The notes beneath the pieces are model-generated. The model had not been told where the DNA came from. It was given only the letters and a program-made list of their open reading frames with translations, and did no database searches. Positions 1-64,000 of a DNA stretch of 64,000 nt are shown here, in pieces; within the stretch, counting starts at the first letter, position 1; every line of letters starts with the position of its first letter. Made by a program: the position numbers and the translations under genes. Origin of the DNA: Candidatus Yanofskybacteria bacterium RIFCSPHIGHO2_01_FULL_41_21 (GTDB lineage: Bacteria > Patescibacteriota > Minisyncoccia > 2-02-FULL-40-12 > GWA2-44-9); contig MGJA01000003.1 of assembly GCA_001794025.1 (NCBI GenBank), positions 12,909 through 76,908 of the forward strand, read 5' to 3'.

Positions 1-284
1 AATCAGCCGAGTTTATTCACGCTTTTGTTTTGAGTGAACTTCCGCGGATTATCAAAGACAATCTCTACCGCGATGCTAAAAGTTTGTTTCAAGAAAAAGC
101 CCAAGAACAAGTGGGTATCACACCGAATTACGAAGTCATTCAAGAATGGGGTCCCGACCATGCTCGTCAATTTAAAGTTGGTGTCTATTTAGGCAAAGAT
201 CTTGTTGCCGATGGTGAAGGTCCTTCCAAACAAGAAGCCCAACAAAAAGCAGCCGAGATGGCGTTGAAAGCCAAAGGTTGGTAG
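1..284 (+). CDS. rnc: Ribonuclease III, C-terminal dsRNA-binding domain portion (5' end outside window)
   Basis: Translation ends ...GPDHARQFKVGVYLGKDLVADGEGPSKQEAQQKAAEMALKA, a typical RNase III dsRBD C-terminus. The ORF is open to the window edge. Confidence 0.6.
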   Translation, partial: SAEFIHAFVLSELPRIIKDNLYRDAKSLFQEKAQEQVGITPNYEVIQEWGPDHARQFKVGVYLGKDLVADGEGPSKQEAQQKAAEMALKAKGW

Positions 285-325
285 GTCTTGATTAATATAG
301 GATAATCTGATAAAATAACGAAACA

Positions 326-742
326 ATGTTAACTATGCGACTACAACGAATCGGGAAGAAAGGTCAGGCCTATTTCCGTATTATTGTTACTGAACACACC
401 AAGAAACCTCAAGGGGAGTACTTGGAGCTTTTGGGTTCGTATGACCCGCACAAGAAAGACCTCAAAGTAAAGAAAGAACGGATTGAACACTGGATGTCTA
501 AGGGGGTTCAGCTTTCACCAACCGTTAATAATCTTCTTGTGAATAATAAAATTATTGTTGCGACTAAAAAACTAAGCTGGAAACCAAAAGTTGTTGCCAA
601 ACCCGCCGTTGCCCCGACTGCTCCAAAGGCGAAAGAAGAAACCAAAGATGAATCTGTTGTTGAACCCGAACCCGAAACTCCAGTAGAAGCACCAGTTGAA
701 GAACCAAAAGAAGAAGTCCCCGCGGAAACTCCGGCAGAATAA
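326..742 (+). CDS. rpsP: 30S ribosomal protein S16 with K/E/P-rich C-terminal extension
   Basis: MRLQRIGKKGQAYFRIIV...LGSYDP matches the S16 N-terminus. Alternative start at 335. The low-complexity tail (PEPETPVEAPVEEPKEE) is an extension. Confidence 0.8.
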   Translation: MLTMRLQRIGKKGQAYFRIIVTEHTKKPQGEYLELLGSYDPHKKDLKVKKERIEHWMSKGVQLSPTVNNLLVNNKIIVATKKLSWKPKVVAKPAVAPTAPKAKEETKDESVVEPEPETPVEAPVEEPKEEVPAETPAE

Positions 743-757
743 ACCGATCACCGTAAG

Positions 758-1408
758 GTGGTCGTTTTCACTATGCGCATTATTAAGATTGATCTCAATA
801 AGGATTACTCTGAAGCAATCCGCGAAGCCATTGATATTTTAAAGATGGGCGGGACGATTGTGTATCCGACGGACACGGTTTATGGATTGGGTTGTAATGC
901 TTTAGACGAAATTGCTGTTCGGCATATTTTTGATATTAAAAACAGAAGCTCAAAACCGTTACCCATTTTAGCTCGGGACATGAAATGGGTTGAAGAGTTG
1001 GTTTTTCTCAATGACCAACAGCGAAAATTAGCCAATAAATTTTGGCCCGGAAAGTTTACACTTGTTTTGCCTAAAAAAGACATCGTTCCACCAATCGTTA
1101 CGACCGGCCTACCGACCGTTGGTATTCGTATCGCTGACCATGCCTTTACTGATAAATTGTTGGGGGCGTTTGGCTATCCGCTTGTTTCCACATCGGCTAA
1201 TGTTTCTGGTGAACCGGCGACAGGGGATATTGATAGTATTATTGCTTCACTTAGTACTCAACCCCGTCGGCCCGATTTAGTTATTGATGCCGGTGTTTTA
1301 CCGCCGTCTAATTCTTCGGTCGTAATTGATTGCTCAACCGATAAACCCAAAGTCCTTCGGGTCGGTCCATCCAAGCCCGAAGATCTTTTGAAGTTGTTGG
1401 ATATATAA
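758..1408 (+). CDS. tsaC: L-threonylcarbamoyladenylate synthase (YrdC/Sua5 family)
   Basis: YPTDTVYGLGCNA motif and YrdC-like fold signature STSANVSGEP. Alternative start at 773. Confidence 0.8.
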   Translation: MVVFTMRIIKIDLNKDYSEAIREAIDILKMGGTIVYPTDTVYGLGCNALDEIAVRHIFDIKNRSSKPLPILARDMKWVEELVFLNDQQRKLANKFWPGKFTLVLPKKDIVPPIVTTGLPTVGIRIADHAFTDKLLGAFGYPLVSTSANVSGEPATGDIDSIIASLSTQPRRPDLVIDAGVLPPSNSSVVIDCSTDKPKVLRVGPSKPEDLLKLLDI

Positions 1409-1422
1409 TGTAATCTTATAGG

Positions 1423-2178
1423 ATGACTATATTTCATGCTCTTGTTTTGGGTATTGTAGAAGGCATTACCGAATTTTTACCGATTTCTTCAACTGCTCAT
1501 CTTATTATTGCTTCTCGTCTGATGGGCCTCGCTTCGTCGGACTTTTTAAAGACGTTTGAGATTGTCGTGCAAAGCGGTGCGATACTGGCCGTACTCCTGG
1601 TCTATTACAAAAGAATTATAGGTTCGTTTAGTTTAATAAAAAATATAGCCATTGCTTTTATTCCGACGGCAATTATCGGCTTATTGTTTTATCCTTTTGT
1701 CCGTTCATTTCTTGATAATTACATACTGACAATTTGGGTAATTATTTTAGGTGGTGTTGCGATTATATTTTTTGAACGAAACAGTTCGGTTGATGGTGGA
1801 GGGGAAGTGACCCCAAAAAAGAGTTTTTTGGTTGGTTTTGCTCAAACACTCGCATTTATTCCCGGTGTTTCTCGTTCGGCAGCAACAATTATTGCCGGCC
1901 GAGCGATGGGAATTTCCAGAAAAGATATTGTTGATTTCTCATTTCTTCTGGCTATCCCGACAATGTTTGCCGCGACCGGTTACGATTTATTTAAAAATAA
2001 AGAGGCGATTTTTGTTTCCGGACACCTGGATCTTTTAATGGTTGGTCTTGTTTTCGCTTTTCTTTCCTCATTTATTGTAATTCATTGGTTTTTAAAATTC
2101 GCTCAAACAAATAAACTGACCGTTTTTGGTTGGTACCGTATTATTTTTGGTCTCGCACTGCTGATTTTTTTCAGATGA
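1423..2178 (+). CDS. uppP: Undecaprenyl-diphosphatase
   Basis: GITEFLPISSTAHL and PGVSRSAATII motifs of BacA/UppP. Multi-TM protein. Confidence 0.85.
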   Translation: MTIFHALVLGIVEGITEFLPISSTAHLIIASRLMGLASSDFLKTFEIVVQSGAILAVLLVYYKRIIGSFSLIKNIAIAFIPTAIIGLLFYPFVRSFLDNYILTIWVIILGGVAIIFFERNSSVDGGGEVTPKKSFLVGFAQTLAFIPGVSRSAATIIAGRAMGISRKDIVDFSFLLAIPTMFAATGYDLFKNKEAIFVSGHLDLLMVGLVFAFLSSFIVIHWFLKFAQTNKLTVFGWYRIIFGLALLIFFR

Positions 2179-2218
2179 TAAATCTGGTTTAGATGATGGT
2201 GCCCGAGGTGGGACTTAG

Positions 2219-2827
2219 TTAGCTTTTATTTGGTTTAACTAAATCTAAAAATTTTTGGACGTCTTTAGAGAGGCGAATATGATATTTTACCTTTTGATTC
2301 CATTTAGAATTTATCGGTGGCTTAATTGTATAAAGTTTTGGAGTAAAACCAAGGGAAGTAATAAGTTGTTTGACCTCATTAGCTAGTTGTAAATTAATAG
2401 TGCTAAAAATAACCATTTTATAACCACGATCTAAATATATTGAACCATCGGTTTCAATGAGTCCTTTCAAATAATTTATTCGGTGATCTTTATTATCAAA
2501 AATCCATTTCGGCGTAGAGACATTCTGTGTATATTTTGAACCTAACCCAACTTTCCATCCGAGGATATTTTCTAATTGATTTGAGTATACCATGACATCA
2601 GCACATGTTTTTCTATCATAAACACCGATTCTGTTTTTAGGGAGGAGAAGTTGAAGTGATCGCGATATTCTTTTTATCAGATCTGGATATTTTTTATCAC
2701 AGGTTATTCTTAGTCGGGTAGCTCGTCCATTTGGGTTAGAAAGATTACCATCACCTATAGCTAGACCGATGATATAGGCCCGAAGATTTTTATCGTCACT
2801 AATAGGTAGTGTTCGATAATAAGACAT
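2219..2827 (-). CDS. LAGLIDADG family homing endonuclease (double-motif), free-standing next to tRNA-Leu
   Basis: LAIGDGNL and LIETDGSIY motifs. The track ORF extends to 2950 only by reading through the tRNA; the ATG at 2827 (MSYYRTLP...) sits 1 nt after the tRNA 3' end. Confidence 0.7.
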   Translation of the reverse strand: MSYYRTLPISDDKNLRAYIIGLAIGDGNLSNPNGRATRLRITCDKKYPDLIKRISRSLQLLLPKNRIGVYDRKTCADVMVYSNQLENILGWKVGLGSKYTQNVSTPKWIFDNKDHRINYLKGLIETDGSIYLDRGYKMVIFSTINLQLANEVKQLITSLGFTPKLYTIKPPINSKWNQKVKYHIRLSKDVQKFLDLVKPNKS

Positions 2828-2828
2828 G

Positions 2829-2914
2829 TGCCGCTGGTGGGAGTCGAACCCACATGGCCGTGAGGCCGAACGATTTTGAGTCGTTTGCGTAAAACCAGTT
2901 CCGCCACAGCGGCA
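2829..2914 (-). tRNA. tRNA-Leu (anticodon CAA) with long variable arm
   Basis: Reverse complement gives acceptor GCCGCTG/CAGCGGC, anticodon loop CTCAAAA, variable arm CGGCCTCACGGCCATGT and T-arm GGGTTCGACTCCCAC. Confidence 0.8.
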
Positions 2915-2998
2915 ATGCTTTACTTTACCATTTTTGAGGTAAGTTTTCAACCTTTTTGAGGGTTGTTTTTAGACGAATAAATGATATGCTTTTTGTAT

Positions 2999-3763
2999 AT
3001 GGCGCGCGTAATTACAATTTGTAATGCCAAGGGTGGGGTTGGTAAGACCACTACGGCTATAAATTTGAGTGGGTATCTTGCCGCTATGGGGAAGTACGTT
3101 TTGTTGGTGGATATGGATTCACAAGCCAACGCGACAGCGGGGATAGGTATTACCACGAGCGAGCAAGATGGAAGTATTTATCATGCTCTGGTGAATGATT
3201 ACAATCCCCATCATCTCATTAAAAAGACATCCCTGTTTGGTTTTGATGTTTTGCCTGCTGCTCAAGAACTTGCGGGAGCCACGGTGGAGCTGGTAAATAT
3301 GGAGCAACGAGAATTCCGTTTAAAGAAATCCCTCAATTCAATAAGGACTAATTATGATTATATTATTATTGACTGTCCTCCGTCTTTGGGGTTACTTACA
3401 GTTAACGCTCTTGCTGCAAGCGAAAGGATAATTATACCCGTACAGTGTGAGTATTATGCCTTAGAAGGACTTACTCAGCTATTGAAAACAATTGAATTGG
3501 TTCGCCAAGGATTGAATCCGGATTTGCAGGTCTTGGGAGTATTGCTTACAATGTATGATAGACGGAACCAGTTAGCGAATCAGGTGATGAACGAAGTTCA
3601 TCGCAATTTCCCCGGCCGAGTATTTGATGCGGTGATTCCCCGAACGGTTTCCTTAGCTGAAGCGCCAAGCTTCGGAAAAACAATTCTGCAATTTGACCCG
3701 AATTCCAAAGCAGCAAGAGCATATCGCCAGTTAGCCGAAGAAGTGATTCGCTACAGTAATTAG
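2999..3763 (+). CDS. parA: Chromosome partitioning ATPase ParA/Soj
   Basis: Deviant Walker A NAKGGVGKTTTAINLS, and 'DCPPSLG'. Confidence 0.9.
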   Translation: MARVITICNAKGGVGKTTTAINLSGYLAAMGKYVLLVDMDSQANATAGIGITTSEQDGSIYHALVNDYNPHHLIKKTSLFGFDVLPAAQELAGATVELVNMEQREFRLKKSLNSIRTNYDYIIIDCPPSLGLLTVNALAASERIIIPVQCEYYALEGLTQLLKTIELVRQGLNPDLQVLGVLLTMYDRRNQLANQVMNEVHRNFPGRVFDAVIPRTVSLAEAPSFGKTILQFDPNSKAARAYRQLAEEVIRYSN

Positions 3764-3824
3764 AAATTAGCGATTAGGACTTAGAAAACAGAAACTAAAC
3801 ACTATTAACAGAAATGAGAACTAA

Positions 3825-3917
3825 CCCTTAAGCCCCAGTAGCGGAAGGGGACCCGCGTAGCGGGGGAACCGCCGGGACTGGTTCCCCGGGTCTGGGGCGA
3901 AAGGGTTAGTTCTCAAG
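3825..3917. ncRNA. GC-rich nested-hairpin element between parA and parB; function unknown. Outer 14-bp stem GAGAACTAACCCTT/AAGGGTTAGTTCTC.
   Basis: Perfect 14-bp inverted repeat enclosing CCCCAG/CTGGGG and GGGGAACC/GGTTCCCC helices. Locally ~65% GC in an AT-rich genome. The 3' arm recurs at 11297-11310 just upstream of topA. Confidence 0.4.
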
Positions 3918-3928
3918 ATCAACAAGTT

Positions 3929-4819
3929 ATGTCTATGAATAAAAAATTCTTTGGTCTAGGTAAGGGCTTAGGTTCTTTAATTCCTGAAGGGGCAAAGGCG
4001 ATGTCGCCGACTTCTCAAAAGGAGAATGTTTTTTATGTTGAGGTCTCCAAAATTGATGCCAACCCCGACCAACCCCGCCGGGACTTTGATAATGATGCGC
4101 TTAAAGAATTATCCGGCTCTATTCGTAAATATGGCGTTCTTCAACCTTTGCTGGTTTCCAAAGTAGAGACCTTGTCCGTGAAGGGGATAGATGTTTCATA
4201 TAATTTAATTGCCGGTGAACGTCGTTTGCGGGCGGCCAAGATGGCGGGTTTGCCTCATGTGCCCGTAATTATTCGCGATGATTTTAAACAGGATAAAGAA
4301 CGTCTGGAAGTGGCTTTGATTGAAAACGTTCAACGCGAAGATTTAAATCCGCTTGAAGAAGCCGAAGCGTACATGAAACTTTCCAAGGATTTTGGTCTGA
4401 CTCAAAAAGAAATCGCCGAAAAGGTTGGTAAGTCCCGCGAAGTTGTAGCCAATACGATTCGTTTGATGAATCTTCCCCAAGATATTAAGGACTCACTTCG
4501 GGCCGGAAAAATCGCTCGCGCCAGCGCTCGCGCTTTGCTCGCTTTCAGTGATCCCGCCAAGCAACGTCAGGTCTACGAAAGTATTTTGGCTGGCGGTGTC
4601 TCTTCTCGTGATGTGGAAACGGCGGCTTCGGTTAATAAGCCCGCTACAAAAAAGCCCCGTCTGACTGAAGGCAAGTTTATTGAACTGGAAAAAAATCTCG
4701 CCGACACTCTCGGTACTCATGTCTCCATTCAGGGCGCCGTCGCCTCCGGCGGAAAAATCGTCATCAAATTCGCCGATCTTCAACACCTCAACAAAATCGC
4801 AAAGAGTATTATCGATTAA
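3929..4819 (+). CDS. parB: Chromosome partitioning protein ParB/Spo0J
   Basis: IAGERRLRAAKMAGL ParB box and HTH region LTQKEIAEKVGKSREVVANTIRL. Confidence 0.9.
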   Translation: MSMNKKFFGLGKGLGSLIPEGAKAMSPTSQKENVFYVEVSKIDANPDQPRRDFDNDALKELSGSIRKYGVLQPLLVSKVETLSVKGIDVSYNLIAGERRLRAAKMAGLPHVPVIIRDDFKQDKERLEVALIENVQREDLNPLEEAEAYMKLSKDFGLTQKEIAEKVGKSREVVANTIRLMNLPQDIKDSLRAGKIARASARALLAFSDPAKQRQVYESILAGGVSSRDVETAASVNKPATKKPRLTEGKFIELEKNLADTLGTHVSIQGAVASGGKIVIKFADLQHLNKIAKSIID

Positions 4820-4826
4820 AAATAGT

Positions 4827-4998
4827 CGCTCCCTCCACCCCAACCCCCGACTCGACCGATAATAAACCTGCTCCAGCGGCAGGTTTTTATCTAGACCGCT
4901 CGGTTCCTCACCAAGCACCTCGGATTATGTCTTCCGCACCCATCGACATAATCCTAGCTTCGGAACCTCCGCGACTTCTCGCTGGGGGTTAGGGTGTT
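4827..4998 (+). repeat. MITE-like repeat copy A (172 bp), perfect inverted copy of 7072-7243. Contains an intrinsic terminator hairpin (4865-4888 + T-tract).
   Basis: Every base of 4827-4998 matches the reverse complement of 7072-7243. Element ends CCAACCCCCGAC / CTGGGGGTTAGG form short imperfect TIRs. Internal hairpins AACCTGCTCCAGCGGCAGGTTTTT and GGATTATGTC...GACATAATCC. Confidence 0.9.
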
Positions 4999-5136
4999 AG
5001 CCGCTTTTATTTGTTTCTAACCAATCATGCAGATTGAGAAAAATTCCAACAACCCCGCTTAGTTTTTACTCAACAACTCAATGGATTGAGCCGTTAGGAC
5101 GGTGTTTAATTAGTTGATTTGAATCAAAAATAATGA

Positions 5137-5970
5137 TTGACTGATTCTATGACTGGCAAACTCTTGTCTAAAATAAAAGATAAACCATATTTTACAGCAA
5201 AAGATTTTGCTTTATATCATAGCGATTCTCTTAAAATTTTAGAACAACTACCCGATAATTCGGTTGACATGATTTTTGCAGATCCCCCCTACAATCTTTC
5301 CAATGGAGGATTCACGGTTCATGCAGGGAAAATGGTGAGTGTAAATAAGGGTAGTTGGGACAAGAGTAAGGGATTTGAAGATGATTTTGCTTTCCATTTG
5401 AAATGGTTGTCGGCTTGTAGACGAGTTTTAAAACCTGAAGGCACCCTTTGGGTTAGTGGAACTTATCATTCAATTTATCAATGTGGCTATGCACTACAGT
5501 CCTTAGGATATCACATACTCAATGATATATCATGGTTTAAGCCAAATGCATCCCCAAATCTAAGTGGTAGATATTTTACAGCAAGTCACGAAACTTTAAT
5601 TTGGGCTAGAAAGGACAGGAAAGCAAAGCATACTTTTAATTATCAACTTACAAAAACAGCCGACTGGAACGGGGATTTTTTAAAAAAACCAGGTCTCCAA
5701 ATGAGATCCGTTTGGGCTATTGGAACACCAAAGCCAGATGAAAAAATTTTTGGGAAACATCCTACCCAAAAACCATTATCATTATTAAAAAGAGTGGTTT
5801 TGTCCAGTACTCAAAAGGGAGATATTATTCTTGACCCATTCACAGGTAGTTCAACAACTGGAATTGCCACAACATTGACTGGTCGCAAGTTTATTGGTAT
5901 TGATCTAGAGAAACAATACTTGGACTTATCTATTAAAAGATTTAATAAATCAAATAAACAAAATGATTAA
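5137..5970 (+). CDS. DNA methyltransferase, beta-class N6-adenine/N4-cytosine (N6_N4_Mtase family)
   Basis: Motif IV FADPPYNL precedes motif I ILDPFTGSSTTGIA, the beta permutation. Overlaps the downstream REase ORF by 8 nt. Confidence 0.85.
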   Translation: MTDSMTGKLLSKIKDKPYFTAKDFALYHSDSLKILEQLPDNSVDMIFADPPYNLSNGGFTVHAGKMVSVNKGSWDKSKGFEDDFAFHLKWLSACRRVLKPEGTLWVSGTYHSIYQCGYALQSLGYHILNDISWFKPNASPNLSGRYFTASHETLIWARKDRKAKHTFNYQLTKTADWNGDFLKKPGLQMRSVWAIGTPKPDEKIFGKHPTQKPLSLLKRVVLSSTQKGDIILDPFTGSSTTGIATTLTGRKFIGIDLEKQYLDLSIKRFNKSNKQND

Positions 5971-6493
5971 CAAAGGTATCGGTGGAGGCAATACGATTAC
6001 AGGATTAAACTTTGAAAGAGAGGGTGATATTTTAGAGCTTCTTAAAAAACAAAAAGGATATACAGTAAAAGGACATATTATTTTTTATAAAGACAAAGAA
6101 GTTGCACAAAGTTATCGGAAAAATGCCCTTTATAAATATCTAGAATCAAAAAAGGTAGATTATAAAAAATATTTATCTAAGAAGCTTCTTCCAGATGAAG
6201 CACTTTATGTAATAGTAAATAATACACTCTTTATTATTGAAATGAAATTTCAGAAAGTTGCTGGATCAGTTGATGAAAAATTGCAGACGTGCGATTTCAA
6301 GAGAAAACAGTATGCTAAATTAATGGCACCTTTGAATATAGAGGTAGAATATATTTATATTTTGAGCGAGTGGTTCAGATCTCCTGTCTACAAAGATGTT
6401 TTGGATTATATTATTTCTGTTGGGTGTCAGTACTATTTTAAATATCTGCCATTACAAAAATTAGGGCTACCGTTACCAAGTGGTCAAGGTTGA
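5963..6493 (+). CDS. Putative type II restriction endonuclease (PD-(D/E)XK)
   Basis: LLPDEALYVIVNNTLFIIEMKFQK matches a PD...ExK catalytic core. Translationally coupled to the MTase. The stop codon sits at the centre of a 15-bp-arm palindrome (6476-6508). Confidence 0.55.
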   Translation: MINKGIGGGNTITGLNFEREGDILELLKKQKGYTVKGHIIFYKDKEVAQSYRKNALYKYLESKKVDYKKYLSKKLLPDEALYVIVNNTLFIIEMKFQKVAGSVDEKLQTCDFKRKQYAKLMAPLNIEVEYIYILSEWFRSPVYKDVLDYIISVGCQYYFKYLPLQKLGLPLPSGQG

Positions 6494-6521
6494 ACCTTGA
6501 CCACTTGGTAATAATTAATTT

Positions 6522-6543
6522 AAAAGCCCCAATAGGGGCTTTT
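6522..6543. terminator. Bidirectional intrinsic terminator hairpin between the convergent REase and small ORF
   Basis: AAAAGCCCC AATA GGGGCTTTT. Confidence 0.6.
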
Positions 6544-6556
6544 AAAGAATAGAGTC

Positions 6557-6811
6557 CTAAGCCCTATTTGATGTATGCTGATTGGTGGGAAGTGGAGGCA
6601 TACGTTCAATATCGTTTGCTGTAGCTTCTAATGCTTCATCCATTGCTTTAGAAATCTCCTCTTTGGAGACGATACCCTTTGAAATAAGGATACTTTCTAA
6701 TGCTCTAAATTTAGCATCTCGGAGCATATCAAATGCCCCATTTATACCAACCTTTTTTGCCATTTTGTTAATGGCAAGCATGACATTATCAGGTTTTTGA
6801 TCTGTTATCAT
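6557..6811 (-). CDS. Hypothetical small protein (84 aa) inside the R-M unit
   Basis: ORF with a ~260-bp AT-rich upstream region (6812-7071). No motif recognised. Confidence 0.4.
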   Translation of the reverse strand: MITDQKPDNVMLAINKMAKKVGINGAFDMLRDAKFRALESILISKGIVSKEEISKAMDEALEATANDIERMPPLPTNQHTSNRA

Positions 6812-7071
6812 GAGTTATGGTCAGCTTAAGATAAATGGAATAATTTTCGACAATAACACGCGGCCACATTCAGCAAGTTCTAAATTGACTGATTTCAGGG
6901 AATGTTGTTTCAGTTATTGTTTCTCGACGTTTTATTCTAAGTATCGAAGTTTGGTTATTTAGATTTTCTGAGGCGACCAAATTCAGTAGTCCGATTACAT
7001 TATACAAAACCATAAAATTTGACGAAATAGCAATAAAATTGTCTCTGTGGATAAATCTGTTGATAACAAAC

Positions 7072-7243
7072 CACAGCGACCAACACCCTAACCCCCAGCG
7101 AGAAGTCGCGGAGGTTCCGAAGCTAGGATTATGTCGATGGGTGCGGAAGACATAATCCGAGGTGCTTGGTGAGGAACCGAGCGGTCTAGATAAAAACCTG
7201 CCGCTGGAGCAGGTTTATTATCGGTCGAGTCGGGGGTTGGGGT
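7072..7243 (-). repeat. MITE-like repeat copy B (172 bp), inverted relative to copy A
   Basis: Reverse complement is identical to 4827-4998. Confidence 0.9.
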
Positions 7244-7253
7244 GGAGGGAGCG

Positions 7254-8756
7254 CTAGGACTTTCTATTGGCTCGGGTCAAGGCCAGGTGGCTTTTGATAT
7301 GATGGCGGGCTTGGGCGGTGCGGACTATTTTTAGCCAATCAAGGGAGGGTTTTAAATCCTTGCCTTTGCCTTTGATAATTTCTACGACATCACCGTTTTT
7401 AAGATTGGTATCGATGGTCGCCATTTTGCCGTTAACTTTGGCACCGCGGATGGCGTGGCCCAGATCGCTGTGAATAGCATAAGCGAAATCAATCGGGGTG
7501 GCGCCTTCGGGTAAGTCCTCAACGTCGCCTTTGGGAGTGAAAACAAAGATGCGATTTTTAAAAAAATCTATTTTTAAAGCGGAAAAACTTTCTTCGGTTC
7601 CAACATCAGCCAGAAATTCTTTTAAGCGATTAATCCAACCGAGTTCTTGAGTATCGGCTTTGATATTTTTTTTGTCGCCCTCGCTGTAAGCCCAGTGGGA
7701 GGCGATACCATTTTCGTTATGGTTTTGCATTTCCGGCGTCCTAATTTGTATTTCCATAATTTTTCCTTTTTCGCAGAAGATTGTGGTATGGAGCGATTGA
7801 TAGCCGTTGGGTTTGGGGAGGGCAATGTAATCCTTAATTAGCCCTGGGAGAGGCGTGTAGTGGGCGTGGATGACACCCAGGGCTTCGTAGCAAGATTTTA
7901 TATCCGGAACGATAATGCGCATAGCTACGATGTCGTAGATTTTGTTCAAGTTCATGTCCTTGTGGAGCAATTTTTGATACAAACTGTACAAATGTTTGGC
8001 TCGGGAATGGATGCTTATAATCGGGATATCGGCATCGGTTAAATGTCGTTCTACAACCGGTTTGGTCCGTTCAAGATAACGCGCGAGATCTTTGTGTTTT
8101 TCTTTTATTTTTCTTTTTAGCCAAGTGTATTCTGTCGGGTAAGCATATTGAAAAGCTAAATCCTCAAGTTGACCCTTCAGATCGCCCATACCTAGCCGAG
8201 CGGCGATAGGGGCGTAGATTTCCAAGGTCTCAAAAGCTATTCGTTGACGATCAATCGGCGGAAGATATTGAACCGTTTGCATATTGTGTAACCGATCAGC
8301 CAATTTAATAAGAATTACCCGCACATCTTCGGCCATGGCAAAAAACATTTTTTTGAGTGTCTGGATGTATTCATTCTTGGATTTATCGGAAATATTAGAT
8401 TGGTAATTTATTTTTTTAAGTTTTGTGAGACCTTCAACAAGAAAAGCAATATCAGCCCCGAAATTTTTGGTTATTGTCTCATTTGTTATATCCGCATCTT
8501 CTAAGGTGTCGTGAAGCAGTGCCGTAATGATACTAGCCGAGTCAAAATTAAGATTGTACAGATACTCCGCGACGGCGATAGGGTGGGTGATAAATTCTTC
8601 CCCCGATAATCTTTTTTGCCCGGCGTGAGCTTTTTCAGCCATAACCAAAGCCCGCTTAACAAGTTCGCGTTCCGAATCCGAATATCTATTGTTATTTATA
8701 AAACTCAAATCAGCCATAAGTAATATTAGGGTACGCCTTCTCGTCAGTTGTCGCAA
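7254..8756 (-). CDS. relA/spoT: Short-form bifunctional (p)ppGpp synthetase/hydrolase (HD + RelA/SpoT synthetase + TGS; no ACT domain)
   Basis: HD motif ALLHDTLED, synthetase domain (RAKHLYSLYQKL...DIVAMRIIV) and TGS-like C-terminus. Alternative start at 8717. Confidence 0.8.
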   Translation of the reverse strand: MRQLTRRRTLILLMADLSFINNNRYSDSERELVKRALVMAEKAHAGQKRLSGEEFITHPIAVAEYLYNLNFDSASIITALLHDTLEDADITNETITKNFGADIAFLVEGLTKLKKINYQSNISDKSKNEYIQTLKKMFFAMAEDVRVILIKLADRLHNMQTVQYLPPIDRQRIAFETLEIYAPIAARLGMGDLKGQLEDLAFQYAYPTEYTWLKRKIKEKHKDLARYLERTKPVVERHLTDADIPIISIHSRAKHLYSLYQKLLHKDMNLNKIYDIVAMRIIVPDIKSCYEALGVIHAHYTPLPGLIKDYIALPKPNGYQSLHTTIFCEKGKIMEIQIRTPEMQNHNENGIASHWAYSEGDKKNIKADTQELGWINRLKEFLADVGTEESFSALKIDFFKNRIFVFTPKGDVEDLPEGATPIDFAYAIHSDLGHAIRGAKVNGKMATIDTNLKNGDVVEIIKGKGKDLKPSLDWLKIVRTAQARHHIKSHLALTRANRKS

Positions 8757-8765
8757 CCGATTCTT

Positions 8766-9014
8766 CTATACTTTCTTAGTGTTTTTGCACTGCGGGAAAC
8801 CCGAACAGGCGAGGAAGGGTCCGAATTGGCCGTTTCGTTTTAGAAGGGGCTTACCGCACTTGTCGCATAGTTGGTCTGTTTTCTCGGCGACTTGTGGCGT
8901 TTTCTTTTCTATATATTTACAGTTGGGATAATTTGAACAAGCCGTGAAGTTGCCAAATCGGCCGGTTTTTACAACCAGGTTACCACTGTGACATTCGGGA
9001 CAGGTTTTATTCAT
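8766..9014 (-). CDS. Stand-alone topoisomerase-type C4 zinc-ribbon protein (two zf-C4_Topoisom-like repeats)
   Basis: CPECHSGNLVVKTGRFGNFTACSNYPNC and CDKCGKPLLKRNGQFGPFLACSGFPQC repeats. Confidence 0.65.
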   Translation of the reverse strand: MNKTCPECHSGNLVVKTGRFGNFTACSNYPNCKYIEKKTPQVAEKTDQLCDKCGKPLLKRNGQFGPFLACSGFPQCKNTKKV

Positions 9015-9028
9015 AGGGGGTTAGCTTA

Positions 9029-11290
9029 TTAGCTTACTGGCTTATTATCTTCATCTTTCTTAGGTTTACCATATTTTTTTACCGGTTTTTGTGGTTTTTC
9101 CTTCCAAGTTTTCAGTGCCTCTTGTAGTTCGGCTTCGCTTTCGGGTTTTTTACCCATCAGGAAAGTACAATCGGGCCAACGAGAACAGGCGTAAAAAAGT
9201 TTACCTCGGCCTCGAGATTTTTTCTCAACTACTTCACCCGTAAGACAATTTGGGCATTTAAAACCGGTTTTGGTAAAGATTTTAGAAATGCCCTTACAGG
9301 TCGGGTAATCAACACAACCCAAAAAATATCCAAAACGTCCGCGTTTTACTTCCATTGGTTTACTGCAGATAGGACAGAGCTCGCCTTGGGTTTTCTCTTG
9401 AAGTTCTTTAATCTTAGCTGCTTCTTCGGGGAGGGGAAGGGAGACCTTACTTCCTGGTTCGGGACAAGCGAGGAATTTACCCATTCGGCCAAATTTCACC
9501 AGCATCATTTTACCACAATGAGGACAGGGGGTAGTGGATTCAACGATAAGCTTTTCAACACTTTCCGTTTTTTCTTTTAGGTTTTTACTGAACGGGGCAT
9601 AGAATTCTTCAACGACCGGAATCCACTTTATTTTGCCTTCGGCAATGTCGTCAAATTCTTCTTCAATGTGAGAAGTAAAGTTAATATCAATAACTTCGGG
9701 AAAATTTTCAACGAGCATGTCATTAACCGAAAAACCAATTTCGGTGGGTTTATATTTTTTATCTTCTTTTTCCACATAACCTCGGTCTTGAATAGTGGTG
9801 AGAGTGGGGGCATAAGTGGAGGGGCGACCGACACCGGCGGATTCAAGGGTTTTAATGAGGGAAGCGTCGGTATATCGGGGAGGCGGTTCGGTGAAGTGTT
9901 GGTCTTTGGCGAGGTTAATCAGATTCAGTAATTCTTTTTCAGATAATTCCGGAAGTTGACCCTCTTCGTAAGAGTCCTCTTCACTTTTTTCATCTTCTTC
10001 TTTGGTTTCGGTATAAGCCCGAATAAAGCCATCAAATTTAACGGCTTGGCCGTTGGCGCGGAAAGTATATTTTGAACCAGCTTGCCCTGAGCTTGTCGAA
10101 TAGGCACTGATATCGGCGGCGGTTTGATCAAGAATAGCGACTTGCATTTGGCAGGCGATAGTTCTTTTCCATATTAAATCATAAAGACGGAGTTGACCCG
10201 AGTCCAAATTTTTATCTAGTTGGTCAGGTAGGCGAGATAGGTCAGTCGGCCGAACGGCTTCGTGGGCTTCTTGAGCGCCTTTGGACTTATTTAAAAACGA
10301 ACGGGGTGCATCAAGACAATACTTGGCACCGAATTCTTTTTTTATAACTTCTTGGGCTTGGGCAAGGGCGATTTCGGAGATATGTAAACTGTCGGTACGC
10401 ATGTAAGTAATCATGCCCGTTTCATATAATCGCTGGGCGAGAGTCATAGTTTGTTTGGCCGAGAACCCCAGTTTTTTAGCGGCTTCTTGTTGAAGGGTGG
10501 AAGTTGTAAATGGTGCCGGCGGAGTTCGGCGGACTTCTTTTTTAACTACTTCAATAACTTTATATTCGGCGCCAGTGAGTTCATCAGTTATTTTCTGGGC
10601 GTCGGCGGAGTTTTTAATACCTAAGCGGTCAATTGATTCTTCTCCTATTTTAACAAGTCGAGCTTTAAAAGTTTTGTCCTCGTCTTTTTTGGAAAGATCA
10701 GCTTCAACGGACCAATATTCTTGGGGTGTGAATTTTTGGATTTCTCGTTCGCGTTCAACAATAAGACGGACGGCGACGCTTTGGACACGACCGGCAGAAA
10801 GTCCGGCTCGGATTTTTTTCCACAAAAATGGAGAGAGTTTGTAACCGACGAGTCGATCAATAATACGTCGGGCTTGTTGAGCGTCAACAAGATTTTGATC
10901 AAGTTCTCGTGGATTAGCGATGGCTTTTTCAATTGCCGGTTTAGTGATTTCATGAAAAACGACTCGTTCTGTTTTGTGGGCAGTTGTTTTCTTATCTAAA
11001 CCAAGAGCGTGGGCTAAATGCCAAGCGATGGCCTCGCCCTCACGGTCAGGGTCGGTTGCCAGAATAACCATATCGGCTTTTTCCGCATCTTTTTTAAGTT
11101 CGCTGACAATTTTTTTGGCTTTAGTCGGAATTATATATTCGGGCTTAAAATTGTGGGCGATATCAATACCAATGCCTTTTTTAGGTAAGTCACGGATATG
11201 ACCAAAAGACGATTTAACAATAAAATCTCCGCCGAGGAAGCGGGAAATTGTTTTAGCTTTAGTTGGCGACTCAACTATTATTAGTTGCAT
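9029..11290 (-). CDS. topA: DNA topoisomerase I
   Basis: Toprim N-terminus MQLIIVESPTKAKTI, catalytic region 'YMRTDS', and three C-terminal Zn ribbons. Confidence 0.9.
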   Translation of the reverse strand: MQLIIVESPTKAKTISRFLGGDFIVKSSFGHIRDLPKKGIGIDIAHNFKPEYIIPTKAKKIVSELKKDAEKADMVILATDPDREGEAIAWHLAHALGLDKKTTAHKTERVVFHEITKPAIEKAIANPRELDQNLVDAQQARRIIDRLVGYKLSPFLWKKIRAGLSAGRVQSVAVRLIVEREREIQKFTPQEYWSVEADLSKKDEDKTFKARLVKIGEESIDRLGIKNSADAQKITDELTGAEYKVIEVVKKEVRRTPPAPFTTSTLQQEAAKKLGFSAKQTMTLAQRLYETGMITYMRTDSLHISEIALAQAQEVIKKEFGAKYCLDAPRSFLNKSKGAQEAHEAVRPTDLSRLPDQLDKNLDSGQLRLYDLIWKRTIACQMQVAILDQTAADISAYSTSSGQAGSKYTFRANGQAVKFDGFIRAYTETKEEDEKSEEDSYEEGQLPELSEKELLNLINLAKDQHFTEPPPRYTDASLIKTLESAGVGRPSTYAPTLTTIQDRGYVEKEDKKYKPTEIGFSVNDMLVENFPEVIDINFTSHIEEEFDDIAEGKIKWIPVVEEFYAPFSKNLKEKTESVEKLIVESTTPCPHCGKMMLVKFGRMGKFLACPEPGSKVSLPLPEEAAKIKELQEKTQGELCPICSKPMEVKRGRFGYFLGCVDYPTCKGISKIFTKTGFKCPNCLTGEVVEKKSRGRGKLFYACSRWPDCTFLMGKKPESEAELQEALKTWKEKPQKPVKKYGKPKKDEDNKPVS

Positions 11291-11312
11291 ATAAAAGGGT
11301 TAGTTCTCAATT

Positions 11313-12179
11313 TTAATTTGATTTCCGGAATATTCCACCTGCCATTTGTTTGATGTGGCCTTGGATCTCCATAAGAGCCAAAGCGCCTATGATTTCCGAT
11401 GCGCCTAGATCCGCGTATTCTATAATGCTATCTATATTCAACGGTCCGTGCGCTTCCAGTATAGCAAGAATCATAGCATGGGTCGGATCTATTGTGGACA
11501 GATGGGGAGATTTTGCAAGAGGAAGCTTTGAGTAATCATCCAGTATATCATGTGATGAAGCGACGAGTTTGGCGCCGGTCCGAATGAGTTTGTGTGGGCC
11601 CATTGATTTTGATGAAAAAATATTTCCCGGAACCGAAAAGACGTCACGGTTCTGTTCGCCAGCGAGGCGGGCGGTGATGAGTGATCCGCTTTTTTCATCC
11701 GCTTCAACAACGAGAACACCTTTTGATAGTCCGCTAATAATGCGATTGCGTTCCGGGAACGAATCTTTGTAGGCGGGGTTCTTTCCGGGATGTTCGGAAA
11801 CAATGAGCCCATCATTTTTTAAGATGTCTTGTCCCAAGCGGAGATTTGTTTCGGGAGTTATCAAATTGATTCCCGAACCAAGAACGGCAATTGTCTTACC
11901 ACCACAATCAAGGGTGGCGCGGTGGGCGACTGCATCAATCCCCAAGGCCAGACCGCTTACAATCGTGAAGTGGCGGGCTAAGCCAGGAACAATTTGCTGA
12001 GTGGCTTCTCGGCCATAGGGTGTCATTGAACGGGTACCCACGACGGCGAAGCATTCGGTATTTAACAAAGATATATTGCCCCGACAATACAGCATCGCCG
12101 GCGGATCGGTAATATGTCGCAGTAGCTTGGGATAGGCCTTTAGTTTTGGGTGTAACTCAACAATCGGGTACTCTGTCAT
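11313..12179 (-). CDS. dprA: DNA processing protein DprA/Smf
   Basis: GLALGIDAVAHRATLDCGGKTIAVLGSGI Rossmann-like DprA core. Conserved dprA-topA synteny. Confidence 0.8.
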   Translation of the reverse strand: MTEYPIVELHPKLKAYPKLLRHITDPPAMLYCRGNISLLNTECFAVVGTRSMTPYGREATQQIVPGLARHFTIVSGLALGIDAVAHRATLDCGGKTIAVLGSGINLITPETNLRLGQDILKNDGLIVSEHPGKNPAYKDSFPERNRIISGLSKGVLVVEADEKSGSLITARLAGEQNRDVFSVPGNIFSSKSMGPHKLIRTGAKLVASSHDILDDYSKLPLAKSPHLSTIDPTHAMILAILEAHGPLNIDSIIEYADLGASEIIGALALMEIQGHIKQMAGGIFRKSN

Positions 12180-12221
12180 TGTTTTATATTACCTTGATAA
12201 ACTGGAAAGGCGCAAGTTAAT

Positions 12222-12974
12222 GTGCTAATGTTACACCTATATAACATGTATTTATCTGTTATTATCCCTGCTAAAAACGAAGAGAAGCATATTGGAAAAA
12301 CTGTCCAGTCGGTTTTTGATTATTTGACATCTCGCAATATTGAACATGAGATCATTGTTGTTTCTAATGGTAGTACCGATAAGACCGATGATATAACGCG
12401 TCGGTTGATGGCAACCGTGCCGACGTTGAAACTTATTGATTATAGTCATATGGCGGGTAAGGGTTATGCGGTTAAGCAAGGAATGCTGAAGGCCAGCGGG
12501 CAATTTAGAATGTTTATGGATGCCGATAATTCCACCACGATTAATCATATTGAAAAGATGATGCCGTATTTTAATCAGGGTTACGACGTAGTTATCGGGT
12601 CCATCGCTGTAAAAGGAAAAAAAGTGGCCGAGGGAAGCGAGCCATTCTGGAGAATTTTATTCGGTAAGATGGGTAATATTTTTATTCAGATAATGGCGGT
12701 ACCCGGTATTCATGATACTCAAAGGGGATTTAAAATAGTAACCGCTCAAGCGGCGGAAGATATTTTTCCGAGAATTACAATTATGCACTGGGGGTTTGAT
12801 GTTGAGATGCTGGCCCTGGCCCGTAAATTTGGTCATAAAACAAAAGAAGTGCCGGTTGATTGGCATAATGATCCAAATTCTCGGGTTGGGCTCAAGGCGT
12901 ATTTTGAGGTATTATTAGAAACGATGAAAGTGCGCTGGAATCTCATTACCGGCGTATATAACAAAAGTGCTTAA
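12222..12974 (+). CDS. Family 2 glycosyltransferase (dolichol-P-mannose synthase-like)
   Basis: LSVIIPAKNEE ... DADNST GT-A/DXD signature. Alternative start at 12246. Confidence 0.7.
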   Translation: MLMLHLYNMYLSVIIPAKNEEKHIGKTVQSVFDYLTSRNIEHEIIVVSNGSTDKTDDITRRLMATVPTLKLIDYSHMAGKGYAVKQGMLKASGQFRMFMDADNSTTINHIEKMMPYFNQGYDVVIGSIAVKGKKVAEGSEPFWRILFGKMGNIFIQIMAVPGIHDTQRGFKIVTAQAAEDIFPRITIMHWGFDVEMLALARKFGHKTKEVPVDWHNDPNSRVGLKAYFEVLLETMKVRWNLITGVYNKSA

Positions 12975-13977
12975 CGAATTTAGACAAGATCCTGTTTCCG
13001 GCGAGTGGGTTTTGTTTTCAACTGCTCGTGCCAAAAAACCCCACCCTAAAGACGGGGTTAGATTTTATCAATCAAAGGAAGAATGTTTTTTTGAGCCCGA
13101 AAAAATGGCCCAACAAGAGACCCCTGTGGCCATATACAGTCATGGGAAACTTGTAAATGACCTTTCGGCCGATTGGACGACAATAGTGGTTCCTAATAAA
13201 TATCCATCTTTGAAAAAGGGTATTTGTAACCCAGTTCATCAGGAGGGTCCATTTACGGTTGCCGACGGAACTGGTTTTCATGAACTCGTTATTACTCGTG
13301 ATCACGAAAAAAGTTTTGCTCAATTCAGTGAAGCTGAGACATCTGAAGTCATTCGGGTTTACAGGGATCGTTATACGTCTATTTCTAAAGATGGCTGTGG
13401 AGATTATATTTCTGTATTCCATAATCATGGCCGGTTGGCGGGAGCTTCCGTTTATCATAATCATTCCCAGATTGTTTCAATGCCGATGGTGCCGACGGCG
13501 ATTGCCAATCACATGGATGGAGCCCGCCGGTATTTTGAGAAGACCGGCAAAAGGATTCATGACGTTTTGGTTGAATGGGAATTGGTCGAGAATAAACGAA
13601 TTATTTATCAAAACGAACATTTTATTGCCTTATGTCCTTATGTAAGTCGGGCGCCCTACGAAGTTAAAATATTTCCCAAAAAGCCAAGTTCTGATTTTGG
13701 TGATATCTCCGATGTAGAAATTCCATTTCTCGCCGACGCGCTTAATATTATTTTAAAAAAGCTTTTTGTTGCCCTTGATGATGTTGACTATGTTTTTTTT
13801 ATGCACACGGCTCCGCCAAAAAATGAAAATCCGGCTGATTTCAGTTTTTATCAATGGCACTTGGAAATAATGCCCCGAATTTCTATTGACGCCGGCCTTG
13901 AACTGGAAACAAGCGTTCTTGTAAATAGCGTTGATCCGAATAGTGCCGCTGAACTCCTAATAAAAACCAATGTTTAG
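12967..13977 (+). CDS. GalT-like HIT-superfamily nucleotidyltransferase (galactose-1-P uridylyltransferase / ADP-glucose phosphorylase family)
   Basis: FHNHGRLAGASVYHNHSQ H-x-H-x-Q active-site pattern, and N-terminus FRQDPVSGEWVLFSTARAKKP. Confidence 0.6.
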   Translation: MLNEFRQDPVSGEWVLFSTARAKKPHPKDGVRFYQSKEECFFEPEKMAQQETPVAIYSHGKLVNDLSADWTTIVVPNKYPSLKKGICNPVHQEGPFTVADGTGFHELVITRDHEKSFAQFSEAETSEVIRVYRDRYTSISKDGCGDYISVFHNHGRLAGASVYHNHSQIVSMPMVPTAIANHMDGARRYFEKTGKRIHDVLVEWELVENKRIIYQNEHFIALCPYVSRAPYEVKIFPKKPSSDFGDISDVEIPFLADALNIILKKLFVALDDVDYVFFMHTAPPKNENPADFSFYQWHLEIMPRISIDAGLELETSVLVNSVDPNSAAELLIKTNV

Positions 13978-14599
13978 TTTTCTTTTTTCTTATGCCGAAA
14001 GTGCTATTGGTTTTTTAGATAATTTTGGATATTTTGGCGTTTTTTTATTGTCTCTTTTGGATCGTCTGACAGTATTTCTTATTCCTGCTGAGATCGTATT
14101 ACCCGCTTTTGGAATATTAATCAGTCAGGGTGATTTTTCATTTTGGTCCGTATTTATTTGGGTTACGGTCGGTAATTTTTTGGGAAATATTGCTTTATAC
14201 TGGATTTTCTCAAGTGGCGGGCGGCCGTTTTTGGAAAAATACGGAAAATATTTACTTATTTCCCATCACGATTTACATCACTTGGATAATTTATTTATAA
14301 AATATGGTGACAAATTGTTGCTTTTTGGTTATTTAATACCGACAGCGGTCAGAAGTTTAGTTCCTATACCGGCGGGACTTGCCAGAGTGAACTTAAAAAA
14401 GTTTTCCATATATACGCTTATTGGATCGTTGCCTCTTAATATTTTGTATATAATCGCCGGTATGAAGATTGGGGATAATCTCGGTCAGATTTTAAGTTAT
14501 TTTGATTCGTTGAATTATATTGTCATCACCGTCTTGGTCATTCTTATTGTTTTGTATATTTACCGACATAAGATACACAAACACCTTACTCATGACTAA
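13970..14599 (+). CDS. DedA family membrane protein
   Basis: Multi-TM; VFLIPAEIVLPAFGILISQG DedA/SNARE-associated signature. Confidence 0.6.
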   Translation: MFSFLFSYAESAIGFLDNFGYFGVFLLSLLDRLTVFLIPAEIVLPAFGILISQGDFSFWSVFIWVTVGNFLGNIALYWIFSSGGRPFLEKYGKYLLISHHDLHHLDNLFIKYGDKLLLFGYLIPTAVRSLVPIPAGLARVNLKKFSIYTLIGSLPLNILYIIAGMKIGDNLGQILSYFDSLNYIVITVLVILIVLYIYRHKIHKHLTHD

Positions 14600-15359
14600 A
14601 AAATATGTAGTCGCCAATTGGAAAATGTCGCCCACCTCTACAGCCGAAGCCGAGGATATTTTGGCTTATATTGATGAGTATTTAAAAAACAAGACAAACA
14701 ACAAAGAACATTCTTTAATTATTTGTCCGCCTTTTGTTTTTCTTGATGACGTCAGTAGAGTGTTAAATACTTCTCGTCTATCTCAACAAGCCGAACTTGG
14801 GGCTCAAGACATTGCCTTGGCTGATTCGGGTGCTTGGACGGGTGAGGTCTCCGGGCCGATGCTTAAGCGTTTAGGAGTGGAGTATGTGATTGTCGGTCAC
14901 TCTGAACGTCGCTGGAAAATAAACGAATCAAACGAAGTAGTTAATAAGAAGTTAAAAACAATTCTGGCAAACGATCTTACACCGATTGTTTGTGTTGGGG
15001 AAAAAGTAAGAGATGAAAATTTTAAAGAATTTTTAAAAAAACAAATTGAAGCCACTTTTACCGGTTTATCAGCCGATGAGATAGGGAAGTGTCTTATTGC
15101 TTATGAACCTGTCTGGGCGATTTCATCCAACCCAGACGCCCGTCCTGATACTCCTGAATCTGCTCTAGAATCTATTTCTATTATTCAGGATTGTCTGACT
15201 AAGTCCTATTCGCTAATGGCTAATCGCTATCTTTATGGCGGTTCCATCACTGCTTCTAATGTCCAGTCCTTTCTTTCCCTTGAGCAAATCGCCGGTGTTC
15301 TTGTTGGTGGTGCGAGCGTTAAAAAAGAAGAATTTGTACAAATTCTCAAAAATTTATGA
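14592..15359 (+). CDS. tpiA: Triosephosphate isomerase
   Basis: VVANWKM, IVGHSERR, AYEPVWAI(S)S motifs. The track ORF start at 14520 is an upstream extension. Confidence 0.9.
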   Translation: MTKKYVVANWKMSPTSTAEAEDILAYIDEYLKNKTNNKEHSLIICPPFVFLDDVSRVLNTSRLSQQAELGAQDIALADSGAWTGEVSGPMLKRLGVEYVIVGHSERRWKINESNEVVNKKLKTILANDLTPIVCVGEKVRDENFKEFLKKQIEATFTGLSADEIGKCLIAYEPVWAISSNPDARPDTPESALESISIIQDCLTKSYSLMANRYLYGGSITASNVQSFLSLEQIAGVLVGGASVKKEEFVQILKNL

Positions 15360-16456
15360 AGATTATCCGAGAAGTTACTGATTTAAAAGATAAAAAAGTT
15401 CTCTTGCGGGTTGATTTTGATGTGCCCCTTCGACGTGGCTCAGGGCAAGCCAGTGAGATTGAAGAACCGTTTCGAATTAAGAAACAAAAAGAAACAATTG
15501 ATTGGCTACTTGAGCGAGAAGCGAGAGTGGTGATGGTGGGACACATCTCAGATTTAAAATCTTTTTCAGATTTAGTTCCTCAGTTGCATATTCTTATCGG
15601 CCAGGAATTTGATTTTATAAAATCGGTGGCTGATATTTCAGCTTGGTTAGATGGTTTGGGTAAGATTGCATTACTGGAAAACGTTCGTCATCCGTCAGTT
15701 GCCGGAGATGGTAAGGAAGAGAAAAATGATCCGGAATTTGCGAAACAGTTGGCAGAAGGATTTGATATATATGTAAATAATGCTTTTGCGGTTTGTCATA
15801 GAGACCACGCTTCAGTATCGGCGATTACAAAAGTGTTGCCGAGTTATGCCGGCCTGTTGGTTGAACAAGAGGTGACTCAATTAAATAAAGTTATTGAAGC
15901 GCCAAAAGAGGGGAAGGTTGTCATTATGGGTGGGGCGAAAGCATCCACCAAAGTGCCGGTTATTAAAAATCTGATTGATAAAGCGGAAACAATATTGTTG
16001 GGCGGAGTCGTCGCCAACGATTTTTTGAAAGAAAAAGGTCAAGATATGGGTAGTTCGGTTGTAGATGAGAATGCCCATGATTTGTTGATGGGGTTAGATT
16101 TAAATGATTCACGATTGGTCATCCCAAAGGACTTTGTCGTGTTTGATAATAAGATTCTTGATGTTGGCGATGAAACCATGCGTCAATACATAGACATTAT
16201 TAGTAAAGCCGAGATGGTTATTTGGAACGGTCCGATAGGATTATTTGAAAATCCGATTTTTACCAAAGGTACTGACGAAATTGCCAATGCCATAATTTCT
16301 TCAAAAGCAATTTCGGTAATCGGAGGCGGGGATACTATCTCGGCGGTCGGTAAACTTGGAATTTTAGATAAATTCAACTTTGTTTCTACCGGTGGCGGAG
16401 CTATGCTCACTTTTTTGGCAGGAGATAAATTGCCGGGATTAGAGGCGTTAAAATAA
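15356..16456 (+). CDS. pgk: Phosphoglycerate kinase (short form)
   Basis: LLRVDFDVPL N-terminus and GGGA(M)L C-terminal hinge motif. Overlaps the tpiA stop. Confidence 0.85.
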   Translation: MKIIREVTDLKDKKVLLRVDFDVPLRRGSGQASEIEEPFRIKKQKETIDWLLEREARVVMVGHISDLKSFSDLVPQLHILIGQEFDFIKSVADISAWLDGLGKIALLENVRHPSVAGDGKEEKNDPEFAKQLAEGFDIYVNNAFAVCHRDHASVSAITKVLPSYAGLLVEQEVTQLNKVIEAPKEGKVVIMGGAKASTKVPVIKNLIDKAETILLGGVVANDFLKEKGQDMGSSVVDENAHDLLMGLDLNDSRLVIPKDFVVFDNKILDVGDETMRQYIDIISKAEMVIWNGPIGLFENPIFTKGTDEIANAIISSKAISVIGGGDTISAVGKLGILDKFNFVSTGGGAMLTFLAGDKLPGLEALK

Positions 16457-16464
16457 TATGTAAT

Positions 16465-17346
16465 ATGGCAGAACCGATTACAAAAAATAAAGATATCGTG
16501 GTTATGTATCATGGTAATTGCCCTGATGGATTTACGGCCGCTTGGGCAGCTTGGAAAAAATTTGGGGATGACGTTGAATATATTCCACTCCACCGTTATC
16601 TAGAAATTCCTCAAATTAAAAATAGAATCATCTATATGCTTGATTATTGTCCAAATAATAAAGCGGACTTAGACCGTCTTCAGGCCGAAAACAAAAAATT
16701 AATTGTTATAGACCACCATATTTCTGAAGCAGAATCAATTAAATCAGTACCCGAACATGTTTTTGACGTTAACCATTCCGGGGCTGTTCTCTCTTGGAAA
16801 TATTTCTGTCCAGATCAACCGATTCCAACCCTGGCTTTATATATCGAAGATCGAGATCTGTGGAATTGGAAACTCTCAAACACCAAAGAGATTTTGAACA
16901 TTACCGACCTACATGATCTAAAAGCAACAGATTTTAGTGTGTGGGATTCTATAGCTGTCGACTTGGATAATGATCTTAAAAAACAGGAATACATAAAGAA
17001 AGGTTCAGCGATTCAACAATTTAGAGAAATAGTTGTGCAGAATATTGTTGATAATCAGACCCAGTTAGTTTTGTTTGAAGGACATGAAGTATATGCCGCA
17101 AATGCTCCCAGGTATTTTGTTTCAGAGGTTGGTAACGCCCTTGCCACAAAAAAGCCGCCATTTGCGGTTGTTTGGAGTTCTACGGCAGAAAAGATTGTTA
17201 TTTCTATGAGAGCGTCTGGAGATGCTTTTGATGTCACAACAATTGCCAAAAAATATGGTGGGGGTGGTCATAAGGCCGCTGGATCATATTCAATTCCCAT
17301 TGGGACGCCGTTGCCGTGGAAAGTAATTAAAGAAGATGAAAAATAA
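16465..17346 (+). CDS. DHH/DHHA1 phosphoesterase (NrnA-like nanoRNase / pAp phosphatase)
   Basis: HGNCPDG, IDHH and GGGGHKAAG motifs. Confidence 0.75.
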   Translation: MAEPITKNKDIVVMYHGNCPDGFTAAWAAWKKFGDDVEYIPLHRYLEIPQIKNRIIYMLDYCPNNKADLDRLQAENKKLIVIDHHISEAESIKSVPEHVFDVNHSGAVLSWKYFCPDQPIPTLALYIEDRDLWNWKLSNTKEILNITDLHDLKATDFSVWDSIAVDLDNDLKKQEYIKKGSAIQQFREIVVQNIVDNQTQLVLFEGHEVYAANAPRYFVSEVGNALATKKPPFAVVWSSTAEKIVISMRASGDAFDVTTIAKKYGGGGHKAAGSYSIPIGTPLPWKVIKEDEK

Positions 17347-17770
17347 GATTAAAATTCATACTGACGGGGGAGCGAGAGGAAACCCGGGCCCGGCGGGGAT
17401 TGGGATTGTAGTTGAGGGGTTAAAAAGTGGAAAGAAGACATTCGGCGAATGTATCGGGGAGACGACTAATAACGAGGCCGAATATCGGGCTTTGATTGTG
17501 GCATTGCAAAAATTAAAAAAACTCGGCGGAAAAGAAAAATTGGAACAAGTTGATTGTTATGCCGATAGCGAATTGATGGTCAAACAATTAAACGGCGAAT
17601 ATAAAGTTAAAGACACCAATCTCCGGGGACTTTTTATGGAAGTTTTAAAACTTAAATCAGAACTCAAGGTGCCGATATTTTTCCATCACATTAAAAGGGC
17701 AAAGAATTCCGAAGCGGATGCTCTAATGAATCAAGCGTTGGATAGGGAGGCCGGCAAACTCAATCTTTAA
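17336..17770 (+). CDS. rnhA: Ribonuclease HI
   Basis: TDGGARGNPGPAG...NNEAEYRALI...DSELMVKQLNGEYKVK RNase H fold motifs. Confidence 0.8.
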   Translation: MKNKIKIHTDGGARGNPGPAGIGIVVEGLKSGKKTFGECIGETTNNEAEYRALIVALQKLKKLGGKEKLEQVDCYADSELMVKQLNGEYKVKDTNLRGLFMEVLKLKSELKVPIFFHHIKRAKNSEADALMNQALDREAGKLNL

Positions 17771-17773
17771 TCC

Positions 17774-17798
17774 AAAAGCTCCCTTGCGGGAGCTTTTG
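17774..17798. terminator. Intrinsic terminator hairpin (rnhA 3' end, abutting the rnpB 3' end)
   Basis: AAAAGCTCCCTTGCGGGAGCTTTT. Confidence 0.6.
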
Positions 17799-17800
17799 GT

Positions 17801-18171
17801 CTTGTAAACAATAAGCCGAGTTCTGTTCCGCTAGTTAGCGGAGGGTAACCATTTATCTGGTCTCGGCATTACTGCCGGACTCAAGCGATCTACTTATAAC
17901 TCACAGCCGAAGCTGTAAGCTTTGATCTTGCACCCCGATAAGTGTTTAGCCGTTTCACTCCCGATCTTTTAACCCTGATCGGAACTAAGCTGTAACCTTT
18001 GATAAATCAATGGTCTGGGTTTAGCTCGCCCTTACTTTCGCTTAGGCCGTCTCTGCTCGCAACTCTCGCGTCACCGCGGACGGGAATTACCCGCTATCGT
18101 TTCCGCCTCATCGGCAGATGGTGCTCGGACTTTCCTCTCCTTAATCCATAAGGACTAAGGAGCGATTACCT
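17801..18171 (-). ncRNA. rnpB: RNase P RNA (bacterial type)
   Basis: On the minus strand, the P4 halves GGAGAGGAAAGTCCGAGC and ACAGAACTCGGCTTAT are present. P1 is CTTGTAAAC pairing with GTTTACAAG at the termini. Length ~370 nt. Confidence 0.8.
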
Positions 18172-18275
18172 AGTTTACAAGATAATACAATTATACTCTT
18201 TTTTGATATCAAAAGCAAACTCAACAGATTGAAAAATAACATAGGACATGATAAAGTTAAATACGTCAAATGAAT

Positions 18276-18348
18276 CCCGTACGAAGTCACGCTCGTCGAG
18301 CTTAGCTCGACGAGTCCGAAGGACCTTGGCGGGGATACTTTGTACGGG
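18276..18348 (+). ncRNA. Palindrome-ended structured element (family CCCGTTAGAAGT) copy 1, abutting the ATG of the sugar-transferase gene
   Basis: Outer stem CCCGTACGAAGT/ACTTTGTACGGG, inner hairpin CGCTCGTCGAGC-TTA-GCTCGACGAG, and conserved GAGTCCGAAGGACCTTGGCGGGG. Shares architecture with covarying bases with 54417-54484. Confidence 0.5.
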
Positions 18349-19743
18349 ATGAAAAAAGCTGATTTATTTTTTAATGTTATTCGTCTCCCTATTGATTTTG
18401 GGATGCTTCTCCTTGCCGGTTTAACCGCCTATCTTTTACGTACTCAAATTTTGGCTAGTTTACGGCCTGTATATTTTGAACTCAATCTACCGCTGATTAA
18501 TTATATGTCGCTGGTGTTATTGGTGGCGCTGGTCTTTATCTGTGCTTATGCCGTATCCGGTTTATATTCAATGAAGGTTCGTATCGGTAAGGCCGAAGAA
18601 TTATTAAAAATTATTGTGGCTTCTTCGGCCGGAGTCATGTTGGTTATTATATTTATCTTTTTACGACAAGCGTTGTTTAATTCCAGATTCTTGGTTTTAG
18701 GTGCTTGGTTTTTAGCAATTATTTTTGTTGCAATCGGTCGGTTGTTAATTAGATATTTTCAACATGTAGCCGTGACTCGCTATAATTTCGGTATTCAGCG
18801 TGTAGTATTAATTGGTAACGACATAGTTGCTCAAGGATTGAAGGATCAACTTACTAAACATCCCGATACGGGTTATCGAATCATTGCCCATTGGGAAACA
18901 CCTCAACTTGAGTCCTTGGCTGAATTTGGGGATACGGTAGACGAGGTCCTATTGATTACACCCAGTTATGCCGATGTAACGGTTATTGATTTAGTTGATT
19001 TCTGTCACGAACATCATATTGTTTTTAAATTTGTTCCTAATTTGTATCAAACCCTGACTAAACATTTGGACGTTGATACAATCGGTGCGGTGCCGGTAAT
19101 TGAACTCAAACGCACCCCGCTTGATGGTTGGGGGAGAGTTTTTAAACGGGTGATTGATATTATCAGTGCCAGTGTGGGGTTAATAATTTTCTCACCCATA
19201 TTTCTTATTGTTGCGATTTTGATTAAGAGCGAAACGTCTGGGCCGGTTTTAATTAGACAGGAAAGGGTAAGTGGTAAGAATAAATTCTTTCTCCTTAAAT
19301 TTAGAAGTATGATCGCCGTGGATCCGGACGGATCGGCTGATTCATTAAAGGAAGGATTATTGGAACTCAATGAACGACAAGCCGGCCCTCTTTTTAAAAT
19401 AAAAAATGATCCAAGAGTAACAAAAATAGGAAGGTTTATCCGGCGGACGAGAATTGATGAATTACCTCAATTTTGGAATGTGTTGAAGGGCGATATTTCT
19501 CTTGTGGGGCCACGACCGCATCTTCCGAATGAAATAAATAAATACGAAAAACATCACAAAAAAGTTCTGGCCATTAAAGCCGGTGCGACGGGTCTGGCCC
19601 AGATTTCCGGCAGTTCTGACCTGGATTTTGATGAGGAAGTGACACTGGACAGCTTTTATATTGAGAACTGGTCTATGAGTATGGATTTAAAAATTATCTT
19701 TTGCACTATCTTTAAGATGTTGCATGACCACTCGGCAGTGTAG
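18349..19743 (+). CDS. Polyprenyl-phosphate sugar phosphotransferase (bacterial sugar transferase, WbaP/EpsL-like)
   Basis: C-terminal catalytic domain KFRSM...GPLFKIKNDPRVTKIGRFIRRTRIDELPQFWNVLKGDISLVGPRP with N-terminal TM helices. Confidence 0.85.
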   Translation: MKKADLFFNVIRLPIDFGMLLLAGLTAYLLRTQILASLRPVYFELNLPLINYMSLVLLVALVFICAYAVSGLYSMKVRIGKAEELLKIIVASSAGVMLVIIFIFLRQALFNSRFLVLGAWFLAIIFVAIGRLLIRYFQHVAVTRYNFGIQRVVLIGNDIVAQGLKDQLTKHPDTGYRIIAHWETPQLESLAEFGDTVDEVLLITPSYADVTVIDLVDFCHEHHIVFKFVPNLYQTLTKHLDVDTIGAVPVIELKRTPLDGWGRVFKRVIDIISASVGLIIFSPIFLIVAILIKSETSGPVLIRQERVSGKNKFFLLKFRSMIAVDPDGSADSLKEGLLELNERQAGPLFKIKNDPRVTKIGRFIRRTRIDELPQFWNVLKGDISLVGPRPHLPNEINKYEKHHKKVLAIKAGATGLAQISGSSDLDFDEEVTLDSFYIENWSMSMDLKIIFCTIFKMLHDHSAV

Positions 19744-19755
19744 TAGTGTAAGGGG

Positions 19756-20859
19756 ATGCGTATTGCCTTTGTTCATGAATATCTCAATCAATTCGGCGGG
19801 GCCGAGCGGATGCTTGCTGTTCTTGCGGAAATGTTCCCGACGGCGCCAATTTATACTCTACTTTACGACGAAAAAGCCACACGGGGATTATTTAAAGGCC
19901 GAGATATTAAGACCTCATTCCTTCAGAAATTCCCGGGGGCCGTCAGACATCACGAATGGTATCCACTTCTGATGCCTCTGGCCATTGAACAGTTTGATTT
20001 TTCTGCTTTTGATGTAGTTATTTCTATTTCTGCTTCATTTGCAAAAGGCATTATTACAAAACCAACCACTCGCCATATTTGTTATTGTCTTACACCTCCT
20101 CGGTTCCTTTGGGATAACAGCCAGAAGTTTAATAAGGATTTTGGTTTTCCTTTTTTAATTAGATTTGCCAGTCAGCCCCTCATCTCATACTTACGAATGT
20201 GGGATCGTTCGGCCTCCGATAGAATTGATGAATTTTGGCGAATATCGGATTTTGTGGGAAAAAGAATTCAAAAATATTATCATCAAACCTCCCGATTGAT
20301 ATATCCACCAGTGGATATATCAAAATTTACAATTTCTCTCCCTTCGGGAGATCTTTACGACAATTTACAGTTTGAGCCGTATTTTTTAATGGCTGGCCGG
20401 CTGGTTTCTTATAAAAAATTTGATGTGGCGATTAAAGCGTTCAATGAATTAAAATTGCCATTGAAAATTATTGGCATCGGGCCGGAGATTGCAAATTTAA
20501 AACGTTTAGCCAATAAAAATATAGAATTCCTTGGCCAAGTAGATGATAAAGAACTAGCCCGTCGTTATCGTGAAGCCAAAGCGTTAATATTTCCCCAAGA
20601 AGAGGACTTCGGTATCGTGCCGTTAGAAGCGATGGCTTCAGGGCGACCCGTGATTGCTTATCGTGGTGGTGGCGCCGGAGAAACTGTTATTGAAAACGAG
20701 ACGGGAATATTTTTTGATACTCAAACTCCCCAAGCCATTATTGAGGCGGTTAAAAAATTTGATAGTAATAAATTTTCGCCCGCCCGCTGTCGAGCACGGG
20801 CTGAAGAATTCAGCACAGAAGTTTTCCGAAAAAACATATTTAAATATTTAAATATTTAA
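19756..20859 (+). CDS. GT4 family glycosyltransferase
   Basis: EDFGIVPLEAMASGRPVIA E-x7-E motif. Confidence 0.75.
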   Translation: MRIAFVHEYLNQFGGAERMLAVLAEMFPTAPIYTLLYDEKATRGLFKGRDIKTSFLQKFPGAVRHHEWYPLLMPLAIEQFDFSAFDVVISISASFAKGIITKPTTRHICYCLTPPRFLWDNSQKFNKDFGFPFLIRFASQPLISYLRMWDRSASDRIDEFWRISDFVGKRIQKYYHQTSRLIYPPVDISKFTISLPSGDLYDNLQFEPYFLMAGRLVSYKKFDVAIKAFNELKLPLKIIGIGPEIANLKRLANKNIEFLGQVDDKELARRYREAKALIFPQEEDFGIVPLEAMASGRPVIAYRGGGAGETVIENETGIFFDTQTPQAIIEAVKKFDSNKFSPARCRARAEEFSTEVFRKNIFKYLNI

Positions 20860-20870
20860 ACTTTTATTCT

Positions 20871-21998
20871 ATGATTATCGGCGTTGATATTCGTCCCATG
20901 GTTGGCCTAAAGACCGGTATTCAAGAATATACCGAGCAGATTTTGGCTCACATGATTCATCTTGCGCCGGAACATCAATTTAAATTATTTTATTCTTCTT
21001 TTCGCGGTTCAATACCGGAACGATCTTGGATGCATGCGCCAAATGTTCAATTAATTAAATATCGGATTCCTAATAATTTACTATTCTTTACGGGAAGTGT
21101 TTTTGGATATCCGTTTCTGGATAATCTTATCGGCGGAGCGGATGTATTTTTTTCTCCCCATTTTTTTCAGGCACCATTGTCAAAAAAATGTCGGCGGGTA
21201 ACAACATTTCATGATCTTTCCTATCTTCGTTTTCCCGAATTTTTTACTTGGCGTAAATATTGGTGGCACACCGTTGAAATGAATCCGGCCTATCAAGCCC
21301 ATTTTTCAAATCAAATCATTGCCGTTTCCGAGTCAACCAAAAATGACTTGGTTGATTATTATCACATTGACCCTGCTAATATTTTTACAATTCATTCCGG
21401 GACTACTATGTCTCGGCCAACAAAAGAGATGCTTTCTCAATTCAAAAAAGACCATAATCTTCCGGATCGTTTTATATTACATGTCGGTACGCTTGAGCCA
21501 AGAAAAAATATCATCGGGTTAATTAGGGCTTTTAATATTTTAAAAGACCAAAATAAATATGAAGATGTTGAGTTGATACTTATCGGGAAAGAGGGTTGGC
21601 AATTTCAGGATATTTTAAAAGAAATTAAAAATTCTTCTCATAAGTCGCAAATTCGACATCTCGGTCATTTAACTGATGATTTGGCTTCTTATTATGGTCT
21701 AGCAACGATGTGCATTTGCCCTTCTTTTTTTGAAGGTTTTGGATTTCCGGCTCTTGAAGCTATGGCTTGTGGCACTCCGGTCATCGCTTCAGCCAACTCC
21801 TCGTTACCGGAAGTTGTGGGTGATGCCGGTCTTTTCATAAACCCATACAATATTTCTGAAATTTCTGAAGCGATGGAGATTGTGTTGTCCGAACCGATGG
21901 TTCGTAACCGAATGATTAAAAATGGTCTTGTGCGGGCTACAAAATTTACATGGGAAGATACCGCTCGTCAAACACTTGGTATTCTTACTCGGGAGTAG
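20871..21998 (+). CDS. GT4 family glycosyltransferase
   Basis: EGFGFPALEAMACGTPVIAS motif. Confidence 0.75.
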   Translation: MIIGVDIRPMVGLKTGIQEYTEQILAHMIHLAPEHQFKLFYSSFRGSIPERSWMHAPNVQLIKYRIPNNLLFFTGSVFGYPFLDNLIGGADVFFSPHFFQAPLSKKCRRVTTFHDLSYLRFPEFFTWRKYWWHTVEMNPAYQAHFSNQIIAVSESTKNDLVDYYHIDPANIFTIHSGTTMSRPTKEMLSQFKKDHNLPDRFILHVGTLEPRKNIIGLIRAFNILKDQNKYEDVELILIGKEGWQFQDILKEIKNSSHKSQIRHLGHLTDDLASYYGLATMCICPSFFEGFGFPALEAMACGTPVIASANSSLPEVVGDAGLFINPYNISEISEAMEIVLSEPMVRNRMIKNGLVRATKFTWEDTARQTLGILTRE

Positions 21999-22046
21999 AT
22001 AATTCATCCACAGATACTCACGGGTCTTTTGGGGTATAATTAAGTT

Positions 22047-24686
22047 ATGTCAGGTAGTGAAAATAAAGGGGTTGGGCAAGCAATGTTTGATGTGAAACCG
22101 GTCAATGAATCCGGTTCTCTTGATGTTCAGAAAATTGACGCCGTTCAACCAGTTGTTAACCTGACTTCTTTTAGGCCCAAAAAACCAAAATTTGGCCAAG
22201 GGAATCAGTCCAAACGACAAAATATTGAAGCTCCGGCCAAAGCGTTAGATGAAAGAAAATTAATTCCACCGCCCACACCATTAGAGGAAATATTGCCACC
22301 GGTGATTGGTTTGCCGTCTCATCAAGAGATTAAAGAACAGTTTGATGAGCTTATGAACCATGATTTGGATCTTAATATTGAGCTGACACAAGCGGGTATA
22401 ATAAAATTATCTGAATCTTCTGGAGAAAAACTTAGGCAGGCGAGACCTCGTTATAGGGTTATCAAAAATCGTAATTTGTCAGCTGTTGAGTCAGAACCCG
22501 ATTCGTATGCTCCTCTCATTTCCGCTATTCATGCATCTGCGACGGCGATTGCCCATGAGGAATATGTTCCACAAGTGCAGACGGAAAATTTTGATACTGA
22601 ATTTGAACCCGGGTCTGTTTTTGGATCAAATGAACTTTCTCAATCGGCCGAGATTGATGTGCGATCACTTTTTTCCGGTTCATCTATTCAACTTGCTTCA
22701 AAAAAATCTTATCCGAAAACGCCACGAGTTTGGAAATGGCCAAGATTTAGAATTAATAAAATCTATGTTTTTATTGCCGTCGTCGTTATCGTTGGGATTA
22801 TAATTATCGTGAGATATGGTATTAGTGTTAAGCGCCAAGTGGTTGAGCAAAGTTCGGCGGCGGTGACCAACCTTCAAACGGCCCAAGACGATTTAAAGAC
22901 CCTGAATTTTAAAAATGCTTCGCAAGATTTTTTTTCAGCTTATGCTAATTTTTCCAAAGCCGGGAATAGTTTGAATTTTTTGGGGGCAGGTGTGGCTGAC
23001 ATTCTTTCAGCTCTCCCCGGTGGCAGTACTCTTAAGTCGGCCAAAAACCTTGTTCAAGTCGGGCAGTTGCTTTCCGGCGCCGGAACTTCAATGACCACTG
23101 CTCTGGATACGGTTTCTAAAACAGGAGCACTTACAGACCCAATGAATTCCCAAGTACCGATTGGCCCAATAGTCAGTGCTTTAAAAAAGGCCTTACTCGC
23201 TTCTCAACAACAAGTTACCAAAGCCAGCGCCCTTATGGTTGATATTGATAGCAGTATCATTCCAGATGATAAACAGGAGAGTTTTAACGATTTAAAATCA
23301 AAACTGCCCGAACTTGAGGCGGGGATGAATATGAGCGTTGATTATGCTAAGTTTTTTGAAAACCTTATCAATAATGGTAAAGCCAAATATCTTGTGATGT
23401 TTCAGAATGCTTCCGAGTTACGACCGACGGGTGGATTCCCCGGGACATATGGCGTTGTATCGTTTGTGAATGGAAAGATGGAGAATCTTTTTGTTGATGA
23501 TGTTTATAATCTTGACGGTCAAATCAAAGAAAATATTATTCCACCGCTTCAAATGCAACACATTACTCCGACGTGGGGGATGCGTGATGCCAATTGGTAT
23601 GTTGATTTTCCGACTTCAGCCCGCAATATTGAAAAGTTTTACAAAAAGGAATCGGGACAAAGCGTTGATGGCGTGATTGTTATCAATCCGGAAATAATTC
23701 AGAAAATTCTTGAGATTGTCGGACCAATTGATATGCCGGATTATAAACTTACCCTTGATTCTAAAAATATTTTAACGACCGTCCAGAGCCAAGTTGAATA
23801 TGGGCCAAATCGGACTCAACCGAAGCAGATTCTCAAGGATTTCGCGCCATTGTTAATGAACAAGATTTATAATGCCGATTCGGATAAATGGCTCGCAATT
23901 TTTAATACTTTGGTTTTAAGCATGAACCAAAAAGATGTATTGATGAGTTTTGATAATTTATCGCTTGAAAGTTTTGTAACTGAGAAAGGTTTTGGTGGTC
24001 AAGTCCATCAGGGTGATACGGATTATCTAATGGCGACGATTACTAATATTAAGGGTTCCAAGACCGATGCGGTGACGGATACTTCAATGGTAGTAAATAC
24101 TAAATTTGAAAATGATGATGCCGTTCATACGCTAACCATTACGCGTAAACATAATGGTGGGGGAGAAAAATATGGATTTTATAATAAACAAAACCCCGCC
24201 TATGTCCGTGTCCTCGTGCCTGATGGCGCAGAGCTGATTTCTATTATTGGTAATGATAAACCAAATTTCACCCCACTTATAAATTATTCCAAAGATAAAA
24301 GTTTCGTTCGCGATGATAATTTGGTTAAGTTTGAAACCCCGCCCCAATCAGGGGCGGGGCAAGCGAGCTTGGCAAAATCTCAAGGCGTTGATTTGTACTC
24401 TGAATCAGGCAAGACCGAATTTGGTTTTTGGCTTATTACCGATGCCGGTAAATCAAAGACGGTCACGGTTCAGTATCGTGTACCAAAAGCTTTAACCGGC
24501 AAAAACTACTCGCTCTATATTCAGAAACAGCCCGCCTTGAAAATAAAGAACTTTAGTTTTTCAATGCAGAAACCCGCCAATCTTACTCCCGAGGCCTCGG
24601 CTCCGCTTCTAACCCAAGATGACTCCACTTACAGTTATTCGGCTCCGCTTGAGAATGATTTACCGATAAAAGTTAATTTTAAATAG
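22047..24686 (+). CDS. Large membrane-anchored extracellular protein (879 aa), possibly DUF4012-like, downstream of the EPS genes
   Basis: Single TM (IYVFIAVVVIVGIIIIV) after a ~230-aa cytoplasmic region. Motif NASELRPTGGFPGTYG. Family assignment is tentative. Confidence 0.5.
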   Translation: MSGSENKGVGQAMFDVKPVNESGSLDVQKIDAVQPVVNLTSFRPKKPKFGQGNQSKRQNIEAPAKALDERKLIPPPTPLEEILPPVIGLPSHQEIKEQFDELMNHDLDLNIELTQAGIIKLSESSGEKLRQARPRYRVIKNRNLSAVESEPDSYAPLISAIHASATAIAHEEYVPQVQTENFDTEFEPGSVFGSNELSQSAEIDVRSLFSGSSIQLASKKSYPKTPRVWKWPRFRINKIYVFIAVVVIVGIIIIVRYGISVKRQVVEQSSAAVTNLQTAQDDLKTLNFKNASQDFFSAYANFSKAGNSLNFLGAGVADILSALPGGSTLKSAKNLVQVGQLLSGAGTSMTTALDTVSKTGALTDPMNSQVPIGPIVSALKKALLASQQQVTKASALMVDIDSSIIPDDKQESFNDLKSKLPELEAGMNMSVDYAKFFENLINNGKAKYLVMFQNASELRPTGGFPGTYGVVSFVNGKMENLFVDDVYNLDGQIKENIIPPLQMQHITPTWGMRDANWYVDFPTSARNIEKFYKKESGQSVDGVIVINPEIIQKILEIVGPIDMPDYKLTLDSKNILTTVQSQVEYGPNRTQPKQILKDFAPLLMNKIYNADSDKWLAIFNTLVLSMNQKDVLMSFDNLSLESFVTEKGFGGQVHQGDTDYLMATITNIKGSKTDAVTDTSMVVNTKFENDDAVHTLTITRKHNGGGEKYGFYNKQNPAYVRVLVPDGAELISIIGNDKPNFTPLINYSKDKSFVRDDNLVKFETPPQSGAGQASLAKSQGVDLYSESGKTEFGFWLITDAGKSKTVTVQYRVPKALTGKNYSLYIQKQPALKIKNFSFSMQKPANLTPEASAPLLTQDDSTYSYSAPLENDLPIKVNFK

Positions 24687-24689
24687 GTC

Positions 24690-25582
24690 GCTCGACTCTG
24701 ACATTTCCCTTGCTGTTCTCTCCGCCTGTCTCGCAACCTCGACCTCGTCACTGATGCCGAACAAAAAGGCCACCTGATTTACGCTTCGCTACAAACATCC
24801 TTTTTGTTACCGGCATAGTTTCCTCGGTCTTTGGGCGAGAAGACGGCGTCGTTCAACGCTCGGAAATGCCCGAGCCGAGCTTATTTTTGTGGTTTTTGGC
24901 CCCTATTTTCAATCTTGACTTTTATATGAAATAAGAGTATAATTAAAATATGATTCAATGAGCAGTTCCTTTCAAGGAGGTTGGTAGTGCCGACAGCAAC
25001 AGCAGTTGAAATCCCTTCTCGTGGTTACGCCGACGTTTTCGATCTTCGGATCGAGGGCGACGGAAAGACTCACGGCGTCGGTGCTGGTTCTCAGTACATC
25101 GGCGGTTACTCCGGCATGGGCTGGTACGAGTACTTCATCGACAGGAATACCGGCGAGAAGTACAAGGTCCACTGCTCGGATGGAGTGAACGGTGGCAAGG
25201 ACGCCCACACCGACAAGGATTGCAAGTGGCGACACGATTGCTACTTGGCAATCATCGAGCGAACTCACGCCGAGACCAAGACCGGCCAGACGGTCGTCTA
25301 CATCTCGCGCAACGAATGGGTCATCATGCAGGGGTTCGACCACGGTAAGTGGTTGGAGACCGCCGAGGGCCTGCGCGACGGCGAGCAGAGCAAGGAGAAC
25401 GTTATCGAAGGTGGATTCATTGGCATGTGCCGAGGCATCCCCGTCGTCTGCGATCTCAAGCGTGTGGACAAACTCCCGCCTCGGGAGTAGCCGAAGCACC
25501 ACAGCATAGGCGGAGGGTTGATCCCTCCGCCGAGCCCGACCAACCCTCGGGTTTTTTCATACAAAAAATTGAGGAGCGAAGC
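24690..25582. other. GC-rich (~60%) foreign island in an otherwise AT-rich chromosome
   Basis: Abrupt composition shift. Both strands are open because of the GC bias. Bounded downstream by MITE-like copy C. Confidence 0.7.
24987..25490 (+). CDS. Hypothetical protein encoded in the GC-rich island
   Basis: AAGGAGG RBS at 24974-24980, 6 nt before a GTG (TTG at 24981 also possible). 168-aa ORF; no motif recognised. The antisense ORF 24972-25502 is regarded as a GC artefact. Confidence 0.45.
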   Translation: MPTATAVEIPSRGYADVFDLRIEGDGKTHGVGAGSQYIGGYSGMGWYEYFIDRNTGEKYKVHCSDGVNGGKDAHTDKDCKWRHDCYLAIIERTHAETKTGQTVVYISRNEWVIMQGFDHGKWLETAEGLRDGEQSKENVIEGGFIGMCRGIPVVCDLKRVDKLPPRE

Positions 25583-25738
25583 CCCTAACCCCCAGCGAGA
25601 AGTTGCGCAGGTCAATTTGCTTTAGCCAATTGACGAACCCCCGAAGCTTGGTGCTTGGTGAGGGGGCGAGCGTCTAGATAGCGCCGAGTCGCTGGAACGA
25701 GGTGACTATCGGTCGAGTCGGGGGTTGGGGGCGGAGCT
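25583..25738 (-). repeat. MITE-like repeat copy C (diverged; same family as 4827-4998 / 7072-7243)
   Basis: Shares ends CCCTAACCCCCAGCGAGAAGT... and ...TATCGGTCGAGTCGGGGGTTGGGG with copy B. The centre is diverged. Confidence 0.7.
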
Positions 25739-25767
25739 TTTGAAAACGAATAAATCAAGATATACTG

Positions 25768-27096
25768 ATGATAATGTTTAAATCCAAAATATTTAGGGCG
25801 AGTGTATTGTTGGGGTTTTTTACTATTGTCGGCAAATTGATTGGTCTCTTGCGAGATCGGATTTTGGTCGGACAATTTGGCGCTTCAACTGAATTGGACG
25901 TGTATTATGCCGCGTTCCGGATTCCGGATCTTGTTTTTAATCTTTTGATTCTTGGTGCGACCTCGTCGGCGATTGTGCCGATTTTTATTGAATACTATCA
26001 GCGGGATAAGGCGGGAGCTTGGCGTGTTGCCCAGAATTTCTTGAACGTCATGGTGGCGGGAGTGGCAGTCCTGTCAATATTAGTTTTTGTCTTTGCTGAA
26101 CCGATAGCGTATTTGATTGGGCCTGGTTTTGGTCCGGCAGAAATAAAAATTCTTGCCAATTTGATGCGTATCATGCTTTTAAGTACCCTGATATTTGCGG
26201 TCAGCACTATTTTAGGATCAATTCTCCATGCTCTTCAGCGATTTTTGGTCTATGCTCTGGCACCGGTGTTTTATAATCTCGGTATTATCGCGGGTGTGGT
26301 GTTTTTTGTCCCGTTGTTTGAACGATGGGGATATAACGGGATTTATGGTCTTGGATTTGGTGTCGTGTTGGGCGCTTTGCTCCACTTGCTTATTCAATTA
26401 CCCGTAGCGTTGCGTGAAGGATTCCGTTTCGGGAAATTATTTGATATATCCGATCATACATTTAGACGAATGATTACGCTTATGATTCCTCGGACATTGG
26501 CGTTGGGTGCTTACAATATTGGTTTAACAATTATCACAAGCATTGCTTCGTTATTAGGGAGCGGGAGTATTACTATTATCAATCTGGCGACCAATCTTCA
26601 GTTTGTTCCGGTTTCCGTTATTGGCATTTCGTTGGCTACGGCGGTGTTTCCACAATTATCTTCTCATGCCGTTACCCAAGATATACCTGAATTCAAGAGA
26701 AAACTTAATCATGCTCTAAGAGTGACGTTTATATTGACCGGCATCATTGCGGTATTCATGTTTGTTTTTAGGCAATTGATTATTGATATTATTTTTCAGG
26801 TTGGAACTTTCAAAGAAACCGATCGGGCGTTAACAGCATCGGTACTTGGTATTTTTATGTTTAGCGTTATAGCCCAGAGTTTAATGCACGTTATTACGCG
26901 GGCCTATTATGCTTTTCAAAACACAAAAACCCCGTTTCTGGTAGCGATATCGTCTATTGTGCTTAATGTTCTGTTGAGTTATATATTGGGATTACAATTA
27001 GGGATGGGTGTTAAAGGAATTGCCATCGCTACTGTTATTGCTTACAACATTAATTTTATGTTTCTCTATATTCTATTCAGGCGTCGGTATTTTTAA
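25768..27096 (+). CDS. murJ: Lipid II flippase MurJ/MviN
   Basis: N-terminus SVLLGFFTIVGKLIGLLRDRILVGQFGASTELDVYYAAFRIPD typical of MurJ. ~12 TM helices. Confidence 0.8.
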   Translation: MIMFKSKIFRASVLLGFFTIVGKLIGLLRDRILVGQFGASTELDVYYAAFRIPDLVFNLLILGATSSAIVPIFIEYYQRDKAGAWRVAQNFLNVMVAGVAVLSILVFVFAEPIAYLIGPGFGPAEIKILANLMRIMLLSTLIFAVSTILGSILHALQRFLVYALAPVFYNLGIIAGVVFFVPLFERWGYNGIYGLGFGVVLGALLHLLIQLPVALREGFRFGKLFDISDHTFRRMITLMIPRTLALGAYNIGLTIITSIASLLGSGSITIINLATNLQFVPVSVIGISLATAVFPQLSSHAVTQDIPEFKRKLNHALRVTFILTGIIAVFMFVFRQLIIDIIFQVGTFKETDRALTASVLGIFMFSVIAQSLMHVITRAYYAFQNTKTPFLVAISSIVLNVLLSYILGLQLGMGVKGIAIATVIAYNINFMFLYILFRRRYF

Positions 27097-27156
27097 TTGT
27101 GTCTTTTAAAAGGTTATTTTCTGTGTTAGGATAAAGCCATTAAGGAGTCAAAATAT

Positions 27157-27411
27157 ATGGCAAGAGCCGAACATTTACCCGAAGAATTAATAGAAAATGA
27201 ACTTTTTGATGGGCTTCACCTTAACCCTGCTACTTTAGATCGTGAGTGGGTCCATGGTCGGCTTCAGCTTGAAGATTCTAAACGTTCTCGGTTGGTCAGG
27301 AGTCATCTAGGGATGTGCAAGACCTGTCGGGAGTGTGAGCAGAAAATTCTCCAAAAAGATCGTGATGAGGACTGGAAGCTGGCCCAGCTTCCTGAAAGCG
27401 ACCGCGACTAA
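27157..27411 (+). CDS. Hypothetical small protein (84 aa) with CxxC pair
   Basis: ORF with upstream GGAG. CKTCRECEQ motif. Followed by hairpin 27431-27448. Confidence 0.4.
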   Translation: MARAEHLPEELIENELFDGLHLNPATLDREWVHGRLQLEDSKRSRLVRSHLGMCKTCRECEQKILQKDRDEDWKLAQLPESDRD

Positions 27412-27453
27412 TCACTCGGGGCCCCGCCGGTGCGGGGCTCATTATTATTAAGA

Positions 27454-29406
27454 ATGAATATTAGAAATTTTTGTATCATCGCTCACGTGGATCATGGAAA
27501 ATCGACCCTCGCGGATCGGTTTTTAGAATTGACGGGAACCGTGGAAAAAAGAAAGATGCACGAACAATATTTGGATACGATGGATTTGGAACGCGAACGA
27601 GGTATTACCATTAAACTTCAACCGGTGCGCATGCGTTACCGCATGCCAAATCCTAAGCACGAAATCCTAAATTCTAAAAAAAATAAAAGTTCAGAAATTC
27701 AAAATAGTTTAGAAATTAGAAATTCGGATTTAGAAATTTCAAGTTCAGTTGAATACCAACTGAACTTGATAGACACTCCCGGGCATGTGGATTTTACCTA
27801 TGAAGTATCACGTTCATTGGCAGCTGTTGAGGGCGCTGTTTTGCTCGTTGATGCATCCAAAGGTGTTCAAGCCCAAACGTTGGCAAATTTGCATCTCGCC
27901 CAACAACAGAAATTGGTTATTATTCCGGTTTTAAATAAAATTGACTTGCCGAATGCCCGTACGGCGCAAATCAAAGAAGAACTTTCGTATTTACTTGGTA
28001 TTGAACCAGAAGAGATTTTGGAAATATCCGCCAAGAACGGTTTGGGAGTGGAAGAAGTTCTTCAGAGGATAATTGAAAAAGTACCCAGTCCGAAATCAGG
28101 AATTAGGAATCAGGAATTAGGGCAAGCGGAAACACTGAAGGCCCTTATTTTTGATTCCTCATTTGATACATATAAAGGAGTTATCGCCTATGTTCGTGTT
28201 TTTAGTGGCTCCCTGAAACAGACAATGCCGATTGTGGCTTATGCTTCCAGGGCTAAGGCAGATGTCTTGGAAGTTGGTTATTTTTCTCCTGGATTGGTTG
28301 AGTCAAAGTTTTTAGAATCGGGTGAGATTGGCTATATCGCGACTGGATTGAAAGACCCTGGTCTTATTCGGGTCGGTGATACCATAACTAATTATCCAAT
28401 TACGAATTACGAATTACGAATTAAAACAGAAAATCCGCAATCCGCAATCCGCAATTCAAAATTTGTCCCGCTTGAAGGTTACAAAGAACCCCGACCGATG
28501 GTGTTTGCTAGTTTTTTTCCGGTTGAAGGGGAGGATTACGATATGCTTAAAGATGCATTATCCAAACTCAAACTCACTGATGCTTCGCTTATTTATGAGC
28601 CGGAGTCATCAGCTGGATTAGGTCGGGGATTTAGGGTTGGATTTTTGGGGATGCTTCATGTGGAAATTATTTCTGAACGATTACATCGGGAATTCAATCT
28701 TGATTTGATTATTTCAACACCATCGGTGGAGTATTCAGTCAAACTTAAAAATGGCGAGGAAATGTTGATTCGTTCAGCGGCGATGTTGCCCGACCCATCA
28801 CGCGTGGAAGCGGTTTCCGAACCGATTGTTTCCCTAGAAATTTTGACGCCAATTTCGTATTTGGGCGGAGTGATGGAGTTAATCGCGACTTATCGCAACA
28901 CTTATCAGGCAACAGAATATATTGGTAAAGAAACGGCCTTACTTAGATATGATATTCCACTTTCCGAAATCGTGACTGATTTCTATGACCGTCTAAAGAG
29001 TGTTTCTTCGGGTTATGCTTCAATGAGTTACGAACCGAAGGGCTTAGTCAAAAATGATTTGATTCGGTTGGATATTCTTATTGCGGGTGATTTGGTGGAA
29101 CCGTTTTCGCGGATTGTCCCGCGGGAGAAGGCCTATCTGGAAGGTCGGGCTATGGTCACGAAGCTTAAAGAAGTTGTGCCGACACAAATGTTTGATGTCT
29201 CGCTCCAAGCTGCCATCGGCGGGAAAATTATCGCCAGCGAATCAATTCGCGGTCACCGCAAAGACGTTACCCAACATATGTATGGTGGCGACATTACCCG
29301 ACGTCAAAAACTCTGGAAAAAACAAAAAGAAGGCAAAGCCCGCATGAAAGAAACCGGCCGAGTGAACCTTCCTCAAGAGGTTTTCCTGAAGATGTTAAAA
29401 AGGTAG
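27454..29406 (+). CDS. lepA: Elongation factor 4 (LepA) with two in-frame low-complexity insertions
   Basis: NFCIIAHVDHGKSTL, DTPGHVDF, NKIDL and the C-terminal LepA domain. Inserts lie at ~27660-27765 and ~28385-28450. The track ORF start at 27430 is an upstream extension. Confidence 0.9.
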   Translation: MNIRNFCIIAHVDHGKSTLADRFLELTGTVEKRKMHEQYLDTMDLERERGITIKLQPVRMRYRMPNPKHEILNSKKNKSSEIQNSLEIRNSDLEISSSVEYQLNLIDTPGHVDFTYEVSRSLAAVEGAVLLVDASKGVQAQTLANLHLAQQQKLVIIPVLNKIDLPNARTAQIKEELSYLLGIEPEEILEISAKNGLGVEEVLQRIIEKVPSPKSGIRNQELGQAETLKALIFDSSFDTYKGVIAYVRVFSGSLKQTMPIVAYASRAKADVLEVGYFSPGLVESKFLESGEIGYIATGLKDPGLIRVGDTITNYPITNYELRIKTENPQSAIRNSKFVPLEGYKEPRPMVFASFFPVEGEDYDMLKDALSKLKLTDASLIYEPESSAGLGRGFRVGFLGMLHVEIISERLHREFNLDLIISTPSVEYSVKLKNGEEMLIRSAAMLPDPSRVEAVSEPIVSLEILTPISYLGGVMELIATYRNTYQATEYIGKETALLRYDIPLSEIVTDFYDRLKSVSSGYASMSYEPKGLVKNDLIRLDILIAGDLVEPFSRIVPREKAYLEGRAMVTKLKEVVPTQMFDVSLQAAIGGKIIASESIRGHRKDVTQHMYGGDITRRQKLWKKQKEGKARMKETGRVNLPQEVFLKMLKR

Positions 29407-29408
29407 AA

Positions 29409-29498
29409 TTAAAATAGGGGAGCGGCGAGCATGCCCATCATGCCGAGAATAACAATGACGGCGACGGCCATCCAGAAGTATTTAATGAAACGATGATT
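29409..29498 (-). CDS. Possible small hydrophobic peptide (MWMNHRFIKYFWMAVAVIVILGMMGMLAAPLF)
   Basis: Unannotated 31-codon ORF with one predicted TM helix. Confidence 0.25.
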   Translation of the reverse strand, partial: NHRFIKYFWMAVAVIVILGMMGMLAAPLF

Positions 29499-29543
29499 CA
29501 TCCACATATGGTTATATTATAGCAGATTTAATCCTTAATTTCT

Positions 29544-29915
29544 ATGGCCGTTCTGCAACGTAAAATTCTCACCGTCGGTCTCCTGATGCTTTTGGTGTGG
29601 TTGGGCTATAAGAGTTGGCAGATTAGAATTCAGCGTCTAGATATGAAGGTTCAATTAACCGACTTGGAATCCCGAACGGATGATCTTGAACGTAATAATC
29701 AATTTTTGGCGAGCTCGTCGGCCTATTTTGCCAGCGACGCTTATCTTGAAAGACAAGCCCGACTTAAGTTAAACTACAAACTATCGGATGAACAGGTGGC
29801 CTTTGTTTATAAAGACACGAGCGTTAAAATTGCTTCGCCATCTGAAGAATTTGAAGCCAAACTTGCCGAGATGCCGAATTGGGAAAAGTGGTGGTATTAT
29901 CTAAGAGGTTATTAA
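29544..29915 (+). CDS. Septum formation initiator (FtsB/DivIC/FtsL-like)
   Basis: N-terminal TM plus coiled-coil (QLTDLESRTDDLERNNQFL) and 'septum formation initiator'-like C-terminus. Confidence 0.55.
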   Translation: MAVLQRKILTVGLLMLLVWLGYKSWQIRIQRLDMKVQLTDLESRTDDLERNNQFLASSSAYFASDAYLERQARLKLNYKLSDEQVAFVYKDTSVKIASPSEEFEAKLAEMPNWEKWWYYLRGY

Positions 29916-29957
29916 AATGCGGAATTCGTATAGTGGTAATACGCGACCTTCCCAAGG

Positions 29958-30338
29958 TTGAGACACGAGTCCGATTCTCGTATTCCGCTCATGAGAAAAT
30001 TTGCCGTACAATTCGTGGTGGTAATTCACACCTTGTTCTTCTTGGCAATTTTGGCATGTTTGCCGATTGCTATTATTTACCCATCATCTCATAAGGCAAT
30101 TCTTTGGTTTGTCGGTATCGTGCTGGTTTCACAGATTCCATATCGGGCATGTGTTCTAACGAGGGTTGAACAGGCACTACGTGGCGACCATGCTTATCAC
30201 GGCACATTTCTTTCCCATTATTTGGAGCACTTATTTAATGTTGAAGTATCGGATCGGGTTGTTAATATTTTTACCGCCATTTATTTTATTACTACCATTC
30301 TCATTGCCGTTTTTTATCGGCTCAATCAGGCCTTCTAG
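29958..30338 (+). CDS. Hypothetical membrane protein
   Basis: 3-4 TM helices. Alternative start MRKFAVQF at 29991. Confidence 0.45.
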   Translation: MRHESDSRIPLMRKFAVQFVVVIHTLFFLAILACLPIAIIYPSSHKAILWFVGIVLVSQIPYRACVLTRVEQALRGDHAYHGTFLSHYLEHLFNVEVSDRVVNIFTAIYFITTILIAVFYRLNQAF

Positions 30339-30403
30339 GTTTTTTATTTATTTAAAAATTAATTTACTAATCATCAAAATCTGGTAGAATAAAGCCCAGT
30401 CCT

Positions 30404-30477
30404 GCCACCTTAGCTCAGCTAGCCAGAGCAGCGCATTCGTAATGCGAAGGTCCCCAGTGCAAATCTGGGAGGTGGCT
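30404..30477 (+). tRNA. tRNA-Thr (anticodon CGU)
   Basis: Acceptor GCCACCT/AGGTGGC, D-stem GCTC/GAGC, anticodon loop TTCGTAA, T-stem CCCAG/CTGGG. Confidence 0.75.
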
Positions 30478-30589
30478 CATTGAAACTAATCTTAGAATTA
30501 GGTAAACTTAATGGGCCAGGTAGTAGAACCTCTATCTGCAACCTGGCGGTTGCACAGACCAAATTAATAGAGGTTCACATACCTGGTAA

Positions 30590-31327
30590 ATGTTGGAATA
30601 CGAGAACAATAAGGCTCTTTTATATATCTATTCTGGGGCCGGTGGCGTGGATGCTCAGGACTGGGCGTCCATGTTGCTTACAATGTATCGCAAATACTCG
30701 GCCGATAAAGGTTGGGGTTTTGTGATATTGAGTCAGACATTTGGCGAACAGGAAGGTACCAAGAATGCCGTTATAGAAATAACGGGACCGAATTGTTATG
30801 AAATGCTTCGTCGGGAATCCGGTGTTCATCGTCTAGTTCGTATCTCGCCGTATTCTTCAAAGGATTTGCGTCATACTTCGTTCGCGTTGGTGGAATTTAT
30901 GCCCGAGATTATTGCGAAGAATTTTCAAATCAATCCTAACGATTTGCGGATTGATACGTATCGGTCATCAGGGCCTGGCGGGCAGAATGTTAATAAACTG
31001 GAAACGGCAGTCCGGGTTACTCACGTGCCGACGGGCTTAGCAGTCGCGGTTCAGTCCGAACGGTCTCAAGCCCAAAATAAAGAAAAAGCGATGCAGGTAT
31101 TGAATTCACGTCTTGCCGCAAAAATGGAAGCCGAGAAGACACAAGAACTTTCCCAGTTAAAGCCCCAAGTCGCAATTGAGTGGGGCAGTCAAATCAGGTC
31201 CTATGTCTTGAATCCGTATCAGATGGTGAAAGATCATCGGACAGGCGTAAAATCAAGCCAGCCGGACAAAGTACTCAATGGCGATTTAGATAAATTTATA
31301 GAAGCAGAACAATCTCTAGCTTATTAA
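30590..31327 (+). CDS. prfB: Peptide chain release factor 2 homolog lacking N-terminal domain 1 (245 aa)
   Basis: YSGAGGVDAQDWASMLLTMYRKY (RF2-specific), SPY(F)...RHTSF, and GGQ (SSGPGGQNVNK). An in-frame TAA lies immediately upstream of the ATG. No CTT TGA C frameshift site is present. Confidence 0.75.
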   Translation: MLEYENNKALLYIYSGAGGVDAQDWASMLLTMYRKYSADKGWGFVILSQTFGEQEGTKNAVIEITGPNCYEMLRRESGVHRLVRISPYSSKDLRHTSFALVEFMPEIIAKNFQINPNDLRIDTYRSSGPGGQNVNKLETAVRVTHVPTGLAVAVQSERSQAQNKEKAMQVLNSRLAAKMEAEKTQELSQLKPQVAIEWGSQIRSYVLNPYQMVKDHRTGVKSSQPDKVLNGDLDKFIEAEQSLAY

Positions 31328-31387
31328 CTTATTAGCTTATTAGGAAAAACCTAAAAAGCTAGAAAGCTGATAAGCTAGTAAGCTAAA

Positions 31388-32068
31388 GTGATTGAATTAA
31401 AAGATGTTTCTACAATTTATGAGGATTTTTTAGCGCTGGATGGCGTTAATTTAGAAATTAAAGATGGCGAATTTGTTTCGCTTGTCGGCCCGTCGGGCGC
31501 CGGTAAGTCCACACTCTTACGTCTGATGACCCGCGAATTGAAACCCAGTCAAGGTGAGATATCCATTGACGGTATCAATATCGCCGAACTTACCAATAAA
31601 GAAATACCGTTGCTTCGTCGTAAGATTGGAACGATATTTCAGGATTTTAAATTATTGTCCCGCAAAAATTCTTTTGAAAATGTTGCCTTTGCCCTTGAGG
31701 TCTCCGGCGCCGAAGCCGAAGAAATTAACGAAGATGTCCCTAAGGTTTTAAATATTGTCGGTCTAACCGATAAAGCCAAGAATTTTCCTCATCAGATGTC
31801 GGGTGGCGAAAGACAACGCTTGGCTATTGCTCGGGCTTTAATTCATCGTCCCCGCATTCTTTTGGCCGATGAACCGACCGGTAATCTGGATATGCTCAAT
31901 GGTTATGATGTGGTAAAATTATTAATGAAAATCAACGAATTCGGCACGACCGTTATTCTGGCGACGCATAACCGCGAAATTGTAAATATTGTCGGTCGAC
32001 GTGTTATCAGTATGGAAAAAGGCAAAGTGGTTCGCGACCAAATTGAGCAAGGGAAATATATAATATGA
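31388..32068 (+). CDS. ftsE: Cell division ATP-binding protein FtsE (GTG start)
   Basis: Walker A GPSGAGKST, ABC signature LSGGERQR, Walker B ILLADEPT. Confidence 0.85.
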   Translation: MIELKDVSTIYEDFLALDGVNLEIKDGEFVSLVGPSGAGKSTLLRLMTRELKPSQGEISIDGINIAELTNKEIPLLRRKIGTIFQDFKLLSRKNSFENVAFALEVSGAEAEEINEDVPKVLNIVGLTDKAKNFPHQMSGGERQRLAIARALIHRPRILLADEPTGNLDMLNGYDVVKLLMKINEFGTTVILATHNREIVNIVGRRVISMEKGKVVRDQIEQGKYII

Positions 32069-32973
32069 AGAAAGCATTTAAAAGAATTTTTAGAACCGGG
32101 TGGCTTAATTTTAAACGTAATAGTTATCTTTCTTTTGGCACGACCGGCGTGATGGCTTTGGTTTTGCTTTTATTTTCCGGTTTGATGGTTTTAAATTATA
32201 TTTCGGGACAAATCGTAACCGGCCTGGAAGACAAAGTTGACGTTAGTGTTTATTTTAAAAATGATGCCTCGGAAGATCAGGTGATATCGGTAAAGCAAGA
32301 TCTTGAATCCCAACCGGCCGTGGCTCGAGTAACCTATATTTCCAAAGACCAGGCCTTGACTGATTTCAAAGCCAAACATGCCGGTGATGCTTTAATTCAA
32401 CAATCACTGGCCGAATTAACCGATAACCCCTTACAATCGTCGCTCAACATTAAAGCCAAGGAGTCCACTCAATACGCTTCTATCGTTACTTTTCTGGAAG
32501 GCAACAAATTGCGGCCCGTCATTGATAAGATTAATTTTTATGAAAACGAAGCCATCATTAATCGCGTCCAGGGTATTTCTCGCGGGGTCGGCAATTGGGG
32601 TCTGGTGGCGACACTTATTCTGGCTTTCATTGCCGTTCTAGTAACCTTTAACACGATTCGTTTGACCATCTACAATCAAAAAAATGAGATTGAAATTATG
32701 CGTTTGGTCGGCGGTTCCAATTGGCACATCAAAGCCCCGTATCTTATTGAAGGGGGATTGTATGGCGTCTTTGCATCTTTAATAACTATCGCCGTCTTTT
32801 ATCCAACCCTCTGGTTTATATCTTCAAAAATTGGCATTCTTATTCCCGATGTTTCCCTTATCGGTTATTTTGTGGCCAATGTTTTTCAATTTATTCCCAT
32901 TATTTTTGCACTGGGGATTGCGTTGGGGGTTTTGTCCAGCTATATAGCGATAAGAAGGTTTTTGAGAGTGTGA
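32065..32973 (+). CDS. ftsX: Cell division permease FtsX
   Basis: 4-TM FtsX topology. Overlaps the ftsE stop. Confidence 0.8.
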   Translation: MKKAFKRIFRTGWLNFKRNSYLSFGTTGVMALVLLLFSGLMVLNYISGQIVTGLEDKVDVSVYFKNDASEDQVISVKQDLESQPAVARVTYISKDQALTDFKAKHAGDALIQQSLAELTDNPLQSSLNIKAKESTQYASIVTFLEGNKLRPVIDKINFYENEAIINRVQGISRGVGNWGLVATLILAFIAVLVTFNTIRLTIYNQKNEIEIMRLVGGSNWHIKAPYLIEGGLYGVFASLITIAVFYPTLWFISSKIGILIPDVSLIGYFVANVFQFIPIIFALGIALGVLSSYIAIRRFLRV

Positions 32974-33062
32974 GATAGTGATTAGCGAGTAGCCAATAGC
33001 GAATAGTGTCATCAAAAAAGCCATTGTAAAAATGGCTTTTTTGATGTATAGTAATTTTAATT

Positions 33063-33133
33063 TGCGGGATAGTGTAATGGTAGCACGCATGACTCTGAAT
33101 CATGAAATCCAGGTCCGACCCCTGGTCCCGCAG
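33063..33133 (+). tRNA. tRNA-Gln (anticodon CUG)
   Basis: Acceptor TGCGGGA/TCCCGCA, U8, D-stem GTGT/GCAC, anticodon loop CTCTGAA, T-stem CCAGG/CCTGG. Confidence 0.75.
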
Positions 33134-33137
33134 CTAC

Positions 33138-33150
33138 GTTGAGATAGGTT
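33138..33150 (+). repeat. 13-bp direct repeat GTTGAGATAGGTT (copy 1), 4 nt after tRNA-Gln
   Basis: Identical copy at 35197-35209; related CCAGCCAAGGTTGGAG at 33976-33992. Confidence 0.7.
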
Positions 33151-33187
33151 CGGCTTCCGAGGTGCCTTATAAACTAATTAATAATTT

Positions 33188-33529
33188 ATGGAGAATATAA
33201 ATGTATGGCTAGTTATTTTGGGAGTCAGTTTAGCTTGGGGATTATTACATCATAAGGCAGGATATTATGCAGATATGAATAAACATAATGAGGCCTTTAA
33301 ATTTTTGGAATTTTGGCGTTGTTGTCTTAACTACTTTATAGCATTAGTTGTCGCATATTACTTTGTTTCAATAAGATGGGGGTATATTAATCAGGGGGGT
33401 AATCTTTATATAGGAGATTTTATCTTGGGAACCATTTTTCTTATTGGTATTTTCGGTTGGCTACCTTATTTTATTAAAAATATTACTGAGGGGATAAGTG
33501 CAATTTTCACTAAATTATTTACTAAATAG
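33188..33529 (+). CDS. Hypothetical small membrane protein
   Basis: 3 TM helices; first gene of the accessory array. Confidence 0.5.
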   Translation: MENINVWLVILGVSLAWGLLHHKAGYYADMNKHNEAFKFLEFWRCCLNYFIALVVAYYFVSIRWGYINQGGNLYIGDFILGTIFLIGIFGWLPYFIKNITEGISAIFTKLFTK

Positions 33530-33543
33530 ACCCACTACAAACC

Positions 33544-33960
33544 ATGATGACACCAAATGAAGCAGAAAAAATTATAAACAATTACGGAGCGGCATTAGGC
33601 GTCGGCACAAATGGTACTGCTCGTCTGATCTCTTTGCTCCCAGCTTCCAAAGCAAAGATTAGGTATGCTTTTTATGTTTACATTGCTGAGCTGGTAAAAA
33701 ACAGTCAACTTACTAAGGAGATAGGTAATAATCTAGTTGGTGCTTATATAGGATTAAGATCATTTATTGATGACAAAAAGGCTGATAAGTTTAATAAAAT
33801 TCACAGACAAATAGAAGAAGAAGTAAAGACAAAAAATAATTCAGATATCGACACAGAGGAAAAGAAAGAATATATGGATTTTATTAAAGAAGTGTATGGA
33901 ATCATGGCCGATATGGCCGAAATTAATGACTATATACGAGAGTGCCAGGAAGATATATAA
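33544..33960 (+). CDS. Hypothetical protein (138 aa)
   Basis: ORF 14 nt after the previous gene. No motif recognised. Confidence 0.45.
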   Translation: MMTPNEAEKIINNYGAALGVGTNGTARLISLLPASKAKIRYAFYVYIAELVKNSQLTKEIGNNLVGAYIGLRSFIDDKKADKFNKIHRQIEEEVKTKNNSDIDTEEKKEYMDFIKEVYGIMADMAEINDYIRECQEDI

Positions 33961-34098
33961 ATAACTAGTCCAAGGTGTCCAGCCAAGGTTGGAGGTATCG
34001 TGGATGACCAGAAAGCGAGATTTTGCTACAATTTTTACAACGAGTATAATGACCTAATCTAATTGATAAAGAACTTGATGGTTTATTGAAATAAAACT

Positions 34099-35166
34099 AT
34101 GGCACTAATAATTTCACAAAAAGGTAAAAGAACTCAAAAGATAGACAAGTCTGATTTTGAAAAGGAAGGAAACCTTCAGAGCTATATCCATGAAAATCCG
34201 GAATCTATTCCGGTGTATGAGATAGAAGAAAGCAAGCGGCTTTTTGTCGTAGCAAGGGAGTTTAAAACCGAATCAGGTCCGATTGATGCTTTAGCTATAG
34301 ATAAAGATGGCGATATTTATGTCGTTGAAACCAAGCTATATAAGAATCCGGATAAGCGAACCGTAGTGGCGCAGGCACTTGATTATGGTGCATCTCTTTG
34401 GCGTCATAGCGATTATAGTGAATTTATAAAGCTAATTAACGAAGAGATAAATAAAAGATTTAAAATCAGTTTTGAGGAAAAAGTTAGAAATTTCTTTGAT
34501 ATAGATGAAGAACAGACAGGGGCATTATTAGAAGCGATCAGAACGAACCTTCAACAAGGAAATATTAAATTTGTAATTTTAATGGATGACGTTAGCGACC
34601 GGCTAAAAGATCTGATTGTCTATATCAATCAAAACAGCCAGTTTGATATTTATGCAGTTCAGATGGAATATTACAAGTTTGAAAGTTATGAAATAATGAT
34701 CCCCAAATTATTCGGTGTTGAAGTTAAAAAAAGCATGACGAGCAACTCCGCTGGCAGTCCGAGGAGAAAGTGGGATGAGCAAGGTTTTTTTGAAGAAGTA
34801 AAGAAAGTGTTTTCAAAATCCGATTTTGAGTTAATTTTAAAGTTCTACACTTTTTCCAAAGAGTCAGCCGATGAAATTCATTGGGGTACTGGTGTTAACC
34901 AAAGTTCTTTTTCTGCTGGGTTTAATAAGTTAGGGAATAGGCCCTTGTTCGTTCTCCTTTCTGACGGAAGAATGAAAATTTCAACCGAATACCCAAAACG
35001 AGGAGCAACTAAAGAGCAAATTTCCAATCTAGATCATCTTAATTTAGAGCTTAAGAAAATAGGATTGGAAGTGAACCCAAAATCCGAGAGAACTGTTTTT
35101 ACTCTACCTGAGTGGTCATCTAAACTAGATGTTATGATAAAAACTATTAAGAAATCAATAGATTGA
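34099..35166 (+). CDS. NucS/DUF4263-superfamily PD-(D/E)XK nuclease-domain protein (nuclease domain N-terminal)
   Basis: GPIDALAIDKDGDIYVVETK...VVAQALDYGASLW matches the G-x-ID-x-LA-x-D...VV-E-x-K...Q-L-x-Y core of NucS-like nucleases. Confidence 0.55.
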   Translation: MALIISQKGKRTQKIDKSDFEKEGNLQSYIHENPESIPVYEIEESKRLFVVAREFKTESGPIDALAIDKDGDIYVVETKLYKNPDKRTVVAQALDYGASLWRHSDYSEFIKLINEEINKRFKISFEEKVRNFFDIDEEQTGALLEAIRTNLQQGNIKFVILMDDVSDRLKDLIVYINQNSQFDIYAVQMEYYKFESYEIMIPKLFGVEVKKSMTSNSAGSPRRKWDEQGFFEEVKKVFSKSDFELILKFYTFSKESADEIHWGTGVNQSSFSAGFNKLGNRPLFVLLSDGRMKISTEYPKRGATKEQISNLDHLNLELKKIGLEVNPKSERTVFTLPEWSSKLDVMIKTIKKSID

Positions 35167-35196
35167 ATTCTAACATCGAACCAAATTACCAGCCAA

Positions 35197-35209
35197 GTTG
35201 AGATAGGTT
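35197..35209 (+). repeat. 13-bp direct repeat GTTGAGATAGGTT (copy 2)
   Basis: Identical to 33138-33150. Downstream CCCGAGACGCATCGTGGCCTT resembles 33151-33170. Confidence 0.7.
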
Positions 35210-35285
35210 ATTTTGCCCGAGACGCATCGTGGCCTTACTTCTATTCCTATCCCGTAAAAGCATATCGACTGAGTGCCGTATTCAA

Positions 35286-35320
35286 GAACATAAAACCGCC
35301 AATATAGCGGTTTTATGTTC
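35286..35320. terminator. Strong palindromic hairpin (14-bp arms) in a long AT-rich leader
   Basis: GAACATAAAACCGC CAATATA GCGGTTTTATGTTC. Confidence 0.5.
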
Positions 35321-35580
35321 TTTCGCGGATGAGTGAAACAGTCCTTGTGGATAAGTTTGATCAAGGGGCAAAAGTTAGTAGTATATAGTTACTATTTTAA
35401 AAATATTTTTTGTAAAAATTATGAAAGAAAACTCTTATAAAATAAGGGTTACTTCAATTAGGATGTAATACATCTTTACATAAAAACCGATAATTACCGA
35501 TATAAACAGATGAAACTCTTGATATTATATACCATTAAGTTATAATTGTTTTTATGAGTATAGATTATTAACTAAAAATT

Positions 35581-35964
35581 ATGAGCAACACCGACCCACT
35601 TCAAAAATTAGTTGTCAGTGAATCGCAGGCAGTTGATAGACAGGCCCTTGCAGATCTATTGTCACCATATCTATCAATAAATAAAGAAACTCAGTCTTTT
35701 GATTTTTCGGGAGCCTTCCTGGAATTGACAAGTGCGGATAGGATTCTAATTCTTCTTTCTGCCGCGAAAGCCAGGAATCTGATCCTTGGTTTAGATGAAA
35801 AAATTAGACCATTGGAAATAATAAAGATGGAGATTGCGCCTGAGGGGACTATTAAAAATACGCTGAAGAAGCTTCTCGCATCTAAAGACATCAAGGCAGA
35901 CGAGGGTAAATATTACCTGCCGAACTATAAGCTCTCCCAAGTTATAGCCCGATTCAAAAAATAA
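35581..35964 (+). CDS. Hypothetical protein A (127 aa) of a tightly linked three-gene unit
   Basis: Preceded by a 414-bp AT-rich leader. 10-nt gap to the next gene. Confidence 0.5.
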   Translation: MSNTDPLQKLVVSESQAVDRQALADLLSPYLSINKETQSFDFSGAFLELTSADRILILLSAAKARNLILGLDEKIRPLEIIKMEIAPEGTIKNTLKKLLASKDIKADEGKYYLPNYKLSQVIARFKK

Positions 35965-35974
35965 TTAAAATAAT

Positions 35975-36388
35975 ATGGACAACACTAATTTTGAGCAGAA
36001 AATATTGGAGCGTATGTCGGCACTTGAACAGAGGGTTGATAAACTTGAGAATGGCGGAAGTAAAACCGTTAATGCTCATGGTGTCGCAAAAAAGTTATCA
36101 ATCAAAGAGTTTATTATGACTAAAAAACTTGATGACGATGTTAAACGTACTTTGGCGATCGCGTACTTTATTGAACACATGGAAAATACAAAGCCATTTA
36201 ATACCGAAGATCTTAAAAAGGCCTTTCGTCTCGCAAAGATTTCGTTGCCATTGAATATTAATGACAAGATTAACATGAATATTCGTGTCGGCAGGATAAT
36301 GGAAGCAGAAGAAAAAAAGGATTCCAAGAAGGCCTGGGAACTTACAGCAACTGGGGAGACTTTCGTGGAGAACGAACTTAATAAATAG
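35975..36388 (+). CDS. Hypothetical protein B (137 aa; coiled-coil N-terminus)
   Basis: ILERMSALEQRVDKLENG heptad pattern. Confidence 0.5.
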   Translation: MDNTNFEQKILERMSALEQRVDKLENGGSKTVNAHGVAKKLSIKEFIMTKKLDDDVKRTLAIAYFIEHMENTKPFNTEDLKKAFRLAKISLPLNINDKINMNIRVGRIMEAEEKKDSKKAWELTATGETFVENELNK

Positions 36389-36400
36389 TTGATATTCCAA

Positions 36401-37069
36401 ATGAAAGAAAAAAGGTCTGCAAAAAATTCTACTGATGCCCTAATTATTCTTTGGGAAGAAGGATTCTTTAAGAAATATCAGAACTTTAAAAGTGTCTGTG
36501 AAAATCTATCGAGCCGAGGTAATAATTTTCCCTACTCAAGTTTAGCTATAGCTCTTAGGCAAGCTAAATTTTTAACGCGGAGAGGTAAACGGGGATTTTT
36601 TGAGTATATTCAAAAACACAAAGCTGATTCGGAAGTAATAAAAGCCATTGCTCCAGGTTTATTCTCTGATGAGTTATTAAAATCGCTTCAAAAAGATTTC
36701 AAGATAGAGCTAGAAGATCTCAAATACAATTATGGTAAGAGTGGCAACTGCACAGCATTTTTATTACGGAAGATTTTAGAAAAATTAATTTATATTACTT
36801 TTGCAAAGCACAATCTCATTTCAAAACTAGAAGATAAATCTCAAACTGGTCGGTTTGTTGGACTTGAAGCGATGATTAGATTAGCTTCTTCAGAAAAAAT
36901 AGAGGGAGTTCCTTTTCTCATATCAAAAACTGCAAATGAAATTCAGAGCATTAAATTTTTAGGGGACACATCTGCCCACAATCATTTGGTGGAGGTCGAT
37001 ATGAAAACTATAGTCCCACAAATGCCCTACATAATTACTGCGTATAAGGAATTAGTTAAAAAATTATAA
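36401..37069 (+). CDS. Hypothetical protein C (~222 aa)
   Basis: ATG 12 nt after the gene B stop (TTG at 36389 also in frame). No motif recognised. Confidence 0.5.
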   Translation: MKEKRSAKNSTDALIILWEEGFFKKYQNFKSVCENLSSRGNNFPYSSLAIALRQAKFLTRRGKRGFFEYIQKHKADSEVIKAIAPGLFSDELLKSLQKDFKIELEDLKYNYGKSGNCTAFLLRKILEKLIYITFAKHNLISKLEDKSQTGRFVGLEAMIRLASSEKIEGVPFLISKTANEIQSIKFLGDTSAHNHLVEVDMKTIVPQMPYIITAYKELVKKL

Positions 37070-37298
37070 TATGAACAAACCACAAAAATTGTTTGTAGAA
37101 CGCTTATTTAGATGGTAGGTATGGTGTGAAAAAATCACATACTACGAAACCACTCGTGACGACTGGTACTCAGGCAAATGCGATTAAGAAAGCAGAGAAT
37201 GTGGATCCTAATGAGTTGTTAGTTGAGTGTGTTAGAGATACAAAAGTTGGAGGGCGAGATGGGTGGTGTAAACCCTAATAAACTGCTAATATTTCATT

Positions 37299-38483
37299 AT
37301 GGAAAAAGAAAAAATACTCCGACAGTTCCAAGACTTCTTGGTTAGCTATAATGCCGTCCAAAAAGACGAGATCTGGCAAAAGCAGTCCAATATCTTTAGG
37401 ACTTTTTGGAACCAAAGAGTCCTAAATGATCAGGTCAAAGAACTTGATGATTTTGAAATCGATAACGTAATTCGACTGATCGACTATAATTCTAAGGGCA
37501 AAAAAGCTGGCGATGAGGCGGTTGCCAAGGTTATGATCCCGCAAGGTGTTTGGCGAAAAATGTTCAATCAGTTTAAAACGGATAAGAAACTCGCCCAACT
37601 TGTCGATCAAATAATGGGAACATTTGAGCAAGATAAACGCATAAAGCTAATTGACGAACTTTATAAATATAACGAACCGTACCGCAACAGTTTAACTGGC
37701 CAAAGTGGTAATGCTGTTAATTCTTTTATATTTTTATGGGCACCATTAAAAAACATCAGTATCATTTCTTTAAAAGATAGGCAGAAATTAATTCAATTCC
37801 TAGATGTCCAGAATGGACCAAACTTCGAGAATGATTCTACTGCCAAGAAGATTGTTGAATCTAACGATTCTCTGGCCTCAAGCTTTGCTAAAATATTTGG
37901 CAGTCAATATTCTCCTAGAACAATATGCTCCTTCTTTTACAGCCCTCTGATTAAGAATGAATGGCGGTCTGAGGATATTGGAGAAGAAACTGTCCCTTGG
38001 GGTGGTTGGAAAAAATCACCAGAAGAAGATTTTGCACCAATTATAGCCGAATCATCTATGCTGGGCGACCCAGCCCTTTTCTATATGGAAAGTCAGCTCG
38101 AAGATTTTCTGATAGAAAATTGGGACAAAACAGAACTTGGTCAGAAGTACGATTTAATTGAAGAAGAAGGCGAAGTAGTTAGCCAACAATATAGAACAGG
38201 AGTGGGTCTAATAGATATTCTCGCCCGAGACAAGAAAACCAAACAACTTGTTGTTATTGAATTAAAAAAGAATCAAACAAGTGATGATACTGTGGGTCAA
38301 CTCGCTAGATATATGGGATGGCTCGAAGAAAATAAAACTAATGGTAAGCTAACCAAGGGTATTATCATAGCCGCCCAATATGATCAAAGATTGTACTATG
38401 CTCTAAAGAAAATGCAGGACGCAGAGGTTTATTTATATCGAGTGGATTTTAAACTTACAGAGTTCAAAGATGGCTCAAAATAA
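37299..38483 (+). CDS. NucS/Shedu(DUF4263)-like protein with C-terminal PD-(D/E)XK nuclease domain
   Basis: C-terminus GVGLIDILARDKKTKQLVVIELKKNQTSDDTVGQLARYMGWL matches the NucS-like/DUF4263 catalytic core. The N-terminal ~300 aa are unassigned. Confidence 0.55.
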   Translation: MEKEKILRQFQDFLVSYNAVQKDEIWQKQSNIFRTFWNQRVLNDQVKELDDFEIDNVIRLIDYNSKGKKAGDEAVAKVMIPQGVWRKMFNQFKTDKKLAQLVDQIMGTFEQDKRIKLIDELYKYNEPYRNSLTGQSGNAVNSFIFLWAPLKNISIISLKDRQKLIQFLDVQNGPNFENDSTAKKIVESNDSLASSFAKIFGSQYSPRTICSFFYSPLIKNEWRSEDIGEETVPWGGWKKSPEEDFAPIIAESSMLGDPALFYMESQLEDFLIENWDKTELGQKYDLIEEEGEVVSQQYRTGVGLIDILARDKKTKQLVVIELKKNQTSDDTVGQLARYMGWLEENKTNGKLTKGIIIAAQYDQRLYYALKKMQDAEVYLYRVDFKLTEFKDGSK

Positions 38484-38600
38484 GCGGATTAGCTAAAAAA
38501 GTGACACTCTCAAGTAGTGTCCATTTTATCCCTTTTTAGCCTGCCTGAGACGCTTCGTTTGTGATAAGATTTGGATAATTAACCTTTCAATAAAAACTCA

Positions 38601-38963
38601 ATGAAAAAGATTTACTACAATAAACTTATACGCGATAAGATACCCGAAAAGATTAAACGGAACGGCGGGGACTACAAGATAAATAAGCTTAATCAGAAGC
38701 TTTTTGAGGTAGAACTCTTAAAAAAAGTCGGAGAAGAGGCGAGTGGGCTTTTATCTTCTAAGACAAAAGAAGAAGTTACCTCTGAACTTGCCGATATTAT
38801 TGCTGTGATAGAGGAGATAAAAAAATTAAAACATATTACATCAAAACAAATTTCAGAAGCATTGAAAATAAATTTTGATAAAAAGGGAGGATTCAATAAG
38901 AAACTATTTTTAGTATGGTCTTCCGATACCGGATATAAGACCAATGAAAAGAGGAACAAATAG
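38601..38963 (+). CDS. MazG-like / PRA-PH-like nucleoside triphosphate pyrophosphohydrolase
   Basis: YNKLIRDKIPEKI...EEASGLL...ELADIIAVIEEI pattern typical of small all-alpha NTP-PPase proteins. Confidence 0.5.
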   Translation: MKKIYYNKLIRDKIPEKIKRNGGDYKINKLNQKLFEVELLKKVGEEASGLLSSKTKEEVTSELADIIAVIEEIKKLKHITSKQISEALKINFDKKGGFNKKLFLVWSSDTGYKTNEKRNK

Positions 38964-39066
38964 TTTAGAGATTTTAACCGAATCAAGGAGAGAGAAAAAG
39001 GGGTCAGGTCCCTTTTCTTCTGCTCGAGGCCCATCGTTATGATAAGATAAATAATAAGTTAATTTT

Positions 39067-39462
39067 ATGAGTGAACAAATATCAACGCCGGAAAAAGTAT
39101 CTAGAGAGCAAGCTCTCGCTATGTATAGAAAATTTGTAGAGCGTGGAATTACCAGTCCCGATGCTTTAGATTTGAATGATCCCGAAGTTATTGAAGCGAA
39201 TAAACTATTTGAAAAATGGGACGCGCAAGAGAGTGTAAAAGGAGATTTTGAAAGGCATAATTTTGAAAAGACCAAGTTTTATGTTGATGCTGGATTTACC
39301 GACTCTAATTATCTTGGGGATGTTCTAGGATGGCTCTTTCAAGATGCGGGAGATATAGAAAAGCAACCAGATAATCCCACTCGAGTTCAATTGCGAAGCG
39401 ACTACGCAAAAGAGATAAAAAAGATCAGGGACTTATTGGGCTTGGCCACCGGTGGGAATTGA
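39067..39462 (+). CDS. Hypothetical protein (131 aa)
   Basis: ORF preceded by intergenic modules M1/M2. No motif recognised. Confidence 0.45.
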   Translation: MSEQISTPEKVSREQALAMYRKFVERGITSPDALDLNDPEVIEANKLFEKWDAQESVKGDFERHNFEKTKFYVDAGFTDSNYLGDVLGWLFQDAGDIEKQPDNPTRVQLRSDYAKEIKKIRDLLGLATGGN

Positions 39463-39492
39463 GCCGACAGTCGGCTCAATTCCCACCATTTG
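39455..39492. repeat. 38-bp perfect palindrome GGTGGGAATTGAGCCGACAGTCGGCTCAATTCCCACC (copy 1); identical copy at 42567-42603
   Basis: Exact duplicate 3.1 kb away. Followed in both cases by TTTGAGCCGAT... and CCGAGACACGTTGCTA modules. Confidence 0.8.
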
Positions 39493-39577
39493 AGCCGATG
39501 CTGTTATTGATCAAGGTGGTGTTCAGCTAAGGTTAGACGGGTTATTCCGCCTGAGACACGTTGCTAGTTTAAAATTT

Positions 39578-40798
39578 ATGAAAAATATTCCATTTACAGA
39601 AAAACAAATTAGAGATTTTGTAAAAGATCATCCAACGCCATTTTATGTTTATGATGAAGATGGAATTCGCCATTCTGCCCGGAAACTTATCGATAGTTTT
39701 TCGTGGAATTCTAGTTTTAAAGAATTTTTTGCGGTTAAGGCAACTCCAAATCCAAGTATCTTAACTATTCTAAAAGAAGAAGGTTGTGGCGCTGATTGTA
39801 GCTCGTTTCCAGAATTGCTTCTTGCTGAACGTGTAGGAATACGAGGAGAAGATATTATGTTTACCTCAAATGATACGCCAGCTGAAGAATTCAGAAAAGC
39901 TAGTGAACTTGGTGCGATCATTAATCTAGATGATCTTTCCCATCTTGATTATTTGGAAAAAGAAGTTGGCTTACCAGAATTAATCAGTTTTCGCTATAAT
40001 CCCGGATCTTTAACGGGTAATGTTATTATCGGGACACCAAAAGAGGCAAAATTTGGGATTACAAAGGAACAATTACTTGAAGCATACCGGATCGCAAAAG
40101 AAAAAGGAGTGAAACGTTTTGGTCTCCATACGATGATTGCTTCCAATGAGCTTAATCCACAACATTTTATAAATACAGCGGAGATGATTTTCGATATTGC
40201 CTTAGAACTGAAAGAAAAAATTGGAATCAAAGTGGAGTTTATTAACCTGGGTGGTGGGTTTGGAATTCCTTACAAACCTGAGCAAGAAGAGCTTGATCTT
40301 TCCGTTGTGTCGGAGGGAGTCCAGAAACTCTATGAAAAAATGGATATGGCACCAATAAGGTTATTTTTTGAGAGTGGTCGATACATTACTGGTCCGCATG
40401 GTTATCTTATTTCCCGTGTACGCCATATAAAGAACACCTACAAAAAATACATTGGCCTTGATGCTTCAATGGCAGATCTTATGAGACCTGGAATGTACGG
40501 TGCATATCATCACATCACCGTTCTCGGTAAAGAAAAAATGCCATACGATGTAACCTGTGATGTGACAGGTTCATTGTGTGAAAATAATGACAAGTTTGCT
40601 GTCGACCGCAAGTTACCTGAAATAAACACTGGAGACATAGTCATCATTTATGATGTCGGGGCCCATGGCCACTCGATGGGGTTTAATTATAACGGTAAAC
40701 TTAGATCTTCAGAATTTCTACTCGGATCAAATGGTAAAATGAAAATAATACGTAGAGCAGAAACTATAAATGATTATTTTGCAACCTTAAATTTTTAG
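39578..40798 (+). CDS. Fold-type III PLP-dependent decarboxylase (DAP / ornithine / carboxynorspermidine decarboxylase family)
   Basis: TPFYVYDE ... FFAVKATPNPSILTIL ... GGGFGIPY motifs of the Orn/DAP/Arg decarboxylase family. Confidence 0.65.
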   Translation: MKNIPFTEKQIRDFVKDHPTPFYVYDEDGIRHSARKLIDSFSWNSSFKEFFAVKATPNPSILTILKEEGCGADCSSFPELLLAERVGIRGEDIMFTSNDTPAEEFRKASELGAIINLDDLSHLDYLEKEVGLPELISFRYNPGSLTGNVIIGTPKEAKFGITKEQLLEAYRIAKEKGVKRFGLHTMIASNELNPQHFINTAEMIFDIALELKEKIGIKVEFINLGGGFGIPYKPEQEELDLSVVSEGVQKLYEKMDMAPIRLFFESGRYITGPHGYLISRVRHIKNTYKKYIGLDASMADLMRPGMYGAYHHITVLGKEKMPYDVTCDVTGSLCENNDKFAVDRKLPEINTGDIVIIYDVGAHGHSMGFNYNGKLRSSEFLLGSNGKMKIIRRAETINDYFATLNF

Positions 40799-40902
40799 CT
40801 CCGTCCGAAACGTGTAGTTTATGATAAGATTTGGATAGCTACTAATTGCCTTGCGGGGCTTGACCGTTTGACGGTTCCAGCTCGAAGTGATTCAGTATAA
40901 TT

Positions 40903-41463
40903 GTGTCATCCATGAATTCTTCTATTTATCAGATTAAAATTACTCTCAAAGACTCAAAACCACTAATTTGGCGAAGATTTTTAGTTTTTTCAGATATTTC
41001 TTTATATAAGTTGCACAAAGCCATCCAAATTATTATGGGATGGGAGGATTATCATCTGCATCATTTTGAAGTAGGAAGAAATTTTTATGGAATTCCAGAC
41101 CCAGATTTTGATGATGGTACTATAAATGGAAAAGGGATCCTATTGAAAGATATTGTTCCGAAAATTCCGTCTCAGTTTTTGTATGAGTATGATTTCGGAG
41201 ATAGTTGGGACCATATTATATTGGTAGAGAAAGTTATGAATTCAGAGTTGAAAATGAAGCATCCAATTTGTATTGACGGTAAAAGAGCTTGCCCTCCAGA
41301 GGATGTTGGAGGTATTTGGGGGTACCAGCATTTTTTAAAGGTTCTTGGAAACCCTAAACACAAAGAATATCGGGATTTAAAAGAGTGGATAGGTGGCAAA
41401 TTTAACCCAGAACACTTTAATAAAGAATTAGTTAATGAAATTTTAAAAAAGATTAAGTATTAG
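40903..41463 (+). CDS. pRiA4b ORF-3-like family protein (PF07929-like)
   Basis: LYEYDFGDSWDHIILVEK and 'IKITLKDSKPLIWRRFLV' motifs. Confidence 0.55.
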   Translation: MSSMNSSIYQIKITLKDSKPLIWRRFLVFSDISLYKLHKAIQIIMGWEDYHLHHFEVGRNFYGIPDPDFDDGTINGKGILLKDIVPKIPSQFLYEYDFGDSWDHIILVEKVMNSELKMKHPICIDGKRACPPEDVGGIWGYQHFLKVLGNPKHKEYRDLKEWIGGKFNPEHFNKELVNEILKKIKY

Positions 41464-41477
41464 TGTTAAAATATAGT

Positions 41478-41521
41478 CATAACCGTGAAAATACAACAAT
41501 TATCAGCGTTTTTCACGGTTA
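41478..41521. promoter_or_regulatory. 15-bp-arm inverted repeat (CATAACCGTGAAAAA ... TTTTTCACGGTTATG) followed by a TTGACA -35-like hexamer upstream of fic
   Basis: Perfect inverted repeat with an ~18-nt spacer. TTGACA at 41524-41529. Confidence 0.4.
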
Positions 41522-41560
41522 TGTTGACAGAGTCGTGAAAAAAGAGTAAGATTACAGTAT

Positions 41561-42448
41561 ATGGTAAAAGTACTCAACGCCTTCAATAAAGTGAGTTTTC
41601 TTCGTGAGAGATACTATAAAGCATCAATAGGTAAGGATGCGCTTATTACGCTTATATCTGAAACTGAAGTTGTCGACCAGGTTTACAACTCTAATGCTAT
41701 TGAGAATAGCACTCTCACTCTTGAAGAAACCGAAAAGATACTTCTTCAAATTGATTTAGATAGATTCATCTCCGAACGAGAAATTTTTGAAGCAAAAAAT
41801 TTGGCGCGAGTTGTATCGTACATAGACAAAAAAGCTAAGGAACAAGAACTTACTCTTGAGGTGATTTTATCACTTCATAAAATGTTGATTTCAAATATTC
41901 GCGACGATGTTGCGGGGAGGTTTAGAAAGGATGATGAACATGTTCGTGTGGGGAATCATATTGCTCCTAATCCAAAAGAAGTAATGAGTCGTCTTGAAAA
42001 AATGCTGACTGAGTACAATGCAACGAGTCATGAAAACATAATTAAACGTATTGCCAGATTACATCTCGCTTTTGAACACACCCATCCATTTGTCGATGGT
42101 AATGGACGTATTGGACGTGTTATTAATAACTATTTACTGATTAGAGAAGGATTTGTGCCAATAAACATAAAATTTATTGATAGAAAAAAATATTATGAAG
42201 CTTTTAAAGAATTTGATGAAAAGGGCGTCGTTACTATTATGGAAGAAATAGTAGGCAGGGCGCTTACCAATAGCTATCATAAAAGATTGGCCTATTTAGA
42301 AGGTAAAAAAATTATCACTCTCATTGATTATGCAAAAAATAACAAACTTTCTCATTCTAATTTGATCAATAAAGCTAATCGACAAACCATCGAAGCTTTT
42401 TTAGAAAAGAATATTTGGAAAATCGGAGTGGATGATGTAATTAAATAA
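41561..42448 (+). CDS. Fic/Doc family protein (adenylyltransferase-like)
   Basis: Canonical Fic motif HPFVDGNGRIGR. Confidence 0.85.
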   Translation: MVKVLNAFNKVSFLRERYYKASIGKDALITLISETEVVDQVYNSNAIENSTLTLEETEKILLQIDLDRFISEREIFEAKNLARVVSYIDKKAKEQELTLEVILSLHKMLISNIRDDVAGRFRKDDEHVRVGNHIAPNPKEVMSRLEKMLTEYNATSHENIIKRIARLHLAFEHTHPFVDGNGRIGRVINNYLLIREGFVPINIKFIDRKKYYEAFKEFDEKGVVTIMEEIVGRALTNSYHKRLAYLEGKKIITLIDYAKNNKLSHSNLINKANRQTIEAFLEKNIWKIGVDDVIK

Positions 42449-42566
42449 TAAATAAAAATAACTTATAAATTCTGCTCGAGGCCTGTCATTTATGATAAGA
42501 TTTGAATAGTTAACCCTTCGATAAAAACTCAGGGTAATAAACACTCTGTAGGGCCTGTCGCTGGTG

Positions 42567-42603
42567 GGAATTGAGCCGACAGTCGGCTCAATTCCCACCA
42601 TTT
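42567..42603. repeat. 38-bp perfect palindrome (copy 2)
   Basis: Identical to 39455-39492. Confidence 0.8.
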
Positions 42604-42646
42604 GAGCCGATACCGTTCTGGTCTGGTCCGAGACACGTTGCTAAAT

Positions 42647-43255
42647 ATGGATTTAAAATCAACATATAATTATATAGCTGAAGATTGGACCAAAGACCAT
42701 GAGAACGATACTTGGTGGATTGCTGGTACAGACAAATTTGCTTCGTATTTAAAGCAAGGCAGGAGTGTCTTAGATGTTGGTTGTGCCAGTGGAATGAAAT
42801 CGGAATATCTTGCTAAGAAAGGTTTTGTTGTAACGGGAGTTGATTTCTCAGGCAAGATGATTGAGTTAGCACAAAAAAGAATGCCCTCCCGATTCTTTTT
42901 TGTGAGAGATATAAACGAACCCTTAAATTTAAAATCAAAATTTGATGGAATATTTGCTCAAGCTGTTTTACTTCATGTTCCAAAAAATAATATCAAAAAA
43001 GTTCTAGGCAATTTGCTTGAACTATTAAAATCGAATGGGTATATTTACATCGCTGTTAAGAAAGTAAACGAGGGACAGATTGAAGAACAAGTTATAAAAG
43101 AAAACGATTATGGCTATGAGTATGAGAGGTTTTTCAGCTTTTATACTTTAGATGAGATGAGAGGATATCTTGAAGAATTTGGATTAAAGATTGTATATAG
43201 CGACGTCATTTCAACTGGTAAAACTGAGTGGATCCAAGTTATTGCTCAAAAATAA
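42647..43255 (+). CDS. Class I SAM-dependent methyltransferase
   Basis: Motif I LDVGCASGMKSEYLAKKG. The ATG follows the CCGAGACACGTTGCTAAAT module, as at 39578. Confidence 0.7.
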   Translation: MDLKSTYNYIAEDWTKDHENDTWWIAGTDKFASYLKQGRSVLDVGCASGMKSEYLAKKGFVVTGVDFSGKMIELAQKRMPSRFFFVRDINEPLNLKSKFDGIFAQAVLLHVPKNNIKKVLGNLLELLKSNGYIYIAVKKVNEGQIEEQVIKENDYGYEYERFFSFYTLDEMRGYLEEFGLKIVYSDVISTGKTEWIQVIAQK

Positions 43256-43316
43256 CTCTACTTGAGCCGACACTGTTCTTGTTCGAGGTGGTCAACAAAA
43301 AACTTTAAATAATTTT

Positions 43317-43604
43317 ATGAAGTCGTTAATAAAAAAACCCAGCGCTTGGATTCCAATAATAATTCCACTTATCTTTTTTGCGTATCTGGTTATTTATATT
43401 TCTATCTTTGGTATTGTCCGAGAGGAGGATGAAGGGACGGGCGCGCATCTTTTTCAGTTATGGTTGGCCCTGGAACCGCTGATGGTCGGATTTTTCGCCA
43501 TCAAATGGCTACCGCGTGCACCAAAACAGGCAATATTCATTCTGGCGCTCCAAATTGTTGCCGCCCTCTTGCCGATATCCGTTGTCTTCTATTTTAGATT
43601 ATAA
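43317..43604 (+). CDS. Hypothetical membrane protein (95 aa)
   Basis: 3 TM helices. Confidence 0.45.
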   Translation: MKSLIKKPSAWIPIIIPLIFFAYLVIYISIFGIVREEDEGTGAHLFQLWLALEPLMVGFFAIKWLPRAPKQAIFILALQIVAALLPISVVFYFRL

Positions 43605-43607
43605 TTT

Positions 43608-44246
43608 ATGGAAAACATTAAGGAGCAAAAAGAACGTCAAGAGCGAATTCGGGAATTAACCCAGGTTTTGATTGATTTTCTTAGTGAAAGCATTGTGGAC
43701 GAAGAATTGCCTGTTGTGGATGCTATTTTTGTTTTTGGACATTATGATTCTCGGCCAGCGATACAGGCAGCAAAACTTTGGAAGATGGGGAAAGCACCAA
43801 AAGTTATCATATCAGGTAAAGGACGCGATAAAATTCCAAGCGGGTTTGAGACCGAGGCAGATTTCTACGCATCCTTGATTCAAAAAGAAGGCGTTCCAAT
43901 GTCGGCTCTCATTTTAGAAAAACAATCTACAAACACACTTGAGAATGTGCGCTTTGGCGTTAGTGAAGCTAGTGATTTGCATCCTACATCTTTTATTCTC
44001 TGTGCTTTACCACCCCTCCTTCGACGTTCAATTGCAACATTTAAAAAACAGTTTCCCCATGTTTCGGTTTGTGGTAGTGCATTTGAGATGTCCACTGATG
44101 AGTTTCTCGCGCCTGTTCGTCTCCAGCGTATTATCAGTGAATTTGAACGTCTGCATGATTACGCCCAAAAAGGTGATATCGTATCTGTAGAAATTACCGA
44201 TTCAGTACAGAATGCTCTGGAAGAATTAAAAAAACTGCTTTCCTAA
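43608..44246 (+). CDS. DUF218/YdcF-ElyC family protein
   Basis: DAIFVFGHYDSRPAIQAAKLWKMGKAPKVIISGKG matches the DUF218 core. Confidence 0.55.
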   Translation: MENIKEQKERQERIRELTQVLIDFLSESIVDEELPVVDAIFVFGHYDSRPAIQAAKLWKMGKAPKVIISGKGRDKIPSGFETEADFYASLIQKEGVPMSALILEKQSTNTLENVRFGVSEASDLHPTSFILCALPPLLRRSIATFKKQFPHVSVCGSAFEMSTDEFLAPVRLQRIISEFERLHDYAQKGDIVSVEITDSVQNALEELKKLLS

Positions 44247-44378
44247 TTATTTAAACCAAGGTGCTTCAGTTAACTGCTGGCTAAAGCTCTCAAAAACCCT
44301 TAGAATACCCCTAATGGTCTCGTACTAGACATACGAGTCCAGCCAAATAGTGATACCAAATACGGTAAGATTAACAAT

Positions 44379-45419
44379 ATGTTTTTAACGTCAAATTCAC
44401 AATATAAAGTATATTTGTTACTTGCTTCAAGTATAGTTTTTATTATCGGTATATTTGTATATTACAACTTCATTGATAAAAATGATGGAGGTGAGGATAT
44501 TAACAAAGAAGATGGTATTGTTTTTAACGAGGGTGGTCCGGAATTTGATTTAGTATCATTGCCGGCATTGATGGAAAAAGAATTTAATGGGAGAGATTTA
44601 AAGCTTGGTCAGATTCAAGATGGTAATTCTGATTATACTAGGTATCATATTACTTACAAAAGCGGGGACTTAACTATATCCGGGATAATGAATATTCCTA
44701 AAGGAATTCCGCCTGAAGATGGTTGGCCGGTTTTATTCTTAAATCATGGCCATATTGATACTTCTGTCTACACCAATGGCCGTGGCTTGCGTCGCGAACA
44801 GGATTATCTGGCTCGGCAGGGTTTTGCGGTTCTTCATTCGGACTACCGCAATCATACTCAATCGGACAAGGACCCAAACACTGAAACAGATGTTCGTTTG
44901 GGGTATGTAGAAGATGTAATTAATGCCGTGATGGCAGTTAAAAATTCAGATATCTCATCATTAAGCAAAGAAAGGTTTGGTATGCTCGGCCATTCTATGG
45001 GCGGGGGTATTTCTCAAGCAGTGATGGTTGTTAGGCCTGATCTAGTTGATGCAATTGTTCTTTATGCTCCTGTTTCAAGTGATGTTGTTGATAGTTATAA
45101 TCGATGGACTTTGCGTAATTCTTCCAATGCCGAAAAAATAAGATCAGCTCATGGTTCACCGGAAGAAAATCCTGAATTTTGGAAGAATATGTCTCCAAGA
45201 ACTTTTTTTGACCGAGTTAAGACACCGATTATAATATTTCACGGTACTGCCGATGAAAGTTGTGATATTGAATGGTCGCGTGAAACAAGAGAACTGCTTC
45301 TCGCTGCCGGAAAACGGGTTGAGCTAGTAGAGTATCCGGGACAGTATCATGAATTTGGTGCTACCTTTGATGATTTTATGAAGCGGTCTTCTGATTTTTT
45401 CAAAAACAATTTAAAATAA
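44379..45419 (+). CDS. Alpha/beta hydrolase (dienelactone hydrolase / S9 peptidase-like) with N-terminal TM anchor
   Basis: Nucleophile elbow GHSMGGG; candidate His in YHEF. Confidence 0.6.
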   Translation: MFLTSNSQYKVYLLLASSIVFIIGIFVYYNFIDKNDGGEDINKEDGIVFNEGGPEFDLVSLPALMEKEFNGRDLKLGQIQDGNSDYTRYHITYKSGDLTISGIMNIPKGIPPEDGWPVLFLNHGHIDTSVYTNGRGLRREQDYLARQGFAVLHSDYRNHTQSDKDPNTETDVRLGYVEDVINAVMAVKNSDISSLSKERFGMLGHSMGGGISQAVMVVRPDLVDAIVLYAPVSSDVVDSYNRWTLRNSSNAEKIRSAHGSPEENPEFWKNMSPRTFFDRVKTPIIIFHGTADESCDIEWSRETRELLLAAGKRVELVEYPGQYHEFGATFDDFMKRSSDFFKNNLK

Positions 45420-45495
45420 ATCCATTGCTAGTATTCAGGAAAGGTTTGTGTAAGCTTTTTGTTTATTATTCCATAAAATGAGGTAATATAGGGAT

Positions 45496-46053
45496 ATGGA
45501 TGACCATAAGAAGAATTTCTTATTGCAGGACTTTGCCATAATTGTCCTAAGCGTTTTAGTGGCGGTTACTTTAGTTAGGACCGAGGTTTTGGTCAAATTA
45601 TTAACATCCACGAAAGAATTGGAGATATTGGGCAGTTTTATAGCTGGGATGTTTTTTACCTCTATTTTTACCACCGCGCCGGCAATCATTACTCTTGGGG
45701 AGATTGCTAATGCAAATTCGGTCTTGCTAGTGGCCTTTTTTGGAGGTCTAGGTGCGATTGTCGGTGATCTTATTATTTTCCGTTTTGTCCGTGACAGATT
45801 GGCGGAGCATCTTCTGGAATTGGTTAAACACCAAGGAACTGGAAAACGATTCAGGGTTTTATTAAGAATGAAATATTTTAGATGGTTTACGTTTTTATTA
45901 GGAGGCCTGATAATCGCCTCACCATTTCCCGACGAATTGGGGATCGGCTTGATGGGTTTTACTAAACTTCGCTTGTCATGGTTTATTCCTCTATCATTCA
46001 CCTTCAATTTCATCGGCATCTTAATAATCGGACTGGTCGCCAAGGCCTTCTAA
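45496..46053 (+). CDS. Hypothetical membrane protein (185 aa)
   Basis: Multi-TM. Preferred over the K/R-rich antisense ORF 45435-46043. Confidence 0.45.
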   Translation: MDDHKKNFLLQDFAIIVLSVLVAVTLVRTEVLVKLLTSTKELEILGSFIAGMFFTSIFTTAPAIITLGEIANANSVLLVAFFGGLGAIVGDLIIFRFVRDRLAEHLLELVKHQGTGKRFRVLLRMKYFRWFTFLLGGLIIASPFPDELGIGLMGFTKLRLSWFIPLSFTFNFIGILIIGLVAKAF

Positions 46054-46071
46054 TCTAAACAATCTAATCCA

Positions 46072-46860
46072 ATGAATAACTTACTGATTGGGGTTTTTGA
46101 TTCTGGGGTGGGGGGATTGAGTATTTTGAAAGAACTTCAAAATCGTTTGTCTGATGAGAGTTTTTTGTTTTTTGCGGACCAGAAAAATGTGCCTTATGGC
46201 GGAAAGAGCAAAGAAGAATTGGTGACTTTAACTTCAAAAATAATGGAATTTTTGACGGCCCGTAAAATAAAAATGGTGGTTATTGCCTGTAACACCGCCA
46301 CCTGTTATGCACTTGAAGAATTACGAAATAATTTTCCTTTGCCTATCGTCGGTGTTGTGCCAGCCATAAAGCCGGCTGTTGAACAGACCAAGGTCGGCAA
46401 GATTGCCCTTATATCCACGCCAGCAACGGCCCAAAGCCAATACGTGACAGATTTAATAAATAAATACGCAAACAACGTAGAGGTTTTAAGAATTGGTTGC
46501 GCGGGTTTGGAAGATGTTGTGGAGACGGGTAAATTGCACGGACCAAAGACATCCGAATTGCTCAATAAATATGTCGCCCCGCTAAAAAAAGAGGGAATAG
46601 ATCAACTTGTATTGGGATGCACCCATTATCCTTTTCTTAAAGAAGAAATCGTCAGTATTCTTGGGCCGACGGTTACTCTTGTTGATTCCGGTCGGGCTGT
46701 GGCTAATCGGGTGGAGCATCTGTTAGATGAGAACAACCTTAGAAACACCTCCGGAAAACAAACAAACAGGTTCTTTACAAACAAAGATGCCGATGATTTT
46801 TCCAGAGTGGCCTCTGAATTACTTGGCTATAAAGTTGAGGCACAATACGCCTCGGTCTAG
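46072..46860 (+). CDS. murI: Glutamate racemase
   Basis: VFDSGVGGLSIL, IACNTA, LGCTHYP motifs. Confidence 0.9.
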   Translation: MNNLLIGVFDSGVGGLSILKELQNRLSDESFLFFADQKNVPYGGKSKEELVTLTSKIMEFLTARKIKMVVIACNTATCYALEELRNNFPLPIVGVVPAIKPAVEQTKVGKIALISTPATAQSQYVTDLINKYANNVEVLRIGCAGLEDVVETGKLHGPKTSELLNKYVAPLKKEGIDQLVLGCTHYPFLKEEIVSILGPTVTLVDSGRAVANRVEHLLDENNLRNTSGKQTNRFFTNKDADDFSRVASELLGYKVEAQYASV

Positions 46861-46872
46861 TGGCGAATTTGG

Positions 46873-47562
46873 TTATTGATAGTCAGGCGAGTTGCGATAG
46901 ACGAATTTTTTAAATTTAGACCAAGTGGTCTTTGGTTTTTTGATGACTTGAATAACCTTGCCGTTGACGAGGTAGTTATCCATGTCATCGCGGTGAATGA
47001 AGATGGGGGAGAAACTGGCGCTGGATTCGGAAAGAAGGATAATACGTTTATTGTCGGTGTCTTTAAAATAGCGTTTAATGTTGGCCATGCCATCAATGAT
47101 AGACAGAACATAGTCGCCATTTTTTATAACCGTACAGGTCGGGTCTACAAGAACATAGTCGCCATCTTCAACCGAAAGACCGTTAATGTTGGCCTTATTC
47201 ATGGAATGGCCGGAGGCCTTGATGGCGAAGATGCCTTTTTTCTTGCTTAGTAGTTTACCTGAAACTCGGAGATAACCTTCGGCTTCTTGGTCGGCATACG
47301 CTGTGGCCGGGCCGCAATTGGCGGTGCCCAAGATTGGTATGGCGAGGAGGGAGCTTTTGGCGGTGAGGCCGGGGCGGGTCTTGACCATGACTTTGGTGAG
47401 GCGATCCAATTGAATGAGACCATTTTTCTCAAGCTGAAGGATGTGGTGTTTGATTTTCTGGGGTGATGTTTCATTGATGTATTTTCCTATTTCCCGCAAA
47501 CTCATGTCGGCGATATTTTCCTTTCCGGCTAACGCTAATATTTTTTCTTGTAAGATGTGCAT
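46873..47562 (-). CDS. lexA: LexA repressor (wHTH + S24 peptidase)
   Basis: N-terminal wHTH, cleavage-site region AIPILGTANCGPA, and catalytic S/K (GHSM...K). Confidence 0.8.
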   Translation of the reverse strand: MHILQEKILALAGKENIADMSLREIGKYINETSPQKIKHHILQLEKNGLIQLDRLTKVMVKTRPGLTAKSSLLAIPILGTANCGPATAYADQEAEGYLRVSGKLLSKKKGIFAIKASGHSMNKANINGLSVEDGDYVLVDPTCTVIKNGDYVLSIIDGMANIKRYFKDTDNKRIILLSESSASFSPIFIHRDDMDNYLVNGKVIQVIKKPKTTWSKFKKFVYRNSPDYQ

Positions 47563-47581
47563 CAGGTAGTAGAGATTCGAC

Positions 47582-47794
47582 TTACCGCAATAGGTAATCC
47601 CGTAACCTCCGTTTAATCAATCTCGAACCTTGATTTGTTTTTAAATACTCTTCTCTGCGCTGTGCATCATTAAATTTTAGACACGCTTCACAATAAATAA
47701 TGTGCCACGGTCTACCAGATTTAGTTGACCTATTGCGGCCTTGATTATGTTCCGATAATCTTCTCTCTAGATTAACAGTGTATCCGATATACAA
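47582..47794 (-). CDS. GIY-YIG nuclease-family small protein (YhbQ-like); likely extends upstream to ~47839 with a non-canonical start
   Basis: Annotated from TTG. The in-frame upstream sequence encodes FHYVYILENKDRELYIGYT (complete GIY-YIG motif) back to a TGA, with no ATG/GTG/TTG; only ATT/ATA are available. Confidence 0.55.
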   Translation of the reverse strand: MYIGYTVNLERRLSEHNQGRNRSTKSGRPWHIIYCEACLKFNDAQRREEYLKTNQGSRLIKRRLRDYLLR

Positions 47795-48033
47795 TTCTCT
47801 ATCTTTGTTTTCTAAGATATAAACGTAGTGGAATATAATCTTGTCGAATCTTCACTACCTGACTATGTGTCAAGTATATCATTTTGAGTTGTCCACAGTC
47901 AAATGGACACTCTTGACAGGTTGTTCACTTTGATAAAATTAAGATCCTTCCCTGTAACAATTTCTGAGGTCTTGCGTCTTAACTGTAAAGCAATTTAATT
48001 AAGACGAGGTCTGTACTTGTCCCTATAATATAT

Positions 48034-48186
48034 ATGGGAGACGGTAACAACGATGGTGGGACGAACACAATATTGATAGTGATAGTAATTTTAGCAGTAG
48101 TTGGTTTTGGTGTTTGGTGGATTACTACTAATAATGCTAAGCCAAGTGGAGCTGATATCAATATAACTCTACCAACCAGTAATTAA
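48034..48186 (+). CDS. Possible small TM peptide (50 aa: MGDGNNDGGTNTILIVIVILAVVGFGVWW...)
   Basis: Unannotated ORF with TATAAT directly upstream (leaderless?); one hydrophobic helix. Confidence 0.25.
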   Translation: MGDGNNDGGTNTILIVIVILAVVGFGVWWITTNNAKPSGADINITLPTSN

Positions 48187-48276
48187 AGTAGACAGATAAA
48201 CAAGACCCCGGAATATATATTCCGGGGTCTTGTTTTAGTTAGGTCTTCTTTTGAAAAGGCGGTATAATGAGGAGGT

Positions 48277-50622
48277 ATGGCTGACGTGGAAAATATTAAA
48301 AAATATGTGCGGGCGGCGAATTATATTTCGGCCGTTCAGATTTATTTGCGAGACAATTTTTTGTTGGAAAATAAACTTTCGTCGGATGATATAAAACCCC
48401 GACTGCTTGGTCACTGGGGGACTTGTCCCGGGATTAATTTTTTATACGCTAATCTTAATTATTTAATCAAGAAGCATGGCATTGATATGATGTTTGTGTT
48501 GGGTCCCGGTCATGGTTTTCCTGCTTTACAAGCCAATTTGTATTTGGAGGGTACGTTGCAGAAATTTTATCCTAATGCGACGTCAAGCCAAGACGGTCTG
48601 GGATATTTGGCGAGTAATTTCAGTTGGCCTTATGGTTTTCCTAGTCATTCCAATCCCGGCGCGCCGGGGGTGATTCTGGAAGGCGGGGAACTGGGATATT
48701 CGCTTTCAACTTCATATGGTGCGGTGCTTGATAACCCCGACCTGATTGTGACTTGTCTGATTGGCGACGGCGAAGCCGAAACGGGTCCGACGGGGACGGC
48801 TTGGCATTTAAATAAATTTGTTGACTCGGCCGGAAATGGCGCGGTTTTGCCGGTGTTGCATTTGAATGGCTACAAAATTTCCGGACCGACGGTATTTGGT
48901 CGGATGTCCAACCGTGAGTTAAAATCGTTATTCTACGGTTATGGTTACGAACCATTCATTGTTGAAGGCACCGACAAGGTTATTTATGAAAAGATGGTTG
49001 CGACTTTAGAAACGGCCTATCAAAAAATACGGTCCATCCAAACCCAAGCTCGAAGCGGTCAGGCAGTGGTATCGCCTCGTTTGCCGATGATTATTCTGCG
49101 AACGCCCAAGGGCTGGACGGGAATTAAAAAATTAAAAGGCGAAAAAATAGAAGGCAACGCCTTGTCGCATCAGGTGGTGGCGCCTTTGGCTAAAACCGAT
49201 AAATCCGAATTAAAGGCCGTAGAAAAATGGCTTCGTTCATACAAATTTGAAGAATTATTCAGTTCCGGTGATGGTTTCAATGATGAAATTAAATCCCTTA
49301 TTCCCGATGAAGGATTTAAAATGGGTTCAAACAAGCACGCTTTCGGGGGAGAGGTTACGAAGGACTTGATTCTGCCGAAAGTTGAAGAATTTATGGAAGA
49401 CGCTTCTGTTCCCGGAACAATTGGTTCAAGTAGTATGGTTCGGACGGGATTGTATCTAAATGAAGTTTTTAAACTCAATAAAGACCAGGCAAACTTTCGG
49501 TTGTTTTCACCAGACGAAACGTATTCCAATAAGCTCCACACCGTTTTTCAGACCACGGCACGGGCCTTTACTTGGCCGATAAAAGAATGGGACAAAGATA
49601 TGACGCCATCGGGACGGGTGATTGAAATGTTGAGCGAACATTCCTTGCAAGGATTGATGCAGGGCTACGCCCTGACGGGCCGATACGGCATCTTTGCGAC
49701 CTATGAGGCCTTCGTCCAAATTGTCTCAAGTATGATAGACCAGTACGCGAAATTTTTAAAACAAGCCCGAGAGTTCCCGTGGCGAGGGGATGTGCCATCC
49801 GTTAATTATATTTTGACGGCTTCCGGTTGGCGTCAAGAACATAATGGTTTTTCTCATCAGAATCCGGGATTTATTGACGATGTTCTCCAAAAAAATGGTT
49901 GTTACACCCATGTTTACTTTCCGCCCGATGGGAATACGACCTTAGCCGTGCTGGAGCGATGTCTAACTTCAAAAAACGGAATCAATGTCATCGTGGCTGG
50001 TAAGACGCTTGAGCCCCGCTGGTTAACGCCCGAGTTGGCTCAACGACAATTGGAACAGGGAATGATGATTTGGGATTTCGCTAGCGAGGATAATCCCGAT
50101 ATCGTCTTTAGCTCTGCTGGCGAATATTTAACCAAGGAAGCCCTAGCGGCGATTGATGATATTAAATTACATACTCCGGAAGTGCGGATTCGTTTTGTAA
50201 GTATTCTTGAACTGACCTCAATCGGCATAGGCAATGCTGAATGCAGAATTCCATTGAATTTTGACGAATTCTTTACTCATGATAAACCCGTGATATTTAA
50301 TTTTCACGGTTACCCGCAAACATTAAAACAAATCCTTTTTGACACAGGAGAAAAAAGTGAACGTTTTTCGGTGCATGGCTACATTGAAAATGGTTCAACG
50401 ACGACACCGTTTGACATGCATATCCGCAATGAGACGAGTCGCTATCATTTAGTAATTGACGCCTATGAAAAATTAGCGAAAAATGGTGTTGTAGAACAAA
50501 GTAAGGCCGACGATATTATTGCCCAATACAAAACAAAAATTAAACAACACGGCGAGTTTATCCGCCAGAACGGTGTTGACCCCGAAGAAATAGAACAATG
50601 GCAATGGACAAAAAAATCTTAG
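48277..50622 (+). CDS. xfp: Xylulose-5-P/fructose-6-P phosphoketolase
   Basis: GHWGTCPG and EGGELGY signatures of XFP. Confidence 0.9.
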   Translation: MADVENIKKYVRAANYISAVQIYLRDNFLLENKLSSDDIKPRLLGHWGTCPGINFLYANLNYLIKKHGIDMMFVLGPGHGFPALQANLYLEGTLQKFYPNATSSQDGLGYLASNFSWPYGFPSHSNPGAPGVILEGGELGYSLSTSYGAVLDNPDLIVTCLIGDGEAETGPTGTAWHLNKFVDSAGNGAVLPVLHLNGYKISGPTVFGRMSNRELKSLFYGYGYEPFIVEGTDKVIYEKMVATLETAYQKIRSIQTQARSGQAVVSPRLPMIILRTPKGWTGIKKLKGEKIEGNALSHQVVAPLAKTDKSELKAVEKWLRSYKFEELFSSGDGFNDEIKSLIPDEGFKMGSNKHAFGGEVTKDLILPKVEEFMEDASVPGTIGSSSMVRTGLYLNEVFKLNKDQANFRLFSPDETYSNKLHTVFQTTARAFTWPIKEWDKDMTPSGRVIEMLSEHSLQGLMQGYALTGRYGIFATYEAFVQIVSSMIDQYAKFLKQAREFPWRGDVPSVNYILTASGWRQEHNGFSHQNPGFIDDVLQKNGCYTHVYFPPDGNTTLAVLERCLTSKNGINVIVAGKTLEPRWLTPELAQRQLEQGMMIWDFASEDNPDIVFSSAGEYLTKEALAAIDDIKLHTPEVRIRFVSILELTSIGIGNAECRIPLNFDEFFTHDKPVIFNFHGYPQTLKQILFDTGEKSERFSVHGYIENGSTTTPFDMHIRNETSRYHLVIDAYEKLAKNGVVEQSKADDIIAQYKTKIKQHGEFIRQNGVDPEEIEQWQWTKKS

Positions 50623-51722
50623 TTATTAATATCGGGAGTGCTTCCAAGAAATGCGGGCTCTATAGCGAGTCCGAACTTTGTAGTGTTCATATGGAAAAAA
50701 CCAGCGATGGTTATATCGGGACAATTAAAGTAGGTGACAATAAAGAGGATGTCCAGATTATCCAAACCGATTATGATGATGTGGGCGCTTATTTAATGCG
50801 GGTAGCTGGAGAAAAAAATATCGCCCAAATAAGTGACGTCAATAAAATTGGTCTGCGAGTTGTCGCGCCGGGTGCATTTTTCCAGGAAGATAAAATTATT
50901 GATGATAATTATATTCAAGCTCTAACTCTCGCCCAAGAGATGGCCCCATTGCATATTACGCCGGTTCTTGAAGAATTAAATAAAATAAAGATGTGGTCCG
51001 ATGATATTTCGCTCCTAGGAATCTCCGATAGTGTTTTTTATAAAGATATGCCGACCGAAGCCAAACTTTATGGTTTACCAAAAGAGTTGGCCGAAGAACA
51101 TGGAATTTATCGTTATGGTTATCACGGTATTTCCATGAGTTCGGTTTTGGACAAGATCAAAGAATTAAAAGGGGATGTTCCTGAAAAAATTATTATCTGT
51201 CATCTTGGAAGCGGTTCAACTGTTACGGCTTTGAAAAATGGTCAGCCCGTTGATACTTCCATGGGCTTTACGCCTCTGGAAGGTGTGCCCATGGGTTCGC
51301 GGGTGGGCAATATTGATGCCGGAGCGGTGTTATATCTTTTAAAAAAAGGTGGCCTGGACGCGAGCACGCTTGAAGAAATGTTATACAAAAAATCGGGCTT
51401 ACTGGGCTTGAGTGGTAAGACGCCATTCGTTAAAGAACTTATTGATTTAGAAAAAGCGGGGGATATTGGCGCCGGGGAAGCCCTGACTGTCTTTACACGA
51501 GCTGTCAAAAAATATATCGGCGCCTATTCCGCTATTCTTGGCGGTCTTGATTTGCTTGTTTTTACGGCCACCATTGGTGAACGTTCCGAATATATCCGTG
51601 CCAAGATTTGTTCCGGTCTAGAACATCTTAATATCTCTTTGGATAGTCCCAAGGTAGTCGTCATCCCCACTAACGAAATGGCTGAGATGGCTAAACGGGC
51701 TATATACACTTCGGGGAATTAG
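50598..51722 (+). CDS. ackA: Acetate kinase
   Basis: ILVINIGSAS (N-terminal ATP site), YGYHGIS, VICHLGSG(S) motifs. Overlaps the xfp end. Confidence 0.85.
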   Translation: MAMDKKILVINIGSASKKCGLYSESELCSVHMEKTSDGYIGTIKVGDNKEDVQIIQTDYDDVGAYLMRVAGEKNIAQISDVNKIGLRVVAPGAFFQEDKIIDDNYIQALTLAQEMAPLHITPVLEELNKIKMWSDDISLLGISDSVFYKDMPTEAKLYGLPKELAEEHGIYRYGYHGISMSSVLDKIKELKGDVPEKIIICHLGSGSTVTALKNGQPVDTSMGFTPLEGVPMGSRVGNIDAGAVLYLLKKGGLDASTLEEMLYKKSGLLGLSGKTPFVKELIDLEKAGDIGAGEALTVFTRAVKKYIGAYSAILGGLDLLVFTATIGERSEYIRAKICSGLEHLNISLDSPKVVVIPTNEMAEMAKRAIYTSGN

Positions 51723-51821
51723 TGTTATACTTAATTCAAGCAAAATACTTATTTCTAAAGAAGAATAGTCGAACTTCCTCAATAGTTAAATTTGCGAATT
51801 CAACTATTAACGTACACATCT

Positions 51822-52049
51822 ATGCAAAATGGAACTATCAAGCGACTTGTCATGGAAAAGGGATTTGGTTTCATCACCCCTGATGACAAATCAATCTTGC
51901 CAGCAGGTAAAGAAGATTTGTTCTTCCACAACTCAGGAGTTGTTGAAGGCACCATCGATGCTCTCAAAGAAGGCCAGCGCGTATCTTTTGAGGTCGATAA
52001 TTCAGACCCGGTCAAAGGCATAAAAGCCGTCAGCGTAAAGGGCGAGTAA
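51822..52049 (+). CDS. csp: Cold-shock domain protein
   Basis: KGFGFITPDD RNP1-like motif, FFH (RNP2), EGQRVSFEV. The track ORF start at 51792 is an upstream extension. Confidence 0.7.
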   Translation: MQNGTIKRLVMEKGFGFITPDDKSILPAGKEDLFFHNSGVVEGTIDALKEGQRVSFEVDNSDPVKGIKAVSVKGE

Positions 52050-52059
52050 GAAAAATTAA

Positions 52060-52089
52060 AAACCGTCCGCCTCTGGTGGGCGGTTTTTA
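52060..52089. terminator. Intrinsic terminator after csp
   Basis: AAACCGTCCGCC TCTGGTG GGCGGTTTTT. Confidence 0.55.
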
Positions 52090-52157
52090 GTTTTTGTTGA
52101 TAACAATAGTTGCGCCAATTTGTTGAAGTTATATTATTAAAGTAATAAGTATCCACC

Positions 52158-52853
52158 ATGGTTCAACATGGAATCAATCAACGTAAAAATTTGGCTATGT
52201 CCCTGCGGAGGGGCGGATATTCTTATTCAGAAATTCAAAAATTTGTCTCTGTGCCCAAGGCGACATTGTCTTATTGGTTTAAAGACATAAAATTATCGGA
52301 GGCGCAGTTAGTTCGGCTTCAAAAAAAACGAAATGATGCCATTCAGGAGGGAGCCCAAATTCGTTCTAAACGGGTCAACGAAGCCATTGAAAAAATTGAG
52401 AGGACTTCAGCCAAAGATATCAAAGATATTTCCAAAAGAGAGTTATGGTTGATGGGCGTCATGCTTTATTGGCGGGAAAGGGTTAGTGATAGAGATGTCA
52501 AAAAGGGTGTTAAATTTACTAGCTCGGACCCGCATCTGATTAGATTATTTTTGAAGTGGCTGATGGAGGTTGGTCAGCTCGGGGAGGCCGATGTTTTGTG
52601 TGATATTTTAATTGAGGGTGACAAAGACCTGCCTGCCGGCAGGCAGGAAAAAGCCATCAGTTATTGGTCGGAGGTGACGAGTTTTCCACAGACAGTATTT
52701 ACCCGAGTATACGTCCAAAAGACCAAGAAAAAAAGGAAAAAACGAGAGACAAAAAAGGCCGAGTTTGGTCTCTTGAGAATTAGGGTAAAAGCCAGTTCAA
52801 TGTTGGCTCGGCAATTATCCGGTTGGATCATGGCTATCCAGAATAAAATTTAG
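52158..52853 (+). CDS. Hypothetical HTH-domain protein (231 aa) carrying an in-frame 20-bp palindrome insertion (LPAGRQ)
   Basis: HTH-like GYSYSEIQKFVSVPKATLSYWF. K/R-rich C-terminus. Palindrome CCTGCCTGCCGGCAGGCAGG at 52628-52647. Confidence 0.5.
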   Translation: MVQHGINQRKNLAMSLRRGGYSYSEIQKFVSVPKATLSYWFKDIKLSEAQLVRLQKKRNDAIQEGAQIRSKRVNEAIEKIERTSAKDIKDISKRELWLMGVMLYWRERVSDRDVKKGVKFTSSDPHLIRLFLKWLMEVGQLGEADVLCDILIEGDKDLPAGRQEKAISYWSEVTSFPQTVFTRVYVQKTKKKRKKRETKKAEFGLLRIRVKASSMLARQLSGWIMAIQNKI

Positions 52854-53088
52854 TAAACATTACTAAGATTATATTAACCATTAGTAATGTTTATAAAGAA
52901 GCGTTGTGTTGCCTTGATTCATTAACTTAAGAAGAATATAATCTATTTATACATGAGAAAAACACTTATCTTTTTAGTCGTTGTAGTCATAGTCATTGTG
53001 ACTGTGGTTTTGGTTATGACTAGGTATGCTACGGCGCCAGGGAATACACCCGTTTTAACGTCACCATCAGTCCAACAATAACAATAAT

Positions 53089-53193
53089 CCCGTTAGAAAT
53101 TAACCCTATGGGAATACCACATAAATCTTTAATCAAACTACTTGCCAGTTCCACAGTGCAAAGTGGTGGATGGTTTGTAGAATTTCTAACGGG
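53089..53193 (+). repeat. Palindrome-ended element copy 2 (CCCGTTAGAAATT...AATTTCTAACGGG), abutting the ATG at 53194
   Basis: 13-bp terminal inverted repeats. Interior differs from copies 1 and 3. Confidence 0.6.
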
Positions 53194-53778
53194 ATGAAAT
53201 TATCCATGCCCCACATTCCTAAACTTTTTATTCCGCTCGCTTTTGTTATGGCCATGTCTATGGGATTGGTTTATGTTGTTGTCCAGCAAAATTTTAGAGC
53301 GAATGCGAATGACCCCCAGATTCAATTGGTTGAAGATTTAGTGGAACAACTATCAGCCGGTCGAACCGTGGAGTCCATTAATACAAGCGCTGGGGTTGAT
53401 ATGGCCCAGAGCTTGTCCCTCTTTCTTTTTATTTATGATGAGACCGGTAAAATGGTTGTCGGTACAGGTAAGCTTGATGGTCAGTATCCAACCTTACCGG
53501 ATGGTGTTTTGGAACGTGCCAAAGAGGTCGGTGAGAACAGAATTACCTGGGAACCTCAATCCGGTTTACGATTTGCGTTGGTTATTATTCCGTTTAGTGG
53601 GGATCAATCAGGATTCGTTGCTATTGGACGTTCCCTTCGAGAAGTTGAACAACGGATAGACATGCTTGGTCTCCAAGTGTTGGTTGTCTGGCTTATCGGT
53701 CTTCTCGGGTTATTTATTCTGATGGTTGGTGGAAAAATTATTTTTTCCAGATACTTTTCCAGTAAACAAATCGTATAA
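53170..53778 (+). CDS. Hypothetical membrane/secreted protein
   Basis: N-terminal TM and C-terminal TM. Alternative start ATG 53194 immediately after the element 3' arm, as for the other copies. Confidence 0.5.
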   Translation: MVCRISNGMKLSMPHIPKLFIPLAFVMAMSMGLVYVVVQQNFRANANDPQIQLVEDLVEQLSAGRTVESINTSAGVDMAQSLSLFLFIYDETGKMVVGTGKLDGQYPTLPDGVLERAKEVGENRITWEPQSGLRFALVIIPFSGDQSGFVAIGRSLREVEQRIDMLGLQVLVVWLIGLLGLFILMVGGKIIFSRYFSSKQIV

Positions 53779-53933
53779 TTCTCCCCATGATCAGGTAGTG
53801 AAAATCCGACAGGGTTACATCTAGCGCCTGTCGTATAATTTACTATTCTGGTAATGTTTGACCTATTTAAATTAATTCGTACTCTGCGTATTCAGGTGCA
53901 ACCTGAGGCGCATGTCGGATTTCTACTACCTGG

Positions 53934-54368
53934 ATGATTACCATTGATGATTTTAAAAAGATAGAACTTAAAGTTGGTCGTGTTTTAAACGCTGAACCAA
54001 TTGAAGGTTCGGAAAAATTGTTAAAGTTGCAAGTTGATTTAGGAGAGCCAAACCTGCCTGCCGGCAGGCAGGTTTTAGCGGGCATTGCTAAACATTATCA
54101 ACCGAGTGAACTTGTCGGTCGCCAAATTGTGATTATCGCTAATCTTGAACCTCGGATTTTCAATATTAATATAAAGAATGATGGTCCCGTTAGAAGTAAG
54201 ACGCCAGAGGCGTCTGCCGACCATGCCTCCGATGCAGGTCGGACTTCTAACGGGATGGAATCTAACGGTATGGTTTTGGCAGCATCGGGTCCGGCAACTG
54301 CCGGAGGTGAGCTCGTTTCCATACTTATGCCCGACAAAGAGTTACCTCCCGGATCAAGTGTTCGATAG
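53934..54368 (+). CDS. CsaA/Trbp111-like tRNA-binding domain protein, interrupted in frame by two palindromic insertions
   Basis: IDDFKKIELKVGRVLNAEPIEGSEKLLKLQVDLGE...VIIANLEPR...MESNGMVLAAS tRNA-binding fold. 26-bp palindrome at 54050-54075. Element copy at 54186-54254 adds PVRSKTPEASADHASDAGRTSNG. Confidence 0.65.
   Translation: MITIDDFKKIELKVGRVLNAEPIEGSEKLLKLQVDLGEPNLPAGRQVLAGIAKHYQPSELVGRQIVIIANLEPRIFNINIKNDGPVRSKTPEASADHASDAGRTSNGMESNGMVLAASGPATAGGELVSILMPDKELPPGSSVR
54186..54254 (+). repeat. Palindrome-ended element copy 4 (CCCGTTAGAAGT...ACTTCTAACGGG) inserted in frame inside a CDS
   Basis: 12-bp perfect TIRs. 69 nt = 23 codons; the reading frame is maintained. Confidence 0.7.
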
Positions 54369-54416
54369 TGGTTGTTTTTATTTAAATTTGTTATATTAGG
54401 ACTAAGATTTACGTAT

Positions 54417-54484
54417 CCCGTTAGAAGTCCCGCTCGCGACCTAGTCGCGAGTCCGGAGGACCTTGGCGGGGCTACTTCTAACGG
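54417..54484 (+). ncRNA. Palindrome-ended structured element copy 3, abutting the ATG at 54486
   Basis: CCCGTTAGAAGT/ACTTCTAACGG outer stem, CGCTCGCGAC-CTA-GTCGCGAG hairpin, and GAGTCCGGAGGACCTTGGCGGGG. Covaries with copy 1. Confidence 0.5.
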
Positions 54485-54485
54485 T

Positions 54486-55433
54486 ATGGATACTAATTCA
54501 CAAATAAGTCGTTCTACGCCAAGAGATGTGTTTCTATATTTGTTGGGTTTGATTACACTTGTGATGAGTGCCGGCAGTTTTGGAATGCTTATTTATCAGT
54601 ATATTGATATTATATTTCCCGATGTTCTGCAGTACAACTATAGCACTCCAAGCGCAAACTATAGTTTAATTAGAACTGCGTTGGCAGTTCTCGTGGTTGT
54701 CTTCCCTGTATTTTTCTGGGTCAGTAGAACTTTACACAAAGATGTTGTATCCGAACCATCCAAACGTGATCTTCGTGTTCGTCGCTGGTTATTATCTTTT
54801 ACAATTTTAGTCGCCGGTCTAGTTATCATAGGTGATTTAATCACTTTGATCCAAAACTACTTGAATGGTGATTTAACCACAGCATTTATTTTGAAAGTTA
54901 TCACAGTGTTCTTTATCGCCGGTTCAACATTATTCTATTACCTCTCGGAATTACGTGATAGAACCTACCCTCGCAAGGCCTTTCAAATAGTTATTGTTGG
55001 TGTCGTTGTTTTATCCCTTGGCTACGGATTTTATCTTGCGGGTTCTCCAAAAAGTCAGCGTCTGGTTAGATTTGACGAGCAAAAAGTAAACGATCTCCAA
55101 ATGATCCAGAGTTACTTGGTTTCTAATTGGTGGCAAGTAAAGGGGTCACTTCCCAAAACACTTGACCTATTGAATGATCCAATATCCGGTTTCAGTGTCC
55201 CTGTTGATCCACAAAGCCAAGAATCATACGAATATATTTTGATTGGCGCTCGTGAATTTAAATTATGTGCAACGTTTAATCTTGATACGGTTAATCCCAA
55301 AGAGTCCGTTCCGGCGATATATCCGTACTATAATTGGCAACATGGCGCCGGCCGAGTTTGTTTTGATAGAACCATTGACCCGACGTTATATCCGGTAAAC
55401 CCAAAAGGTGAGCCAGTTCCGTTAAAATATTAA
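54486..55433 (+). CDS. Hypothetical membrane protein (4-5 TM)
   Basis: ATG right after the element. The track ORF start at 54372 is a TTG-initiated upstream extension that would include the element. Confidence 0.55.
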   Translation: MDTNSQISRSTPRDVFLYLLGLITLVMSAGSFGMLIYQYIDIIFPDVLQYNYSTPSANYSLIRTALAVLVVVFPVFFWVSRTLHKDVVSEPSKRDLRVRRWLLSFTILVAGLVIIGDLITLIQNYLNGDLTTAFILKVITVFFIAGSTLFYYLSELRDRTYPRKAFQIVIVGVVVLSLGYGFYLAGSPKSQRLVRFDEQKVNDLQMIQSYLVSNWWQVKGSLPKTLDLLNDPISGFSVPVDPQSQESYEYILIGAREFKLCATFNLDTVNPKESVPAIYPYYNWQHGAGRVCFDRTIDPTLYPVNPKGEPVPLKY

Positions 55434-55451
55434 AAAATAATATAAACAAAC

Positions 55452-55979
55452 ATGAAAAATATTCTTATGTACATTATAGTGATAGCAATTGTGGCGGTTG
55501 GAGTGTGGTTGTTTATGCGCAAGGGGAGTGACGGTGGCGGTTATGATATTGCTTTATTGCCTTCAGGTTCAGCAATTGTAGATTCTTCGGCGAGTGTTTC
55601 ACCGGTAGTTTCTGCGACACCTGCCGGCGAAGTCATTAAGACAGCCAGTGGTCTTCAGTATCAAGATCAAGTAATTGGAACCGGAGCCGTTGCTAAAGCT
55701 GGTCAGACCGTATCCGTCCAATATACGGGCACTCTTGCTGATGGTAAGAAATTTGATAGTTCATATGATCACGGTACCGAACCGTTTAGTTTTCAACTTG
55801 GCGCCGGTCAAGTTATTAAGGGTTGGGATGAAGGTGTCGCCGGTATGAAAGTCGGCGGTAAGCGCGTTCTTGTTATTCCTCCATCTCTTGGATATGGTTC
55901 CCAAGATGTTGGCAACGGTCTTATCCCGCCAAATTCAACTCTTATCTTTGAAGTGGAATTGGTTGGAGTAAAGAAGTAG
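55452..55979 (+). CDS. FKBP-type peptidyl-prolyl cis-trans isomerase with N-terminal TM anchor
   Basis: [38 protein letters not shown]...[17 protein letters not shown] signature. Confidence 0.85.
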
Positions 55980-56006
55980 GACACTACTATCAAATATCAA
56001 GAAATA

Positions 56007-56035
56007 AAAACCCGCCTTACCGGCGGGTTTTTATT
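56007..56035. terminator. Intrinsic terminator after the FKBP gene
   Basis: AAAACCCGCC TTAC CGGCGGGTTTTTATTT. Confidence 0.65.
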
Positions 56036-56130
56036 TCAAATTATATTCCGTATCTGTCTGTATTTACACGAGCATTAATAAACCTTAATAGGGCTGTGGA
56101 TAACTTTTTTTTGGGATGGGGCAGGGGAGT

Positions 56131-56163
56131 CACAAGTTTAACTGGCTACCAGTTAAACTTGTG
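56131..56163. promoter_or_regulatory. Perfect 15-bp-arm palindrome (CACAAGTTTAACTGG-CTA-CCAGTTAAACTTGTG), a candidate operator upstream of the 56309 regulator
   Basis: Exact inverted repeat in an AT-rich promoter region ~150 nt upstream of a wHTH protein gene. Confidence 0.45.
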
Positions 56164-56308
56164 AATTTCTAAGTACCCTAAGTACTAATTTCTAAAATTT
56201 TTGATTTTATTAGTGTTTAGTAATTAGATAATTAGAAATTTTTAAATCCCCCACTCCCCCATTGTTATTTTTTTATTTTTTAGGTACAAAGAACTCATTC
56301 ATATCTAA

Positions 56309-56926
56309 ATGACCAAAGAATACCAAAAGCTATTTATCCGAATGATGACTTCCCTATTTCAGACCCAACAATCTGTGATTGATTTGTTTTTTAAAAATCG
56401 GCTAAATGAGGATACTGAACATTTAATAAGTGGACACATTCAATACCAGGTTGATCTATCAGAAGAATCCCGTCGGGATTTTATCAGAACCTTGAAGGAC
56501 TTGAATAAAACCTTACAGGAAATTATTTATCTAGAAAAAGGTGATATTATTCAACTTTCTATTACCCAAGAACAAGTTCTTAGATATTTATTGAGTTTTA
56601 TTCAAGGGATTCAAATTAAAAAAGAAATTTCAAATAAAGTTGAAGTTGTGACTGAACCAACTGAACCAACTGAACCAACCCCTTTAATTACTGCTTCATC
56701 ACCAGTAGTTTGGAAAACCAAACAAGGCAAAGGAAAATTAACCAAAACCCAAGAGCAGATTTTAGAATTCGTTCGGAAAGAACCGGATTGCAGAACCAAA
56801 GATGTTATGAACCAATTTAGTGTTCTATCCCAACGAACTGTAAAACGTGGCCTGAAGGAATTAAACGAAGAAGGAAAGATTGCAAAAAGAATTGAACGTG
56901 GGGCGGTTTACTATTCAGCCAAATAA
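56309..56926 (+). CDS. Hypothetical regulator with C-terminal winged-HTH and TEPTEPTEP repeat linker
   Basis: C-terminus ILEFVRKEPDCRTKDVMNQFSVLSQRTVKRGLKELNEEGKI is wHTH-like. (ACTGAACCA)x3 tandem repeat at 56654-56680. Confidence 0.45.
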   Translation: MTKEYQKLFIRMMTSLFQTQQSVIDLFFKNRLNEDTEHLISGHIQYQVDLSEESRRDFIRTLKDLNKTLQEIIYLEKGDIIQLSITQEQVLRYLLSFIQGIQIKKEISNKVEVVTEPTEPTEPTPLITASSPVVWKTKQGKGKLTKTQEQILEFVRKEPDCRTKDVMNQFSVLSQRTVKRGLKELNEEGKIAKRIERGAVYYSAK

Positions 56927-57060
56927 TAAAGTTTGAGATTTGAGGCCTGTCATGAATTGGGTTGCGTGATCATTATCCCTTCTTGATTAACATATCCTAT
57001 TTAATAAAAGTATAAAATCTTTTATTATGAATCATGGCAGGCCTGAAACCTTAACTCATC

Positions 57061-58047
57061 ATGAACGATTTTCGGAACAGGTTGATATTTGTGGGGTCTT
57101 TGGGGGTAGTTTTTATTTTTACTCTTATCTTTAGTTATGGCCCAGGATATGGCGGTCGCCTCTCGGCATTTTTAGGTAATAATGTCACCAATTCTCCAAA
57201 AATGTCACCTAGTGACATGGTGACACCGATGGTGACACAAAAAAAGATGGTGACATTACAAAATGTCACCAATGTCACCACCGTGTCACCAACTCTGTCA
57301 CCATCCCTTTATAATGACAGCCAGTATTACTCTGTGTCACCATCGGTGACACCATTGTCATCTGATGTCACCACCGTGTCACCAACTTTGTCACCACAGA
57401 CAAGTGTGTCACCATCTCTTTCTACTACTCCACGTTCGACAACATCAACACCTCAACCATCGGAAACACCGAGTCCGACTCCATCGCCTACCCAAACACC
57501 GACACCAACTTCTGTGACAATTGATGTCGGTTCAGTGGTTATTAATGAAATTGCCTGGATGGGGACAGGAGGGACAGCAAAATTATCAAATGATGAATGG
57601 ATAGAGCTTTATAATACGACTAGCCGAACAATTGATTTGACCGGCTGGATTCTGAAATCACTTACTGGTACTTCTCCAGATCCTCAAATTGCTTTATCTA
57701 ATTCAATTCAACCTTTCGGGTTCTACCTTCTTGAAAGAACTGATGATACAACTGTGTCTAATATTTTAGCCGGCCAGGTTTATACTGGTTCGCTGTTGGA
57801 TACCGGCGAAAATTTAGAACTTGTAGCTCCATCAGGTTTATTGATTGATGCGGTTCGTAGTGAAGGGTTATGGTATGCAGGCAATAAAGAAGGCAGATTT
57901 TCAATGGAACGCATAGATTCTAGTAAATTTGGGGATATTAGTAATAATTGGGGTACGAACAACGGCTTAATAGTAAATGGTTTAAATAGTGATGATGGCC
58001 CGATTAACGGCACACCGGGTGCGCCCAATAGTGTTACTACTCCATAA
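57061..58047 (+). CDS. Membrane-anchored lamin-tail-domain (LTD) protein with S/T/P-rich linker
   Basis: VVINEIAWMGT...NDEWIELYNTTSRTIDLTGWIL LTD signature; N-terminal TM. The linker DNA is full of GTGACA/TGTCAC repeats. Confidence 0.6.
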   Translation: MNDFRNRLIFVGSLGVVFIFTLIFSYGPGYGGRLSAFLGNNVTNSPKMSPSDMVTPMVTQKKMVTLQNVTNVTTVSPTLSPSLYNDSQYYSVSPSVTPLSSDVTTVSPTLSPQTSVSPSLSTTPRSTTSTPQPSETPSPTPSPTQTPTPTSVTIDVGSVVINEIAWMGTGGTAKLSNDEWIELYNTTSRTIDLTGWILKSLTGTSPDPQIALSNSIQPFGFYLLERTDDTTVSNILAGQVYTGSLLDTGENLELVAPSGLLIDAVRSEGLWYAGNKEGRFSMERIDSSKFGDISNNWGTNNGLIVNGLNSDDGPINGTPGAPNSVTTP

Positions 58048-58666
58048 TGCTTTATCCACAATTCAGCTCTTGCTTGCTTTTTTAAACAAGATACAATTAG
58101 TTTCAAGAGTTATATTGGGACGGGTCCCAGCTGGGGTTAGAACCAGCAAATATCCAGAGATATATTGACTTCTATAGTTGGTTACGCTAGTATTAACAGG
58201 CATCGGATAAGGCAATAATAAGCAAGCAAAACAGCCAAAATCTATGTAACATTTCCCATAAATTTACTGTATATAACCATTGTCGGTTATTTTTGGGTTG
58301 AATGAGCTTCCTACCCCTGTAAACTAGAAACTGTAAACTAGTTCCCAGAGGTAGAAAGCCCAGGAGAGGACATTGAAAATCAGGTCAAAAGAAATGATTG
58401 TTCTAGAATAGAAAGTTGTTAAATTTCCACTTTAAGATTGTGTTTAGTTTTAGATTGAGTTGGGAGTGAGAATTTCTTGGTTGCTTGGTCGAGCAAAAGC
58501 ATAAGAAGTTTTTACGACAAGAATAGTGACGGTTGTTTTCGTATAGTAATTAAAATTCTGTTCTACGTTTCATAAGGTACCCTCGTATTAACCTTCCGAA
58601 GCTTTATGCGGAGGAGGTCGCGATCGGCACTGGAACCGTAAAATAGAAATAAATAGTAAAAATAAA

Positions 58667-61600
58667 ATGTCTAATCCTTTAAACGGAACTCGTCCGGTTT
58701 TTGTAAAAACCGTGTCAGTTCTCACTTCGGTAGCGACCATGTTGTCGTTATCGGGAGCGGCCTACCTTGCGCCTTTAACAGCGGTGGCGGCTGTTCCGTC
58801 CGATTATGGCCTTACAGAAGGCAACACGATTAGCGCTTCAGGAACAAATGATCCTGATGTCTATATCGTAAACGAACTTGGATACAAGAGATTGTTCTTG
58901 AATCCAGTTATCTTTGGTTTCTATGGTCACCTTGGCGGTTTCGCTAATGTGAAGAGTGTTACTGCAGCTGCCCGCGACGCTTTCCCGACTTCTGGTTTGT
59001 TCCGCAATTGCGAAACGAATGCTCAACAGGTCTGGGCCGTTGAAGTAACTGCTGAAGATACCGGTGTCTTCCATAAAGTTGTAATGTCAGGCGACCAAGC
59101 TGTTGCCGAAGATGCCAACTTTTTCAAGAAGGTGTTCTGTATCAATAACAACGAACAGAATTGGTATCCAAAAAGTTCAGTTGATTACACTTCATTAAGT
59201 CAGGTTCCGGTTTACGCTCGTGTCCCGGGTGCAACCCCAACCCCAAGCTATGGAGCGTTGTCAGTCGGTTTAGCATCATCTAATCCTGCTTCCGGCACGA
59301 TTGTTGATGGTCAAGCCAGATATAACTTGGCCGAGTTTACATTTACTGGTGGCGGAACCGTTAATTCTGTTAAATTAAAAAGAATTGGTGTTTCTGCTGA
59401 TGCTTCATTAACAAATGTTTATTTGTATGATGGCACCAGGAGATTAACTGATTCAGCCACTGTTTCCAGTAGTGAAATATACTTCAACGATGCTGGTGGT
59501 TTATTCACTGTAGCCGGCGCCAAGACCATATCAGTTATGGCTGATGTTGACGGCTCTTCAGGTGAAACAATCGGTGTCCAGCTTATTGCTTGGAACGGAA
59601 ACACTGTAAGTATTTCCGGCAACTTGCATAATATTGCTACCGCCACATTGGCGACAGTTGCTTTAGCTGCGCTTACTGCCCCAGCCGATGCTACCAACGA
59701 TGGTGTTGATGAAACCGGTGTTGCTCAAGAACCGGCAAATGATGTTGTCGTTTGGAATGATACCGTTACTGTTGGTCAGAGGTATGTTTGGTTGAAATCG
59801 GTTCAACTCAGAGTTGTTGGTTCAGCAGGAGTTGATGATGTTCAAAACTTCCGACTTATGGTTGATGGTGTCTATGTTGGCTCTGCTATCGCTCGACGTG
59901 ATGCTGTTAGTGGATACATAGTATTTGACTTGACCGGCGCCCCAGTTAAATTAGAAACCGGCGGTCGTATTATAAAAGTGGTCGCAGATGTTGTCGGTGG
60001 TTCCAGTAAGGATTTCCATCTCTCCTTGAGACAGAAGTCCGATATTTGGGCCGTTGATTCCCAGTACTCTGCTGCCGTATTGGCAACAGGTACATTCCCA
60101 ATTGGAGATGTTGACAACGAATTAGAAATTTCAGCCGGTACTTTGACCGTTACCAAGACGACTGATTCGCCTTCCGGTGATGTTGTTAAAGATGCTTCCG
60201 GTGTTGTCTTAGCTCGATTTGAGCTCAAGGCCGCCGGTGAAAGGATGAAGATTGAAAACCTTCGCATCAACAATACCAGCGATGTTGCATCATTATCATT
60301 TAGAAATGCTGCCTTATTCGCTAATGATGGTATGGGTGGTGGTATGGTTCAGGTTGGTTCAACCACAACTCTTTGGGACGATGAGACCGTAACCGCGTCA
60401 AACAGTACCAAGTATGCGGAAGTTTCCTTGGGATCTTCATTGATTGTTGATCCGGGCAAACCACGTCTATTGGAAATTAGAGCAGATATCTTTGATTCTA
60501 CTGGTACCAACAACGTTGCGGCTAACCAAACATTTGCCGCGCAAATCGCAGTCGGTTCGTCCAACGTCCAACGCTTGACGACACTGGACTACGTTAATGG
60601 TCCAAGTTCTGTTAAGACCGGTACGACATTGACGATTAAGACAGGTTCATTATCAGCCGGTAAATACACCGGTTATGCTAACCAGTCGGTTGTTGATCCG
60701 AAGAATAATGTCAAAGTTGGTCACTTCACAATAACGGCTGCTTCTTCTGAAGACGTTAATATCAGCTCAGTTGATATAATGCCTCAGTTGGTAAGTGGTA
60801 CCAGTTTTGATGGTGGCGAACTTGATGATTCGTATGTCGTAATCAAGAATGATCTTGGTGCGACGATTTACACTTCACCGATCAAGGCCGCTATGTCCGA
60901 GAGTGCCAGTTCAAGCTTCTCAACGAACTTCACATTGCCCAAGAACAAGACCTATCAAGTTGAGGTTTGGGCAAATGTTGATTCCGGTATTACCGCGACT
61001 GACGCAGTCCGACTCGTATTCAGCGCCACTGGAACAACGGCTGGTTCAAGTACATCCAGCACTTCAGATGTCGTAGTTGGTCAGACGATAACTTCTCAAA
61101 CAGGTTCATTGTCTAAAGCCAATGGTTCCTTGCCGGCTGCCCGCTTGATAAATGGTGGTACTACAGTAACTGGTTACCAATTCACTTTGACACCAACCTA
61201 TGATGACTTCTATCTTGACGAGGTCTATGTTGACCTTTCAAGTACAACAGCATCATCTACAGGTGCAGTGTCAAATCTTATCTTGAAGAATGGTGGTACA
61301 ACCCTTGCTTCAGCGACAGTAAGTTCAACCACCGGCTCGGCTTCATTCACTGGTCTTAATTTGTTGATGAGCCAAGCAGGCGGAACTCAGACCTTTACTG
61401 TTGATGTAGTGTTGGCTAATGTCGGTGTCGGAGCAAACGATACCGCCGGTGTTGTCACCGTCCGCTTGGATGGCTTGAAATACCGAGATAGTGCCGGATC
61501 AATCACCACTGAAAATGGTTTTGCTCCTGGAACTTATGGCGGTAATGCTAACAACGTGGTCAAAGGTTATCCGACCTTTACTAATGCCTCGTTACCTACA

Positions 61601-62110
61601 ACCACTTTAAGCGCCGGTTCAATGGTCTTGTTTAAGACCGTCGTCAGTGCCACGGGTGGCCAAGTAGCATGGAATAACATTACCTTCACGGTGGCATCAA
61701 ATTCTGGTCTTATCACCATCGCCACCAGTTCTTATCAGATTTGGGAGAATGGTGTTGATATCACTGCCGATTCCGTCGGTGCTACGGCCAGCGACAGTTA
61801 CAGTGGTAGTAACGACCGAATAGAGTTCAGCTTCGCTACAGAGCGTGCTATCTCTGTTGGTAGTCCGTCTACCATTGAATTGAGAGCGACCGTTGGTGGC
61901 ACTATTTCAGCCGGTAACTCGGTTAGTGTCCAGGTTGCCAATCCAAAAGGAACAACTGTATCCGTTGATGATTCTACAAATCAACAGGATTCCGGTGCTT
62001 CCTTCGTCTGGTCTGATCAATCATCTCCATCTCATGCCACTACTACGGATGACTGGTTCACTGATGGTCTAGTCAAGACATTGGCCGCTACTCAAACGGT
62101 TACGAAGTAA
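58667..62110 (+). CDS. Large secreted cell-surface protein (1147 aa; beta-rich repeats) with N-terminal conserved ~150-aa domain
   Basis: Signal/TM at the N-terminus. S/T/G/V-rich repetitive beta-strand composition. The N-terminal domain is shared with the C-terminus of the next protein. Confidence 0.6.
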   Translation: MSNPLNGTRPVFVKTVSVLTSVATMLSLSGAAYLAPLTAVAAVPSDYGLTEGNTISASGTNDPDVYIVNELGYKRLFLNPVIFGFYGHLGGFANVKSVTAAARDAFPTSGLFRNCETNAQQVWAVEVTAEDTGVFHKVVMSGDQAVAEDANFFKKVFCINNNEQNWYPKSSVDYTSLSQVPVYARVPGATPTPSYGALSVGLASSNPASGTIVDGQARYNLAEFTFTGGGTVNSVKLKRIGVSADASLTNVYLYDGTRRLTDSATVSSSEIYFNDAGGLFTVAGAKTISVMADVDGSSGETIGVQLIAWNGNTVSISGNLHNIATATLATVALAALTAPADATNDGVDETGVAQEPANDVVVWNDTVTVGQRYVWLKSVQLRVVGSAGVDDVQNFRLMVDGVYVGSAIARRDAVSGYIVFDLTGAPVKLETGGRIIKVVADVVGGSSKDFHLSLRQKSDIWAVDSQYSAAVLATGTFPIGDVDNELEISAGTLTVTKTTDSPSGDVVKDASGVVLARFELKAAGERMKIENLRINNTSDVASLSFRNAALFANDGMGGGMVQVGSTTTLWDDETVTASNSTKYAEVSLGSSLIVDPGKPRLLEIRADIFDSTGTNNVAANQTFAAQIAVGSSNVQRLTTLDYVNGPSSVKTGTTLTIKTGSLSAGKYTGYANQSVVDPKNNVKVGHFTITAASSEDVNISSVDIMPQLVSGTSFDGGELDDSYVVIKNDLGATIYTSPIKAAMSESASSSFSTNFTLPKNKTYQVEVWANVDSGITATDAVRLVFSATGTTAGSSTSSTSDVVVGQTITSQTGSLSKANGSLPAARLINGGTTVTGYQFTLTPTYDDFYLDEVYVDLSSTTASSTGAVSNLILKNGGTTLASATVSSTTGSASFTGLNLLMSQAGGTQTFTVDVVLANVGVGANDTAGVVTVRLDGLKYRDSAGSITTENGFAPGTYGGNANNVVKGYPTFTNASLPTTTLSAGSMVLFKTVVSATGGQVAWNNITFTVASNSGLITIATSSYQIWENGVDITADSVGATASDSYSGSNDRIEFSFATERAISVGSPSTIELRATVGGTISAGNSVSVQVANPKGTTVSVDDSTNQQDSGASFVWSDQSSPSHATTTDDWFTDGLVKTLAATQTVTK

Positions 62111-62233
62111 CCTAGTTAACATCGGGATTCGTGCGATGACGTTTCTCGTAACCAACCCCTCCGAGCTTAGCTCGGCGGGGTTTTGGTTTGGGTTGTGCAC
62201 AGTCACTACATATTTTTTTGATACAATTAATAC

Positions 62234-63310
62234 ATGTATAAATACACGATTATAGTTATATTGTTGATCAGCTCTCTATCTGGATTGTTTTGGCGTGCAT
62301 CTGCCGAAGAAGGACCAACACTAACGGCTACTTTGGATGGTCAAACACCAATAACGAAAAGTATACCAGCCGATTCCCAATATGTTGATGTGGCCCGAAT
62401 CACTTTAACCGCCTCCGTCGGCGACGTGTATCTGAAAGGTATTTATTTAGGGACAGATATAGCAGGTGGTTTGAGTAATTTTACCAACATTTATATATAC
62501 GACACGTACGATTCTGCTTTGGTTGGCACTTATCCTAATCTAAGTGAAAATCCTAATTTGGTAGAGTTTGGATCAGCAATTGTTATAGGAAATGGTAATA
62601 CTCCTAAGACGTATTTAGTGAAGGCGAGCTTATCATCTTCGGCTACCGGCAATGTGCGGGTTGGTTTCAGTGGATTCACTTTTTCAACTCTGGCTACACC
62701 AACTTTGGTTGGTGTTCCAATCTATGGCAATGTAATGACTTTACCGGGAACCGTGGTTACCCCAACACCCACGCCTTCACCAGATACTCCGGTGAGCACG
62801 GCAACCCCAACACCAACTACTACACCCCAACCAACAGCTAGTCCATCTTTGATGGTCACTCCGACCTCACTTGGTTTTACTAGCTTATCTGCTCTGGGTT
62901 TAAGTGAAGGTAATACTATTAGTGCTATTAATTCAGATGACCCTGATATTTATATTGTTAATGATTGGGGATACAAGAGATTATTTCTAAATCCCGCTAT
63001 TTTCAATTTCTACGGTCATTTAGGTGGGTTTGCCAAAGTTAAAAATATCCCATCATCAACAAAGGCCGTCTTAGTAACTTCGGGTTTATTCAGAAATTGT
63101 GAGACAGATGATTCTAAGGTTTATGGTCTAGAGACAACCGGTGAAGATACAGGCATGTTGCATTGGATCAATACTTCGGGTACTCAAGCCGTGGCTGATA
63201 ATCCCGATTTCTTTAAAAAGGTATTCTGTGTCAACACTAAAGAATTTAACTGGTATTCCAAAGGTTCGGATTATACTTCAGTTAGTCAGGTGCCGGACTA
63301 TTCTCGGTAG
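62234..63310 (+). CDS. Secreted surface protein (358 aa) ending in the same ~150-aa conserved domain
   Basis: Signal peptide, T/P-rich linker TPTPTPSPDTPVSTATPTPTTTPQPT, and C-terminal EGNTISA...YKRLFLNP...GLFRNCET...FFKKVFC domain. Confidence 0.6.
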   Translation: MYKYTIIVILLISSLSGLFWRASAEEGPTLTATLDGQTPITKSIPADSQYVDVARITLTASVGDVYLKGIYLGTDIAGGLSNFTNIYIYDTYDSALVGTYPNLSENPNLVEFGSAIVIGNGNTPKTYLVKASLSSSATGNVRVGFSGFTFSTLATPTLVGVPIYGNVMTLPGTVVTPTPTPSPDTPVSTATPTPTTTPQPTASPSLMVTPTSLGFTSLSALGLSEGNTISAINSDDPDIYIVNDWGYKRLFLNPAIFNFYGHLGGFAKVKNIPSSTKAVLVTSGLFRNCETDDSKVYGLETTGEDTGMLHWINTSGTQAVADNPDFFKKVFCVNTKEFNWYSKGSDYTSVSQVPDYSR

Positions 63311-63413
63311 AGGAATGATGGCCAAAAAGGTTATTTGCCCTTGACAACGTAGTATTTAGTTATCAACAGTATTAATTATTGACGGTTAGTAGGGTGGTGT
63401 ATAATTGTTTTAT

Positions 63414-64000
63414 ATGAAAAACTACATAAAAACTATCTCTTCGGGGTTGGTTTTCGGTTTAGTGGTCGTTCTCGCTTTGGTTATTTATCCCAATAACGCA
63501 AAAGCAGCTGACGATGGTGAGTTTGTATATTTCAGGATTGATACGGAACTAGATGTTTTAAATGACAAGGGGGTAACTGTGGAATGGTCTTGTAGTGGTA
63601 CGGCTTCTGGTTCTATCACTGAGACCGCCGGTGGCATTGCTTCTGAAAGCACCCAGTTGATAGACGGTATTGTTAAAGTTGCTTCTGCTTCCAAGGAAAT
63701 GACGGATGCAACCTGTATTTTTGGTACTAGTGACACTATACAGGCAAAAGTTTCTATTGATGGCTGGGTGACCAGGAGATGGTCTATAGCTCTTCCGGCT
63801 TCAACTAGTTCAGTTTTTAGTACATATGCTAGTCAGGATTATAATCTTATAGTGGGGCTTATTAAAGATGAACTTGGAGGAGCACTGGTGGTGGACGGCA
63901 CAACTGCTTCGGCTTCTTACGGTGGCACAACGGCTTCGTCGTCATATAGTGGTGGTTACAAATATATCGCTGCTACTGCCGATGGTACTTTAACCGGTGG
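63414..64000 (+). CDS. Secreted protein, 5' portion (runs off the window end)
   Basis: ATG at 63414, signal peptide SSGLVFGLVVVLALVIYPNNAKA, open to the window end. Confidence 0.5.
   Translation, partial: MKNYIKTISSGLVFGLVVVLALVIYPNNAKAADDGEFVYFRIDTELDVLNDKGVTVEWSCSGTASGSITETAGGIASESTQLIDGIVKVASASKEMTDATCIFGTSDTIQAKVSIDGWVTRRWSIALPASTSSVFSTYASQDYNLIVGLIKDELGGALVVDGTTASASYGGTTASSSYSGGYKYIAATADGTLTG

Follow-up and report, generated by a model that had tools for sequence, protein, structure and literature searches.

The window analysed here, the whole 64,000-nt stretch of DNA, carries three copies of a repeat that we call E1, at the edges of two blocks of inserted DNA (Table 1). It belongs to a metagenome-assembled genome of Candidatus Yanofskybacteria, and its MurJ is 100% identical to an NCBI protein under that name. 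Two of the copies enclose a block between the convergent genes parB and relA/spoT: c1 starts 7 nt past the parB stop codon on the plus strand, and c2, on the minus strand, begins directly at the end of relA/spoT, after its stop codon. Between them lie a DNA methyltransferase, a PD-(D/E)XK nuclease and a short open reading frame. The third copy, c3, stands upstream of murJ, in a block that also holds a second structured repeat, E2, and a GC-rich gene cassette. The first-pass annotation had described a repeat of three copies, with two internal hairpins, one of them followed by a T-tract, and a third copy that keeps both ends, differs in its centre and lies at the boundary of the only GC-rich segment. 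This description is borne out throughout. Copies c1 and c2 form a 189-nt inverted repeat of 97% identity, with 172 nt identical (c1 4827-4998), and both contain the two hairpins, one of which (4864-4886 in c1, within helix P2) is followed by TTATCT. Copy c3 has the ends and several internal blocks in common with them, while one hairpin module is swapped and sits at another position. It adjoins the only GC-rich stretch of the window (~24975-25740, 58-62% GC against 41% overall).

Table 1. Coordinates of the features at the two inserted blocks and at related loci. Positions are those of the window unless a locus is named.
Feature	Position	Strand	Details
Inserted block 1	4820-7253		c1, DNA methyltransferase, PD-(D/E)XK nuclease, 84-aa ORF and c2; ~2.4 kb (2.43 kb)
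E1 copy c1	4827-5015	folding strand -; first-pass orientation +	covariance-model match 4855-4977, 61.5 bits
c1 helix P2	4858-4891		terminator-like in parB sense
N4/N6 DNA methyltransferase	5137-5970		block 1
PD-(D/E)XK nuclease	5963-6493		block 1
84-aa ORF	6557-6811	-	block 1
E1 copy c2	7065-7253	folding strand +; first-pass orientation -	covariance-model match 7103-7225, 61.5 bits
Inserted block 2	24687-25745		E2, GC-rich gene cassette and c3; ~1.06 kb; right boundary approximate
E2, structured repeat unrelated to E1	24690-24882	+	~190-nt rod-like fold; left edge of block 2
GC-rich cassette	24915-25560	+	promoter-like sequence, Shine-Dalgarno AAGGAGG, orphan gene, hairpin plus T-run
Promoter-like TTGACT-17-TATAAT	24915-24943	+	GC-rich cassette
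167-aa orphan gene	24987-25490	+	58.5% GC
Hairpin plus T-run	~25509-25558	+	terminator-like; end of GC-rich cassette
E1 copy c3	25576-25738	folding strand + (G-rich); first-pass orientation -	covariance-model match 25600-25713, 124.9 bits, E 9e-30
c3 helix P1	25581-25593 / 25720-25732	folding strand +	
c3 helix P7	25604-25608 / 25668-25672	folding strand +	
c3 variable hairpin P6	25611-25634	folding strand +	
c3 helix P3	25638-25642 / 25662-25666	folding strand +	
c3 helix P4	25644-25647 / 25653-25656	folding strand +	followed by invariant GGTGA
c3 helix P2	25677-25710	folding strand +	loop CGCTGGA at 25690-25696
Promoter-like TTGAAA-15-TATACT	25741-25767	+	between c3 and murJ start; putative, read from the sequence
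E2 elsewhere	L031 2309-2493		
E2 elsewhere	L026 7696-7881	-	
E2 elsewhere	L002 788-970	-	
E2 elsewhere	L051 4002-4215		
Motif AATYGTGCAGATTGAGAAAAAT	window 5022-5050; L036 ~993-1021; L029; L021 (3867, 12278, 12832); L022; L032		
~100-nt hairpin motif	L021 ~12856-12960	+	
~100-nt hairpin motif	L022 ~2030-2140	-	
~100-nt hairpin motif	L032 ~3651-3760	+	

The two 12-mers by which the ends were first recognized occur three times each without mismatch, in matching pairs (4840/4982 on the plus strand, 7240/7098 and 25728/25595 on the minus strand). Allowing up to two mismatches, the 12-mers alone are found six times where about three are expected, which is not above chance. A 41-nt degenerate pattern of the core, by comparison, matches exactly the three E1 sites where none is expected, and a covariance model of the core finds these three copies and no others in the 64 kb. 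Whichever strand is taken, all three fold far more stably than shuffled versions of their sequence (z = -3.4 to -7.3).

Beyond the window, a 19-mer from the 5' block of E1 identified 12 true loci in three Patescibacteria metagenome-assembled genomes (MAGs), ten of them contigs of a single MAG, most of which end at the repeat; two matches in Actinomycetota are chance matches. A pattern made from the central blocks only gave 21 true loci, in groundwater and other metagenomes, and R1, the covariance model of the core, returned 31 matches that represent 26 distinct copies, including three that the patterns had missed. Every copy is intergenic, and one MAG of about 1 Mb holds at least ten near-identical copies at which its assemblies break. 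E1 is a multi-copy intergenic repeat family of Patescibacteria. The Rfam 15 covariance models gave no E1 match in the window at gathering score, and at E values up to 10 only chance-level matches to c1 and c3. Pattern scans of viral contigs gave no matches, and a literature search for an earlier description of E1 in Patescibacteria returned nothing relevant. No transposase, integrase or reverse transcriptase, and no autonomous element combining a transposase with the same ends, lies beside any copy or occurs among the 28 proteins scanned.

The strand that folds best is the G-rich one, the reverse complement of the orientation in which the element was first described. On this strand E1 forms a three-way junction, consisting of a closing helix P1 (12-25 bp) made by the two ends, a helix P7 (consensus AAGUCGCGC / GAGCGUCU) and a hairpin P2. 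P7 carries a swappable arm in which an invariant GA ... UGGUGA internal loop separates P3 from P4 (AAGC/GCUU), with or without P6. The site of the variable hairpin differs among copies, being the P4 loop in the c1 type and ahead of P3 in the c3 type, and the hairpin is missing from minimal copies of 85-87 nt (L008, L027b, L021b). P2 has a fixed length of 34 nt, with one bulged base and the invariant loop CGCWGGA, and the junction bases UCUAGAU and UAUCGGU are likewise invariant. A candidate pseudoknot between the P2 loop and a CCAGCG stretch near the 5' end was rejected; the two do not covary, and the stretch is missing in L020, L028 and L031.

The helices are maintained by compensatory change. 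In the model-fitted alignment of the 26 distinct copies, 96.4% of 607 cells hold standard pairs, a proportion that falls to 34-48% when the partners are slid by one to three columns; this alignment leans towards the model, but the fixed-length P2 aligns identically with MAFFT. Double changes affect 16 of 26 pairs (89 cells, with cells and copies not phylogenetically independent), and none of 500 shuffles reaches the observed values. Further compensatory changes can be read directly off the sequences, such as C-G, U-A and U.G at P7 column 5/78, and U6-A77 and C2-G81 in L021b. P1 is paired in all 23 complete copies despite at least 11 unrelated classes of arm sequence, with a mean duplex energy of -29 kcal/mol, compared to -15 for arms combined across copies. 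Ten loci have unrelated yet pairing ends (L020, L023, L026, L027b, L028, L031, L021b, L002, L008, L019), and in L020 the helix reaches 25 bp and takes in the final two rpsP codons. In the dominant subfamily the imperfect terminal repeat extends over about 25 nt, and a (T/G)CGCT motif is found again immediately beyond each element end, still within the repeated unit.

The mismatches that the fold tolerates are not distributed evenly between the strands. Core helices hold 14 G.U cells against two A.C cells, plus 17 G.A cells, mostly in tandem. P1 holds 33 G.U against 14 A.C, of which about 13 each come from one fixed site adjoining the core, so that away from this site the split is about 20 to 1; as with the pair counts, neither cells nor copies are phylogenetically independent. 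Random transitions in a double-stranded inverted repeat should yield G.T and A.C in equal number, and the excess of G.U therefore argues for selection on a single folded strand, which could be either RNA or single-stranded DNA, as G.T and tandem G.A are tolerated in both. E1 is defined by a conserved multi-helix fold and not by transposon-style ends.

These results bear directly on the proposal that E1 is a MITE with short terminal inverted repeats (TIRs). The ends do pair, as the first-pass annotation saw, but the arms fall into so many unrelated sequences that there is no conserved transposase-type end. E1 is a real multi-copy intergenic family as well, but its interior is conserved instead of its ends, and neither a transposase nor a target-site duplication was found. 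The proposal had been staked on copies sharing conserved ends, and ten loci do not. With ends conserved only as a helix and the interior conserved as sequence, the pattern is the reverse of what defines a MITE, and the classical reading fails.

The position of E1 relative to genes follows two patterns. About half of the copies have their C-rich strand in sense and lie 0-12 nt past a stop codon, as c1 does behind parB, c2 behind relA, and further copies behind ligA, lepA, RNase J and an HtrA-like gene. In the remaining copies the folding strand is in sense, and they lie either in the gap of a co-directional gene pair or ahead of a start codon, mostly by 4-31 nt and in a few cases by 73-199 nt; examples are L020 between rpsP and sua5, L031 between serS and ftsQ, copies upstream of gpmI and of an SBP gene, and c3 upstream of murJ. 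Most copies elsewhere lie between housekeeping genes and have no cargo.

It had also been suggested that E1 doubles as an intergenic terminator, and for part of the family the sequence supports this. A P2 variant with A/U flanks (AAACCUGY ... RCAGGUUUUUAUC) is terminator-like on the C-rich strand, and all eight copies of this type with known context are in sense, 0-12 nt past a stop codon. In the c1/c2 type, a G+C stem stands between an A-run and a T-run, with GCAGGTTTTTATCT after the stem, 40-60 nt past the parB and relA stops. A simple terminator scanner did not flag the P2 of c1 and c2, because part of the T-run pairs with the upstream A-run. From their sequence, copies with the A/U-flanked P2 are putative terminators, whereas c3-type copies lack the T-run in P2. 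No conserved promoter or terminator was found flanking the folding strand.

Several short motifs accompany E1. A near-palindromic motif, AATYGTGCAGATTGAGAAAAAT, occurs 30-45 nt from the same end of many copies, in either orientation, and the tail of c1 (5000-5050) has the motif ATCATGCAGATTGAGAAAAAT in common with locus L036. The tail motif GTGCAGAT was considered as the start of a conserved open reading frame and rejected, as it opens only short frames that are not conserved. Beside E1 in L021, L022 and L032, one per locus, is a long-hairpin, RNA-like motif of about 100 nt (UUUCUCUGGG ... CAUGGCCYGACAGG ... CCAGAGAAA), which has no Rfam match even at E values up to 10 and was not found in the window. 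A perfect 20-nt palindrome, CCTGCCTGCCGGCAGGCAGG, is present in the window at 52624-52647 and 54053-54076 and is also inserted within an E1 copy in L029 (~5150). The -10 part of the promoter-like sequence between c3 and murJ is common to the window and L060, a relative with an empty site.

Comparison with relatives places E1 at sites of gain and loss. In L053/L054, whose RelA is 84% identical, convergent parB and relA overlap by 4 nt with no element between them, and the flanking synteny is that of the window (dprA-topA-relA / parB-parA). In L051/L052 (RelA 96% identical), relA is followed by an internally deleted E1 that keeps both P1 arms and has lost the core; next to this remnant is a different, fairly GC-rich, foreign-looking gene. 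RelA/SpoT itself (7254-8756, minus strand) is about 487 aa in this clade and is without the C-terminal domain PF28438 of most Patescibacteria homologues (575-600 aa). Truncation of relA by E1 was considered and rejected; an element-free relative has the same 487-aa RelA, and the truncation therefore predates the insertion. In the parA-parB spacer (3815-3915), there is a 24-nt inverted repeat pair where a relative has a PDDEXK_3 gene.

The second block is likewise absent from L056, L058 and L060 (MurJ 83-88% identical), in which DUF4012 and murJ overlap or lie 33 nt apart. Its left edge is formed by E2, whose core is a perfect 10-bp stem (AACAAAAAGG/CCTTTTTGTT) and for which 27 of 55 predicted pairs have compensatory changes among five sequences. 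Two assemblies of this population break within E2. We considered whether the left edge might be a degenerate inverted partner of c3, since 'TAG|GTCGCTCGACTC' resembles an E1 end. This was rejected, as a local alignment of 24681-24920 with E1 scores like shuffles, the covariance model finds nothing there and the region is E2. In L026 and L002, an E1 copy follows E2 downstream at a distance of 30-40 nt, the two having nothing in between, and the window thus resembles an E2-E1 pair enclosing a gene. Both E2 and c3 fold on the strand from which DUF4012, the orphan gene and murJ are read. The enclosed gene has 24 homologues, all unannotated, and those in three other genomes are 57-60% GC in surroundings of 33-48% GC, in unrelated contexts and with no E1 nearby. 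The high GC content goes with the orphan gene itself, independently of E1. A cold-shock domain is fused to two of the homologues, and in some assemblies the gene is a stand-alone contig of 608 nt.

Presence of E1 differs between relatives at five orthologous sites. In addition to parB/relA and DUF4012/murJ, L020 has a copy between rpsP and sua5, where the window has a 30-nt spacer; L033 has one downstream of lepA, where the window has none; and L031 has one between serS and ftsQ, where L021 has none. L021 and L032 have E1 in opposite orientations in the same intergenic region. Gene boundaries are where E1 comes and goes, and each of the three copies in this genome stands at an edge of DNA that close relatives lack. 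The association with acquired DNA claimed earlier is supported for this genome, but it is not general, given the housekeeping neighbours of most other copies and the GC-rich homologues without E1. The compared genomes are 70-96% identical, so exact element boundaries cannot be read, and in these comparisons we found no footprint of precise excision or insertion. A check for target-site duplications gave no direct repeat at the c1, c2, c3, L036, L020 and L031 junctions or against empty sites, at a resolution that does not reach 2-nt duplications. The flanks of c1 and of the L036 copy agree over 7 nt on the upstream side (AAATAGT, in L036 the last bases of a gene) and over about 55 nt on the downstream side, which looks like segmental copying or recombination rather than precise transposition.

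Accessory DNA is also found elsewhere in the window. A low-GC region (34-39%, ~33100-45500) begins right after tRNA-Gln (33063-33134) and encodes a NucS/PDDEXK-type nuclease, a Fic/DOC protein, a pRiA4-ORF3-like protein and methyltransferases; its spacers hold repeated blocks of 54-60 nt (38528, 40788, 42459) and near-identical hairpins (39451, 42563). A class A RNase P RNA lies at 17797-18181 (minus strand, 133.9 bits). Contig L024, from another assembly of the same population and 100% identical elsewhere, lacks 157 nt inside rpsP (507-663) and 233 nt inside uppP/bacA (1530-1762), which are probably assembly defects rather than biology.

We tentatively favour a model, with somewhat less than even confidence, in which E1 is a non-autonomous, fold-defined mobile repeat of Patescibacteria that is used in part as a terminator and borders accessory insertions. 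The unit of selection would be the single-stranded fold and not a pair of conserved terminal repeats. Copying of E1 may proceed via the G-rich strand as a single-stranded DNA or RNA intermediate, with a putative trans-acting enzyme recognizing the element by shape; both steps are suggested by the strand asymmetry and by analogy with REP/RAYT and IS200/IS605 logic. Once inserted, the repeat would serve as a hairpin or terminator module between tightly packed genes and, alone, in inverted pairs or with E2, would border small insertions of accessory genes. As E1 borders such insertions, we propose that it acts as a vehicle or landing pad for acquired cassettes. Mobility is not the only way to read the data. 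Orthologous copies with wholly different P1 arms (L008 and L027b; L023 and L036) fit long vertical inheritance under host selection at least equally well.

The main rival to the mobile-repeat reading is that E1 is a structured RNA with a function for the host, acting in cis in untranslated or intercistronic regions or as a small RNA, duplicated by recombination and selected for its fold. We consider this possible, at perhaps half the weight of the reading we favour. Such an RNA could be a processing, stability or termination module, or could bind a protein. Covariation, the invariant loop and junction bases, and G.U and tandem G.A on one strand are all as expected of RNA, and the segment CCCCC-GA-AGC / GCU-UGGU-GA-GGGGG is k-turn-like, by resemblance only. 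Among copies that have a unique P1 and lie between co-directional genes, most have the folding strand in sense (L020, L031, L008/L027b, L026, L021b and c3), E2 and c3 in the second block are arranged all in sense, and the orthologous pairs just named hold the fold while P1 diverges completely. Against a host RNA, about half of the copies (c1, L019, L022, L023, L025, L027a, L032, L036) are antisense to the only plausible transcript, directly past its stop codon, and the folding strand has no conserved flanking promoter or terminator. Neither the number of near-identical copies in a genome of about 1 Mb, with assemblies broken at the repeat, nor the lack of a matching Rfam family is what this reading would lead one to expect.

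Two further explanations take E1 as a DNA site. The cargo is always on the same side of E1, and this suggested that E1, with E2, might be a folded recombination site at which a site-specific recombinase inserts cassettes, much as at integron attC or other folded single-stranded attachment sites. In four of four cases in this lineage, namely the restriction-modification genes at c1 and at c2, the orphan gene at c3 and the other gene at the L051 remnant, foreign-looking DNA is on the 5' side of the folding strand and a core host gene is found at 0-31 nt from the opposite end. The closing helix is kept as structure and not as sequence, folding is strand-specific, and E2 and E1 adjoin each other in L026 and L002, where no cargo is present, and enclose cargo in the window. 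The common P1 even has CCCCAAC...GTTAGGG, which resembles the attC core sites RYYYAAC...GTTRRRY. Other P1 variants have no such sites, though, and a conserved interior with variable ends is the reverse of attC. There are no arrays, no integrase was found in the checked parts of the window, and most copies elsewhere lack cargo; c1 and c2, being inverted, would on recombination invert the segment between them and not excise it. We regard this explanation as improbable. Still less credible, and disfavoured by us, is a classical cut-and-paste MITE, in which a DDE transposase would bind the TIRs, insertion would duplicate the target site and the internal terminator would be there by accident. Small size, high copy number, intergenic position and paired ends would all suit a MITE, as would the extended terminal repeat of the dominant subfamily, and the inverted pair c1/c2 around restriction-modification genes resembles a composite transposon. 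Beyond the free ends and conserved interior, what decides against it is that all internal helices covary and show strand asymmetry, that no junction read has a duplicated target sequence and that no transposase adjoins any copy.

Patescibacteria (the Candidate Phyla Radiation) have tiny, packed genomes in which few mobile elements or regulatory RNAs have been recognized. E1 and E2 show that their short intergenic spaces are built of exchangeable structured modules, and modules of this kind border two accessory insertions in the window, a restriction-modification system and a GC-rich orphan gene. It is tempting to speculate further, although we think it rather unlikely, a little more so than a host RNA, that E1 and E2 are the RNA or single-stranded DNA component of an undescribed gene-insertion system, or that E1 is a widespread non-coding RNA of a new structural class, having a three-way junction and a k-turn-like element. 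In such an insertion system, an enzyme that recognizes the fold would set E1/E2 modules, together with the cassettes enclosed by them, exactly between neighbouring genes of highly compact genomes. Should a partner enzyme exist, Patescibacteria would have a new way of gaining genes; if the fold acts as RNA, it would be a new multi-copy RNA class absent from Rfam. In practical terms, repeats of the E1 type break metagenome assemblies and could be used as markers of strain-variable sites.

Among known systems, REP and REPIN sequences come close to E1. They are extragenic, found at 3' gene ends and between convergent genes, are selected for a hairpin fold, and have secondary uses as terminators or mRNA stabilizers; they are mobilized by RAYT proteins, which are IS200-like Y1 transposases, and single-stranded, strand-specific recognition is their accepted logic. 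E1 is likewise extragenic, multi-copy, often at 3' gene ends, selected on its fold and secondarily terminator-like. REPs, however, are simple palindromes of 20-40 nt with a conserved GTAG, whereas the multi-helix fold of E1 spans 125-190 nt, is organized by a three-way junction, with swappable arms and an invariant loop of 7 nt, and contains neither the short palindrome nor the tetranucleotide; no RAYT gene was identified in the 64-kb window. IS200/IS605-derived elements have separate subterminal hairpins at each end but lack inverted ends, insert 3' of a fixed tetra- or pentanucleotide and have a TnpA (Y1) or TnpB partner; the ends of E1, unlike theirs, pair, and neither TnpA nor TnpB is among the 28 proteins scanned.

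The MITEs of the Correia/NEMIS, ERIC and RUP families are 100-200 bp long and intergenic, act as terminators or RNA-processing sites and can bracket genes, and E1 resembles them in its intergenic position, pairing ends, terminator-like hairpin and ability to bracket genes. Their terminal repeats and duplicated target sites (such as TA) are conserved and their interior is freer; E1 has the opposite pattern, free ends and a conserved interior, with no target duplication seen. More generally, E1 is small, non-coding, multi-copy and insertion-polymorphic in the manner of DDE-type MITEs, but has neither conserved TIRs nor target-site duplications. With integron attC sites, it has in common a folded single strand, a closing helix conserved as structure and a place beside gene cassettes. 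attC sites are further characterized by R''/R' boxes (RYYYAAC/GTTRRRY), a variable centre, arrays in the same orientation and IntI. In E1, box-like sequences occur only in the dominant P1 subfamily, and it is the centre that is conserved; c1 and c2 stand in inverted orientation, and neither arrays nor IntI were found. The P2 of the c1/c2 type is similar to an intrinsic terminator, having a G+C stem with flanking A-run and T-run, but it is one module of a larger conserved fold, and the c3 type lacks the T-run.

The bcr repeats of the Bacillus cereus group are interspersed and intergenic, show compensatory helix changes and are ambiguous between mobile element and non-coding RNA. E1 too is an interspersed intergenic repeat with covarying helices and an ambiguous nature, although it is unrelated in sequence and host, and we know of no description of bcr repeats at insertion borders or paired with a second repeat, as E1 is with E2. 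E1 is best filed among the bacterial structured interspersed repeats, with a minority chance that it marks something mechanistically new.

Follow-up and report, generated by a model that had tools for sequence, protein, structure and literature searches.

We found that the window, the 64,000-nt stretch of Candidatus Yanofskybacteria DNA analysed here, encodes a release factor RF2 of 245 residues that consists of domains 2, 3 and 4 only. In our judgement this gene is likely to be the lineage's ordinary prfB, specifying a class-I factor for UGA and UAA that would function without domain 1 after an ancestral deletion of codons 1 to ~118. Domain 1 is regarded as invariably present in RF1 and RF2, and this clade of tiny groundwater Patescibacteria (Yanofskybacteria-like) offers a natural test of what a near-universal part of RF2 does. 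No description of an RF2 without domain 1 was found in the searchable literature on termination in Patescibacteria, the candidate phyla radiation (CPR) or Parcubacteria, and the form is not listed in a broad survey of release factors (PMC6514570).

The 245-aa open reading frame begins with MLEYENNKALLYIYSGAGG and was matched best by the NCBIfam prfB model (TIGR00020), at 341.1 bits over profile positions 112–350 of 353, followed by prfA at 222 bits and PrfH (TIGR03072) at 111.4 bits. The score lies below the TIGR00020 trusted cut-off of 370, a shortfall matching the 111 profile positions missing at the N-terminus. Pfam gave the same picture at the domain level: only the C-terminal half of PCRF was aligned (positions 96–194 of 194), and the RF-1 domain spans residues 111–217. 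A sequence search of the PDB returned RF2 as the best match (E = 5e-67), ahead of RF1 (8e-50) and PrfH chains (1e-18 to 1e-16), and the solved RF2 structures align to the window protein from their residue ~118–122 onward. An AlphaFold2 model of moderate quality (mean pLDDT 66), used solely to confirm RF2 as the best fold match, also ranked RF2 structures first in a fold search (E = 5e-21).

The first-pass annotation had described this gene as an RF2 homolog lacking domain 1, and both the profile alignment, which begins only at position 112, and the order of the prfB, prfA and PrfH scores agree with that description. Its further observations on the 5′ side of the gene hold as well. An in-frame TAA stands directly upstream of the ATG, ruling out an N-terminal extension in that frame, and the overlapping 81-aa ORF (30480–30725), judged then to be unlike RF2 domain 1, has no Pfam match. 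A domain-1 HMM (described below) found no match in any frame of the window. The CTT TGA N site of programmed +1 frameshifting, reported as missing, is indeed absent from the window gene and is present in sister genes.

The protein retains domains 2 and 4, which form the superdomain that reads stop codons and bear SPF/SPY, as well as domain 3 with GGQ for hydrolysis, and its switch-loop region is canonical by structure matches and alignment. The two motifs previously noted as retained, SPY and GGQ, are both present (Table 1), and the first of them has no connection with the truncation. SPY was seen only in the window, L007, L021 and L031, with all other aligned RF2 sequences carrying SPF. A specificity change tied to truncation was considered and rejected, since the truncated genes other than those of the window and L007 have SPF and the full-length L021 and L031 also have SPY. 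On this alignment SPY is best described as a sporadic conservative variant, incidental to the loss of domain 1.

Table 1. Features in and around the RF2 gene, in window coordinates
Feature	Position	Strand	Basis
tRNA-Thr (anticodon CGU; CGT in DNA), directly upstream of prfB	30404..30478	+	ARAGORN; Rfam 56 bits
Sigma-70-like promoter: -35 TTGAAA 30480-30485, 17-nt spacer, -10 TAAACT 30503-30508	30480..30508	+	consensus scan
71-nt palindromic insert, three nested helices, between -10 box and start codon	30516..30586	+	folding
In-frame TAA directly 5′ of ATG	30587..30589	+	read from sequence; upstream walk
RF2 CDS without domain 1, 245 aa, domains 2, 3 and 4 only	30590..31327	+	ATG start; profile and structure matches
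SPY tripeptide, residues 86-88, at RF2 'anticodon' SPF position	30845..30853	+	alignment
GGQ peptidyl-tRNA hydrolysis motif, residues 130-132	30977..30985	+	invariant in alignment of 36 clade members
Lys221, domain 4, clade-specific substitution	31250..31252	+	alignment
ftsE, downstream partner of prfB	31388..32068	+	Pfam
ftsX, downstream partner of prfB	32065..32973	+	Pfam

We compared the locus with 80 loci from species-representative genomes and 80 from metagenomes. The window gene is preceded by tRNA-Thr and a gene for a DUF2784 membrane protein and followed by ftsE. Truncated loci and the closest full-length loci have in common the order lepA, a DivIC-like gene, tRNA-Gly, tRNA-Thr, RF2, ftsE, ftsX and tRNA-Gln, and the order RF2-ftsE-ftsX is preserved in Patescibacteria loci of all three kinds (truncated, short and full-length) as well as in Actinobacteria. 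The tRNA-Thr gene, which the first-pass annotation had rightly placed ahead of the ORF, lies directly 5′ of RF2 in L007, L014, L020, L021, L024, L026, L034, L035, L040 and L041 too. This adjacency is common to full-length, short and truncated RF2 genes, and in Patescibacteria a tRNA-Thr gene directly before prfB is the ancestral state.

In a neighbour-joining tree of domains 2–4 (all of our trees were built by neighbour joining only), the main truncated clade comprises 35 distinct sequences including that of the window, is monophyletic with 88% support (300 bootstraps), and is nested within Patescibacteria RF2 among genes that are full-length and carry the CTT TGA frameshift. Mean distance to the outgroups is 0.735 for the truncated clade versus 0.718 for its full-length sisters, indicating that the rate of the truncated clade is not accelerated. 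Measured against L007, dN/dS is 0.063; synonymous sites are saturated in more distant members, which keep ~80% of residues. These comparisons argue firmly that the truncated RF2 is under strong purifying selection, and that the 245-aa protein is the positional ortholog of prfB, descended from RF2.

The gene could instead be an accessory or rescue paralog like PrfH, with normal termination left to a canonical full-length prfB at some other genomic site. PrfH has this architecture of domains 2–4 alone, relatives of the window protein are named 'peptide chain release factor-like protein' or 'PCRF domain-containing protein' by NCBI, and our search for release factors covered ~84 kb of the source genome. 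Within that ~84 kb (the window with 10-kb extensions on each side, L172 and L173) there is no second release-factor gene, nor is there one in the 171 fetched loci (1.7 Mb), and tblastn with the 245-aa protein found no other release factor in the window. The protein scores 111 bits with the PrfH model against a cut-off of 167, and 341 bits with prfB. No RtcB neighbour is present, tRNA-Thr and ftsE/ftsX being found instead, and the gene sits at the prfB position common to the full-length sisters, in whose tree it is nested. Its canonical SPF/SPY and switch-loop regions and its unaccelerated rate speak against a paralog as well, and we regard this explanation as improbable. From orthology and selection we infer that the 245-aa gene is the sole RF2 copy. 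The view already taken in the first-pass annotation, that a PrfH-like architecture here belongs to the organism's own RF2, is supported by the profiles, the prfB locus, the tree, purifying selection and recurrence in other assemblies.

Much less probable still is a split RF2, in which domain 1 would be a separately encoded small protein from elsewhere in the genome that joins the rest in trans. Nothing speaks for this directly; part of the genome was visible to our searches, and a partner substituting for domain 1 was at one time suggested for PrfH (PMC1586002). The domain-1 HMM, run in six frames, matched nothing across the 39 truncated loci, which total 320 kb and take in all of the window, or in L167–L173, and tblastn with the domain-1 peptides of sister genes detected no domain-1 relic. 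A profile search for stand-alone domain 1 among 5.8 billion proteins, weak in that word-based candidate selection limits its reach, gave 8 matches, and all four of those inspected were contig-end fragments of full-length genes, running into domain 2. That the otherwise conserved Glu221 becomes Lys upon loss of domain 1 also counts against a domain supplied in trans.

Gracilibacteria and Absconditabacteria have given up UGA as a stop codon, and the window gene might be decaying in a lineage on the same path. TGA is the rarest stop here: by ORF-based gene calls, the 56 long ORFs of the window end in TAA (29), TAG (20) or TGA (7; 12.5%), and TGA closes 38 of 274 genes (13.9%) in truncated-clade loci versus 20.1% in full-length sisters. 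The latter difference is a trend that does not reach significance (p = 0.12), and reduced TGA use was rejected as a sign of weaker RF2. TGA still ends genes cleanly, as the first-pass annotation had maintained for the window: the TGA of ftsE overlaps the ATG of ftsX, and the long ORFs contain no in-frame TGA. Since TGA is a working stop, RF2 activity is needed, and the frequency of TAG implies that RF1 exists. The low dN/dS (0.063), the invariant GGQ and switch loop, the retention of SPF (SPY in the window and L007) and the ~35 distinct intact sequences also oppose decay, which we consider very unlikely.

The truncated form recurs well beyond this assembly. An identical protein is found on 22 contigs of up to 170 kb, which come from separate ENA and JGI assemblies, and its gene context is the same each time. 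The best 120 matches among 5.8 billion proteins are all 236–275 aa long, with 72–92% identity, and come from Patescibacteria, Parcubacteria and Yanofskybacteria MAGs; ~35 distinct relatives (68–92% identity) from many samples start at the same domain boundary. Although prfB genes with a frameshift are often miscalled, it is scarcely credible that a normal prfB lost its 5′ part through an artefact of assembly, sequencing (a concern of the first-pass annotation) or gene calling, given the identical protein on 22 separately assembled contigs, the identical boundary in ~35 distinct sequences, and a tRNA-Thr gene only 111 nt upstream that leaves no room for ~350 nt of further coding sequence.

Programmed +1 frameshifting at a CTT TGA N site preceded by a Shine-Dalgarno-like element is common in the RF2 family and not universal. 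In the sister genes L014–17, L019–23, L025, L028, L030, L034, L035 and L041 a CTT TGA N site lies ~22 codons into the gene; Shine-Dalgarno-like sequences upstream of the site read GGGAGCGG or GGCGGGCGG, and a -10 box, often of the TGnTAnAAT type, ends 6–7 nt before the ATG. A domain-1 HMM built from 66 frameshift-bearing genes sorts the loci into full-length, short and none. The short class aligns only at HMM positions ~25–70 of 122 and has an N-terminus of 45–60 aa, and 39 loci are without a match. Genes of the truncated clade have their start codon 2–3 residues before a conserved YE-x-NKALL motif. Most simply read, the truncation would have arisen by a single deletion reaching from a leaderless start to the domain 1/2 boundary, which kept the promoter and removed domain 1 together with the frameshift site.

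The main truncated clade is not the only place in the tree where domain 1 is reduced. One large clade of short forms, with 100% bootstrap support, includes Zambryskibacteria and Taylorbacteria MAGs, and separate short forms stand beside full-length genes (L122 with L017, 100%; L114 with L112, 72%). L129 and L131, both without domain 1, fall outside the main truncated clade, with grouping support of 5% and 2%. Domain 1 has, by this comparison of sequences, been eroded repeatedly in the phylum, giving half-length forms and, on at least two other occasions, complete loss. Residue 221 is Lys in 35/35 members of the main truncated clade and Glu in 95% of 43 full-length and 15/15 half-length sequences, and among the separately truncated forms it is Lys in L131 and P0178 and Glu in L129. 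This distribution points to coevolution of domain-4 position 221 with domain 1.

The promoter of the window gene (Table 1) has a predicted transcription start near 30515. A homologous TTGAAA-16/17-TATAAT promoter is found in at least 18 truncated-clade loci, where it ends 6 (sometimes 7) nt before a GTG. A -10 box ending 6 nt before the GTG implies a leaderless mRNA, and the sequences of these loci thereby imply that most RF2 mRNAs of the truncated clade would be leaderless with a GTG start. The window differs from this arrangement by its palindrome, and its 111-nt interval 30479–30589 is made up of the promoter, the 71-nt palindrome and the TAA, after which the ATG follows. The 122-nt leader folds at -38.7 kcal/mol (z = -4.2; 0/200 shuffles as stable), and the 71-nt palindrome alone at -33.5 kcal/mol.

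Only L007 and the identical L087 (92% protein identity) carry the palindrome as well; in these two loci the outer stem and the CCTGGCGG loop are retained, and the middle stem has a wholly different sequence that can still pair. It is absent from all other truncated-clade loci, including relatives at 82–88% identity (L088, L167–170), which like the rest of the clade are predicted to be leaderless. Rfam holds no family that matches it, even at E <= 10. Being restricted to the window species and its nearest sister, the palindrome is a recent insert and not general to truncated RF2 genes; a conserved regulatory leader or known RNA was rejected on its absence from the other truncated-clade loci and on the lack of an Rfam match. 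Of the structured ~110-nt leader with a nested fold proposed in the first-pass annotation, the hairpin and its three nested helices are real. What had been taken for one leader is a promoter plus a 71-nt insert, and the fold is specific to this lineage rather than conserved in truncated RF2 genes.

The termini of the palindrome, CCAGGTAGTAGAA, recur at two further places in the window. At 53792–53933 they belong to a 143-nt palindrome abutting the ATG of a tRNA_bind-domain gene, and at ~47563–47875 to an element of ~313 nt that has a GIY-YIG ORF inside it and borders directly on the start codon (ATG) of a LexA-like gene. The hairpin copy at 53792–53933 was considered as an rplK (L11) leader, an assignment we rejected, as the downstream gene encodes a tRNA_bind-domain protein. 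We read the 71-nt insert as a putative miniature, mobile-element-like palindrome.

If the window gene is the ordinary prfB of its lineage, the deleted segment would have held all of domain 1 plus the +1 frameshift autoregulatory site. The truncated factor would bind the A site, recognise the stop codon and hydrolyse peptidyl-tRNA as normal, at UGA and UAA. Termination would proceed without the domain-1 contact to the uL11/bL12 stalk and without domain-1-dependent interplay with RF3, and the truncated RF2 would leave the ribosome spontaneously. The truncated gene would have retained the ancestral promoter after tRNA-Thr; in the window species and its nearest sister the 71-nt palindrome would then have entered the stretch that separates the -10 box from the start codon, now ATG, and the window transcript would begin with a stable hairpin. 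With the frameshift site lost, frameshift feedback on the RF2 level would be lost too, and the expected costs would be slower ribosome recruitment and the missing feedback.

Published work makes termination without domain 1 plausible (PMC1586002, PMC6076264). According to the summary of Mora et al. 2003 in PMC1586002, domain 1 of the E. coli factors is dispensable in vitro for codon recognition and hydrolysis, and cells can grow slowly on truncated factors. A connection of domain 1 with RF3 has also been drawn (PMC1586002). The C-terminal domain of bL12 bridges RF1 domain I to uL11 and aids delivery of the factor to the ribosome, and RF1 without domain I is still recycled by RF3 (PMC6076264). 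We infer that the truncated protein would terminate at UGA and UAA without domain 1.

A wider proposal, which we put forward tentatively and hold to be possible rather than probable, is that domain 1 of class-I release factors may be dispensable across Patescibacteria (class Paceibacteria). There would have been at least three trimmings to a ~50-residue helical stub and at least three outright deletions, the latter with convergent Glu-to-Lys change in domain 4. The cause may be that termination on these reduced ribosomes has ceased to rely on domain 1/bL12/uL11 delivery or RF3-assisted recycling. The truncated protein would then be a natural minimal RF2 and the sole UGA decoder, expressed without frameshift feedback from an mRNA that is leaderless and starts at GUG, and RF1 in the same cells may follow the trend.

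The role of domain 1 is debated, with interplay with RF3, delivery through bL12/uL11 and stabilisation of a compact form all under discussion (PMC1586002, PMC6076264). Truncated, half-length and full-length RF2 constitute a natural series of variants for biochemistry and cryo-EM on domain 1, and E221K provides a specific lead on coevolution. The loci also show that classical prfB frameshift autoregulation can be lost outright. Labels such as 'release factor-like' and 'PCRF domain-containing' could make genomes seem to be without RF2, and could mislead the inference of genetic codes in CPR bacteria.

Compared with canonical RF2 (prfB; TIGR00020), the window protein is homologous over the full length of domains 2, 3 and 4, at 45–60% identity, and shares with it the SPF-type tripeptide, GGQ, the switch-loop sequence and the prfB-ftsE-ftsX context; the closest sisters of the window gene encode full-length RF2 and have the CTT TGA frameshift. 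It differs in lacking ~110–118 N-terminal residues (domain 1), in the absence of the +1 frameshift site and hence of frameshift autoregulation, in having Lys221 in place of the conserved Glu, and in scoring below the trusted cut-off of the family. With ArfB, ICT1 and C12orf65 it has the GGQ domain in common, the ArfB model reaching 49 bits against a cut-off of 100 and covering residues 108–143 only. Those proteins have no codon-recognition domain and use a basic C-terminal tail, whereas the window protein has complete domains 2 and 4.

PrfH (RFH; TIGR03072) resembles the window protein in having no domain 1, a codon-recognition-like domain plus GGQ, and a length of 200–245 aa. PrfH has an altered 'anticodon' region and forms an operon with rtcB, and it is sporadic in distribution, having spread by horizontal transfer (PMC1586002, PMC6514570). 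In contrast, the window protein is vertically inherited at the prfB locus and keeps SPF/SPY. Its score of 111.4 bits against the PrfH cut-off of 166.65, together with the lack of an RtcB neighbour, makes the likeness to PrfH architectural only. The engineered E. coli RF1 and RF2 truncations (Mora et al. 2003, as reviewed in PMC1586002) likewise consist of domains 2–4 only, and they reportedly kept codon-specific release in vitro and gave slow growth in vivo. They were made in the laboratory and act in cells that are adapted to RF3 and to the bL12 stalk, whereas the form in the window is naturally fixed and long kept, with co-occurring substitutions such as E221K.

Complete loss of domain 1 from RF2 is accompanied by charge reversals in domain 4. 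Lysine occupies residue 221 (window numbering) in 35 of 35 sequences of the main truncated clade and, independently, in two truncated RF2s from outside it (L131 and P0178), whereas glutamate is found at this position in 95% of full-length RF2s and in all short forms. A second lysine, at residue 235, is present in 97% of the truncated clade; elsewhere glutamate is the commonest residue there.

Partial loss of domain 1 was found at 16 loci (L026, L029, L036, L039, L040, L055, L114, L122, L133, L135, L136, L142, L151, L156, L159 and L162), with Zambryskibacteria and Taylorbacteria MAGs among the carriers. The N-terminus of these half-length RF2s comprises 45–60 aa, and the only part of domain 1 retained is the PDFW-motif helix (positions ~25–70 of the 122 in the domain HMM). 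These 16 genes carry no frameshift site. The half-length form arose at least three times.

Upstream of RF2 at loci L008–L013, L088–L113 and L167–L170, and likewise at L014–L021, L112, L116 and L119, a promoter is present whose −10 box ends 6–7 nt before the prfB start codon, in truncated and full-length genes alike; the truncated genes begin with GTG, the full-length genes with ATG. Because of this spacing, the predicted prfB mRNAs of the group, truncated and full-length, would be leaderless. A Shine-Dalgarno-like motif precedes only 1 of 56 window genes, and the Shine-Dalgarno-like GGGAGCGG is still kept at the frameshift sites of sister prfB genes.

Among the stops of 56 long ORFs in the window, TAG (36%) far exceeds TGA (12.5%), at 40.7% G+C. 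TGA makes up 13.9% of stops in the truncated clade overall versus 20.1% in the full-length sisters, a difference that is not significant (p = 0.12). The RF2 stop codon itself, with most of the RF2–ftsE spacer, lies within an inverted repeat (31316–31378; 29-nt arms, 83% complementary, 5-nt loop) composed of AAGCT/AGCTT units. Elsewhere in the window, no Pfam family is on record for a 1147-aa ORF (58667–62110) or for its neighbours of 358, 521 and 503 aa.

Selected features of the window
Feature	Position	Strand	Length	Remarks
K221	31250–31252			RF2 domain 4
K235	31292–31294			RF2 domain 4
Palindromic element	30516–30586		71 nt	Common termini
Palindromic element	53792–53933		143 nt	Common termini
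Palindromic element	~47563–47875		~313 nt	Common termini; encloses GIY-YIG ORF
GIY-YIG ORF	47582–47794	−		In longest palindrome copy; Pfam E = 3.7e-13
tRNA_bind-domain gene	start 53934			ATG adjoins palindrome terminus
LexA-like gene	46873–47562	−		ATG adjoins palindrome terminus
LAGLIDADG-type homing endonuclease ORF	region ~2219–2913	−		Directly adjoins tRNA-Leu(CAA); Pfam assignment, gene table of L172
tRNA-Leu(CAA)	2828–2913	−		tRNA scan

The three palindromes in the window share the termini (C/T)CAGGTAGT(A/G)(G/A)A. An ATG lies 0–4 nt past every terminus of the family; RF2, the tRNA_bind-domain gene and the LexA-like gene each have their true start at one of these ATGs. The palindromes have the appearance of a set of MITEs accompanied by an autonomous relative.

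Follow-up and report, generated by a model that had tools for sequence, protein, structure and literature searches.

The 12-14 kb block that adjoins the tRNA-Gln gene and carries accessory and defence genes in the 64,000-nucleotide stretch analysed here (the window), which comes from the genome of an uncultured groundwater Candidatus Yanofskybacteria bacterium (Parcubacteria/CPR), is read by us, with moderate confidence, as an additive island seeded by that tRNA gene and carrying a novel conserved junction and expression module, here termed U. Gene blocks would have been added successively at a junction, formed by the 3' end of tRNA-Gln or of U together with a core sequence; a block would tend to bring a U at its distal end, which recreates the junction and may read outward into the next block as a promoter and 5' stem-loop leader. 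As to the mechanism of recombination, we infer that the enzyme works in trans or for a limited time only, the candidate agents being large serine recombinases (LSRs), seen at exactly this junction in relatives, and homologous recombination at the conserved modules following uptake of DNA. The array would be fixed and decaying in this species, with one local segmental duplication and collapse (38541-39577 versus 42472-42646).

Gene content and limits of the island

Between 33188 and 45419 there are 17 + strand ORFs (Table 1). Their shared orientation is nothing unusual, given that some 85% of the genes of the window lie on that strand. The GC content is 0.34-0.39 over 33-45 kb versus 0.40-0.45 in the flanks. 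The LexA-like gene is the first one again held in common with the nearest species and hence marks the right flank of the island; its homologue is reached 2.9 kb on in L004 and 5.2 kb on in L003, and the alpha/beta hydrolase, membrane protein and Glu racemase genes were not found at the matching position in either.

The families proposed for the PLP decarboxylase, PRiA4_ORF3, Fic and methyltransferase genes were confirmed, as was DUF218 for a further island gene. Of the two supposed NucS-like nucleases, the one at 37299-38483 is well supported (Pfam NucS_C/PD-(D/E)XK; PADLOC PDC-S02, E 1.4e-47), while the one at 34099-35166 is only weakly NucS-like but matches PDC-S11, a candidate defence family of PADLOC; the matches of the supposed MazG-like protein are all sub-threshold. 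Candidate defence genes according to PADLOC are those of the PDC-S11, PDC-S02 and SoFic-like types. The Fic gene has its own promoter-like site (TTGACA-17-TAAGAT, 41524-41552), and the L003 homologue of the 131-aa ORF sits directly 3' of tRNA-Gln, opening the island of that genome. A DprA competence gene is also present within the window.

Table 1. Features of the tRNA-Gln island and its right flank, in window coordinates
Feature	Position	Strand	Evidence and remarks
tRNA-Gln(CTG)	33063-33134	+	ARAGORN; Rfam tRNA, 63 bits; island anchor; 3' end ...CCCGCAGC is the first junction
Junction core 1	33131-33176	+	CAGCTACGTTGAGATAGGTT, then CGGCTTCCGAGGTGCC and TATAAA -10-like box
Block A: two small ORFs (113 and 138 aa)	33188-33960	+	no family
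Hairpin 3'-end remnant and alternative trailer	33968-34010	+	CCAAGGTGTCCAGC; CAAGGTTGGAGGTATCGTGG..GACC
Block B: PD-(D/E)XK nuclease-like gene	34099-35166	+	PADLOC PDC-S11, E 6.6e-19; weak NucS_C
Junction core 2	35186-35231	+	TTACCAGC/CAAGTTGAGATAGGTT, then ATTTTGCCCGAGACGCATCG, short box form
Block C: five ORFs	35581-38483	+	includes NucS_C/YhcG PD-(D/E)XK nuclease, 37299-38483
Terminator-like hairpin (38503-38521), then partial U	38497-38600	+	
120-aa ORF	38601-38963	+	weakly MazG/PRA-PH-like, E 0.01-0.02, below cut-off
Partial U, box and -10 only	39016-39052	+	CTGCTCGAGGCCCATCGTTATGATAAGAT; nhmmer E 1.6e-4
131-aa ORF	39067-39462	+	homologue in L003, 70% aa identity
Four-part composite seam	39451-39577	+	palindrome, hairpin remnant, core, short box
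Orn/DAP/Arg-type PLP decarboxylase	39578-40798	+	Pfam
Intact U	40793-40899	+	box and extended -10, 40793-40831; hairpin, 40832-40899
PRiA4_ORF3 gene	40903-41463	+	Pfam
Fic gene	41561-42448	+	Pfam; PADLOC PDC-S04/SoFic
Collapsed paralogue of 38541-39577	42470-42646	+	three collinear blocks, 87-100% identity
SAM-dependent methyltransferase	42647-43255	+	Pfam; PADLOC mad2-like
Diverged hairpin remnant	43262-43295	+	TTGAGCCGACACTGTTCTTGTTCGAGGTGGTCAA; likeness to 39490-39522 read by eye
95-aa ORF and DUF218 gene	43317-44246	+	Pfam
Last decayed junction remnants	44256-44358	+	CAAGGTGCTTCAG, then GAGTCCAGC/CAAATAGTGATACC; repeat family D4; weak
Distal variable part: alpha/beta hydrolase, membrane protein, Glu racemase	44379-46860	+	
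LexA-like S24 peptidase	46873-47562	-	Pfam; homologues in L003, L004; right island flank

Module U and its copies in the window

The seven classes of intergenic repeats originally described exist, 0-5 nt from the positions given for them, and are restricted to 33-45 kb, being essentially missing from the other 50 kb. They are pieces of the one module U and not independent elements. U has four parts. The first is an operator-like box, GCTCGAGACnCGTCG, which overlaps an extended -10 (TGnTAAnAT) in its -35 to -20 region, and the second a hairpin of about 55 nt on the top (sense) strand. The third is a single-stranded end, CCAGC(C), similar to the tRNA-Gln 3' end, and the fourth the core YAAGTTGAGATAGGTT with a short CGAGAC box after it; the core is also found directly 3' of tRNA-Gln itself.

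Among the individual classes, GTTGAGATAGGTT is exact at 33138 and 35197, as claimed, and sits within an 18/20 direct repeat (33131-33150 versus 35190-35209) with a third relative at 39524-39543, a family with three matches versus 0.07 expected. CTGCTCGAGGCC is present at 39020, with its second copy at 42472 instead of 42475; the ATGATAAGATTTGGATA family recurs at 38561, 40821 and 42492, the fourth supposed member, at 39037, being a 12-nt partial copy alone. The fourth motif was located at 38579 and 42510. CYGAGACRCnTYG, said to stand immediately before start codons, occurs at 35217, 38545, 39551 and 42628, and only the last two copies are so placed; elsewhere in the 64 kb it has a single one-mismatch match (15431, opposite strand), making five matches versus 0.9 expected. 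The palindrome (39451-39488 and 42562-42600) lies inside a 55-nt repeat of 96% identity. Exact copies of TTGAGCCGA were found at 39459, 39471(-), 39490, 42571, 42583(-), 42602 and 43262; the copy at 44258 is only a short remnant.

The window contains one intact U, besides which at least eight copies are partial or decayed. The intact copy is recognized both by the covariance model (CM R1, 45.9 bits, E 3.6e-11) and by nhmmer (E 2e-14), and has a degenerate 3' end, with TTCAG in place of CCAGC. It is the only statistically significant hairpin copy in the window according to CM, which counts against our reading; the remnant match at 33948-33986 (E~1.4) is not significant by itself, the match at 44293-44346 has E~1, and the remnant at 43262-43295 was not detected by CM. 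The alternative trailer CAAGGTTGGAGGTATCGTGG..GACC recurs 3' of tRNA-Gln in L009 and 3' of U in L067 and L140. The partial U before 38601 lacks the hairpin and consists of the box CTGAGACGCTTCG, an extended -10 (TGTGATAAGAT) and a leader of variant sequence; the terminator-like hairpin preceding it is the counterpart of the AAAGTGACA..TGTCACTTTT arms that stand ahead of 25 U copies. The composite seam consists of the 38-bp perfect palindrome, a diverged hairpin remnant TTGAGCCGATGC..TCAAGGTGGTGTTCAGC (39490-39527, aligned by eye), the core at 39524-39543 (CAGCTAAGGTTAGACGGGTT) and the short box, CCTGAGACACGTTGCTA, accompanied by a -10-like TAAAAT. The collapsed paralogue of 38541-39577 retains the partial U (box, -10 and variant leader), the second copy of the palindrome, the short box and a hairpin remnant that is truncated, and has lost the two genes.

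Conservation and fold of U

Searches with nhmmer and CM identified U in four other Yanofskybacteria genomes (L002, L016, L023 and L037) and, among the matches listed, in more than 100 CPR metagenome contigs; U is widespread across Parcubacteria. Its sequence is conserved at 70-95% over about 110 nt, even where FtsX shares only 35% identity with that of the window. No Rfam family matches it, and its sequence strings were found in no paper in our literature search; U is a novel, previously undescribed conserved non-coding module.

The sense-strand hairpin is set at a constant distance from the box and extended -10, which are predicted to act as a promoter; a sigma-70 scan, which requires a -35, did not call them and yielded a match number at the level of chance, which counts against our reading. 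Covariation is seen in the outer hairpin helix (44 double-change cells versus 25+-4 in shuffles, with 0/500 shuffles reaching the observed value), while the inner helix was fixed by the search pattern, so that covariation cannot show there; in the few copies outside the pattern individual inner-helix pairs are both supported and broken. In 79/98 copies the sense strand gives the better fold of the two, and the hairpin carries conserved G.T pairs. The hairpin may act at the RNA level. A pathway-specific riboswitch was rejected, since U precedes unrelated genes, the 72 ORFs downstream of it falling into 65 families.

The same features would be expected if U were a conserved regulated promoter with a structured 5' leader, or a small RNA gene, lying by chance in variable DNA near tRNA genes, an explanation that we consider rather unlikely, yet deserving of weight. 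The island would then vary by homologous recombination on conserved flanks with local duplication and deletion, the seams would not be recombination sites, and the sharp drop of conservation past CCAGC would mark the end of a functional RNA. In favour of it, an intrinsic terminator follows the hairpin within 75 nt in 7/83 copies versus 1 in a control interval, although most copies have none. The partial U copies of the window as local duplicates, the competence gene, and the lack of within-species cassette variation and of a recombinase in cis also agree with it.

The original prediction compared the repeats with the attC sites of integrons, and an integron-type array or CALIN, with an IntI tyrosine recombinase supplied from another place in the genome, would account for a co-directional array of small, mostly unrelated ORFs with structured repeats between them and no integrase in cis. 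The core variant GTTAGAC at 39533 even fits the consensus GTTRRRY, and in three independent groups the repeat goes with the 3' side of its gene block. However, attC sites are conserved in structure only, whereas U is conserved in sequence; R''/L''/L'/R' boxes are absent, and neither GTTGAGA nor GTTGGAG fits GTTRRRY. The preferred fold is on the coding-sense strand, the junction stands outside the helix, 6-7 nt from it, and not within a paired R box, U has its own promoter-like box, and the anchor is a tRNA gene instead of an attI beside intI. Neither IntI nor any other tyrosine recombinase was found in the window, nor in the interval from tRNA-Gln to U of more than 20 comparable islands, where 26 distinct ORFs of at least 120 aa were covered. 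The island is cassette-like yet fails to qualify as an integron, and we regard this origin as very improbable.

Equivalence of the tRNA-Gln and U junctions

The claim that the repeats mark the seams of gene blocks was upheld: the same junction sequence follows tRNA-Gln, follows the U hairpin and brackets cassettes. The core is found 3' of tRNA-Gln (L077, L113, L120, L131, L143 and L153), tRNA-Trp, U (L037, L046, L069, L129, L131, L153 and L162) and bare CCAGCC stubs, and one GIY-YIG unit lies 3' of tRNA-Gln in L002 and L036 and 3' of U in L080. The 3' 28 nt of the hairpin match tRNA-Gln 3' ends at 15.4/28 positions, versus 12.1/28 for tRNA-Thr/tRNA-Gly and 11.3+-0.9 for shuffles. The nearest tRNA gene upstream of U is co-oriented in 32/32 cases and is tRNA-Gln in 25/32, at a median distance of 977 nt; against our reading, where 3 kb or more of sequence precedes U, only 15/43 loci have a tRNA-Gln.

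Direct repeats made of a tRNA or U 3' end and the core bracket blocks in the window (33131/35190, 18/20), in L153 (27/29, around 5.7 kb) and in L069 (25 nt, exact, around one gene), though they consist of a motif conserved anyway and need not be products of integration. Fragments of the tRNA-Gln 3' end occur within islands (L010, L011, L122, L147, L068 and L158). A regulated promoter or small RNA gene leaves these fragments and repeats unexplained, as it does the shared 20-30-nt core after both tRNA-Gln and U and the insertion of GIY-YIG units and three independent LSR elements exactly at the junction. Arrays of the gene-U-gene-U type were seen in L069, L072, L086, L108, L110 and L131, and U copies inside one array are 60-75% alike, no closer to each other than to copies in other genomes. 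Of the pairs of U with an identity of 80% or more, 7 have just the upstream flank in common and 0 just the downstream flank, a linkage that rests on three independent groups, which weakens our reading; neither flank is conserved in 66/78, as a regulatory unit would have it.

Related genomes and recombinases

The predicted tRNA-Gln-linked hotspot is borne out between species: the order FtsX-tRNA-Gln is kept across Yanofskybacteria and the content 3' of it differs in 43/43 related genomes, i.e. in every related species. Same genes in the same order among relatives had been named as the outcome that would speak against the prediction, and this was found by half, because order is fixed within the species, yet other species of the genus share almost nothing. 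Same-species contigs from at least eight samples have identical genes in identical order, and the lack of cassette gain or loss among them, with no sign that the system is active here, counts against our reading. So does the lack of a recombinase gene in most comparable islands and in the window, where, as predicted, no integrase is present and no ORF has a recombinase or transposase Pfam match. A precedent for a tRNA-anchored island without an integrase is provided by the tRNA-seeded islands built by transient integrating elements, most of which have none (bioRxiv 10.1101/2020.12.28.424599).

An array built by LSRs, with the 3' end of tRNA-Gln or U as attB, U as a tRNA-mimicking secondary attB and the LSR genes later lost, would explain the resemblance of the two 3' ends, but we consider it improbable. 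LSR integration proceeds through 2-bp crossovers with inverted-repeat-like ends, and serine recombinases leave no long direct repeats, so that such elements do not explain the 20-27-nt direct repeats around blocks. No window block is bounded by LSR-type terminal inverted repeats, the window has no LSR gene, and the elements observed are minimal IS-like units of about 1.6 kb without cargo. In its favour, a precedent for islands of serine recombinases at a tRNA-like gene is reported in the ssrA islands of Dehalococcoides (PMC3146451). An LSR gene is located no more than 0.6 kb from tRNA-Gln in 5/43 genomes, and the LSR domain architecture was confirmed. The elements, with terminal inverted repeats of 60-125 nt, are inserted with inverted flanks precisely at the 3' end of tRNA-Gln, after CAGC(CA), in L001 and L015, and at that of U, after CCGCCA, in L096/L159.

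Gene content of the island next to tRNA-Gln

In this Ca. Yanofskybacteria (Parcubacteria, CPR) genome, the region downstream of tRNA-Gln displays several characteristics of islands targeted to tRNA genes: one of its ends coincides with the tRNA 3' end, its content varies between relatives, and its composition is atypical, with a GC content of 0.34-0.39 across 33-45 kb vs 0.40-0.45 outside. It comprises 17 ORFs on the + strand, but this co-orientation alone is little informative, because ~85% of all genes in the window are on that strand. Among the proposed gene families, the PLP decarboxylase, PRiA4_ORF3, Fic and methyltransferase assignments were upheld by Pfam, which also supports a DUF218 gene in the island. 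One of the two presumed NucS-like nucleases is well founded (37299-38483, NucS_C/PD-(D/E)XK), and the other obtains a weak score in Pfam and matches the PADLOC candidate defence family PDC-S11. For the supposed "MazG-like" protein all Pfam matches are below threshold. PADLOC additionally assigns 37299-38483 to PDC-S02 and 41561-42448 to PDC-S04/SoFic. In itself, the island is ordinary; its seams are described below.

A conserved non-coding module at the seams

The original prediction distinguished seven classes of recurring motifs in the spacers between these genes (33134-44378). All of them were found, 0-5 nt from their predicted positions, and they show strong enrichment, with essentially no occurrence outside the island. 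Side-by-side comparison of the spacers and their relatives shows that motifs 2/5, 3, 7 and 1 are successive parts of one unit, here termed U, which in many copies ends in a junction sequence termed the "core" (see the table). Motif 4 is a variant leader common to two partial U copies, and motif 6, a 38-bp palindrome, is private to this genome.

Parts of module U and coordinates of the associated features; L numbers denote related genome loci and metagenome contigs, LSR a large serine recombinase
Feature	Location	Sequence or description
U box		GCTCGAGACnCGTCG
U extended -10		TGnTAAnAT
U leader		about 20 nt
U hairpin, irregular		around GGGCTTGACC...GGTTCYAGCTC, closed by outer helix
U 3' end, single-stranded		GNNGGCCAGC(C)
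U core		YAAGTTGAGMTAGGTT, then short CGAGAC box; present in many copies
tRNA-Gln(CTG)	window 33063-33134	tRNA search, Rfam
Bracketing repeat	window 33131/35190	18/20, around 2.06 kb
Bracketing repeat	L069	25-nt exact, around one gene
Bracketing repeat	L153	27/29, around 5.7 kb of defence genes
Bracketing repeat	L011	24-nt tRNA 3' repeat
LSR element	L001 11516-13105	oriented coordinates
LSR element	L015 11066-12660	oriented coordinates
LSR element	L096 about 3610-5290	oriented coordinates

Using nhmmer, we found one full U copy (40781-40910) and three partial ones (38536, 39016 and 42470) in the window, and full copies in four other Yanofskybacteria genomes (L002, L016, L023 and L037). A scan of metagenomes with the hairpin pattern returned at least 119 stretches, about 100 of them genuine; figures on metagenome U loci refer to those among the matches listed. 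The hairpin and palindrome patterns gave 0 matches each in IMG/VR, hence there is no sign of a phage origin. A covariance model of the U hairpin (CM R1), built from 90 copies, has a single significant match in the window (40832-40899, 45.9 bits, E 3.6e-11) and 66 matches in 100 loci. Five of these 100 loci (L069, L072, L086, L108 and L110) contain a second U copy 0.6-1.7 kb away, and two copies are present also in L131, which was outside that search.

Self-comparison of the window revealed that 42472-42646 contains the same three collinear non-coding blocks as 38541-39577, at 87-100% identity and with two genes deleted, and is a collapsed paralogue of the latter; the comparison indicates that part of the motif vocabulary is due to local duplication. 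The same applies to the palindrome, whose copies are 96% identical over 55 nt, indicating a recent event; it has a perfect 18-bp stem, its tail ATTTGAGCC is not T-rich, and it was not called by the terminator scan. On the other hand, U copies inside one array are 60-75% identical and no nearer to each other than to the copies of other genomes, which counts against recent local duplication as the general source of U.

Against Rfam 15, the gathering score was reached by tRNAs only, both in the window (32800-45000, maximum E 5) and in 11 loci with canonical U copies (maximum E 1); the few other matches (E 0.3-4.5) score far lower than gathering, and all of them lie away from the U copies. The motif strings we searched are absent from the searchable literature, in which we also found nothing relevant on CPR integrons and tRNA-Gln islands. 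As far as Rfam and this literature show, neither the conserved module nor its tie to tRNA 3' ends has been described before.

Structure and putative expression of U

U is present in genomes whose FtsX and PrfB are 35% and 49-55% identical, respectively, to those encoded in the window, and yet its 66-nt hairpin region scores 45-79 bits under a single covariance model, i.e. U is better conserved than these housekeeping proteins. The outer helix covaries (CCGTC/GACGG, GTCCTT/AAGGAC, CACCTT/GAGGTG): it shows 44 double-change cells vs 25+-4 in shuffles (0/500 shuffles reach 44), and 82% of its cells are paired vs 20-51% in slid controls. The columns of the inner helix were fixed by the metagenome search pattern, so the alignment cannot show its covariation, and U copies from outside that pattern give mixed signals. 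The sense (top) strand has the lower folding energy in 79/98 copies, and the hairpin includes conserved G.T pairs, which would become A.C if read on the bottom strand; both features argue for a structure of the sense strand.

The likeliest reading is that the hairpin is an RNA transcribed from the adjacent box and -10. The extended -10 is conserved at a fixed distance from the hairpin; a canonical -35 is absent from the putative promoter, which explains why the consensus sigma-70 scan made no call on it, and we infer its activity. U and the genes on either side of it mostly have the same orientation, and 12-250 nt usually separate the hairpin from the start of the next ORF. Overall, U looks like an outward-reading promoter followed by a 5' stem-loop. 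This anatomy is accounted for by the main rival of the interpretation developed below, namely that U is merely a regulatory or sRNA unit, found at the seams incidentally.

Several specific functions were considered and rejected. A pathway-specific riboswitch or leader is ruled out by the diversity of the ORFs next after U (72 ORFs, 65 families), and a stand-alone sRNA with its own terminator would fit only the ~8% of copies in which a terminator directly follows the hairpin. The GCTCGAGAC box is probably not a LexA box, as the upstream region of the LexA-like gene itself lacks it, and a role of U as a donor of the SD sequence does not fit the three copies only (counted by eye) in which a start codon directly follows CCAGCC.

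Other short sequences accompany U. By eye, we noticed an imperfect inverted repeat across the junction, CTAGCTCRA-N14-TTGAGMTAG, the centre of which is off the observed junctions. Upstream of the box, 25 U copies (loci L044-L162; 38497-38531 in the window) exhibit the arrangement AAAGTGACA-N14-20-GTGTCACTTTTGTCACTTTTT, in which TGTCAC occurs three times, once in inverted orientation; possible explanations are a terminator of the gene before it and a group of protein-binding sites. A further conserved family of short intergenic motifs, ACGAAGACACTGAGGCTAGCAAGCCGAATGTG and GTATCGAGG..GACCGAAGAGC (L119 about 600-1100, L139, L052, L083 and L053), is repeatedly found near GIY-YIG genes and downstream of U or tRNA-Gln junctions.

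Shared junction of U and tRNA 3' ends

In all cases in which a tRNA gene was found upstream of U, it is on the same strand (32/32); in 25 it is tRNA-Gln, at a median distance of 977 nt. Upstream sequence of 3 kb or more is available for 43 loci, and 15 of these include tRNA-Gln. The last 28 nt of the hairpin agree with tRNA-Gln 3' ends at 15.4/28 positions, compared to 12.1/28 for tRNA-Thr/tRNA-Gly and 11.3+-0.9 for shuffles, the likeness consisting of the T-loop-like GGTTCnAGC and the terminal CAGCC. U is not a tRNA pseudogene: the tRNA covariance model has no match on the hairpin, and the likeness is limited to these elements (the terminal one being CAGC(C)).

The junction itself is shared. 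The core is found directly 3' of tRNA-Gln in the window and six other loci, of tRNA-Trp in L135, of the U hairpin in seven loci, and of bare CCAGCC stubs (e.g. window 35186); a core-like variant follows tRNA-Ser in L096. Near-identical U copies part abruptly right after CCAGC, and one GIY-YIG unit starts exactly after CCAGC, behind tRNA-Gln in L002 and L036 and behind U in L080. Direct repeats that combine a tRNA or U 3' end with the core flank gene blocks (see the table), and repeats of a tRNA 3' end/att core at block boundaries are typical of tRNA islands. The repeat in the window barely enters the tRNA, as it comprises its last 4 nt and 16 nt of the flank. Fragments of the tRNA-Gln 3' end also occur inside islands (L010, L122, L147, L068 and L158). 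If U were only a regulatory or sRNA unit, both the junction equivalence and the bracketing repeats would be left unexplained.

Where two U copies are at least 80% identical, 7 pairs (3 independent groups) have only the upstream flank in common, 0 pairs have only the downstream flank in common, and 66 pairs share neither; in addition, GrpB genes are located immediately 5' of U in L037, L069 and L085. This pattern indicates that U is a discrete module and, where linked, part of the block on its 5' side.

Small GIY-YIG genes are located exactly at tRNA-Gln or U 3' ends in L002, L036, L037 and L080, and within a few hundred nt downstream of U in L094, L119 and L140. In the window, such a gene (47582-47794, - strand) is immediately upstream of the LexA-like S24 peptidase (46873-47562, - strand) at the island boundary.

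Recombinases

The claim that the window lacks an integrase holds: according to Pfam, no ORF of the 64 kb encodes an integrase, recombinase or transposase domain, so that the integrase expected within or next to a tRNA island is missing here. The stretches between tRNA-Gln and U in 20+ loci of relatives comprise 26 distinct ORFs with a length of 120 aa or more, none of them a recombinase according to Pfam; these ORFs include SNF2, DUF2779, PHP-ATPase, AAA_15/DUF4435, DpnI, GrpB and methyltransferases. A recombinase regularly encoded beside U is ruled out by 707 neighbouring ORFs, the largest families of which are ABC transporters, small GIY-YIG proteins and FtsX.

LSR genes (Resolvase, Recombinase and Zn ribbon domains) were nonetheless found at most 0.6 kb from tRNA-Gln in 5/43 related genomes and at the same junction in 2 metagenome loci. 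They are carried by IS-like units that measure about 1.6 kb, have terminal inverted repeats of 60-125 nt and lack cargo. In L001 and L015 the insertion point is exactly behind CAGC(CA) of tRNA-Gln, and in L096/L159 it is exactly behind the CCGCCA end of U. The chromosomal sequences to the left and right of a unit are inverted copies of one another (CAGCCA|...|TGGCTG), and in L001 the recombinase ORF extends across the inverted repeat and into the tRNA, on its antisense strand. The precision of these insertions indicates that the junction is a recombinase target in this lineage; the regulatory or sRNA explanation of U does not account for three independent LSR elements inserted so precisely. 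Serine recombination leaves no long direct repeats like those around the blocks.

Variation of the locus among relatives

A search with the window FtsX yielded 43 related loci, nearly all labelled Yanofskybacteria or Paceibacterota. The order FtsX-tRNA-Gln is conserved across the genus, and the downstream content differs in every species. The LexA-like gene is reached after 2.9 kb in L004 and after 5.2 kb in L003, whose island opens with a 70%-identical homologue of the window gene 39067-39462; in more distant genomes a homologue of 52158-52853 is reached after 1-4 kb. By contrast, 22 contigs with an identical FtsX, from at least 8 samples, have the same genes in the same order. Turnover therefore takes place between species, whose islands differ entirely in content, and cannot be seen inside this population. 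An old, fixed array fits the degenerate state that most U copies in the window show.

Many related contigs (L001, L002, L026, L028, L032 and many loci in L044-L162) end within 1-3 kb after FtsX-tRNA-Gln or within about 150 nt of a U copy. The tRNA-Gln/U locus is apparently prone to assembly breaks, which fits repeats or population heterogeneity in other species.

Comparison with known systems

The original prediction likened the array to integron cassettes or to a tRNA-targeted integrative hotspot; the observation has been confirmed, but the interpretation is supported in part only. The attC sites of integrons have the organization R''(RYYYAAC)-L''...L'-R'(GTTRRRY), with the crossover inside R'; they are conserved in structure rather than sequence and fold on the bottom strand. 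Identity with integrons fails on every defining feature that could be tested. No IntI-like recombinase is encoded by the window ORFs or by the 26 tRNA-Gln-to-U ORFs of relatives. attC-like boxes are absent, the outer helix being NNCCTT/AAGGNN or CCGTC/GACGG; the conservation of U ends 6-7 nt 3' of the helix, after CCAGC, and of the core variants only GTTAGAC fits GTTRRRY, which GTTGAGA and GTTGGAG violate. The predicted bottom-strand folding is contradicted by the greater stability of the top strand in most copies and by the conserved G.T pairs, and conservation in structure alone by the conserved sequence of the hairpin region. Like integrons and CALINs, the island is a co-directional array of short unrelated blocks split by a recurring structured element, which occupies the distal block end and is related to a site at the array head, and the recombinase is not necessarily adjacent. 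Unlike in these systems, the element is conserved in sequence, lacks R/L boxes, folds on the sense strand and includes a promoter-like box; its junction is outside the helix, a tRNA gene serves as the primary site, and there is no IntI. A functional analogy (a primary site at the head, a structured distal site per block and a recombinase acting in trans) may exist.

The best-supported interpretation is that the region is a tRNA-Gln-seeded additive island, by analogy to the tRNA-anchored islands of Prochlorococcus. The tycheposon islands of the latter are likewise tRNA-seeded and additive, built by transient integrative elements; they abut the 3' end of a specific tRNA, differ in content between lineages, contain scattered partial tRNA/att remnants, mostly lack an integrase, carry accessory and defence cargo, and grow directionally away from the tRNA (bioRxiv 10.1101/2020.12.28.424599). 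Tycheposons encode tyrosine recombinases and carry replication genes of their own, and use plain partial tRNAs as att sites (bioRxiv 10.1101/2020.12.28.424599). Here, in contrast, Pfam detected no tyrosine recombinase among the island genes scanned, we saw no heterogeneity within the species, and the seams are formed by a conserved promoter-plus-hairpin module that merely resembles a tRNA 3' end. Seams that consist of a novel conserved module mimicking the tRNA 3' end are thus, on the best-supported reading, what sets this island apart.

Tandem accretion and CIMEs are known at tRNA genes, as are the Dehalococcoides ssrA islands with serine recombinases. They share with the U island the integrase-less blocks, the att-like direct repeats, the tandem arrangement at one tRNA/tmRNA locus, and serine recombinases targeting the same junction in some relatives. 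CIMEs arise by decay of elements that bear an integrase and have ordinary att sites, whereas in the present case absence of an integrase is the rule at more than 20 loci, and a conserved, functional-looking module forms the seam. The Correia elements of Neisseria, promoter-bearing intergenic repeats, resemble U by description as short repeated intergenic modules that provide unrelated downstream genes with a promoter and an RNA hairpin. Unlike them, U has no terminal inverted repeats or MITE-type target-site duplication, is present in few copies per locus, and is tied to tRNA 3' flanks.

Within a tRNA-Gln-seeded additive island, blocks could be exchanged by a trans-acting site-specific recombinase or by junction-specific LSRs; alternatively, RecA could act on the conserved modules of 40-150 nt after DNA uptake, and a gene for DprA is encoded in the window. 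A more far-reaching possibility, which we regard as rather unlikely, is that U and the core are the attachment site of an unrecognised integron-like gene-capture system of CPR/Parcubacteria, with the tRNA-Gln 3' end as attI, the tRNA-mimicking hairpin with its outward promoter as attC, and a recombinase in trans, which could be junction-specific LSRs or a host Xer-like enzyme. Each captured block would then bring a U that also supplies an outward promoter to the next block. If true, the problem addressed by integrons would have been solved a second time, independently.

The genomes of CPR bacteria are tiny, with few recognised mobile elements, and to our knowledge the ways in which they gain defence and accessory genes are poorly understood. 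Across Parcubacteria, the non-coding module U is located at the seams of gene arrays that lack an integrase and adjoin tRNA genes, and CM R1 provides a concrete, searchable marker for such hotspots of the flexible genome. Moreover, U could be tested as a candidate in two roles, a new recombination site or a new portable promoter with a leader RNA.

Other features of the window

An inverted repeat of 189 bp, 97% identical (4827-5015 and 7065-7253), encloses a DNA N6/N4 methylase (5137-5970), a 176-aa ORF (5963-6493) with a weak PD-(D/E)XK match, and an 84-aa ORF; the segment 4827-7253 has the appearance of a module akin to restriction-modification, enclosed by long inverted repeats. The repeat has a third copy, which is partial, at 25583-25730 (82 nt at 79% and 30 nt at 93%), in surroundings (25.0-25.7 kb) with a GC content of 0.53 and no Pfam-positive ORF. 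Directly downstream of tRNA-Leu(caa) (2828-2913, - strand) we found an ORF for a LAGLIDADG homing endonuclease (2219-2827, - strand), which is another tRNA-flanking selfish gene in this genome. The RNase P RNA of bacterial class A at 17797-18181 (- strand, 134 bits) is an ordinary housekeeping RNA.
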